DNA of 32,937 nucleotides, taken from sequence record SRR2962707_1965; one strand, given 5' to 3'. Under the pieces are notes generated by a model that was not told the origin of the DNA, made no database searches, and was given only the letters and a program-made list of their open reading frames with translations. Within the stretch, counting starts at the first letter, position 1; each line of letters starts with the position of its first letter. This document shows positions 1 to 32,937 of this stretch, one piece after another. Made by a program: the position numbers and the translations under genes.

Positions 1-30
1 GGAATCGAACCGGCGTACACGGAGTTGCAG
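1..30 (-). repeat. att site: partial 3' half of tRNA-Cys(GCA), anticodon loop to T arm
   Basis: Reverse complement is CTGCAACTCCGTGTACGCCGGTTCGATTCC (anticodon GCA, T-loop GTTCGATTCC); tRNA likeness stops after the anticodon loop at position 30; 1-14 is identical to 32924-32937. Confidence 0.85.
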
Positions 31-312
31 CGCCCCACGGCTGATTCACGGTATTCATTTAAAAACAGTATGTTACGCCTTTCCCCCTCCGTTTCTTCGC
101 GCTCATAAGCGCACATTCAGATCCCCAGTTATCAATAACATACGATAGCGTTGTCGACGTTGTACCGGCAATCACGGAGTCCCTGGGCCGGCAACGACTG
201 CCCCGCTCACCTCTCACTTTCACGCAGTCAGGATCGGAGCATTTCCGTTTATAAGAGCGCGGATGTTTTGAGTGATATACGCGCGTATGTGCGTGCGCGT
301 TGGCTGGGCTGG

Positions 313-618
313 CTCAGAATGCAGGAGGGGTTCGGAAAAGTGTAACAACTGTAATAAGTGTAATATTTGCTTCTATATATCTGATTTCACTGACAATTAC
401 TTGTTACACTTTGGAAGGTGAAAACGTAACGTTGTTACACTTAGTGAACGTAACAAGTTGCGACTCTCTACCCTAATAAAATCAACAGTGTAGCATTTGC
501 GTTACGTTTTGTTGCACTTTAGGTGTAACAGGATTTATCTCGATATTTCAGGCACTTATAAGCCGTTTTCAGACCTTGTTACGTTGTTACACTTTTCCGA
601 CGACCCCCTACTTCTCAG
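313..618. repeat. Iteron array flanked by inverted repeats; putative replication origin
   Basis: Perfect 18-bp inverted repeat TCGGAAAAGTGTAACAAC at 332-349 / 583-600; about 12 YGTAAY/RTTACR-type hexamers in both orientations; AT-rich and non-coding. Confidence 0.7.
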
Positions 619-634
619 TATCCGGCAGACCAAC

Positions 635-647
635 AATCAATGACTTA
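635..647 (+). promoter_or_regulatory. IHF binding site
   Basis: AATCAATGACTTA is an exact match to WATCAANNNNTTR; lies between the origin-like array and the putative cos. Confidence 0.55.
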
Positions 648-707
648 GAAGCCATGCCGCGATTGAAATTCCTGGCTGTTGAAAAACCTCGGTACCAAGA
701 GCGCGCA

Positions 708-726
708 GGCGGGGCGGGGTGACCGC
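708..726 (+). other. Putative cos (cohesive end) site
   Basis: GGCGGGGCGGGGTGACCGC resembles P2 cos GGCGAGGCGGGGAAAGCAC (11 of first 12 identical); same position, downstream of the portal gene. Confidence 0.6.
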
Positions 727-777
727 GAGCGAAGCATTGGTATAGTGAACGGGAGTAAATGGCTGGAGGGCAGCATA

Positions 778-984
778 ATGAAGATCCAGATGACACATAA
801 AAAGACAGGCAAGTCCGTTGTCGTCGGCCCATTCCGGAAAGGAGTGAGTTGGGCGGAAGATTGGGATAGGAGACGTATTGAGGAATTAGCGTGGGAAAAT
901 GCCACTGAGGACAGACTGGTGGATGACTCCCAAAGGCCTTCCGACTATACCTATTCAATCATCGAGGGAGAGCCTCCATCTTAG
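778..984 (+). CDS. Hypothetical 68-aa protein (moron between cos and portal)
   Basis: ATG at 778 with GGAGG upstream and an extended -10 TGgTATAGT at 738-746; in frame with ORF 679..984. Confidence 0.55.
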   Translation: MKIQMTHKKTGKSVVVGPFRKGVSWAEDWDRRRIEELAWENATEDRLVDDSQRPSDYTYSIIEGEPPS

Positions 985-1023
985 ACCTGTTGTGATCGCT
1001 TAACTCTTCAACTGTCCGAGACG

Positions 1024-1047
1024 AAAAAAGGCCACCCGAAGGTGGCC
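1024..1047 (-). terminator. Rho-independent terminator of the P-Q operon
   Basis: Stem GGCCACC/GGTGGCC with TTCG loop on the minus strand, followed by T6. Confidence 0.85.
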
Positions 1048-1075
1048 AAACGCTGACGCTCTCGTCGAAAGAGGT

Positions 1076-2062
1076 TCAGGCGGTTGGTTCGCCCAGGCTG
1101 TAGGGCCGGAAGCGGATCACTTCCTTGCCCACGATGTCGTTCATTTCCAGCAGCCGCTCCTGCAGTGGCTCCAGTTCGTTGGCCGCGAAGACTCGGGCAG
1201 CTTTTTCCGAATCGCCGAAGCCGCTGGTGTTGGTGGGGATGATGCCCATCAGCTGAGGCGGCACGCGATGGCCGGCCAGTTGGTCGTCACGGGTGGCGTT
1301 CTTGATGTTCCAAAACTCGTCCTTGGCCGCTACTTCACTCACCGGGATCACCTGCATGCCGTCTTTCTTGCCGTTCGGGGCATACATGAACAGGTTCTTG
1401 AAGTTGCCCGGCCCCTTGCTTTCACGCAAAGCTTTGCGAAGGGCATCGATGTCTTCCTGATTCTGAGCGGGATCAGTCATGTACATGATGAACCCGGCGT
1501 GGCTTCCGTTCTGGTAATACTTCCGGCGAAATAGCGTGGCGCTTTCATTCAGCCAGGCAGACTGCAGGGATCCGATGTAATCCGGAACGCCATAGAGTTC
1601 CTGGTCGATATCGGGCTCCATCAGGTGAACAATGCTTCCTCGCGGAAACTCCTGTTTCTGCTCCCAGTCGTGAACCCACCAGTACTGATCTTCCTCGACA
1701 CCACGGCGGCAGTACTTCGCCAGAGCAGGCCGGATCCGTATCAGATTACCAAGCCGGTTGGTCAGCTGTTCCCCATAGAGGTTGCCGAACACCAGGTAAT
1801 CCAGAGCCATGCGAGAGAAATCCTGACGGCTCAGGTACTCGGTTGGCTGGAAAGACTTCACCAGAATGTTCCGTTTCACCTGGAGTGCGCTTCCATGGTG
1901 AGCCGTTGCCCGGTATGACTTGGCCAGCGCCGATTGGTCCACCGGCGGTTCGTAGTAATCCATTCCAGCCATCCAGCAGCCGGTATAGAGCATGTCATAC
2001 CGGTCCATCACCGGTACCGGGTCACCGAAGGTGAAAGCTTCAACGTGCGGTTTGGTCATCAA
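1076..2062 (-). CDS. Q: Portal protein (P2 gpQ / PBSX family)
   Basis: EAFTFGDP, YYEPP, QELYGVPDY, NESATLFRRKYY.NG.HAGFI, HRVPPQLMG motifs. Confidence 0.97.
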   Translation of the reverse strand: MMTKPHVEAFTFGDPVPVMDRYDMLYTGCWMAGMDYYEPPVDQSALAKSYRATAHHGSALQVKRNILVKSFQPTEYLSRQDFSRMALDYLVFGNLYGEQLTNRLGNLIRIRPALAKYCRRGVEEDQYWWVHDWEQKQEFPRGSIVHLMEPDIDQELYGVPDYIGSLQSAWLNESATLFRRKYYQNGSHAGFIMYMTDPAQNQEDIDALRKALRESKGPGNFKNLFMYAPNGKKDGMQVIPVSEVAAKDEFWNIKNATRDDQLAGHRVPPQLMGIIPTNTSGFGDSEKAARVFAANELEPLQERLLEMNDIVGKEVIRFRPYSLGEPTA

Positions 2063-3822
2063 TAAATCTCCATCATGCTGCCACCTTGTTCGGTTGGCCC
2101 TTCGAGGGGTTCATTTGCCAGTGCGTGCATTACCGCCCATGCCAGATCGGCGTGGCCGGTGTCTTCACGACGGCCGGATTTGTAGGTGATGTGGCGTTGG
2201 GAATCGGTCATCCCCCGGCGGATTGCCATAAAGCTCTGGGCCAGATCGCTCCAGCCGGCATCAAACTGGAGGCGACCGCGGTCGATGATATTCTGGGTTT
2301 TGATCACCAGACGGGCTTTCACGTCCGGGCTGTAGTTGAAGCGAGTCACCGCCGGAAAGAACTTCTCCACCAACTCTGCGACTGCCTCACCAAGTCCGGT
2401 GGTATCGATCCCGATGTAGGCCACGTTGTAACGGTGGGTCAGCTTCCGGAGCTCCTCGGCTTGCTGTTCATAGTCCAGGCCCCGGAAGCGCTGTTTTTCG
2501 ATTACCCGGTGGGGCTTCAGGTTGGATCTTGAGGGAGACACCACGGCCACGCCAGCACCGTCACCGTCTTCGCTACCGCCTGCCGGGTCGTACCCGATCC
2601 AGACCGTACCATCGCCGAGCGGCCGATCGGTGTATGGCTTCAGGTCCCGCCATTCCACCCAGCTGTCCACCATGCAGCGCTGCAGCTTGGCCAGCGGGAA
2701 CACGGCATGGGTGTCATCGACGAACTGGCACATCAGAAGGTTCGCGTATTCGTCATCGGAGTACTCGAGGCGAAGCTGGTCGATATCGAATAGGTCGCAC
2801 CCTCCTGCCATGGCATCTTCGACGGTAACGATCTGGCGCCACTGGCCATCACCGCAGGCCATGCCATTGGCAAGTGCAGCATGGGATGTGTCGATACTTA
2901 CGCGCTTATCTTTGGCCCGCCGCTTGTTGAACAGGTCGCCGGTCCAGAATGGGTAGGCATCATGGGTGATCGCGGACGGTGTAGAAAAGTAGGTCTGGCT
3001 CCACTTCTTGTGCATGGCCATTCCGGAGGCCACCTTCCGGAACTCCTGAAAGTTCTGAATCCAGAAGTACTCATCCATGTACAGATCGCCGTGGTAACTC
3101 TGGGCAGTACGCACGTTGGTACCGAGAAAATAAAGGGTGGCGCCATTGGGCAGAACCAAGGGATCACCCCGGAGCTCGACTCCGCAGGTATCCTTGATGA
3201 ACTGAACGATGTACTGACGGAAAACGTGTGCCTGAGCCTTTGACGCACTGAGGAAGATCTTGTTTTTGCCCGTGTGGAACGCATCCACAATCGCTTCCCG
3301 GGCAAAGTACCAGGTTGCACCGATCTGCCGTGACTTCAGGATGTTCCGGATCCGTTGGGTAAGCCCTGCCACTTTCCACTTGTGCTGGTAGTCGAAAAGC
3401 GACTCATCGAAGGCCTTTTCAATCAGTTCCAGGCCTTCCTCGCCGATATCGTTTTTGGCCTTTCTGGGCGCCCGGTTCCGCTCCTGGATCTTCGGGTTCA
3501 GATCCGATTCCCGGCCGGTCTCCTCATACTTATGGACACGAGCCAACCGTTCGAACTGCCGGCCCAGCAGATCGATTTCCTTGTAGTCCTTCCCTTCCTT
3601 CGGGTCCTTGAAGATCAGCTGGATCATCCGAGATTCGAGCGAACTCTCCACCCGCTCCATCGGTGGTGCGTCGTCCCATTTGAACCGCTTTCGCCAGGCG
3701 TTGATCAGCTGCGGGCTGATGTCCAGGTGCTCCGCAATGCGCGAAGGACGCCACCCCATCCACAGCAGAGTGCGGGCGGAGACGAACTGTTCTCTGTATT
3801 CCGATTCGACGACTTTATCCAT
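2059..3822 (-). CDS. P: Terminase large (ATPase) subunit (P2 gpP)
   Basis: RNILKSRQIGATWYFAREA, YMDEYFW, TYFSTPS, IGYDP, GHADLAWA motifs. Confidence 0.97.
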   Translation of the reverse strand: MDKVVESEYREQFVSARTLLWMGWRPSRIAEHLDISPQLINAWRKRFKWDDAPPMERVESSLESRMIQLIFKDPKEGKDYKEIDLLGRQFERLARVHKYEETGRESDLNPKIQERNRAPRKAKNDIGEEGLELIEKAFDESLFDYQHKWKVAGLTQRIRNILKSRQIGATWYFAREAIVDAFHTGKNKIFLSASKAQAHVFRQYIVQFIKDTCGVELRGDPLVLPNGATLYFLGTNVRTAQSYHGDLYMDEYFWIQNFQEFRKVASGMAMHKKWSQTYFSTPSAITHDAYPFWTGDLFNKRRAKDKRVSIDTSHAALANGMACGDGQWRQIVTVEDAMAGGCDLFDIDQLRLEYSDDEYANLLMCQFVDDTHAVFPLAKLQRCMVDSWVEWRDLKPYTDRPLGDGTVWIGYDPAGGSEDGDGAGVAVVSPSRSNLKPHRVIEKQRFRGLDYEQQAEELRKLTHRYNVAYIGIDTTGLGEAVAELVEKFFPAVTRFNYSPDVKARLVIKTQNIIDRGRLQFDAGWSDLAQSFMAIRRGMTDSQRHITYKSGRREDTGHADLAWAVMHALANEPLEGPTEQGGSMMEIY

Positions 3823-3866
3823 GCAGCCAGCGTAAAGGCTGCGCGCGAGGGTTCAGCGTGCGGTGT

Positions 3867-3889
3867 TTTGTATGGGGAATCGATACAAA
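3867..3889. promoter_or_regulatory. Ogr-type activator site for divergent late promoters pP/pO
   Basis: Dyad TTTGTAT-N9-ATACAAA (TGT-N13-ACA), centred about 56 bp from predicted starts on both strands. Confidence 0.75.
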
Positions 3890-3984
3890 GGCGGCAGGTT
3901 GGCATTGAATGCCCTTCCCACGAATCTGGGGGCACTTGCACGACAACTGAGTAAGCATCGCCCAACAGGCACTGGAGAGGCAAC

Positions 3985-4812
3985 ATGAAAAAATGGTTCC
4001 GAGTGGCCACCGAAGGCGCCACTACCGATGGCCGGGCTATCAGCCGGGCGTGGATCGAGCAGATGGCCAAGAACTTCAACCCGCAGAAGTACGGTGCCCG
4101 GGTGTGGCTGGAGCATATGCGCGGCATGTTTGCCGATGGCCCATTCAAAGCCCTGGGTGATGTTCACGCACTTCGGGCTGAAGAAAACGCGGACGGCAAG
4201 CTTGAGCTCTACGCCCAGATCGAACCGACCAACGACCTCGTCAGCATGAACAAGGAACGCCAGAAGATTTACACCTCTATCGAGGTGGATCCGGAGTTCT
4301 CCGACACCGGCGAAGCCTATCTGGTCGGCCTGGCTGTGACCGATTCGCCCGCTTCCCTCGGTACCGAGATGCTCCAGTTCAGTGCCACTGCAAAATCCAA
4401 CCCGCTGAACGACCGAAAGCAGCGCCCGGAAAACCTGTTTACCGCTGCCCTGGAAACCGAGCTGGACTTCACCGAAGAAACCGAAGGCGAATCCGGCAGC
4501 GATTCGGAAGAGCCCAGCCTGTTTGACAAGGTGAAGGCACTGTTCACCAAGCACCGGGAAGCCGGCGCCGCCAAATTCGCCGACTTCAAAAAGGATCTGG
4601 AGAGCACGCTGGGCCTGTTCGTATCCGAAGCGCAGGAGCTGCGGAGCGAACTGGAGAAAACCCAGGGGCATTACAGCCAGCTGAAGAAGGACCACGAAAC
4701 GCTGGAACAGCAGTTCAACGAACTGAAGACCCAGCTGGAGAAATCCCCCCACAACCACAGCCAGCGTCCGCCCGCCACCGGTGGCGAAAACGCAATCCTC
4801 ACCGACTGCTGA
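3985..4812 (+). CDS. O: Capsid scaffolding protein/protease (P2 gpO)
   Basis: WFRVATEGATTDGR, QKIYTSIE, YLVGLAVTDSPASLGTE, C-terminal RPPATGG...LTDC. Confidence 0.97.
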   Translation: MKKWFRVATEGATTDGRAISRAWIEQMAKNFNPQKYGARVWLEHMRGMFADGPFKALGDVHALRAEENADGKLELYAQIEPTNDLVSMNKERQKIYTSIEVDPEFSDTGEAYLVGLAVTDSPASLGTEMLQFSATAKSNPLNDRKQRPENLFTAALETELDFTEETEGESGSDSEEPSLFDKVKALFTKHREAGAAKFADFKKDLESTLGLFVSEAQELRSELEKTQGHYSQLKKDHETLEQQFNELKTQLEKSPHNHSQRPPATGGENAILTDC

Positions 4813-4825
4813 AGGAAGTCAGACT

Positions 4826-5833
4826 ATGCGCAATGAATCCCGAGTACAGTTCAACAAGCTTCGGCAGCAGATCGCGAAGCTGAATGGCGTTGAATCCGCA
4901 GCGGAGGCCTTCGCGGTCACTCCCACCGTCCAGCAAACGCTGGAACGCCGCATGCAGGAATCCAGCGACTTCCTGAGCCGGATCAACATGATCGGTGTGG
5001 ACGAAATCAAAGGCGAGAAGGTTGGCCTGGGCGTTGGCTCCACCATCGCCGGCCGTACCGACGTCAGCGCCAACGACCGGACCCCGTCCGACGTCAGCGA
5101 TACCACCGGCAATGGTTACGAGTGTTTCCTGACCGAGTTCGACACCGCTGTGCCCTACTCCAAGATCGATGCCTGGGCGAAGTTCCCGAACTTCCAGGCC
5201 ATGCTGCGCGATGCCATCGTTCGCCAGCAGGCCCTCGACCGCATCATGATCGGCTGGAACGGTACCAGCGCGGCAGCCGCCACCAATCGCTCCACCAATC
5301 CGCTCCTGCAGGATGTGAACAAGGGCTGGCTCCAGCATTATCGCGAGCAGGCTGCCGAGCGAGTCCTGAACGAAGTGGTTGCATCCTCTGGCCAAGTAAC
5401 CATTGGCGACACGGGCGACTACAAGAACCTCGACGCTCTGGTCTTCGATGTTCTGAACAGCATGGTTGATCCGTGGTATCGCGAGAATCCAGACATGGTA
5501 GTTCTGGTCGGCCGAACCCTGATGTCCGACAAGTACTTCCCGCTGATCAACCAGTCCAACGCCCCGACCGAACAGCAGGCACTGGATCTGCTGGTGAGCC
5601 AGAAGCGAATCGGCGGCCTGCAGGGGATTCAGGTGCCGTACATCCCGGACGGCACCCTGATGATCACCACCCTGGAGAACCTGTCTATCTACTGGCAGCA
5701 AGGTGGCCGCCGCCGTCACATCATCGACAACCCGCGCCGTAACCGCATCGAGAACTTCGAGTCATCAAACGATGCCTACGTGATCGAGGACTTCGGTGCC
5801 GGCGCAGTCGTTGAAAACATCACGATGGTGTAA
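4826..5833 (+). CDS. N: Major capsid protein (P2 gpN)
   Basis: MRNESR start, F.VTPTVQQTLE, ALDRIMIGWNG, NPLLQDVNKGWLQ. Confidence 0.97.
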   Translation: MRNESRVQFNKLRQQIAKLNGVESAAEAFAVTPTVQQTLERRMQESSDFLSRINMIGVDEIKGEKVGLGVGSTIAGRTDVSANDRTPSDVSDTTGNGYECFLTEFDTAVPYSKIDAWAKFPNFQAMLRDAIVRQQALDRIMIGWNGTSAAAATNRSTNPLLQDVNKGWLQHYREQAAERVLNEVVASSGQVTIGDTGDYKNLDALVFDVLNSMVDPWYRENPDMVVLVGRTLMSDKYFPLINQSNAPTEQQALDLLVSQKRIGGLQGIQVPYIPDGTLMITTLENLSIYWQQGGRRRHIIDNPRRNRIENFESSNDAYVIEDFGAGAVVENITMV

Positions 5834-5843
5834 GGGGGACGTA

Positions 5844-6680
5844 ATGGTCAGCCCAGCGAAGAAACGGTTTGAACAGGTCCGCGCCGCCCGTGAGGCGGCT
5901 GCGGCCGAGGATTTGGAAAAGGCCCAGCAGGAAACCAAGGCCAAAGACCAGGAACGGGCAGAAGCCCCGGGCAAGGAACGGCCCAACCCCTACAACCGTG
6001 GAGAGGGTGGAAAACCCCGGCAGAGCCCTGCCCGCAAGCACTTTGACCGCGCCCGGGCGAAGGCAGAGGCATCGCAGGCCACGCCGGCCAGGCCTCAAGG
6101 TGATTCCTATGAGCTCCACAAGGCCGCGATCGTCGAGGATATCCGGCGCCTGTCCGACATCCAGAGCATTGAGCGAAAGATCGAAGCGAAGAGTGAGCTA
6201 CTGCCAAACTACGAAAGCTACGTTCAAGGCGTTCTGGAAGGTGGCAAAGGTCAGCAGGACGATGTGCTGATGACTCTGATGGTTTGGTACCTGGACGTGG
6301 GCGAGCTGAAAACGGCAATGGATATTGCCGAGTACGCCGCCAATCACGGACTGGAAACCCCGGACCGGTACAAGCGCAGCACCGCGGCCCTCGTCTCTGA
6401 GGAAGTGGCCGACTTTGCCCTGAAGCTGGATAAGGAAGCCGAGAACCAGGAAGAGGTTCTGGAACAGCTCCAGCGTTGCCTGGCCCTGTTCGCAGATGCG
6501 GACATGCACGACCAGGTAAAGGCGAAGCTCTTCAAGGCTGAAGGTTCGATTCTGGACAACACCGGTCACACCGAAGCCGCAGTCGCCGCCTATGAGCGGG
6601 CGCTGAAGCTGAACGACAAGATCGGCGTGAAAAAGGACATCGAGCGCCTGAAAAAGGAACTGAAGAATTCCGGCCAATAA
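5844..6680 (+). CDS. M: Terminase small/endonuclease subunit (P2 gpM)
   Basis: QDDVLMTLMVW.LDVG, DMHDQVKAKL.K, GVKKDIERL; position after N. Confidence 0.93.
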   Translation: MVSPAKKRFEQVRAAREAAAAEDLEKAQQETKAKDQERAEAPGKERPNPYNRGEGGKPRQSPARKHFDRARAKAEASQATPARPQGDSYELHKAAIVEDIRRLSDIQSIERKIEAKSELLPNYESYVQGVLEGGKGQQDDVLMTLMVWYLDVGELKTAMDIAEYAANHGLETPDRYKRSTAALVSEEVADFALKLDKEAENQEEVLEQLQRCLALFADADMHDQVKAKLFKAEGSILDNTGHTEAAVAAYERALKLNDKIGVKKDIERLKKELKNSGQ

Positions 6681-6783
6681 CCGGACCCGAGTCGGCACCC
6701 CGACGCCAGGCGGCACGGGGCCCTGAGCCAAGGCCACGCCGGAAGCTCTACGGTCCCGTCCACCGCCTTCACCCGGAGGCAGT

Positions 6784-7245
6784 ATGAGCCTGATCGCAGC
6801 CGGTGGCACCACCGAGCCCGTCATCATCACCAACGCAGCGTTTTTCCCGGACCTGAACCTTCAGGAATTCCGCGATTCGATGCGTCTAGACGGCACCGTA
6901 ACCGACGATCGAGCCAAGCACGCCCTCGAGGCCGCCATGTTCGATGCCAACAGATCGCTGGCCGAGTACATGAAGGCCCAGAAAGATCTGGGGTTCGATG
7001 CCCTGGAAAACGTGCCGGATACCGACTGGCAACCGTCAGGCACAAACGTGCGCCTATATCTTCGTGCTGTCTGGTGCCTGGCGAAGGCCAATCTGATCGA
7101 GCGGTACCGGGATTACGACTCCACAGGGAAAGGAGAAGCCAGGGCCGAGGCCATGGATCTGACCGGTGATGATCTCAGGCGTGATGCGGCCTGGGCGTTA
7201 TCCGATATACGGGGCGCCAATCGCACCACCGTGGAGCTGATCTGA
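6784..7245 (+). CDS. L: Head completion protein (P2 gpL)
   Basis: FFPD, YLRAV, A.LIERYRDYD.T.KG, RDA.WALSDI.G..RTTVELI. Confidence 0.95.
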   Translation: MSLIAAGGTTEPVIITNAAFFPDLNLQEFRDSMRLDGTVTDDRAKHALEAAMFDANRSLAEYMKAQKDLGFDALENVPDTDWQPSGTNVRLYLRAVWCLAKANLIERYRDYDSTGKGEARAEAMDLTGDDLRRDAAWALSDIRGANRTTVELI

Positions 7246-7451
7246 TGGACGAGGTTCGAACCATCCAGGGCGATACCGTTGACCGGGTCTGTTTCCGCTA
7301 TTACGGCTACACCGCTGGCGTCACTGAGTCAGTTCTTGCTGCGAACCCCGGCCTCGCCGATCTGGGGCCGGTACTGCCGATCGGCACCTTGATCAAAATG
7401 CCAGAAGTCGCAGCCAAACCCACCAAAGCGACCGTCCAGTTGTGGAATTAG
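7245..7451 (+). CDS. X: Tail protein X (P2 gpX, LysM-like)
   Basis: QGDTVD..C.RYYG.T.GVTE.VL.ANPGLA...TVQLW. Confidence 0.95.
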   Translation: MDEVRTIQGDTVDRVCFRYYGYTAGVTESVLAANPGLADLGPVLPIGTLIKMPEVAAKPTKATVQLWN

Positions 7452-7460
7452 GGAGACGGC

Positions 7461-7874
7461 ATGCCGCCAGAAAAGGCTGAATCTATGCAACTGCAAGAGA
7501 TGGTCGCCCTGGATTGGGCGGCAAGGCTGAGACACCTCGAGGATCTTCACCCGCGAGTGAACGCCCTGGAAAGCGCCGTCGCTGGGCTACACAAAGACCT
7601 TCAGAACCTAGCTGAAGACCAGAAAGAGAACCACAAGGAGACTCAACAGGCGCTGAAGGATTACCTGGAACACAGCCAGCAGCGAATGGAAAAGGGTGAA
7701 TCTGCCATGCAGGGGGCCATAAACCGCCTGGATAAGAACGTGACTGGATTGGCCAGAAAGGTGTGGTTCTTCGCTGGCGCTGTCTGGGTAATCATCGGTA
7801 TCGCTGGTATCGCATTTGCCATGCGCAAAGAGCTGTTCAGCGCTGCAGCCGCTGTCATAGGAGCCACGACATAA
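7461..7874 (+). CDS. Coiled-coil protein with one C-terminal TM helix at the holin position (holin/antiholin-like)
   Basis: Heptad-rich N-terminus; hydrophobic VWFFAGAVWVIIGIAGIAFAM; stop overlaps the endolysin start. Confidence 0.6.
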   Translation: MPPEKAESMQLQEMVALDWAARLRHLEDLHPRVNALESAVAGLHKDLQNLAEDQKENHKETQQALKDYLEHSQQRMEKGESAMQGAINRLDKNVTGLARKVWFFAGAVWVIIGIAGIAFAMRKELFSAAAAVIGATT

Positions 7875-8671
7875 TGATCAAGATCGGAGATGTAGGCCAG
7901 CATGTCTCAGCCCTGCAAGCCAGTCTGAATAGTTTTGGGGCCGCTATCGAGGTGGACGGCTGGTTTGGTGAATCGACAGAAAAAGCCGTCATCCGCTTTC
8001 AGCGCCAGAACGACCTCATGGTTGACGGCATCGCCGGCCCGGCCACTCTTGCCCGCCTGGATCGATCCAATATCATCAGCCCAGACAAGCTACTGAGTGA
8101 GGATGATCTGAAAAATGCCGCACGACGGCTGTGCGTGCAGCTCGCCGCGATCAAGGCCGTAACGGAAGTAGAGAGCAAGGAATCCGGCTTCCTGCCCTCC
8201 GGCAAACCGGTGATCCTTTTTGAGCGGCACATCATGTACCGTCGCCTGCACCCTTCTGAACGGGGGCACAATGCCTCCAAGGCGCCTGGCATCGTGAACG
8301 CAAAGCCAGGCGGGTATGTTGGCGGTGAGGGGGAATGGCGACGCCTGAGTCGGGCACGAAGCATCCACGAACCTACCGCCATCGAGTCAGCCAGTTGGGG
8401 CCTCTTCCAGATTATGGGTTTCCACTGGCAGGCCCTGGGCTACTCGTCCCCGTTTGATTTCTGGGCAGCCATGCACCGCAGCGAAGGTGAGCAGCTGGAG
8501 GCGTTCGTCCGGTTCATCAAAAAGGACAAGGCCCTGCACCAGGCGCTGAAGAACCGAGACTGGACAGCCTTCGCAGAGCGATACAACGGCCCCGCCTACG
8601 CCCGAAACCAGTACGACACCAAGATGGCGGCCGCCTATGACAGGTTCCGCGCTGTGGGGCGAATTTCGTGA
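7874..8671 (+). CDS. Modular endolysin: peptidoglycan-binding domain + DUF3380 muramidase
   Basis: DGWFG..TE.AV..FQ....L.VDGIAGP.T; AIKAV.EVES, ILFERH, SASWGLFQIMGFH, FAERYNGPAY. Confidence 0.93.
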   Translation: MIKIGDVGQHVSALQASLNSFGAAIEVDGWFGESTEKAVIRFQRQNDLMVDGIAGPATLARLDRSNIISPDKLLSEDDLKNAARRLCVQLAAIKAVTEVESKESGFLPSGKPVILFERHIMYRRLHPSERGHNASKAPGIVNAKPGGYVGGEGEWRRLSRARSIHEPTAIESASWGLFQIMGFHWQALGYSSPFDFWAAMHRSEGEQLEAFVRFIKKDKALHQALKNRDWTAFAERYNGPAYARNQYDTKMAAAYDRFRAVGRIS

Positions 8672-8877
8672 AACTGACACCTGAACAGCTGGACGCTTGG
8701 AGAGTCGTCCCAAGACTCCTGGTTATCCTTTACGGCTGGCTCTGTTTCGATACCCACCAATGGTTCATCGCCCTGGAAGTGCCCACCACAGCTCAGCAAT
8801 TCTACGCGAACGTGATCTGGACCGGCGCGGCCGCATGGTTCGGATTCTACGTCAACAGCGGGAGAAAACAGGAATGA
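8668..8877 (+). CDS. Small two-TM protein, putative holin
   Basis: 69 aa with two hydrophobic segments; coupled (GTGA/ATGA) between endolysin and spanin. Confidence 0.6.
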   Translation: MKLTPEQLDAWRVVPRLLVILYGWLCFDTHQWFIALEVPTTAQQFYANVIWTGAAAWFGFYVNSGRKQE

Positions 8878-9344
8878 AACTATACCTGGTCATTGGGCTG
8901 GTCGTTACCGCGCTTTGCGGGGCCCTTTGGGCCAGCATCGAGCGGAACATGGAAACCAGCGCGAAACTGGCATCAACCGCCCAGGCATTGAACCTGCAGA
9001 AACAAGAGGCAGAGCAGACACAGGCCAGACTCACGGAGATGACAGAGGCCCGAGACCGCCTGGCTGATCGGATTGAACGAATCGAGTCGAAGGGCTCCGA
9101 CCTGGAAGCTGCCCTCGAGACTGAAAGAGCAGACCGGGCCCAACTGGAGAAAGAGAATGAAGTCTATCGTAACTGGGCTCGCACTGAGCTCCCTGATGTT
9201 GTTGTCCGCCTGCTCCGGAAAGGTCCAATACGTCCAGACAACGGAATACCTGGTGTGCAGCAACGTGAAGGCACTGGCGATTCAGGAGCGTCACCCGGGC
9301 CGAGATGGGATGAACCAGAACGGCGACCTGCTGGATCTGATTGA
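8874..9344 (+). CDS. lysB: Inner-membrane spanin (LysB/Rz-like)
   Basis: N-terminal TM, coiled coil, EN...R.WA.T.LP..V.RL motif. Confidence 0.85.
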   Translation: MKLYLVIGLVVTALCGALWASIERNMETSAKLASTAQALNLQKQEAEQTQARLTEMTEARDRLADRIERIESKGSDLEAALETERADRAQLEKENEVYRNWARTELPDVVVRLLRKGPIRPDNGIPGVQQREGTGDSGASPGPRWDEPERRPAGSD

Positions 9345-9456
9345 CCGGTACAGCATCAAACTCACCACCCAGAACGATCGCATGACTGAAATCTGGGACG
9401 AGATCGAAAGCTGCGAACAGAAAGCCCAGCAGATGAGCACGCAGGAGCCAGAATGA
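9157..9456 (+). CDS. lysC: Outer-membrane spanin lipoprotein (LysC/Rz1-like), overlapping lysB
   Basis: Signal peptide with lipobox LLSAC; NGDL motif; +1-frame overlap with the i-spanin. Confidence 0.82.
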   Translation: MKSIVTGLALSSLMLLSACSGKVQYVQTTEYLVCSNVKALAIQERHPGRDGMNQNGDLLDLIDRYSIKLTTQNDRMTEIWDEIESCEQKAQQMSTQEPE

Positions 9457-9917
9457 AAAAACTTGCCGACCTCCGAAATCACATACTGGCCAATGTATTG
9501 GACCTCAAGCGGAACCCGGATAAGCTTCTGAGTTTCATCGAGGATGGAAACATCGAATTCTGGCAGGGCCCGAACCTGAGCCACATGTATACCCTTCCGA
9601 TCAGAATTATCGTCACCGATTACAGCGGCGATCTTGACCTCCTGATACTGCCCATTCTCTCCTGGCTGGCATACCGTGAGCCTTGCGCGGATCCGCAACG
9701 CTCCATCAGCTTTGAGGCCGAGCTCCTGAACAACAACAGCTACGACATCAGCATCACTGTGAACGTGACCGAGCGGGTGATCGTGACCGCGCTGGAGACT
9801 GGTTTCCAGACCGAGCACGTATTGCCTGAGCCAGAGATGCAAATGAACCCGGATTCCGAGTGGCAGATCATCATGGACCTCCACGGCCTGACCGAACAGG
9901 TACCGGGCGATGACTGA
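9453..9917 (+). CDS. R: Tail completion protein (P2 gpR)
   Basis: NPDKL..FI..G, DISI....TERVIV, H..PEP. Confidence 0.92.
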   Translation: MKKLADLRNHILANVLDLKRNPDKLLSFIEDGNIEFWQGPNLSHMYTLPIRIIVTDYSGDLDLLILPILSWLAYREPCADPQRSISFEAELLNNNSYDISITVNVTERVIVTALETGFQTEHVLPEPEMQMNPDSEWQIIMDLHGLTEQVPGDD

Positions 9918-10365
9918 CGACATCGACGCCCTCGCCGGCTGGGTGGAACCGCTGCTGCGGAAGATGGATCCAGCCGAACGCCGCAAGCTGATGAAAACCA
10001 TTTCCCGGGATCTCCGGAAAGAGAACCAGGAGCGGATGAAAGCCCAGGAAGGGCCCGATGGTCAGAAATGGGACCCGAGAAAGAAAAGGAACCTACGCGG
10101 TAAACGCGGCCAGATTCGAAAAAAGGCTATGTTTACCAAGTTGAGGACAGCAAAGTACCTCAAGATCAGAACCAGCCCGGATTCCGCCGGCTTGGCTTTT
10201 GCCGGACCAGCAGCCCGAATCGCCGTGATCCACCACTACGGCCTTCGAGCAAAGGTGGACAAAAACGGCCCGATCTATGACTACCCTGCTCGCCGCCTGA
10301 TTGGCTTTGGTCGGGGCGACCTTGAACTCATCGCCGACCGCGTCCTGGAACACATCCAGCCCTAA
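9910..10365 (+). CDS. S: Virion morphogenesis/tail completion protein (P2 gpS)
   Basis: Q..PDG..W.PRK, MF.KLR..KYLK, RIA.IHHYGL, YPARRLIG. Confidence 0.94.
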   Translation: MTDDIDALAGWVEPLLRKMDPAERRKLMKTISRDLRKENQERMKAQEGPDGQKWDPRKKRNLRGKRGQIRKKAMFTKLRTAKYLKIRTSPDSAGLAFAGPAARIAVIHHYGLRAKVDKNGPIYDYPARRLIGFGRGDLELIADRVLEHIQP

Positions 10366-10375
10366 ACCCTGCTTT

Positions 10376-10396
10376 TTGTTCCGCTGGCCGTTACAA
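10376..10396 (+). promoter_or_regulatory. Ogr-type activator site of late promoter pV
   Basis: TTGT-TCCGCTGGCCGTT-ACAA (N13), centred 57 bp upstream of the V ATG. Confidence 0.7.
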
Positions 10397-10442
10397 CGTC
10401 AACGGCTTCTTATTGTTGGGTCCAAAAATACAAACTGGCCCC

Positions 10443-11003
10443 ATGAATACTCTCGCTGAAGCCTTCCGCCTGATCAACAACATTGTCCGAATCGGCCAAG
10501 TGGCCGAAGTCGATGTCTCGCGCGCGCGCGCCCGCATCCAGGCTGGAGACAACCTCACAGGTTGGCAGCCATGGGTATCTGCGAGAACCGGTACCAGCTT
10601 GGAATGGGATCCACCCACCGTTGGGGAACAAGTAGTTCTGCTCTCCCCGTCTGGCGACCTGGCACAGGCAATCATTGTGACCGGGCTATATAAGCAGAAC
10701 GCACCCTCCGAAAGCGCCGACGAGCATAAGCGAGTTTACCCGGACGGTGCCAGCATCACCTACGACCATGTGAAGAAAGAGCTGGTCGCCAGCTTTCCCG
10801 GAAAGGTGAACATCAACATAACCGGCGACGCCACAGTCAACGTAGGCGGAAACGCCACTACAGCGGTGGCCGGAACGTGCAGAGTCAATGCTCTGAAGAT
10901 TCATCACAACAATGGCAATCCTGTCGTCACCACGGGCCACATCTGCCATTTCACCGGCCTTCCGCATGGTGATGGATCTAGCACAGTAACAGCGGGGAAA
11001 TAG
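10443..11003 (+). CDS. V: Baseplate spike protein (P2 gpV)
   Basis: RLINNIVRIG.V, W.PPTVGEQV..LSPSGD, YPDGA.I.YD. Confidence 0.94.
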   Translation: MNTLAEAFRLINNIVRIGQVAEVDVSRARARIQAGDNLTGWQPWVSARTGTSLEWDPPTVGEQVVLLSPSGDLAQAIIVTGLYKQNAPSESADEHKRVYPDGASITYDHVKKELVASFPGKVNINITGDATVNVGGNATTAVAGTCRVNALKIHHNNGNPVVTTGHICHFTGLPHGDGSSTVTAGK

Positions 11004-11005
11004 CC

Positions 11006-11203
11006 ATGGCCCTAAGCAAGAGTCAGCTGAAAACCCGGATCATCAATGAAATGAAAGCTCAGGGCGCTAACGAAACAGGCCCCTTCAGCTGGGTTGAGAA
11101 AATGGCCGAGGCCATTTCCAACGCCGTGGTGGATGAGATTCAAGCGAACGCGCAAGTGCCAGTAACAGGCGGCTCCAGTGCCGGTACCTACAAGGTCGAA
11201 TGA
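11006..11203 (+). CDS. Small baseplate-region hypothetical protein
   Basis: 65-aa ORF tightly packed between V and W. Confidence 0.75.
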   Translation: MALSKSQLKTRIINEMKAQGANETGPFSWVEKMAEAISNAVVDEIQANAQVPVTGGSSAGTYKVE

Positions 11204-11544
11204 TGGGAATGAATGCAGCGACGGGCCGTTACCTGTCCGGAACAGCACATATCAGTCAGAGCATCGGTACCATTTTAGCGACACCGTTGGGATCCCGCGT
11301 TATGCGCCGGGATTTCGGTTCGTTGATCCCTGAACTGATTGATCAACCCCTGAATCGTGCCACCGTGCTCAGGCTTTACAGTGCGGCCGTTGTTGCTATT
11401 CAACAGTGGGAACCAAGGGTTCGCGTTGGCAACGTCAACCGCTCCGTGGGCGAGGACGGCCGCTTTACCCTTGAGATTTCTCTGACCAGGACTGACACCG
11501 GTGAATCCGATCAGATCCGCGTGCCGGTAGGAGGTACGCTGTGA
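11200..11544 (+). CDS. W: Baseplate wedge protein (P2 gpW, gp25-like)
   Basis: HISQSI..IL.TP.GSRVMRR.FGS, AI..WEPR. Confidence 0.95.
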   Translation: MMGMNAATGRYLSGTAHISQSIGTILATPLGSRVMRRDFGSLIPELIDQPLNRATVLRLYSAAVVAIQQWEPRVRVGNVNRSVGEDGRFTLEISLTRTDTGESDQIRVPVGGTL

Positions 11545-12452
11545 GCGGCCCAATTGATCTATCCAGACTCCCCAAGCCCAAGGTTATCGAGGAGCTGGAT
11601 TACGAAACCATCCTGGAACAACGGAAACAGAAACTGCTTTCCCTGGTACCTGAAGACCGGCGCCAAGAGGTGGAGGAAACGCTCGCCCTGGAATCCGAAC
11701 CCCTCACCATTCAGTTGCAGGAGAATGCCTACCGTGAGCTGGTATGGCGTAAGCGGGTAAACGAAGCGGCAGTGGCCAACATGCTGGCGTTTGCCGAGGA
11801 TGAAGATCTGGACAACCTGGTTGCCAACTTCGACACCGAACGGTTGATGGTGGATCCAGGCGATCCGAACTCCATCCCGCCGATACAGCCCACCTACGAA
11901 TCCAACGATAGCCTGCGGCTGCGCTCACAACAGTCCTGGGAAGGTTTGAGTGTGGCCGGACCAACCAAAGCCTACGAGTTCCATGCCTTGTCGGCTGATG
12001 GCCGGGTTTCTGATGCCAGGGCGATCAGTCCAAACCCGGCCTATGTAACGGTCACCCTTCTGTCATCTGAAGGCAATGGCACAGCCAGTCAGGAAATTAT
12101 CACCAACGTCGACACGGCCCTCTCTGCAGAGGATATCCGCCCGGTCGGCGACCGCCTGACCGTTCAGTCGGCGACCATCATTAACTACCAGGTAGAAGCT
12201 ACCCTATACGTCTACCCTGGCCCGGAACAGGAACCCATCATCGAAGCTGCCCGAGCCTCACTCGACAACTATATCGGCACCCAGCGCCGTATTGGTCGGG
12301 ATATACGCATCTCAGCTCTACACGCAGCCCTGCACGTAGAAGGCGTCCAGCGAGTGGAGCTAACTTCACCCGCGTCGGACGTGGTGCTGGACGAGACCGA
12401 GGCAGCCTACTGCACCAGCGTTAGCGTCGTAATTGGTGGTTCCGATGAGTGA
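11541..12452 (+). CDS. J: Baseplate protein J
   Basis: IDLS.LP.P.VIE.LDYE, LESEP, GLSVAGP..AY.FHA.SAD, RPVGDR. Confidence 0.96.
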   Translation: MSGPIDLSRLPKPKVIEELDYETILEQRKQKLLSLVPEDRRQEVEETLALESEPLTIQLQENAYRELVWRKRVNEAAVANMLAFAEDEDLDNLVANFDTERLMVDPGDPNSIPPIQPTYESNDSLRLRSQQSWEGLSVAGPTKAYEFHALSADGRVSDARAISPNPAYVTVTLLSSEGNGTASQEIITNVDTALSAEDIRPVGDRLTVQSATIINYQVEATLYVYPGPEQEPIIEAARASLDNYIGTQRRIGRDIRISALHAALHVEGVQRVELTSPASDVVLDETEAAYCTSVSVVIGGSDE

Positions 12453-13071
12453 CGACCGCACTCCTCTGCTACCCAGCAACGCGACGCCGCTTGAACGGGC
12501 TGCCTCTGAAGCTCTGGCCGATATCCAGCGGGTACCAGTGCCATTGCGCACCCTATGGAACCCGCATAGTTGCCCGGCGCGACTGCTGCCTTATCTGGCC
12601 TGGGCCTTCAGCGTCGATCGCTGGGACCCAACCTGGACGGAAGCGGCCAAACGCGACGTGATCGCCACCAGCTTTTACGTGCACAAGAAAAAGGGAACGA
12701 TCAGCGCCCTACGCCGGGTCGTCGAGCCGCTTGGGTATCTGTTGGAGGTAACCGAATGGTGGGAAACCACACCAGTGGGCACGCCGGGGACGTTCGCCCT
12801 GCGCATCGGTGTACTGAACACCGGCATCACAGATGCCATGTACCAGGAACTGGAAAGGCTCATCGATGACGCAAAACCTGCCAGCCGCCACATCACGGGG
12901 CTGGACCTTGCCGGCGAGACGTTCGGCACTTTCTACGCTGGTGCAGCTACTTACGATGGCGATGCTACAGAAGTCCTGCCCTATCAGCCTGGCACCATCG
13001 CCGTAAGCGGACCTTTATTCGTCTGCATGGCAACTGACAGCAACGATTCAGCAACGGTTTATCCGCAATAG
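12445..13071 (+). CDS. I: Tail/baseplate protein I
   Basis: LLP.NAT.LE, LWNP..CP..LLPYLAWAFSVDRWD, HKKKGT, AKP.SRH. Confidence 0.96.
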   Translation: MSDDRTPLLPSNATPLERAASEALADIQRVPVPLRTLWNPHSCPARLLPYLAWAFSVDRWDPTWTEAAKRDVIATSFYVHKKKGTISALRRVVEPLGYLLEVTEWWETTPVGTPGTFALRIGVLNTGITDAMYQELERLIDDAKPASRHITGLDLAGETFGTFYAGAATYDGDATEVLPYQPGTIAVSGPLFVCMATDSNDSATVYPQ

Positions 13072-13079
13072 GAGAGCGC

Positions 13080-14270
13080 ATGCCAAGCTTCTACACCATC
13101 CTCACTGACGTAGGCCAGGCCAAGCTGGCGAACGCGATCGCCCTGGGGCAAACCATTGAAATCACCGATCTGGCAGTAGGTGACGGCAATGGCGCCCTGC
13201 CAACGCCCGAAACCTCCCGTACCGCCCTGCTAAATGAAGTGCGCCGTGCACCGATAAACCTGAGTGAAGTGGATGGCCAGAATCCCAACTGGGTAGTAGT
13301 TGAGCAAGTACTACCTCCAGACGTAGGCGGTTGGACGATTCGAGAGATCGGGGTTTTCGATATCGATGGCGATTTGATCGGGTATGGCAACTACCCAGAG
13401 ACCTACAAGCCAGTATTGGCCGAAGGCTCCAGCCGAACTCAGACAATCCGCTTCGTGATGGAAGTTTCCGACACCGAGGCAGTGACACTCAAAGTAGATC
13501 CATCGGTGGTTCTCGCTACCCGTGGCTATTCGGATAGCGCTGTGAATTCTCACAACGAAAAAACCGGTGGAGTACACGGAATCCCAGAAGGCCAAACTGC
13601 CCTTCATTCGGGACAAAAAGCATCCACATCCGAAGCCAAGCAAGGCACGCCAGGAAAATTCCCCGATGCTGCTGGAGTGCGTGAGGCGTTCGGCCAGTTT
13701 GGTTTAGGCGGTGGATCTCTGAGGTCTGGAGATATCAACGAAGTAGTCGCCTCAGGCTTTTACTATTCAACAGGCAATCCGGCTGGTGAAAGCAATCGGC
13801 CAGCAGACGCTGACGAGAATGGATATCTCTATGTCGCAAGGCATGGGAGCAATGGTAGTTATGCTTGCCAAATCTTTATCCCCTATGACCAAAACAGAAT
13901 GTTCTTCCGGAGATTGAATGGCGTTAATGGATGGCAGCCATGGGTAGAAGTCGCCCACACCGGAAATATGCCAGCAGTGAAAGCCACCAATGGGTATGAG
14001 CAGCTTCCCAACGGCATGATCCGTCAATGGGGTGAAGTCACGGTTACCACCAACACTCAAAGCGTGATTTTTCCAATCGCGTTCCCAAACGAGTGCGTCT
14101 CTTTCCAGCCTACGCACGTTAGCGAACTGACGAATCGCTATGTCATCTCCCAAGCCACCGGAAAAAGTCAAAACGATGGACAGCTGGCTCTTTACTCCGC
14201 CGAACCCGGTGCGGCGCCCATAGGTAACAACATAAGCTTGACCGTCGGATGGTCAGCCATTGGATACTGA
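13080..14270 (+). CDS. H: Tail fibre protein (P2 gpH-like)
   Basis: P2-type N-terminus (ILT..G.AKLANA, GGWTIREIG, PETYKP.L.EGS.RTQ, DPSVVLATR); knob-like middle; NGY..LPNG.I.QWG C-terminus. Confidence 0.93.
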   Translation: MPSFYTILTDVGQAKLANAIALGQTIEITDLAVGDGNGALPTPETSRTALLNEVRRAPINLSEVDGQNPNWVVVEQVLPPDVGGWTIREIGVFDIDGDLIGYGNYPETYKPVLAEGSSRTQTIRFVMEVSDTEAVTLKVDPSVVLATRGYSDSAVNSHNEKTGGVHGIPEGQTALHSGQKASTSEAKQGTPGKFPDAAGVREAFGQFGLGGGSLRSGDINEVVASGFYYSTGNPAGESNRPADADENGYLYVARHGSNGSYACQIFIPYDQNRMFFRRLNGVNGWQPWVEVAHTGNMPAVKATNGYEQLPNGMIRQWGEVTVTTNTQSVIFPIAFPNECVSFQPTHVSELTNRYVISQATGKSQNDGQLALYSAEPGAAPIGNNISLTVGWSAIGY

Positions 14271-14279
14271 GGACTAGCC

Positions 14280-14882
14280 ATGTATTACCAAAGCAGTAAA
14301 AACGCGTTCTTACCTGACGACATGATTGAGCTCTACGCCCTCAAAGAAGGCTGGCCAGAGGACGAATTGCCCGCTGATGTAATTGAGGTCACCGATTCCG
14401 AATGGCTTACCTATGGTCTGAGTTCACCCCCTCCTGGGATGCAAAGAGGTCCCGGTGAAGATGGTCGTCCAACCTGGGTACCAACTCCATCAGAAGAAGA
14501 CTCCGTGCTTCGAAACCGAGCGATTGTCAGCATCGATACAGCAGCTGGCAACGCCAGATCTCGCTATGTAAGTGCAGGACAATTAGTTGAACAAGAGTAT
14601 CGACTCGCGTTGCAACAGGTAGAAATGTGGCGACAGGAAGGCAGCCCCTCAGAAAATGTGCCGCCCGCCGTCAAAGATTGGGCAGAGGCTGAAGGTATCA
14701 GTTTCGAGATAGCTGCAGCTAGCATCGAGCAAACCGCAGCAGACTGGGAACAGGTATTGATCACTATTCGAAGAATCCGACTTGCAGGCAAGGCCTCCGT
14801 CAAATCAACACCTGACGGAAGCGACTTTTCCGGTATAGCTCAACCCTTTATTGATCAGTTGAATGCAATGGAGCCCACATGA
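14280..14882 (+). CDS. Tail fibre assembly/chaperone protein
   Basis: YY....NAF..., P.D.IEV, G.DGRP.WV N-terminal motif; directly follows the fibre gene. Confidence 0.8.
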   Translation: MYYQSSKNAFLPDDMIELYALKEGWPEDELPADVIEVTDSEWLTYGLSSPPPGMQRGPGEDGRPTWVPTPSEEDSVLRNRAIVSIDTAAGNARSRYVSAGQLVEQEYRLALQQVEMWRQEGSPSENVPPAVKDWAEAEGISFEIAAASIEQTAADWEQVLITIRRIRLAGKASVKSTPDGSDFSGIAQPFIDQLNAMEPT

Positions 14883-15304
14883 TCACACTCCAGTTCTCGA
14901 CCAGAAAAGGGGTCGGTAGCCAAGTGATCCGCTGGGCTACATGGTCACCCTACAGTCACGTGGATTTAGTGCTGGACGACGGGCGACTACTAGGAGCGAC
15001 GGCTCGCTATGGTGTCTCTATTCGAGATCCCGAACCCATCCAGACCTACGCACGATTTCAAGTGTCTGGTTCGGTGGAGACGATCGAGGCAGCCCGCAGC
15101 CAGATCGGCAGACCCTACGACTGGCCGGGTATTCTCGGCTGGGGTTTCCGCCGAAACTGGCAGGACCAGAATGCCTGGTTCTGCTCTGAGCTGATCGCCT
15201 GGGCATTTGAGCAGGCGGGCTGCCCGTTGCTTCGTGGTGATAGAAGCCACAGAATAACCCCAAGGGATCTTTTACTGTCCCCGATGCTCGTTCCTGCGAG
15301 CTAA
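14879..15304 (+). CDS. Permuted papain-like NlpC/P60 enzyme (YiiX/YebB-like)
   Basis: YSHV (His) near the N-terminus, G.PYD, WFCSELI (Cys) near the C-terminus, ITPRDL. Confidence 0.85.
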   Translation: MITLQFSTRKGVGSQVIRWATWSPYSHVDLVLDDGRLLGATARYGVSIRDPEPIQTYARFQVSGSVETIEAARSQIGRPYDWPGILGWGFRRNWQDQNAWFCSELIAWAFEQAGCPLLRGDRSHRITPRDLLLSPMLVPAS

Positions 15305-15316
15305 ACCTGCTGTTTT

Positions 15317-15337
15317 TTGTGCGATCTATTGCCACAA
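15317..15337 (+). promoter_or_regulatory. Ogr-type activator site of late promoter pF
   Basis: TTGT-GCGATCTATTGCC-ACAA (N13) upstream of the sheath gene. Confidence 0.72.
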
Positions 15338-15415
15338 ATCCATAACCTAGCCTCCCAGCCTTCAGCGTTCATCATGGCAGTTAAAACACCGCCATTGAGA
15401 TGACCAGGAGGCGTC

Positions 15416-16930
15416 ATGCCCGACCAATACCACCACGGCGTCCGGGTGCTTGAGATTAACGAAGGCACCCGTACCATTCGCACTGTTTCCACCGCCGTTA
15501 TCGGCCTGGTAGCGACAGCCCCCGAAGCCCTGCCTGGCGTGGCGGCTGAAGCCGTTGTTCCGGCCATTGCCAACAATGCTGATGTGCTGATCACTGCGGC
15601 GGCCGTTGGCACTGCCGGCAACCAGATCCGCGTCCGCTACGTTGATCCAGCGGCGAATTCCGAAGCGTTGGCCGTGAGTGTCAGCGGCAACGATATCACC
15701 GTAACACTGGCCACCGACGCCTCCGGCGTGATCACCAGCACCGCCAACCAGGTGGTTACCGCGATCAACGGCAGCGCCGAGGCCTCAGCCCAGGTCACCG
15801 CTGCCAACGATGCCGGCAGCGATGGTTCCGGCCTGGTCAATGCCGTGGACTTCACCAGCCTGGCCGGTGGCGAGAACGAGCCCTTCCCGCTGAATACCCC
15901 GGTTCTGGTCACCCGAATTGACGAAGCGATCGGCAATGCTGGCACCACCGGCACCCTGCCCAAGGCCCTGGATGCGATCGGCGACCAAACCTCACCGATC
16001 ATGGTTGTCGTTCGGGTTGCCGAGGGCCAGACCGAGCAAGACACCGAAGCTAACGTGATCGGCACTACCAATGCCCAGGGCAAGAAAACGGGCATGAAGG
16101 CACTGCTGGCCGCCGAGCAGAACCTGGGCGTAAAACCCCGCATTCTGGGTGTTCCCGGTCTCGACACCGAGAACGTCACTGCTGAGCTGATCACCATTGC
16201 CCAGCAGCTGCGGGCATTCGCATACGCCTACGCACACAACTGCCAGACCATCTCTGAGGCCATCCTCTACCGTAACGGCTTTGGCGCCCGGGAACTGATG
16301 CTGATCTGGCCGGACTTCACCGCGTTCAACGTCAACACCGCAACCGTGGAACAGGCCGCCGCTGTAGCTCGCGCCATGGGCCTGCGCGCGAAGATCGACC
16401 AGCAGGTGGGCTGGCACAAGACGCTGTCTAACGTGGCGGTAAACGGAGTAACGGGCATCGATAAGGACGTGCACTGGGATCTGCAGGACCCGAACACCGA
16501 CGCCGGCCTGCTCAACGCCAACGAAGTCACCACCCTGATCCAGCGTGACGGTTTCCGTTTCTGGGGTTCCCGGACCTGCAGTTCGGATCCGCTGTTCGCC
16601 TTCGAGAATTACACCCGCACGGCCCAGATCCTCGCCGACACCATCGCTGAGGCGCACATGTGGGCCGTGGACAAACCAATGCATCCATCACTGGCCAAGG
16701 ACATCCTGGAAGGGATCAATGCCAAGTTCCGCGAGCTGAAGCTCCTGGGCTTGATCGTGGATGCACGCGCCTGGCTGGATCCGGAGATCAACACCAAAGA
16801 CACCCTGAAGGCCGGCAAGCTGTACATTGATTACGACTACACCCCGGTACCACCGTTGGAGAACCTGCTGTTCCGTCAGCGGATCACCGACCGGTACCTG
16901 GCCGACTTCGCCGCCCGCGTGAACGCATAA
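15416..16930 (+). CDS. FI: Tail sheath protein (P2 gpFI) with an inserted domain
   Basis: [57 protein letters not shown]. Confidence 0.97.
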
Positions 16931-16941
16931 GGAGCTGAGCA

Positions 16942-17451
16942 ATGGCACTTCCCAAGAAGCTGAAGCACTTCAACCTGTTCGGCAACGGCGATAACTGGCA
17001 GGGCCAGATCGCCTCCCTCACCCTGCCGCCCATGGTCCGCCAGATGGAGGAGTTCCGTGGCGGCGGCATGAACGCCCCGGTGGACATCGACCAGGGCATG
17101 GAAAAGATGGAGTTCCAGTGGACCCCGGCAGGCCTCATCCCCGGCCTGTTCGACAACTTCGGTACCAGCCAGCTGGACGCCGACCTGCTGCGCTTCTCCG
17201 GCAGCTACCAGCGCGATGACACCGGCGAGACCCTGCCCGTGGAAATCGTGGTCCGTGGCCGTCACCGAGAAATTGCCATGGGCGATGCCGAGCCTGGCAG
17301 TGACAACACCCTGTCCGTCACCACCACACTCAGCTACTTCAAGCTCACCATCGGCGGTGAGGAAGTGGTCGAGATCGACGTGCCCGGCATGGTTGAGCGA
17401 ATCCGAGGCCAGGATCGCCTGGCCGAACACCGCCGCAACATTGGCCTGTAA
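16942..17451 (+). CDS. FII: Tail tube protein (P2 gpFII)
   Basis: MALP.KLK.FNLF, EFRGGGM, LRF.GSYQRDDTG, HR.NIGL. Confidence 0.97.
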   Translation: MALPKKLKHFNLFGNGDNWQGQIASLTLPPMVRQMEEFRGGGMNAPVDIDQGMEKMEFQWTPAGLIPGLFDNFGTSQLDADLLRFSGSYQRDDTGETLPVEIVVRGRHREIAMGDAEPGSDNTLSVTTTLSYFKLTIGGEEVVEIDVPGMVERIRGQDRLAEHRRNIGL

Positions 17452-17463
17452 GGACCCTGATTC

Positions 17464-17748
17464 ATGAGTAAGCCCGTAACTGCAACCGTCGAACTGGATA
17501 CCCCGATCAAGCGCAACCAGGAGGAGGTGGCCAAGCTCACCCTGCGCAAGCCGGCCTCTGGCGAACTGCGTGGCCTATCCCTGGCAGACCTGATCAACAT
17601 GGACGTGGACAGCATCACCAAGGTGCTGCCGCGCATCAGCAACCCCACCCTCACCGAACAGGAAGTGCGTGAGATGGACCCGGCCGATCTGGCCGCCTGC
17701 GGTACCGAGATCGCCGGTTTTTTGCTGCCGAAGCGGTTGAAGGGGTAA
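17464..17748 (+). CDS. E: Tail assembly chaperone (P2 gpE)
   Basis: LDTPI.R, LRKP..GELRG..L, VLPRIS.P.LT, MDPADL. Confidence 0.95.
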   Translation: MSKPVTATVELDTPIKRNQEEVAKLTLRKPASGELRGLSLADLINMDVDSITKVLPRISNPTLTEQEVREMDPADLAACGTEIAGFLLPKRLKG

Positions 17749-17888
17749 TCCCACACCGCGTAGACGAAGCCATGGCTGACATCGCCGCCATCTTCCATTG
17801 GCGGCCGTCAGACATGAACGACATGCCCCTTTCTGAACTCATGGAGTGGCGGGAACACGCCCGCAGGCGAAGCTCGACGGAGGAGTAA
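17716..17888 (+). CDS. gpE' extension produced by a -1 programmed frameshift (gpE+E')
   Basis: Slippery GGTTTTTTG at 17716-17724; the -1 frame is open through MADIAAIFHWRPSDM..M.L.ELM.WRE.A to TAA at 17886-17888. Confidence 0.88.
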
Positions 17889-19993
17889 TGGCCAAGAACC
17901 TCGACCTGCAGGTGGTACTCGCCGCCAGAGACAAGCTCACCAAACCCCTCAAGAAGATTGACGCAACCACCACCGGTACCGCCCGGGCGCTGAAACAGGC
18001 CCAGGCGGAAACCAAACGGTTGCAGAGCTCCCAGCGTGACATCTCATCCTTCCGCCGGATGGACGATGCCTTGGGCAAGAACGCCAAGGCCCTGGCTGAA
18101 TCACAGGAGCGCGTTCGCCGCCTGGGCCACGAACTCCGAACAACCAGCAAGCCCACCGCCAAACTTCGGAACGAGTACAACAAGGCCCGGCAGGAGGTGG
18201 AGAAATTCACCCGTAAGGGACAGGACCAGCGGAAGGAACTGGGCAAAGTCCGCAAGCGGCTGAGCGATGCCGGCGTGGACGTGCGCAACTTATCCGGCGA
18301 GCAACGGCGCCTGGCCGATCAGATGCAGGCTACCAACAACCGAATCCAGCGCCAGAGGAAGTATCTGGATCAGCTGGGCAAGGCCGACATATCCGGAAAG
18401 TTCAGCAACATGACCGGTGAAGTAGGCCGGTTCGGCCGCCGCACAGCTCTGGCAACTTCAGTTGCTGCTGCTAGCATCTTCGGTATTGCCAACTCCACCG
18501 CCACCCTGGGCGACCAGGTAGCCAAGACTGGCGACAAAATCGGTATCGCCCTTGGCCCCTTCCAGGAACTACGCTACGCCGCTGAGCGCTCCGGCGTGTC
18601 TACCGAGAAATTCGATTCCAGTCTGGAACGGTTCATCAAGCGAATGGGCGAAGCCACCCAAGGCACCGGCGCTGCCCGCAAGGCCTACGAGGAGTTGGGA
18701 CTTTCCGCTGAGGACCTGGCCGAGCTGACCCCAGAACAAAGCCTGGAAGTGGTGGCCGATCGGCTCTCCTCCGTGGAGAACCAGTCTCAACGTGTGGCCA
18801 TCGCCGCTCAGCTGTTCGGGCGCGAAGGTGTGGCCATGGTCAACATGCTGAAGGATGGCAGTTCAGGCCTTCAGGCCCTTAGACGCGATGCCAGAGCCAC
18901 AGGCTATGTGCTTAGCGAACAGGCCGCGCGGGACGCGGAAGCCTTCAAGGATGCAATGCTGGACGCCCAGCTGGGCATGGCTGGCATGAAGAACACCATC
19001 GGCGCCGAACTGATGCCCGCGATCACCGATATGATGGGCGATCTGTCTTCCTGGATGCGAGAGAACCGAGACCAAGTAAGCGCTTTCGCCTCCAACTTCG
19101 GTACCAAGCTCAAGAACGCCATCCCGGTGCTGCGTGATATTGCTGTCGGTGCCGCATCCACGGCAAAGACACTGGGCATGATCACCAGTAACCTCGCCAC
19201 CATGGTGGGCGGTTTCGACAACCTGGGGATGATCCTAGCCGTGGTTCTGGCCATGAAGCCCATCATGGCCATCCTCGCCTTCGGCAAGGCCATTTTCATG
19301 GCCACCAGTGCAGTCGTCGGCCTGGCCGGCGGTTTACCGGCCGTTGCAGCTGGCATCAAAGCGATCGGGGTAGCCCTTACCGCCAACCCCATCGGTCTGA
19401 TCATCGCAGCGATCGCCGGCGCCGGTTACCTGATTTACAAGAACTGGGGCGCCATCATGGGCTTCTTCAAGAGCCTGCCAGCCAAGTTCTCCGGCTTTGG
19501 ATCCATGATCATGGACGGTCTGGTAGGTGGCTTGCTGGGCGGCCTGGACAAGGTGAAGGACACCATCGTGAACGCAGGCCAGAAAACCATCGGCTGGTTT
19601 AAGGGCGTTCTCGGGATCAAGTCACCGTCCCGGGTATTCATGAGCGCTGGCCAGGACACCCTCGAGGGATACCGGAAAGGTATCCAGAAACAGGAACCGG
19701 CGGCACTGAAGCAAGTCAGCGGGTTCGGCAAGCGAGTGCGCAGTGTAGGTGCCGGCATTGCCATTGGCGCGTCCGCCCTGCCCGCTGCGGCCGGCGTCCA
19801 GTTCGACAACCGCCCACCGATCGCCACCGGCACGCCTTCTGCAGCCACTGCTGGCGATAGCGTAACGATCAATGTCTATGCAGCACCAGGGCAAAGCGAA
19901 CGAGAGATAGCGGCCCAGGTTGATCGGATCCTGCAGGAGCGCGAACGCCGTATAGCCACCCGTGCCCGCAGTGCACTTTATGACAGGGAGTAA
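17888..19993 (+). CDS. T: Tape measure protein (P2 gpT)
   Basis: L.LQV.L.A.DKLT.P start, coiled coils, ANPIGL.I.AIA...YLIY.NW, LGI.SPSRVF. Confidence 0.95.
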   Translation: MAKNLDLQVVLAARDKLTKPLKKIDATTTGTARALKQAQAETKRLQSSQRDISSFRRMDDALGKNAKALAESQERVRRLGHELRTTSKPTAKLRNEYNKARQEVEKFTRKGQDQRKELGKVRKRLSDAGVDVRNLSGEQRRLADQMQATNNRIQRQRKYLDQLGKADISGKFSNMTGEVGRFGRRTALATSVAAASIFGIANSTATLGDQVAKTGDKIGIALGPFQELRYAAERSGVSTEKFDSSLERFIKRMGEATQGTGAARKAYEELGLSAEDLAELTPEQSLEVVADRLSSVENQSQRVAIAAQLFGREGVAMVNMLKDGSSGLQALRRDARATGYVLSEQAARDAEAFKDAMLDAQLGMAGMKNTIGAELMPAITDMMGDLSSWMRENRDQVSAFASNFGTKLKNAIPVLRDIAVGAASTAKTLGMITSNLATMVGGFDNLGMILAVVLAMKPIMAILAFGKAIFMATSAVVGLAGGLPAVAAGIKAIGVALTANPIGLIIAAIAGAGYLIYKNWGAIMGFFKSLPAKFSGFGSMIMDGLVGGLLGGLDKVKDTIVNAGQKTIGWFKGVLGIKSPSRVFMSAGQDTLEGYRKGIQKQEPAALKQVSGFGKRVRSVGAGIAIGASALPAAAGVQFDNRPPIATGTPSAATAGDSVTINVYAAPGQSEREIAAQVDRILQERERRIATRARSALYDRE

Positions 19994-19999
19994 TCCGCC

Positions 20000-20476
20000 A
20001 TGATGATGACCCTCGGAATGTTTGTCTTCGAAGTCCAGTCCCTGCCATATCAGCAGCTGCAGCGCAGCACCCAGTGGCGGCACCCCAGCCAAAGCCGCGT
20101 TGGTCAGCGCCCCGCTTACCAGTACCTGGGCCCGGGTGAAGATACTATCACCCTGAGTGGCACACTCTACCCGGAGCTCACCGGCGGCCGGGTAACCCTG
20201 GACGACGTGCGCATAATGGCCGACGAAGGTAAGGCATGGCCCTTAATTGAAGGCTCTGGCCGGGTGTTCGGATTCTGGTGCGTCACTGGCGTTGAAGAAA
20301 CCAGCACCGTGTTCTTCTCCGATGGTGTTCCCCGGAAGATCGACTTCACCATCAACCTGGTGCGGGTAGACGAGGACGACTTCCAGGCCTTTCGCGACCG
20401 TGCAGCCACAAGCCGGGACGCTGCAATCGGGCTGGGGCTTTACCAGCCCAGGCGCAATAGCGGAGGCGTGGCCTGA
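20000..20476 (+). CDS. U: Tail protein U
   Basis: MM.LGMFVF....LPYQ.LQR...WRH, ITLSG.LYPELTGG, G.AWPLIEG.G. Confidence 0.95.
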   Translation: MMMTLGMFVFEVQSLPYQQLQRSTQWRHPSQSRVGQRPAYQYLGPGEDTITLSGTLYPELTGGRVTLDDVRIMADEGKAWPLIEGSGRVFGFWCVTGVEETSTVFFSDGVPRKIDFTINLVRVDEDDFQAFRDRAATSRDAAIGLGLYQPRRNSGGVA

Positions 20477-21459
20477 TGCAGCACCGCGCCCCTGATTATC
20501 GATTGGTGGTAAACGGCCGCAACATCACTCCGACAGTGAACGGCAGGCTGATAGACCTTACCCTGGATGAAACACCAGGCGATGAGGCCGACACCCTGTC
20601 CCTCACCCTCAGCGACCATGACAACGCCCTGGAGATCCCGCCCAAGGGTGCCGAGATACAGCTGGCCATCGGGTGGAAGGGCCAGGCTCTTTTCGAAAAG
20701 GGCCTGTTCATCGTGGATGAGGCTTCCTACACCTGGGCGCCAAACGTACTGAACATCACCGCCCGTAGCGCTGACATGCGCAATGGTTTGCCCACACGCC
20801 GAACCCGCAGCTGGGACCAGGTAACCCTCAGCGATCTGGTAACCACCATCGCCCGGGAAAACGAGCTGGAGCCCGTCATCGGAGGCAACCTGGCCGCCAT
20901 CAGCATCGAACATCTGGACCAGACCGACGAATCCGACCTGAACCTTCTCACCCGCCTGGGGGAACGACACGACGCGATCGCCACAGTTAAGGCCAGCCGG
21001 CTGCTATTCACTCCTCGAGGAGAAGCGGCCACCGCCAGCGGTACCGCCCTGCCCTCCATAACCGTAAGGCCTAGCAGCGGCGACAGCGGTACCTACCGCG
21101 AAACCGATCGCGACGGCTACACCGGTGTCATCGCTTTCTGGGACGATGTCGACGCCGGCCAGCAGGTCCAAGTGCAGGTGGGCACGGAAGAACGGGTGAA
21201 GCGCCTGCGAGGCACCTATGCCAATGAGAGCGAGGCAAAGGCCGCTGCTCGGGCAGAGCTACGCAGGCTAAACCGAGGAGAGGCTAAGCTATCGATAACG
21301 CTGGCCACAGGTAGGCCGGATGTTGGGCCGGAGTGGCGACTACAGGCAGAAGGATTCAAGCGGCAGATCAACGGGCGGGAATGGGTAGTAACCAGGGCCA
21401 GTCACAGTTTGAGTGATGGGGGACTGGTCACAACGTTAGATACAGAGACAAAATCTTGA
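20476..21459 (+). CDS. D: Late control / tail hub protein D
   Basis: EAD.L.L.L.D.D, KG.F.VDE, HLDQT.ESD...LTRL, H.LSD.G..T. Confidence 0.95.
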   Translation: MQHRAPDYRLVVNGRNITPTVNGRLIDLTLDETPGDEADTLSLTLSDHDNALEIPPKGAEIQLAIGWKGQALFEKGLFIVDEASYTWAPNVLNITARSADMRNGLPTRRTRSWDQVTLSDLVTTIARENELEPVIGGNLAAISIEHLDQTDESDLNLLTRLGERHDAIATVKASRLLFTPRGEAATASGTALPSITVRPSSGDSGTYRETDRDGYTGVIAFWDDVDAGQQVQVQVGTEERVKRLRGTYANESEAKAAARAELRRLNRGEAKLSITLATGRPDVGPEWRLQAEGFKRQINGREWVVTRASHSLSDGGLVTTLDTETKS

Positions 21460-21492
21460 GATACTGGAAAACGGTTTAAGAATACACGCCAA

Positions 21493-22776
21493 CTACGATA
21501 GAGATTTAACCAACATCATCGATATCAGATTGACCCCCTGATTAAACGCATCACGACCACCATTTAACTCGTAATATATAAAAGTGCCAATTAAAGCAGG
21601 CATCCATCCTAAGAAACGCATCCCAAACAACATGTTTCCTATCCAACGCTCGCCACGATCTAAACTTTTGTTCATTTCCTGTATTCTAGACTTTAGATCT
21701 TCGGGATAACGGGCGCTCTCACCTTCAAGCGAGTCAGAAACAATACGGCGAGCATGCCTCACCTGCTTAAATTGACGCTTTTGGTTAACAACAGAAGCTG
21801 CGACAATTAATGCCGCACCTACGAGGGCCAAAACAGAAAGAAATTGCTGAGCAATACCCTCTACTTTTAAAAGCGCAACCAAACCGGCAAACGATGCTGG
21901 AATGGCGAGAAGCTTCCCAGAAATATCCGATAGAACTTTGGAGTAACTGGCTGCAAGCTCCAACTCCGCATCAGCTACTTCCTTCTTAGCTTTCTGAAAA
22001 GCGAACCCGCTTAAATAAACCTCTAAGTTATTATGATATAACCGTAGGAACTCGTCCCATTCAACAACCAGTTTCTTAAAATTCTCGGCCTCATTATCTA
22101 CTGACCTATTGCAGAACTCAGCAATTGACGTGTGGAACACACCAAGACGAGCAGTGTAATGTGGATCCTCGTACTGACTGTCGTCGCACAGAGATCTGAC
22201 AATATCCAAACTTATCGCAGATGCGGCGTAAACCACCGAAGACACAACCTTCGTTTCTATAACGATAGGAATGTCATGCCTGTCACTTTCGTGTTTTACA
22301 AAAACCAACCTCTCACCTAGCTGAGCATTTGTCTTATCTTTATAGTGAGAAAGGTTGACCAAATATCTGATAAGCTCGCAAGTCTTTACAAGGCCATTTG
22401 AAATTTCGGAATTATCATCTGCTTCGAGACTATAAAAGTCCTCTTGAACCAAATAGTACTCAGACGGCAATATTCCCTGAGATACCCTTGGCGATTTATT
22501 TAGCATGTCACAAAGGGACTGATAAAACCTACTATCAGTATTAGATGGAACCAATATCTCAAATTCCACCTTGCTGCCAGAATCTGGAAGGTCGACACTC
22601 TCCATCACAAACTGACCGTCTACCCGACAACTACGGATCGAGGAGCTATTCTTTGCGTAGATTCGGGCAAGTAAATCCTTTGCACCCTCATATTCAATGG
22701 TTGCCGCAAAGCAGCCATCGACTAAACCAGGCTTGCCGGATCTCCTATATAAATCTACAAAAGTCCGTATGGTCAT
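21493..22776 (-). CDS. Hypothetical 427-aa protein with about 3 C-terminal TM helices (cargo)
   Basis: Low-GC ORF; hydrophobic segments LLAIPASFAGLVALL, FLSVLALVGAALIVAASVV and MLFGMRFLGWMPALIGTFIYY; 4-bp overlap with the upstream gene. Confidence 0.85.
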   Translation of the reverse strand: MTIRTFVDLYRRSGKPGLVDGCFAATIEYEGAKDLLARIYAKNSSSIRSCRVDGQFVMESVDLPDSGSKVEFEILVPSNTDSRFYQSLCDMLNKSPRVSQGILPSEYYLVQEDFYSLEADDNSEISNGLVKTCELIRYLVNLSHYKDKTNAQLGERLVFVKHESDRHDIPIVIETKVVSSVVYAASAISLDIVRSLCDDSQYEDPHYTARLGVFHTSIAEFCNRSVDNEAENFKKLVVEWDEFLRLYHNNLEVYLSGFAFQKAKKEVADAELELAASYSKVLSDISGKLLAIPASFAGLVALLKVEGIAQQFLSVLALVGAALIVAASVVNQKRQFKQVRHARRIVSDSLEGESARYPEDLKSRIQEMNKSLDRGERWIGNMLFGMRFLGWMPALIGTFIYYELNGGRDAFNQGVNLISMMLVKSLS

Positions 22777-23882
22777 TGCTGCCTAGCATCCAGATCATTG
22801 ATTATTTTTTGCTTTACATCGTCAGGCAATTCGGTGAATGTCAAAGAGCCAGTTTTCCTATCATAATATACTGTCGCCCCAGGTTCATCCCCCAAAACGC
22901 TATACTCCACATTAAATGACCACGCCTTAGTTTTTGCGGTGACCTGAGAAAATGCATTGGTACTAGTTTTGTTAACATTAAACTGAAACGGAACAGCATT
23001 TGACTCGTCATTCAAAGTATCGATATATTTCTGAGTTATTTCTTCAGCCTCATCCGAAACACTTAACGGCAAATGTTTTTGGAATATAGCTGAAACTTCA
23101 TGTAAGTTTACTGGCTGTTGATTCTCAGCTTTATCTTTTAAAAAACTGACCATTTCAGCGCGCATGTCATGTGCGTGATGCTTCAGTTTCCCGTTATCGC
23201 TATAGATAGCAAAAGCTTCGCGAATTACAGCTGTCGTTGCACGAGATGTGGCTACGCCGGGTATACAATCCAGCGCCAGAATAAAATACGTGGAGGCCCC
23301 AGCCGATGCCGCTGGGCTAAGGAAGTTAAGGTAGCTAATCTCTTGCTTTTCTTCGTCTGTAGCCGAATTGTACTCTGAGAATTTCTGAAAATTAATTCTC
23401 GCGGCCTGATGTAGCTTATTTGTTTCCACCTCAGTCACCAGCTCAGGAACCATTTTCTCTGTAATTCTAAGTCCAGGCCGCTGCTTTACCATAGCTACCA
23501 TGAAGAACCTGACACCATCTCTCAGGTAATCATAAAACACAATATAACCACCGGTAGCCGCAGACGCTGAATGGGCCGTTCGCATCAGTTCGTTAATGGC
23601 TGTTGTACTCAAGTCTTCAAAATTCTGGTCTTCAATAGAATGAAGCTCGTAATAAGACATAAAGTGATCAGCAAATTTTCCTCTCCTTGACGGTTCGCAG
23701 AAAGTGCCGTACTGAACCCGATTGTGTTTTTTTCCATAGGCATCGAGTATAGCTTCTAACAATCGAACGACACCTTTGTTTGTCGTATCAAGTATGCTGC
23801 CCCAATCCGGATCTTCTACCGGCCCATTCTTATCTTTGTTGAATCCATGGATAATAACTTTGTTTATAGTTATACCGTTCAT
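22773..23882 (-). CDS. Nucleoid-associated protein NdpA/YejK (NA37) family, divergent (cargo)
   Basis: I.KVIIH.F.K, ATGGYIVF..Y, F.VAMVK, KLHQAARIN, YL.FL, YF..AL.C motifs; AAGGAGGT RBS at 23894-23901. Confidence 0.8.
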   Translation of the reverse strand: MNGITINKVIIHGFNKDKNGPVEDPDWGSILDTTNKGVVRLLEAILDAYGKKHNRVQYGTFCEPSRRGKFADHFMSYYELHSIEDQNFEDLSTTAINELMRTAHSASAATGGYIVFYDYLRDGVRFFMVAMVKQRPGLRITEKMVPELVTEVETNKLHQAARINFQKFSEYNSATDEEKQEISYLNFLSPAASAGASTYFILALDCIPGVATSRATTAVIREAFAIYSDNGKLKHHAHDMRAEMVSFLKDKAENQQPVNLHEVSAIFQKHLPLSVSDEAEEITQKYIDTLNDESNAVPFQFNVNKTSTNAFSQVTAKTKAWSFNVEYSVLGDEPGATVYYDRKTGSLTFTELPDDVKQKIINDLDARQQ

Positions 23883-23945
23883 TATTTTTTCGTACCTCCT
23901 TTTTAATAATTATATCCAGCGCGTTTTTATTAGTTATTTATTCTG

Positions 23946-24623
23946 CTAAAACACCCGGCCCGCGCGCCAGTAACAAAGCCCTACAATCTCAATATTCCCA
24001 AAGTTCTCCGGATGAATAGTCTCAGGTTGATACAGAGCGTTATCACTGGACACCCGCAGGCTGCCATCAGCCATTGTCTGCAAACGCTTAATCCGGAGTG
24101 AATCGCCAATCCGAATAGCAAAAACACCATCTGGCTTCTTCCTGGAGCAATCGATCAGAACCGTATCGCCATCAGAGAGTGTGCCGTCCATCGAATCTCC
24201 AGAGACTCTAATAGAAGCCAGGTCTTTTGCATGAAGGCCCTCACGGGCGAGCCAGTCATTGCGAAATTTGATGTAGCTAATCACTCGCTCATGACTGAAA
24301 AAGGAGCCATTGCCAGCGCTCGCTTCCACGTCATAAAGCGGTACTTCGGTGTAATCAACATCTTGAGCGACTGGAAAACTGTCAACCTGACCGTCTGAGT
24401 CTCGGCCAATAATCAGCCAATCAAGACTAATACCTTTATCCATAGCAAGCTGGACGCACTGATCGTATGGAACCGTCCCTCGCTTGCGCCAGTTATGAAC
24501 ACTTGCCTGCTTAATATCGAAATATGCCGCGACATCCTTGTCCATCGTGACACCAAGGACACTTTTCATTCGGCTTAATATACGCTCAGCCAAAAGACTT
24601 TTATCAGTCAGATAGTTTTCCAT
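23946..24623 (-). CDS. cI: CI-type repressor: HTH + S24 autopeptidase
   Basis: HTH (DKDVA..F.I....VHNWRKRG.VP, SLDWL..G); ASAG.G cleavage site; GDSM Ser and RIKRL Lys catalytic motifs. Confidence 0.93.
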   Translation of the reverse strand: MENYLTDKSLLAERILSRMKSVLGVTMDKDVAAYFDIKQASVHNWRKRGTVPYDQCVQLAMDKGISLDWLIIGRDSDGQVDSFPVAQDVDYTEVPLYDVEASAGNGSFFSHERVISYIKFRNDWLAREGLHAKDLASIRVSGDSMDGTLSDGDTVLIDCSRKKPDGVFAIRIGDSLRIKRLQTMADGSLRVSSDNALYQPETIHPENFGNIEIVGLCYWRAGRVF

Positions 24624-24711
24624 AGTTAAATTTCATCCGTCATTTGGTTGATTGCTTATCCAAATGGCGTTTATCCTTCTGTGTAATTCAGCGTTACACA
24701 GAGGATACACC
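24624..24711. promoter_or_regulatory. Lysis-lysogeny switch: divergent promoters and operators
   Basis: Inverted repeat CGTCATTTGG/CCAAATGGCG (24638-24669); TTGATT-18-TATCCT rightward promoter candidate; second inverted repeat at 24678-24702. Confidence 0.65.
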
Positions 24712-24915
24712 ATGCAAGGTGCAAAAAAACCCAGCCCCAGTCACCGCGCCCCTGTCGGTGTTCTAACTGCGAAGCCGATCGCGCTTCGCCTTCTCACGGA
24801 AGAACGTTCCGCCCTGGAGCAGGCCGCCTTGGCGGAAGGCCGTTCTCTGGCATCCCAGGCCCGCATCTTCTTTCTGCAAGGCCTGAATGACTACCAGCGC
24901 AAAACGTCTGCCTGA
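24712..24915 (+). CDS. Small DNA-binding protein at the Cro position (ribbon-helix-helix-like)
   Basis: GAGGA RBS; KPIALRL..EER..LE..A..EGRS; divergent from cI. Confidence 0.7.
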   Translation: MQGAKKPSPSHRAPVGVLTAKPIALRLLTEERSALEQAALAEGRSLASQARIFFLQGLNDYQRKTSA

Positions 24916-24935
24916 AGCACTGAAGGAGTAGCCGC

Positions 24936-25157
24936 ATGTATCAGGACCCAAAACGCATCCGCAAACACCGTGTGAGCCTAAATCTGGACGACTACGAGGC
25001 CGCCGTGATCAACGCACTGGTGGATTACACCGGTACCGACAGAGCCAGCCTGCTACGCCAGATGCTGATCGCTCAGGCTGAGGCGGCACTTTTGCCGACG
25101 CCTCCAAGCATGGCCGGTGGTGCGCCACTTTCCGAGGCCCACATTCGCACCATTTGA
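24936..25157 (+). CDS. Small early protein (RHH-like)
   Basis: AAGGAG RBS; MY.DPKRIR...V.L.LD.YE...I.AL..YTG...A.LLR. Confidence 0.75.
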   Translation: MYQDPKRIRKHRVSLNLDDYEAAVINALVDYTGTDRASLLRQMLIAQAEAALLPTPPSMAGGAPLSEAHIRTI

Positions 25158-25169
25158 GGTCCTCAAACG

Positions 25170-25358
25170 ATGCCGGAAATCACCCTGGAACTGACGGACC
25201 AACAGGCCGAACTGCTGGACACCATTCGCAAGCAGCAAGGCCTTGAAACCATGGATCAGGCCGCCGAGTGGCTGATCAAACAACGCATGCGAGGAGCCAG
25301 CCTGAAGTTGACCGGGCGAAACCGGGCACTTCACGCCGTAGGAGGCCCCAGAAAGTGA
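25170..25358 (+). CDS. Hypothetical early protein
   Basis: GAGGT RBS; 62 aa; coupled to the next gene. Confidence 0.7.
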   Translation: MPEITLELTDQQAELLDTIRKQQGLETMDQAAEWLIKQRMRGASLKLTGRNRALHAVGGPRK

Positions 25359-25885
25359 AGCTCAACCAGATAACCCGCAATTACCTGACCATCGGCTGCC
25401 CGGCTTGCGGTGAATCCTGTTCGATTCAGTCCAGCAGGGCGATCCAGCAGAAAGGCAAAGATGCCTTCGTTCAGTGCCGGAACATCGAATGCGGATACCG
25501 CGGCTCCGTAGAGGTTTCCTACGGGCCGGTCCTGCAGGCCAAGAACCCCGGCACCCCAGATGTTGAAAACCAGCAGCGGCTCCAGTCCGGAGTTCGGAAC
25601 AACTTCCTCCGGATCCTCTGCCCCCACTGCGCAGGCGTCTGCAGGGTTCGCACCAGCGTGCAGATGATCTCGGCACAGCGGCAGCTTTACGTGTTCTGCC
25701 AGGATGCGGACCACTGCGGATACAAAGGCGTGGTGTTCCTCACCCATACCGATCGGCTTTCTCTGGACCCAGACGGCAATGTCCGCCAGATCCCTCTCGC
25801 TCCGGAAGTCCGCGAGCAATGCCAGCAGGAAATGGAGCTGGCCTACGAGAAGTACTCACCTAAAAAGAAGGACGCAACGCGATGA
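25355..25885 (+). CDS. ogr: Late-gene activator with two tandem Ogr/Delta zinc fingers
   Basis: GTG with AGGAGG RBS; CPAC-X22-CRNIEC and CPHC-X22-CQDADHC. Confidence 0.85.
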   Translation: MKLNQITRNYLTIGCPACGESCSIQSSRAIQQKGKDAFVQCRNIECGYRGSVEVSYGPVLQAKNPGTPDVENQQRLQSGVRNNFLRILCPHCAGVCRVRTSVQMISAQRQLYVFCQDADHCGYKGVVFLTHTDRLSLDPDGNVRQIPLAPEVREQCQQEMELAYEKYSPKKKDATR

Positions 25886-26214
25886 ACGAAGTAGCCCAAA
25901 GCATGACTGACGCCGCCTACTCCCAGCTTCTGGCCCTTCGCAAAGGCAGCACAGATGCTCGGGAATGCATCGAAATGACCGTAGATAGCCTGATGGAGGA
26001 ATACCAGTGCTCCAGCCGCCGGGCGTCCCTGCTGGTTATTCGTGCCTGGCACGACCTGGAAGGCACCAAACAGCCGAAGGCCTACGTGGATGTGAGCCTG
26101 ACCACCGGAAACACCGTGGTTGTTCACGACCAGTCTGGCCGCACCAGCATCTTCTCGGTTCAGGAGCTGCTGAAGCTTCGGGACCAGGCCACAGCAATCC
26201 AACTCCCCGCCTGA
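25882..26214 (+). CDS. Hypothetical early protein
   Basis: ATGA coupling to ogr; 110 aa. Confidence 0.7.
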   Translation: MNEVAQSMTDAAYSQLLALRKGSTDARECIEMTVDSLMEEYQCSSRRASLLVIRAWHDLEGTKQPKAYVDVSLTTGNTVVVHDQSGRTSIFSVQELLKLRDQATAIQLPA

Positions 26215-26229
26215 TCCGGAGCGCTCCGA

Positions 26230-28938
26230 ATGCAAGACCAACTACGGGCCGACATCCTGCGCCGGCTCCAGAGCGACTTTGACGGAGTAGAACGGGGCTC
26301 ATTCCTGCGCCGCCTGCGCTGCCCTTCCTGCGGCAAGAGGGAGGCGTTCGTGGGAACCGAGACCCCCTGGATGGTGAAGTGCGGTCGCGAAAGCAAATGC
26401 GGCGAACAGCACCACGTCAAAGAGCTGTTCCCGGACCTGTTCGACAGCTGGACGGAGCGCTACGGCCGGCAGGATCGCAAGCCTGGTGAAAAGGAAACCG
26501 GTACCGAAGTGGCCGACGCCTATATGGTGCATGGTCGGGGCTTCGATCTGGCCAAGGTTCGGGGCTGGTACACCCAGGAGCAATACTGGGACCGCGAACG
26601 GAACATCGGTTCCGCCACTGTTCGCTTCAAGATCAATGATCGGGGCGACTACTGGGAGCGGCTGATCGACAAGCCGCACCGGTTCGGCAAGAAGAAGGCC
26701 CACTTCAACTACGGCAGCAAAACCAAGGGTCTGGCCTGGGTACCGCCCGGGCTGGATCTGGCCCAGGGCAGAGAGCTGTGGATCGTGGAAGGGATCTTCG
26801 ACGCCACCGCCTTGTACCACGCCGGCATCGCCGCCGTGGCTGCGTTCAGCTGCAACAACTACCCGGACACCTTCCTGGCTAAACTCCAGAAGGCCCGGGA
26901 AGAAGCCGGTGAAGACCTGCCCCGGCTGATCTGGGCTATGGACGGCGACGACGCCGGCCTGCGCTACATCCACAAGTTCGCCAACATTGCCCGGGCCAGT
27001 GGCTGGAAGGTGGGCGCTGCTGTCATCCCCCAGGAAGGTAAGCACAAGCGGGACTGGAACGACGCCTGGCAACGCGGCGAGCTGATCAGCGAGGACGGCG
27101 AGCCCACTACCAAGGAATTCCTGTACCAGGGTGACCTGGTGATCGCCCGCAGCGCCCAGGAAAAAGCGAACCGGATGTATAGCCACACCGGGCGCAATGA
27201 ATTCCCGTTCGGTTTCAACAACCGGCTGTTCTGGTTCAAGTTGAACATGGAAGAATTCCACAGGGCCATGCGGGACCTGGAAGACAGCGACGAGCCGCTG
27301 ACAGAACGCCAGATGGTCGACCGGGCCCTGGAACAATGCAACGCCGTGGTGGAGATCGCCAACTGCTACCCCACCGCCTTGTACTACCTGGCCAACAAGG
27401 TGACGGACGAGTCCTGGTACTACTACCGCGTGGACTTCCCACACGACGGCCGCCCCGTGAAGAACACCTTCAGCGGTGGCCAACTGGCCAGCGCCAGCGA
27501 ATTCAAGAAGCGCTTGCTGGGCATCGCCCCCGGTGCGGTGTGGACCGGCTCGAGTCAGCAGCTGGACCGCCTGCTGAAACAGCAGATCAGCGGCATCAAA
27601 ACCGTTGAGACCATCGATTTCATCGGCTACAGCAAAGAGCACGAGACTTGGGTGTTCCCGGAACTAGCCGTGCACGCTGGACAGATCCACGAGCTCAACA
27701 ACGAGGACTACTACGACATCGGCCGCATGAGCGTGAAGACGCTCTCCGAGTCGGTTTCTCTCTCCATCAATAAAGATCGCGGCGACTACCAACGCGGATG
27801 GGCCCGGGATCTGGCCGAGTGTTTCGGCCCGAAAGGTGTGATTGCCCTGGCCTACTGGCTGGGCAGCCTGTTCGCCGAGCAGATCCGGAAGGAACATAAG
27901 AGCTTCCCGTTCATTGAGATCGTCGGTGAGGCGGGCTCCGGTAAGTCCACGCTGATCGAGTTCCTCTGGAAGCTGGTAGGCCGGCAGGATTACGAAGGCT
28001 TCGACCCCAGCAAAGCCACCCTCGCCGCCCGGGCCCGGAACTTTGCTCAGGTATCCAACCTGCCGGTGGTGCTGATCGAGTCCGACCGGGACCAGGAAGC
28101 AGGCGCCAAGCAAAAGCAGTTCGACTGGGACGAGCTGAAAACCGCCTACAACGGCCGCAGCGTGCGCAGCCGGGGCCAGAAGAACGGCGGCAACGATACC
28201 TACGAGCCCCCTTTCCGTGGTGCCATCGTGATCAGCCAGAACGCCCAGGTGAACGCCAGCGATGCCGTTCTGCAGCGAATCGTTCACGTGAGCGTTACCC
28301 GCGAAAACCACAACGAGACCACCAAAGCACTCGCCGAGAAGTTGGAGCGGTGGCCCATGAACCAGGTCTCTGGCTTCGCCCTGCATGCCACCACATCGGA
28401 ATCGCAGATCATGCGCTTGGTTTGCGAGCGGGCGCCCCTGTACGAAAAGGCCCTAGCTGAACTTCCGGAAATCCGCATTCACCGGATTGCCAAGAACCAC
28501 GGCCAGATGACCGCCCTGATCGATTGCCTGGGCCCAGAAGGGCTGAATCTTCTGCCCGAATCATACCTGGAACCGGCCCGGGAAATGATCATCGACATGG
28601 CCAAGGAGCGCCAAACCTCCGTTAACGCTGACCACCCGATGGTGCAGGAATTCTGGGAGGCCTACGACTTCATCGAGGGCCTGAATGGCACCCCAACGCT
28701 AAACCACTACGGTGAAAACGAAAAGTTGATCGCCGTGAACCTGAAGCATTTCGAGCAGGTGTGCGCCGAGAACAAGCTCCGCATTCCAGCCATTTCTGAA
28801 CTGAAACGGCACCTGAAAACCAGCCGCAGCCGCAAGTTCATCGACAGCAGCCGGACCGTCCGTTCGGCCATCCGTGAAAGCCTCAACTCATCAGCCAGCC
28901 AGTCAGTCCGGTGCTGGATCTTTGAGAAAGAAGTGTAA
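26230..28938 (+). CDS. Replication protein: Zn finger + TOPRIM primase + P-loop helicase
   Basis: CPSC...CGRESKC; IVEGIFDA and DGDDAG TOPRIM motifs; Walker A GEAGSGKST. Confidence 0.92.
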   Translation: MQDQLRADILRRLQSDFDGVERGSFLRRLRCPSCGKREAFVGTETPWMVKCGRESKCGEQHHVKELFPDLFDSWTERYGRQDRKPGEKETGTEVADAYMVHGRGFDLAKVRGWYTQEQYWDRERNIGSATVRFKINDRGDYWERLIDKPHRFGKKKAHFNYGSKTKGLAWVPPGLDLAQGRELWIVEGIFDATALYHAGIAAVAAFSCNNYPDTFLAKLQKAREEAGEDLPRLIWAMDGDDAGLRYIHKFANIARASGWKVGAAVIPQEGKHKRDWNDAWQRGELISEDGEPTTKEFLYQGDLVIARSAQEKANRMYSHTGRNEFPFGFNNRLFWFKLNMEEFHRAMRDLEDSDEPLTERQMVDRALEQCNAVVEIANCYPTALYYLANKVTDESWYYYRVDFPHDGRPVKNTFSGGQLASASEFKKRLLGIAPGAVWTGSSQQLDRLLKQQISGIKTVETIDFIGYSKEHETWVFPELAVHAGQIHELNNEDYYDIGRMSVKTLSESVSLSINKDRGDYQRGWARDLAECFGPKGVIALAYWLGSLFAEQIRKEHKSFPFIEIVGEAGSGKSTLIEFLWKLVGRQDYEGFDPSKATLAARARNFAQVSNLPVVLIESDRDQEAGAKQKQFDWDELKTAYNGRSVRSRGQKNGGNDTYEPPFRGAIVISQNAQVNASDAVLQRIVHVSVTRENHNETTKALAEKLERWPMNQVSGFALHATTSESQIMRLVCERAPLYEKALAELPEIRIHRIAKNHGQMTALIDCLGPEGLNLLPESYLEPAREMIIDMAKERQTSVNADHPMVQEFWEAYDFIEGLNGTPTLNHYGENEKLIAVNLKHFEQVCAENKLRIPAISELKRHLKTSRSRKFIDSSRTVRSAIRESLNSSASQSVRCWIFEKEV

Positions 28939-28948
28939 GGAGGACGCC

Positions 28949-29242
28949 GTGGAGTACACCTTCGACCAAGCCGCTGCCCTGCTGAACATGGGCCGCAACA
29001 CCCTGATCCGCCGCCTGCGCGAGGAAGGAATGCTGGGCACAGACAACCTGCCAACAGGCCGCTGGCGTGGCCGGGGTGTGTTCCGCGTGATTACCAAGAT
29101 GTACCGCCACCCGGTGGCCGGCTACAGCCACTACGGCCGCACCCTCATCACTGTGAAAGGCCTGAATGCCGTAAGCCGGAAGCTCGGCATCGCCCAACAC
29201 CAGCCGGAAGGCACCAGGCACACGGCGAGCTGGGTGAACTGA
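28949..29242 (+). CDS. Antirepressor KilAC/ANT-like domain protein
   Basis: AGGAGG + GTG; AA.LL.MGRN.L.R.LRE.G.L...NLP...T.ITVKG. Confidence 0.75.
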   Translation: MEYTFDQAAALLNMGRNTLIRRLREEGMLGTDNLPTGRWRGRGVFRVITKMYRHPVAGYSHYGRTLITVKGLNAVSRKLGIAQHQPEGTRHTASWVN

Positions 29243-29316
29243 CCCCTCTGGGGTTGCATTCTGAAAACACGTGATAGGACTGGGGTTACCCATTCTTCAA
29301 AAGACAGGAGAGCAGT

Positions 29317-29544
29317 ATGGAACACGCAATCACAACACAGATCACCCCGGAAGCCCGCCTGCATGACGTTGGCGAACTGACCGTGATCAACGAAGACCAC
29401 GGCCGCTGCCACCACCGCGTGGCCATGGTCTTGATCTTCGACTCCATCGAGGAAGCCGCCGCATGCATGGAAGCCGGCCTGGTGCGACTGGTACCGGCCA
29501 ACGATCTGAACCCTGAAGCCACGGAGCACCTGAACCATGGATAA
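29317..29544 (+). CDS. Hypothetical protein
   Basis: AGGAG RBS; 75 aa; operon packing. Confidence 0.7.
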   Translation: MEHAITTQITPEARLHDVGELTVINEDHGRCHHRVAMVLIFDSIEEAAACMEAGLVRLVPANDLNPEATEHLNHG

Positions 29545-29752
29545 AGCCGATATCGCTGACGACTACATAGAACAGTCGATCGAGCTGGCCCTGGAGAACC
29601 AGCGCAACCGGACAACCGCCACCAGCGACGATCCTCACTGCGAGGAATGCGGTGTCGAGATCCCGGCCAAACGGCGCGAAGCACTGCCCGGCTGCCCCAC
29701 CTGCGTGGAGTGCCAGCAGCTGCTGGAAGCGAAGACCAGGAACTACCGATAA
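29537..29752 (+). CDS. TraR/DksA C4-type zinc finger protein
   Basis: MD.AD.A...CEECG.EIP.KRREALPGC.TCVECQ. Confidence 0.93.
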   Translation: MDKADIADDYIEQSIELALENQRNRTTATSDDPHCEECGVEIPAKRREALPGCPTCVECQQLLEAKTRNYR

Positions 29753-29783
29753 CGACGGGCCGAACGCCCGCTGGAGAACAATC

Positions 29784-30197
29784 ATGGCTAAGAAGAAGTT
29801 TCTGATTGATCGCATGGTGAATGGGCTCGACAAGATATCCGGAAGAGTCAACGAGCTGAGCCTCAGCGATCTCGAGTTTCTGGATTTCGAGCTGGCAGTG
29901 GTCATCGAGGACGTAGCCGAGGCTATCGCTCTAAAACAAGTTTCCACTGTTTATCAAGGCTACGCCGTGGACCCGATCCTGCCGGAGGATTTTTCAGTCA
30001 CCCAAAACGATAAGCGCCCACCCAGCCACAAGTTCTGGTGGTACCGGCCCTACATCACCACCCACCAACACAACGGCAAAAACGTCTACTGGGTGGAATG
30101 CCTCGATGGCGGTTGCTGGGATCGCCCCACCTGGTGGGGAGAAGCCACCACCTTGGAAGCCGCCGCGGAAATCTGCCGCAACGGCCCGAACTGGTAA
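29784..30197 (+). CDS. Hypothetical protein
   Basis: GGAG RBS before ATG 29784; 137 aa; Trp-rich C-terminus with CLDGGCWDRPTWWG. Confidence 0.7.
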   Translation: MAKKKFLIDRMVNGLDKISGRVNELSLSDLEFLDFELAVVIEDVAEAIALKQVSTVYQGYAVDPILPEDFSVTQNDKRPPSHKFWWYRPYITTHQHNGKNVYWVECLDGGCWDRPTWWGEATTLEAAAEICRNGPNW

Positions 30198-30231
30198 ACC
30201 CCAATAAGGCCGCAACGGCCAACGGAGAAGA

Positions 30232-30612
30232 ATGATGAAAACGCAAACGCTGACCAAAGAAGAATTCATTAACCAATTCATCGCCCGGCAAGAGCAGGAG
30301 CGAGCAAGCTGCGCCGCCATGCGCAAGGATCCACAGGCCTGCGCCACCGTGCTGTGGAAACTCGCCTGCGGCGCCACCAGCGGCAGCCGCGCAGCCAGCG
30401 CCCTCTTGCTGTCCCTCTGGAACAACCACTTTGCCGCCAACATGCGCGACGTGATGGGCAATCTGGACATCATACACACCGAGGCAGCCCTAGGCCTCCT
30501 CGAGCACATGGGCGGTGGTCGATGGCTGGAGCGGTACCTGACACAGGACCAGATTGTGCGGGTGATCGACCAGTGGGGCGGGTTTCACGAGGTTCGGAGG
30601 GTTCAGTCGTGA
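30232..30612 (+). CDS. Hypothetical protein
   Basis: GGAG RBS; 126 aa. Confidence 0.7.
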   Translation: MMKTQTLTKEEFINQFIARQEQERASCAAMRKDPQACATVLWKLACGATSGSRAASALLLSLWNNHFAANMRDVMGNLDIIHTEAALGLLEHMGGGRWLERYLTQDQIVRVIDQWGGFHEVRRVQS

Positions 30613-30881
30613 GCGATGAGGCGATCGAAATCCAAGATCAGAAAGCCCTGGACGAGGCGACCAAGCTGGCAACCCGCTTGCTCGGCACCTCCGTTGACGA
30701 CGCCAGCACTACACTCATCAACCAGGCAGGGAGCCGACCGGCCTGCCTTCTGGTGGATGTCGCCATGGTGCTGACCATCATGAACAAGGAAGGTATCGAG
30801 AAGAAAAGCCACCGCCAAGCCATGGCCCGGGCAGCGCGTGCGGCCATCAAAAACCTGGTGGAGGTGCCTGGTAATGAATGA
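30609..30881 (+). CDS. Hypothetical protein
   Basis: GGAGG + GTG overlapping the previous stop; 90 aa. Confidence 0.65.
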   Translation: MSDEAIEIQDQKALDEATKLATRLLGTSVDDASTTLINQAGSRPACLLVDVAMVLTIMNKEGIEKKSHRQAMARAARAAIKNLVEVPGNE

Positions 30882-31050
30882 CTTCAAGCGAATCGTTAAC
30901 GGCGCGGCACTGGCTTTCGGTATCGCCTTCTGGTTCGCCGCCGGCGCCACACTCGGAATTGCGACGTTGGCCGGGTTTTCCGGCTTCGGTGTCGACTACA
31001 TCATGATCGTCGATCAGCCAGAGGAATGCGAAGGAGGGCCATGTGGATAA
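30874..31050 (+). CDS. Small membrane protein
   Basis: GGAGG RBS; hydrophobic stretch GAALAFGIAFWFAAGATLGIATLAGF. Confidence 0.6.
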   Translation: MNDFKRIVNGAALAFGIAFWFAAGATLGIATLAGFSGFGVDYIMIVDQPEECEGGPCG

Positions 31051-31333
31051 CGTCACGGGCGGCCACCTCGCTAGATCCGCAGCAATGCTTTGCCAAGATC
31101 CAGAGTTTCAGCGCTACCTCGACAGGGCCCAAAGCCACAAAGGCGGTGTTCACATTCCGGATGGTACGCACTCGGAGGAAGACGCCCGGGACTTGATCCT
31201 GACGGCCTGCAACGTCGGCAGCCGAGCGGAACTGGACCACAACGTACAGGCCGCCACCAAGTTCAGGCAGATCAAAGCCCACTTTCAACGTTGGAAAAGC
31301 CGGCAGGACCGGCGGGAGGTCGCCAACCAGTGA
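31043..31333 (+). CDS. Hypothetical phage protein
   Basis: AAGGAGG RBS; A.MLC.DP.FQ.YL...C.V.SR.ELD.N..A motif. Confidence 0.75.
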   Translation: MDNVTGGHLARSAAMLCQDPEFQRYLDRAQSHKGGVHIPDGTHSEEDARDLILTACNVGSRAELDHNVQAATKFRQIKAHFQRWKSRQDRREVANQ

Positions 31334-31569
31334 GACCGGTCTCCATTCAGACCTTCATCGAGGTGGTCTATTGCGACGACAATGAGCCGCCTTCGCTGGC
31401 CACCATCCGCCGGCGTTGCCCGGAAATCCCGGGCGCGTTCCGCGATGGCCGGCGCTGGCGCATTGATCTGGATACCTACTTCGAGACCATGGAGCGGCGA
31501 ATCAGGGGTATGCCGGAAAGCCCCCAGGAGCTAGGATTGATTCAGGATCTGGCAGAACAGTTGCAATAA
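31330..31569 (+). CDS. Putative excisionase (winged HTH)
   Basis: GGAGG + GTG; PPS..TIRR...IPGA.R.G.RW.I; immediately upstream of the integrase. Confidence 0.65.
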   Translation: MRPVSIQTFIEVVYCDDNEPPSLATIRRRCPEIPGAFRDGRRWRIDLDTYFETMERRIRGMPESPQELGLIQDLAEQLQ

Positions 31570-31570
31570 G

Positions 31571-32818
31571 ATGGCCCCACCACGCAGAAAACCTGGCCAG
31601 GAGTGGCTTGCCCGCTACCCTGGCCTTTACATCAATTCCCGAGATGGCGTCTTTCACGTGCGCCATCCGGTTACCCGCAAACAGGGCAGCCTTCAGACCA
31701 AAGACAGGCAAACCGCTATCCGCCGCTGGGCCATGCTCCAGCAAGTGTGGGAACAATCCTCGACCGAGTTCGACGTTCAGCAAATGGCCGGCACAATGGC
31801 CGCGGGCCGCCCCGCCCAGTCAGCAAGCAGGACCACCCTGCGGCAGTACCTGAAGCGCTGGCGAACGGAAGTACTCGGCCACCGGGTAATCAATGGCCGC
31901 GTGGAATGGGCAGAATGCCTTGTGCTGAGTGAGCGCGGCCGCAACCGAGGCCGCCCGATCGCCGAACCAACCCGGCGCGATTATGCCAACGATGCGCAGC
32001 AGTTGGAGGCCAGCGACCATTCCAACTTCACCCTGACCGACCCGGCCTTGCTGCGGAAGATCCGCCGCCTGCTGTCATCCTGGAACACCAAGCCGGTGCA
32101 CTACAACGGCCTGCGAAACACACTCTCGCGGGTGTTCAGCCATGCGGTTGAGGATGGTCTGATCGACCGAAACCCAATACCCGATGTGAAGAAGGCCACA
32201 GAGCCAAAGCGGGAAGTCCTCATCCCCGACGATGCCTACGCCGAAATATCCGCGCAGCTACTCGAGCACAAGCTGCACCGCCAAATCCACGACGGCACCT
32301 GGCGGGCAAAGATCTGCGACATGATCTACATGATGAGCCAGCAACCGATCGATGTGTTCGGCCTACGGGAAGACCAGATCCACGACGACCAGGGACCGAT
32401 GGGAGAGATCCACTTCGCCAGGCACAAAACCGGCGTGGCCATCATCCTTGAGATGAACGAAGACCTGCGCCACCTGGTGGACTGGTTCCGCACCTTCAAA
32501 CGGCAGCAGGGCATTATCTCCCCGTACCTGATGGTGTACCCCTCTTACTTCGATAAGCGCAGCCGACACCAGCCGGTGAAACACCGGTTCATGCAGCTTT
32601 CGTGGGCGCAGGCCTGCAAGGATGCCGGCTACGGTGGCCAGTACCAGCTGCGGGATCTCAGGAAGAAAGGACTGACGGACGAGTTTGTTTCCCAGGGCGA
32701 GAACAACAAAGGTGGCCACCAGACCGAGGCTATGCGCCGGCACTACCGCCTGATCACGCCGCCGGAACGGAGCAAGTCCACCCTCAAATCGATCGAGTCA
32801 GCCAAGCGAAAACAGTGA
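31571..32818 (+). CDS. int: Tyrosine integrase (divergent)
   Basis: Arm-binding-like N-terminus, LSRVF..AV..GLI..NP, KTG, RDLR, GH......HY; adjacent to att. Confidence 0.9.
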   Translation: MAPPRRKPGQEWLARYPGLYINSRDGVFHVRHPVTRKQGSLQTKDRQTAIRRWAMLQQVWEQSSTEFDVQQMAGTMAAGRPAQSASRTTLRQYLKRWRTEVLGHRVINGRVEWAECLVLSERGRNRGRPIAEPTRRDYANDAQQLEASDHSNFTLTDPALLRKIRRLLSSWNTKPVHYNGLRNTLSRVFSHAVEDGLIDRNPIPDVKKATEPKREVLIPDDAYAEISAQLLEHKLHRQIHDGTWRAKICDMIYMMSQQPIDVFGLREDQIHDDQGPMGEIHFARHKTGVAIILEMNEDLRHLVDWFRTFKRQQGIISPYLMVYPSYFDKRSRHQPVKHRFMQLSWAQACKDAGYGGQYQLRDLRKKGLTDEFVSQGENNKGGHQTEAMRRHYRLITPPERSKSTLKSIESAKRKQ

Positions 32819-32822
32819 AAGG

Positions 32823-32855
32823 ATGTCGACATGTTGTCGACATGATGTCGACGTC
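32823..32855. repeat. Three 11-bp tandem repeats (WTGTCGACRTS); putative integrase arm sites
   Basis: ATGTCGACATG TTGTCGACATG ATGTCGACGTC; a related copy TTGTCGACGTT at 151-161. Confidence 0.7.
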
Positions 32856-32909
32856 CGATCACTCGCAGACGATGAACGCTGCAAGGTACTGGATTTAAAA
32901 GGGAAATAA

Positions 32910-32937
32910 TGGAGGCGCGGGTCGGAATCGAACCGGC
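32910..32937 (-). tRNA. 3' end of tRNA-Cys (partial, truncated by the window); att site
   Basis: Reverse complement GCCGGTTCGATTCCGACCCGCGCCTCCA is a T arm, acceptor strand and CCA; Cys identity inferred from the GCA anticodon in the left-end copy. Confidence 0.75.

What the first reader, a model, noticed from the sequence alone, without database searches (positions are those of the whole stretch)
21493..23882. Candidate anti-phage system: NdpA/YejK-family DNA-binding protein coupled to a multi-TM protein
Seen: two large minus-strand genes with a 4-bp ATGA overlap, inserted between gene D and cI. A sampled 60-nt line here is about 40% GC versus about 62% in the tail sheath gene. Gene 1 carries NA37/YejK-like motifs. 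Gene 2 has a ~280-aa soluble N-terminus, a coiled-coil-like stretch and about 3 TM helices. Known: P2-like prophages carry anti-phage systems at variable loci, and DNA-binder plus membrane-protein pairs occur in defence (e.g. Kiwa KwaA/KwaB). Inference: the NdpA-like protein senses or binds invading DNA and the TM partner is an effector or scaffold. I do not recognise this pair as a named system.
Basis: partly seen in the sequence, partly recalled or inferred. Interest (0 to 1): 0.85.

Follow-up and report, generated by a model that had tools for sequence, protein, structure and literature searches.

The report
Prophage nucleoid-protein plus membrane-effector defence pair
A P2-like prophage carries, in a swappable cargo slot, two overlapping genes (a YejK-like DNA-binding protein and a membrane-anchored partner) that are distant, untested relatives of anti-phage systems described in 2025-2026, so the pair is real and probably defensive but is not a new kind of system.

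Summary
Two minus-strand genes, A (22773..23882, 369 aa) and B (21493..22776, 427 aa), overlap by ATGA. They lie in a 41-44% GC insert between gpD and the cI repressor of a complete P2-like prophage with about 60% GC.

A is a full-length NA37/YejK protein (Pfam E 1e-33). B has an acidic alpha/beta N-domain with no PDB fold match and a C-terminal helical membrane region.

The pair is not unnamed. A and B match the two NCBIfam models of the anti-phage system DS-1 (E 1e-27 and 2e-22), far below the equivalog cut-offs. The layout matches type II PANGU, a NAP sensor plus a membrane effector with an acidic N-domain.

B's family has 908 cluster representatives. An A homologue sits directly upstream in 18 of 18 loci.

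Two sister prophages hold a different two-gene cassette at exactly this slot. Three distant P2-like proviruses hold this pair in the same slot.

Verdict: a divergent, untested member of a known defence class. Function and mechanism are inferred by homology only.

The parts
22773..23882 (-). Gene A: 369-aa YejK/NdpA-like nucleoid-associated protein (putative sensor, Pag2A/DS-1A-like)
   Evidence: ORF. Pfam NA37 E 1.1e-33, full length. phrog_3767 'nucleoid associated protein' E 2.9e-53. NCBIfam DS1_1_antiphage 96.9 bits (cut-off 330) and YejK equivalog 95.8 bits (cut-off 341). PDB YejK 9be2_A E 0.0024.
21493..22776 (-). Gene B: 427-aa partner with an acidic N-terminal domain and a C-terminal membrane region (putative effector, Pag2B/DS-1B-like)
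   Evidence: ORF. phrog_5023 E 2.3e-52. NCBIfam DS1_2_antiphage E 1.7e-22, 80.1 bits (cut-off 315). Profile search gave 908 cluster representatives at E<=1e-3.
22057..22776 (-). Gene B residues 1-240: acidic alpha/beta N-terminal domain (candidate NAP-binding 'DNA-mimic' domain)
   Evidence: Residues 1-285 have net charge -14 and pI 4.9. The first 280 residues are acidic (net -7 to -22) in 17 of 17 family members examined. AF2 model of the domain alone has pLDDT 88.4 and pTM 0.84. No Foldseek PDB hit at E<=1e-3. Best VIA-align Z was 4.8.
21778..21924 (-). Gene B residues 285-333: hydrophobic two-helix hairpin (predicted transmembrane)
   Evidence: Kyte-Doolittle 19-aa windows of 1.6 or more, peak 2.66. 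Helices 291-304 and 308-351 in the AF2 model.
21562..21642 (-). Gene B residues about 379-405: third, weaker hydrophobic helix
   Evidence: Below the 1.6 threshold in this protein. The matching segment passes the threshold in 13 of the 16 homologues examined.
22773..22776 (-). ATGA start/stop overlap of genes A and B (translational coupling)
   Evidence: Sequence read. In 16 homologous loci the A-B spacing is -11 to +12 bases.
23883..23945 (-). 63-base spacer between the cI stop and the gene A start, with AGGAGG and a TATAAT-like hexamer
   Evidence: Sequence read. The consensus scan found no full sigma-70 site here, so an own promoter or read-through from cI is inference.
21450..23947 (.). 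Swappable low-GC cargo segment of the prophage
   Evidence: Sister prophages G002 (97% and 92% identity) and G001 (95%) match window 18000-21449 and 23948-27500 but not this segment. They hold a different 2114-base two-gene cassette there. GC is 0.41-0.44.
23946..24623 (-). cI-type repressor directly upstream, same strand (context)
   Evidence: Peptidase_S24 E 2.4e-16 and Phage_CI_repr E 7e-15.
20476..21459 (+). Tail gene D, convergent with gene B (context; 33-base spacer 21460-21492)
   Evidence: Pfam Phage_GPD E 9.2e-13. Sequence read.

Best explanation
The two genes form one prophage-borne anti-phage cassette of the 'nucleoid-associated protein plus membrane effector' class (DS-1 / type II PANGU). 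It sits in a cargo slot between tail gene D and the repressor gene of a P2-like prophage.

Proposed mechanism, carried over from the PANGU preprint and inferred for this locus: protein A coats the host nucleoid in the lysogen. When an infecting lytic phage degrades the host chromosome, A is released. Free A binds the acidic N-terminal domain of the membrane-anchored protein B. B's helical membrane region then damages membrane integrity, so the infected cell stops supporting phage growth (abortive infection). This protects both the lysogen population and the prophage.

Shown here:
- the gene anatomy;
- homology of both proteins to the two DS-1 components;
- strict conservation of the pair;
- the acidic N-domain and the membrane region;
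- the swappable prophage slot.

Inferred:
- expression in the lysogen;
- A-B binding;
- the trigger;
- membrane damage;
- protection itself.
For: (1) Both proteins hit the two component models of one validated system, in the right gene order. A matches NF053868 'nucleoid-associated anti-phage protein' at E 1.2e-27. B matches NF053869 'anti-phage protein' at E 1.7e-22, and that is B's only hit below E 0.01. In a sample of B's family, 109 of 109 members also hit NF053869, best E 4.3e-38.

(2) The DefensePredictor paper states that a YejK nucleoid-associated domain was newly validated in defence (passages).

(3) The PANGU preprint defines type II as NAP Pag2A plus TM effector Pag2B. Both genes are needed against T4. 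Pag2B has an N-terminal acidic domain and a C-terminal TM domain. Pag2A binds that acidic domain with KD 19 nM and leaves the nucleoid on T4 infection. Gene B has the same layout: N-terminal net charge -14 and pI 4.9, with a TM hairpin at 285-333.

(4) The pairing is invariant. An A homologue lies directly upstream on the same strand in 11 of 12 loci by tblastn. The twelfth locus, cut by a contig end, still carries the last 102 residues of an A homologue (hhalign probability 99.8%). Pairing also holds in 6 of 6 provirus contigs. Spacing is -11 to +12 bases. Pairwise identities of A and B correlate at r = 0.91 over 17 loci, and 0 of 2000 permutations reached that value.

(5) The slot is a cargo slot. 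Two sister prophages carry a different two-gene cassette at the same breakpoints. Three distant P2-like proviruses (gpD 43-53% identical) carry this pair between the early/repressor region and gpD. Two lambdoid proviruses carry it between a Q-like antiterminator and the downstream lysis and packaging genes (an endolysin identified in L025 only, large terminase in both).

(6) The pair is co-oriented with cI, 63 bases downstream of it. This fits expression in the lysogen.
Against: - No experiment exists for this pair or this subfamily.
- Both proteins score far below the DS-1 equivalog cut-offs (96.9 against 330 bits; 80.1 against 315 bits). None of 109 family members came near the cut-off. This is a sister clade, not DS-1 itself.
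- I could not obtain Pag2A/Pag2B or DS-1 sequences because supplements are closed. Sequence homology to PANGU type II is therefore unverified; only the architecture matches.
- The PANGU work is an unreviewed preprint. It says itself that how Pag2A activates Pag2B remains undetermined.
- Protein A is acidic overall (pI 5.5), and its DNA binding is not tested.
- No consensus promoter was found upstream of A.
- Neighbours of the pair in chromosomal loci are mixed. They include some defence genes (one PtuA at 1e-124, AAA_21 twice) and mobile-element genes, but also housekeeping genes. Defence-island enrichment is therefore not shown.
- PADLOC v2 (2023) gives no hit, as expected for systems published later.
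Confidence: 0.7

Rival explanations
1. The cassette is a defence, but with a different trigger. Protein A recognises incoming phage DNA directly, or B blocks DNA entry at the membrane (superinfection exclusion). It does not report host-genome degradation.
For: - The pair is prophage-borne and co-oriented with the repressor, like classical exclusion genes.
- B is membrane-anchored.
- This clade is only distantly related to the validated systems, so the trigger could differ.
Against: - The only mechanistic data for this layout point to release of the NAP from the damaged host nucleoid.
- The conserved acidic N-domain of B (17 of 17 members) fits a NAP-docking surface better than a channel-blocking role.
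Confidence: 0.13
2. The pair serves the prophage's own biology rather than defence. For example, a phage-encoded nucleoid protein could compact or tether phage or host DNA to the membrane during lysogeny or replication.
For: Stand-alone NA37 genes occur in many lytic and temperate phages: F116-like Pseudomonas phages, Acinetobacter and Sinorhizobium phages (17 of the 18 records are such distant hits at 20-23% identity). Phages therefore do use NAPs for other purposes.
Against: - Those phage NAPs are much more distant.
- The pair is replaceable cargo that is absent from sister prophages, so it is not needed for the phage life cycle.
- It moves between unrelated phage types and chromosomal sites as a unit.
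Confidence: 0.08
3. The pair is a toxin-antitoxin or addiction module. B is a membrane toxin and A is its antitoxin, and together they stabilise the prophage.
For: - Two tightly coupled genes, one of which encodes a membrane protein.
- A weak SLATT-like hit in B's membrane region (E 0.011).
Against: - In the PANGU preprint, neither gene alone nor the pair was toxic, and both genes were required for defence.
- The SLATT hit is below its cut-off (15.7 against 41 bits), and 0 of 109 family members show it at E<=0.001.
Confidence: 0.05

Closest known systems
DS-1 (DefensePredictor, Science 2026, PMC13092281; NCBIfam NF053868 DS1_1_antiphage and NF053869 DS1_2_antiphage)
   Same: A two-gene system with a YejK-like nucleoid-associated protein first and a partner protein second. 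Both window proteins match the respective models (E 1.2e-27 and 1.7e-22). All 109 sampled members of B's family match the DS1_2 model.
   Different: - Scores are about a quarter to a third of the equivalog cut-offs (96.9 of 330; 80.1 of 315).
- The DS1_2 model has 337 positions, against 427 residues here. The match covers residues 81-341 only, so the first 80 residues and the last helices are not shared with the model.
- That DS-1 is the YejK-containing system is my inference from the NCBIfam names and the order of the paper's domain list. The main text does not use the string 'DS-1', and table S8 is in closed supplements.
Type II PANGU (Pag2A + Pag2B; PANGU-Ecu from E. coli; bioRxiv 10.64898/2026.04.06.716658)
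   Same: A bicistronic NAP gene followed by an effector with an acidic N-terminal domain and a C-terminal TM region. The preprint describes an abortive-infection defence that needs both genes. Gene B's charge and hydropathy profile fits this layout.
   Different: - No sequence comparison was possible because the sequences are not in the text I could read.
- The preprint has 0 occurrences of 'prophage', whereas this copy sits in a P2-like prophage slot.
- The activation step of Pag2B is unknown even for the reference system.
Housekeeping YejK/NdpA of E. coli (Pfam NA37; PDB 9be2)
   Same: Protein A matches the NA37 fold family over its full length and weakly matches the solved YejK chain (E 0.0024).
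   Different: - It scores below the YejK equivalog cut-off (95.8 of 341 bits).
- It is encoded on foreign low-GC prophage cargo.
- It is always coupled to gene B.
   Same: A membrane protein plus a DNA-associated partner used in defence.
   Different: No PADLOC model, Kiwa models included, matches either protein. The domain families and the gene order are different.

Membership tests
DS-1 (NCBIfam equivalogs NF053868 / NF053869) | Protein A reaches the curated cut-off of NF053868 (330 bits) | tested here: not met
   96.9 bits, E 1.2e-27
DS-1 (NCBIfam equivalogs NF053868 / NF053869) | Protein B reaches the curated cut-off of NF053869 (315 bits) | tested here: not met
   80.1 bits, E 1.7e-22. 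The best of 109 family members reached E 4.3e-38.
DS-1 (NCBIfam equivalogs NF053868 / NF053869) | Two adjacent co-directional genes, NAP first and partner second | tested here: met
   Conserved in 18 of 18 loci.
Type II PANGU | YejK-like NAP gene (NA37 domain) | tested here: met
   Pfam NA37 E 1.1e-33, profile positions 1-324 of 325
Type II PANGU | Bicistronic operon; the preprint's criterion is adjacent genes less than 40 bp apart | tested here: met
   4-base overlap
Type II PANGU | Effector with an acidic N-terminal domain and a C-terminal transmembrane domain | tested here: met
   Residues 1-285 have net charge -14 and pI 4.9. Hydrophobic hairpin at 285-333. Helical C-terminal part in the AF2 model.
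Type II PANGU | Effector sequence belongs to the preprint's Cluster 2 (homology to Pag2B) | not testable with these tools
Only indirect support exists, through DS-1 model hits.
Type II PANGU | The NAP binds the effector's N-domain, both genes are required, and the cassette protects against phage | not testable with these tools
   Needs pull-down or BLI and plaque assays
Type II PANGU | Linkage to known defence genes within 10 kb (the preprint's filter) | tested here: inconclusive
   Among 118 neighbour ORFs of 11 homologous loci there was one PtuA (1e-124), two AAA_21 and methyltransferases, but also housekeeping genes. The window itself is a prophage slot, and the alternative cargo there holds a WYL-domain protein.
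SLATT membrane effector domain | Match to a SLATT model above its cut-off | tested here: not met
   NF033634 SLATT_1 scored 15.7 bits against a cut-off of 41, E 0.011. No Pfam SLATT hit at E<=0.1. 0 of 109 family members matched at E<=0.001.
Housekeeping YejK (NF001557 equivalog) | Score above the curated cut-off of 341 bits | tested here: not met
   95.8 bits
Kiwa and other PADLOC v2 systems | Match to any PADLOC protein model | tested here: not met
   0 families at E<=1 for both proteins

The most novel reading that the evidence does not exclude
Gene B's family has 908 cluster representatives at E<=1e-3 and 200 at E<=1e-30. It may be a large, distinct and experimentally untouched subtype of NAP-coupled defence. 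The N-terminal docking domain is a fold with no solved analogue (best Z 4.8). The three-helix membrane effector may form a pore by a mechanism not yet described. The D-to-repressor junction of this P2-like phage lineage, which is distinct from P2's classical Z/fun and tin/old loci (recalled), may be an unreported defence hotspot that also carries an uncharacterised TM+WYL two-gene cassette.
Probability: 0.3. Interest if true: 0.45.

Novelty: new member of a known kind. Interest (0 to 1): 0.3.

Why it matters
If the cassette protects, the NAP-sensor defence class would extend beyond the E. coli systems tested so far. It would reach a large divergent clade carried by temperate phages of marine and halophilic gammaproteobacteria.

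It would also provide a natural comparison set. The same cassette sits in two different kinds of prophage cargo slot, and an alternative unknown cassette sits at the same breakpoints. That set could be used to study how prophages exchange defence cargo.

The effector step, meaning how a NAP switches on a membrane protein, is still open for the reference system. A second, divergent pair with a confidently modelled N-domain could help resolve it.

The finding does not change the current picture of what kinds of defence exist.

Tried and rejected
- **Complex prediction of A with B residues 1-245.** The verdict was 'no answer' (score 0.00, mark 0.34; alignments not used; controls not run). This is no evidence either way.
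- **Fold search with the whole B model.** Foldseek against PDB gave no hit at E<=1e-3. VIA-align wide gave only generic long-helix and bundle matches (Z up to 13.8, within the tool's stated noise for helical models) over residues 244-410. These include CorA, ClyA and designed pores, and I draw no homology from them.
- **Fold search with the N-domain alone.** Foldseek gave no hit at E<=1e-3. The best VIA-align match was Z 4.8, the Lon N-domain with 70 aligned residues. Not meaningful.
- **PDB sequence search with B's profile.** 0 hits at E<=1.
- **Search for a true DS-1B.** The NF053869 model was run over 400 scored genomes of the class (401 drawn; one could not be scored). It found 0 matches over the cut-off and only 2 marginal matches at about 20 bits. 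No DS-1 reference sequence was obtained.
- **Megablast of window 9000-32937 against 50,697 phage records.** Only four short matches covering 2% of the query. There is no close catalogued phage.
- **ESM Atlas for B.** Only unnamed 'hypothetical protein' clusters.
- **Promoter scan.** No consensus sigma-70 site in the cI-A spacer.
- **SLATT lead.** Rejected as unsupported.
- **tRNA scan of the window.** None found.
- **Earlier-findings look-ups by place and by sequence.** Both empty.
Full report
**Observation**

One search lists two minus-strand ORFs at exactly the reported coordinates. Gene A is 22773..23882 (369 aa) and gene B is 21493..22776 (427 aa). One search shows the ATGA start/stop overlap.

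Gene D of the tail lies at 20476..21459 on the + strand (Pfam Phage_GPD, E 9e-13). It ends 33 bases from the stop of gene B, in convergent orientation. A cI-type repressor (Peptidase_S24 plus Phage_CI_repr) ends 63 bases upstream of gene A on the same strand.

GC content is 0.41-0.44 over 21501-24000, against about 0.59-0.63 on both sides.

**The element around it**

PHROG and Pfam scans identify the following genes:
- portal (1076..2062, -)
- large terminase (2059..3822, -)
- major head protein
- baseplate protein
- tail fibre
- sheath
- tape measure
- a tail protein at the position of P2 gene U (20000..20476)
- gpD
- cI
- a double Ogr/Delta zinc-finger protein (25268..25885)
- a 902-aa primase
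- an integrase (31571..32818)

This is the gene order of a complete P2-like prophage. That this order is P2-like is my recollection of the P2 map. No catalogued phage is close at the DNA level: four short matches among 50,697 records.

**What the two proteins are**

Protein A is a full-length NA37/YejK-family protein. Pfam gives E 1.1e-33 over profile positions 1-324 of 325. phrog_3767 'nucleoid associated protein' gives E 2.9e-53. It weakly matches the solved YejK chain 9be2_A (E 0.0024).

Protein B has no Pfam family above threshold, but it belongs to phrog_5023 (E 2.3e-52).
- Hydropathy shows a two-helix hydrophobic hairpin at residues 285-333 and a weaker third hydrophobic stretch near 379-405.
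- Residues 1-285 are acidic (net -14, pI 4.9), and the C-terminal part is basic (pI 10).
- The AF2 model (pLDDT 80) has an alpha/beta domain up to about residue 238, followed by long helices at 240-288, 291-304, 308-351, 359-404 and 408-426.
- Modelled alone, the N-domain is confident (pLDDT 88.4, pTM 0.84). It has no solved analogue that I could find: Foldseek gave nothing at E<=1e-3 and the best VIA-align Z was 4.8.

**The pair is already a described kind**

NCBIfam gives the key result. Protein A matches NF053868, 'DS1_1_antiphage, nucleoid-associated anti-phage protein', at E 1.2e-27. Protein B matches NF053869, 'DS1_2_antiphage, anti-phage protein', at E 1.7e-22. Both scores are far below the equivalog cut-offs (96.9 of 330 bits; 80.1 of 315 bits).

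PADLOC v2 (2023) has no hit, as expected for systems published later.

Two papers are relevant.
- DefensePredictor (Science 2026, PMC13092281). I read passages only. It says that a YejK nucleoid-associated domain was newly validated in defence among its DS-numbered systems. The main text never writes 'DS-1'. Equating DS-1 with the YejK system rests on the NCBIfam names and on the order of the paper's domain list, and table S8 in the closed supplements would settle it.
- The PANGU preprint (bioRxiv 10.64898/2026.04.06.716658). I read the abstract, sections 3, 11 and 12, and passages. It defines PANGU as bicistronic NAP-containing anti-phage operons.
  - Type II is NAP Pag2A plus transmembrane effector Pag2B, and both are required against T4 with an abortive-infection phenotype.
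  - Pag2B has an N-terminal acidic 'DNA-mimicking' domain and a C-terminal TM domain.
  - Pag2A binds the acidic domain at KD 19 nM and leaves the nucleoid on T4 infection.
  - How Pag2B is activated is left open.

Gene B's layout fits that description. I could not compare sequences with Pag2B.

**Size and coherence of the family**

A profile of 13 B homologues (A1) was searched against 1.84 billion cluster representatives. It found 908 at E<=1e-3, 516 at E<=1e-10 and 200 at E<=1e-30. Most are full-length proteins of about 400-430 aa.

I then scanned a sample of 109 members: the window's own protein plus 108 taken from the 145 other proteins of 380-500 aa held. All 109 match the DS1_2 model. 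The best is E 4.3e-38, so none is an equivalog. Gene B therefore belongs to a large sister clade of DS-1B.

**Pairing**

- Twelve loci were found through B: Klebsiella phage P7641 plus 11 genome contigs. In 11 of them, tblastn finds an A homologue (32-40% identity) directly upstream on the same strand.
- The twelfth locus (L008) is cut 325 bases upstream by the contig end. That stub still encodes the last 102 residues of an A homologue (hhalign probability 99.8%).
- Six of six provirus contigs also carry the pair.
- The total is 18 of 18. L009 and L010 are near-duplicates from two strains of one species.
- A-B spacing is -11 to +12 bases in 16 loci.
- Pairwise identities of A and B correlate at r = 0.91 over 17 loci. 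L008 (partial A) and L010 (duplicate) were left out. None of 2000 permutations reached that value. Kin share history, so this shows inheritance as a unit and does not prove physical co-evolution.
- The acidic N-terminal part is conserved in 17 of 17 (net -7 to -22), and a third hydrophobic segment passes the threshold in 13 of the 16 homologues.
- Named hosts include Vreelandella, Halomonas, Salinicola, Pseudomonas, Pseudoalteromonas, Psychromonas, Enterovibrio, a Porticoccaceae MAG, a Desulfomicrobium MAG and a contig binned as Methanosarcina.

**A swappable slot**

Two sister prophages are G002 (a provirus record, 97% and 92% identity) and G001 (95%). They match window 18000-21449 and 23948-27500 but not 21450-23947. 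In place of the missing segment they carry a 2114-base segment, 99% identical between the two. It has two genes co-oriented with cI:
- a 310-aa protein with N-terminal hydrophobic helices and a WYL domain (Pfam E 6e-8);
- a 344-aa protein with no family hit.

Conversely, three distant P2-like proviruses (L022-L024; gpD 43-53% and gpU 53-70% identical to the window's) carry an A-B pair only 33-39% identical to this one in the same place. There it sits between the early/repressor region and a convergent gpD.

Two lambdoid proviruses (L025, L027) carry the pair downstream of a Q-like antiterminator and upstream of the late genes: an endolysin (identified in L025 only) and the large terminase (both). 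In L026 the pair is flanked by a DNA methyltransferase and an HNH endonuclease.

The cassette therefore behaves as mobile cargo that settles in prophage moron slots.

Around the chromosomal copies the neighbours are mixed. Among 118 ORFs there was one PtuA at 1e-124, two AAA_21, four HTH_3, two S24, transposases, an antiterminator Q and methyltransferases, but also plain housekeeping genes. I do not claim defence-island enrichment.

**Mechanism**

My best reading, at about 0.7 overall, is that this is a prophage-encoded abortive-infection system of the DS-1 / type II PANGU class.

The sequence data show:
- the NAP identity of A;
- the acidic domain plus membrane region of B;
- the strict pairing;
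- the cargo status.

The rest is inferred from the preprint. A coats the nucleoid. Degradation of the host genome by a phage releases it. Free A docks on B's acidic domain. B then compromises the membrane.

Expression in the lysogen is inferred from co-orientation with cI and from the AGGAGG and TATAAT-like motifs in the 63-base spacer. The consensus scan found no full promoter there.

The rivals are a different trigger or an exclusion mechanism (0.13), a role in the phage's own DNA organisation (0.08), and a toxin-antitoxin module (0.05). Each is listed with its tests.

**Earlier notes of this scan**

A word search returned eight earlier reports on similar cassettes in other genomes. All reach the same reading (distant relative of DS-1 / type II PANGU). 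One of them (e1-479136) describes the same D-to-repressor slot in another P2-like prophage.

These are AI notes and not independent evidence. The claims they share with this report were re-derived here.

**Verdict**

The claim that the pair is unnamed no longer holds. This is a divergent, untested member of a known kind, so interest is modest.

What remains open and mildly novel:
- the size and divergence of this clade;
- the unmatched fold of the docking domain;
- the unknown effector mechanism;
- the D-cI slot with its alternative TM+WYL cassette.

Noticed in passing
L020 234-1166 and 1258-2292 (G002:C1:8600-11100); same in L021 (G001): Sister prophages carry a different two-gene cassette at the same D-cI slot. 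One gene encodes a 310-aa protein with N-terminal hydrophobic helices and a C-terminal WYL domain (Pfam E 6e-8; PADLOC WYL E 4.5e-10). The other encodes a 344-aa protein with no family hit. This is a candidate uncharacterised defence pair.
   Followed up: partly
window 1-1075: The region left of the portal gene has lower GC (0.48-0.49) than the prophage body. Its longest ORF is 116 aa. It may be the prophage end or attachment region, or a decayed cargo slot.
   Followed up: no
window 25268-25885 (+): A 205-aa protein has two Ogr/Delta-like zinc-finger stretches (Pfam PF04606, E 3.6e-16, 2 stretches). This is a duplicated late-gene activator rather than the single-domain Ogr of P2 (P2 comparison recalled).
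   Followed up: no
L004 (contig JBFHIK010000160.1, 6286 bases): A complete A-B pair lies on a short contig binned as a Methanosarcina MAG. This is either a mis-binned bacterial or phage contig, or a rare archaeal occurrence.
   Followed up: no
L025 3141-3710 to 6654-7181; L027 3109-3702; L001 (Klebsiella phage P7641) 3821-6182: In lambdoid proviruses the same cassette sits just downstream of a Q-like antiterminator, with an endolysin further downstream in L025. In the isolated Klebsiella phage P7641 both genes are annotated only as hypothetical proteins.
   Followed up: partly
window 23955-23970 (-): A GC-rich hairpin with a weak T tail overlaps the last codons of cI. If it acts as a terminator, the A-B pair would need its own promoter in the 63-base spacer.
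   Followed up: no
L022 1226-3617 and 6327-7337; L024 3134-3700 and 6563-7006: In two of the distant P2-like proviruses the D-cI slot holds further small ORFs beside the A-B pair. This suggests the slot accumulates several cargo modules.
   Followed up: no
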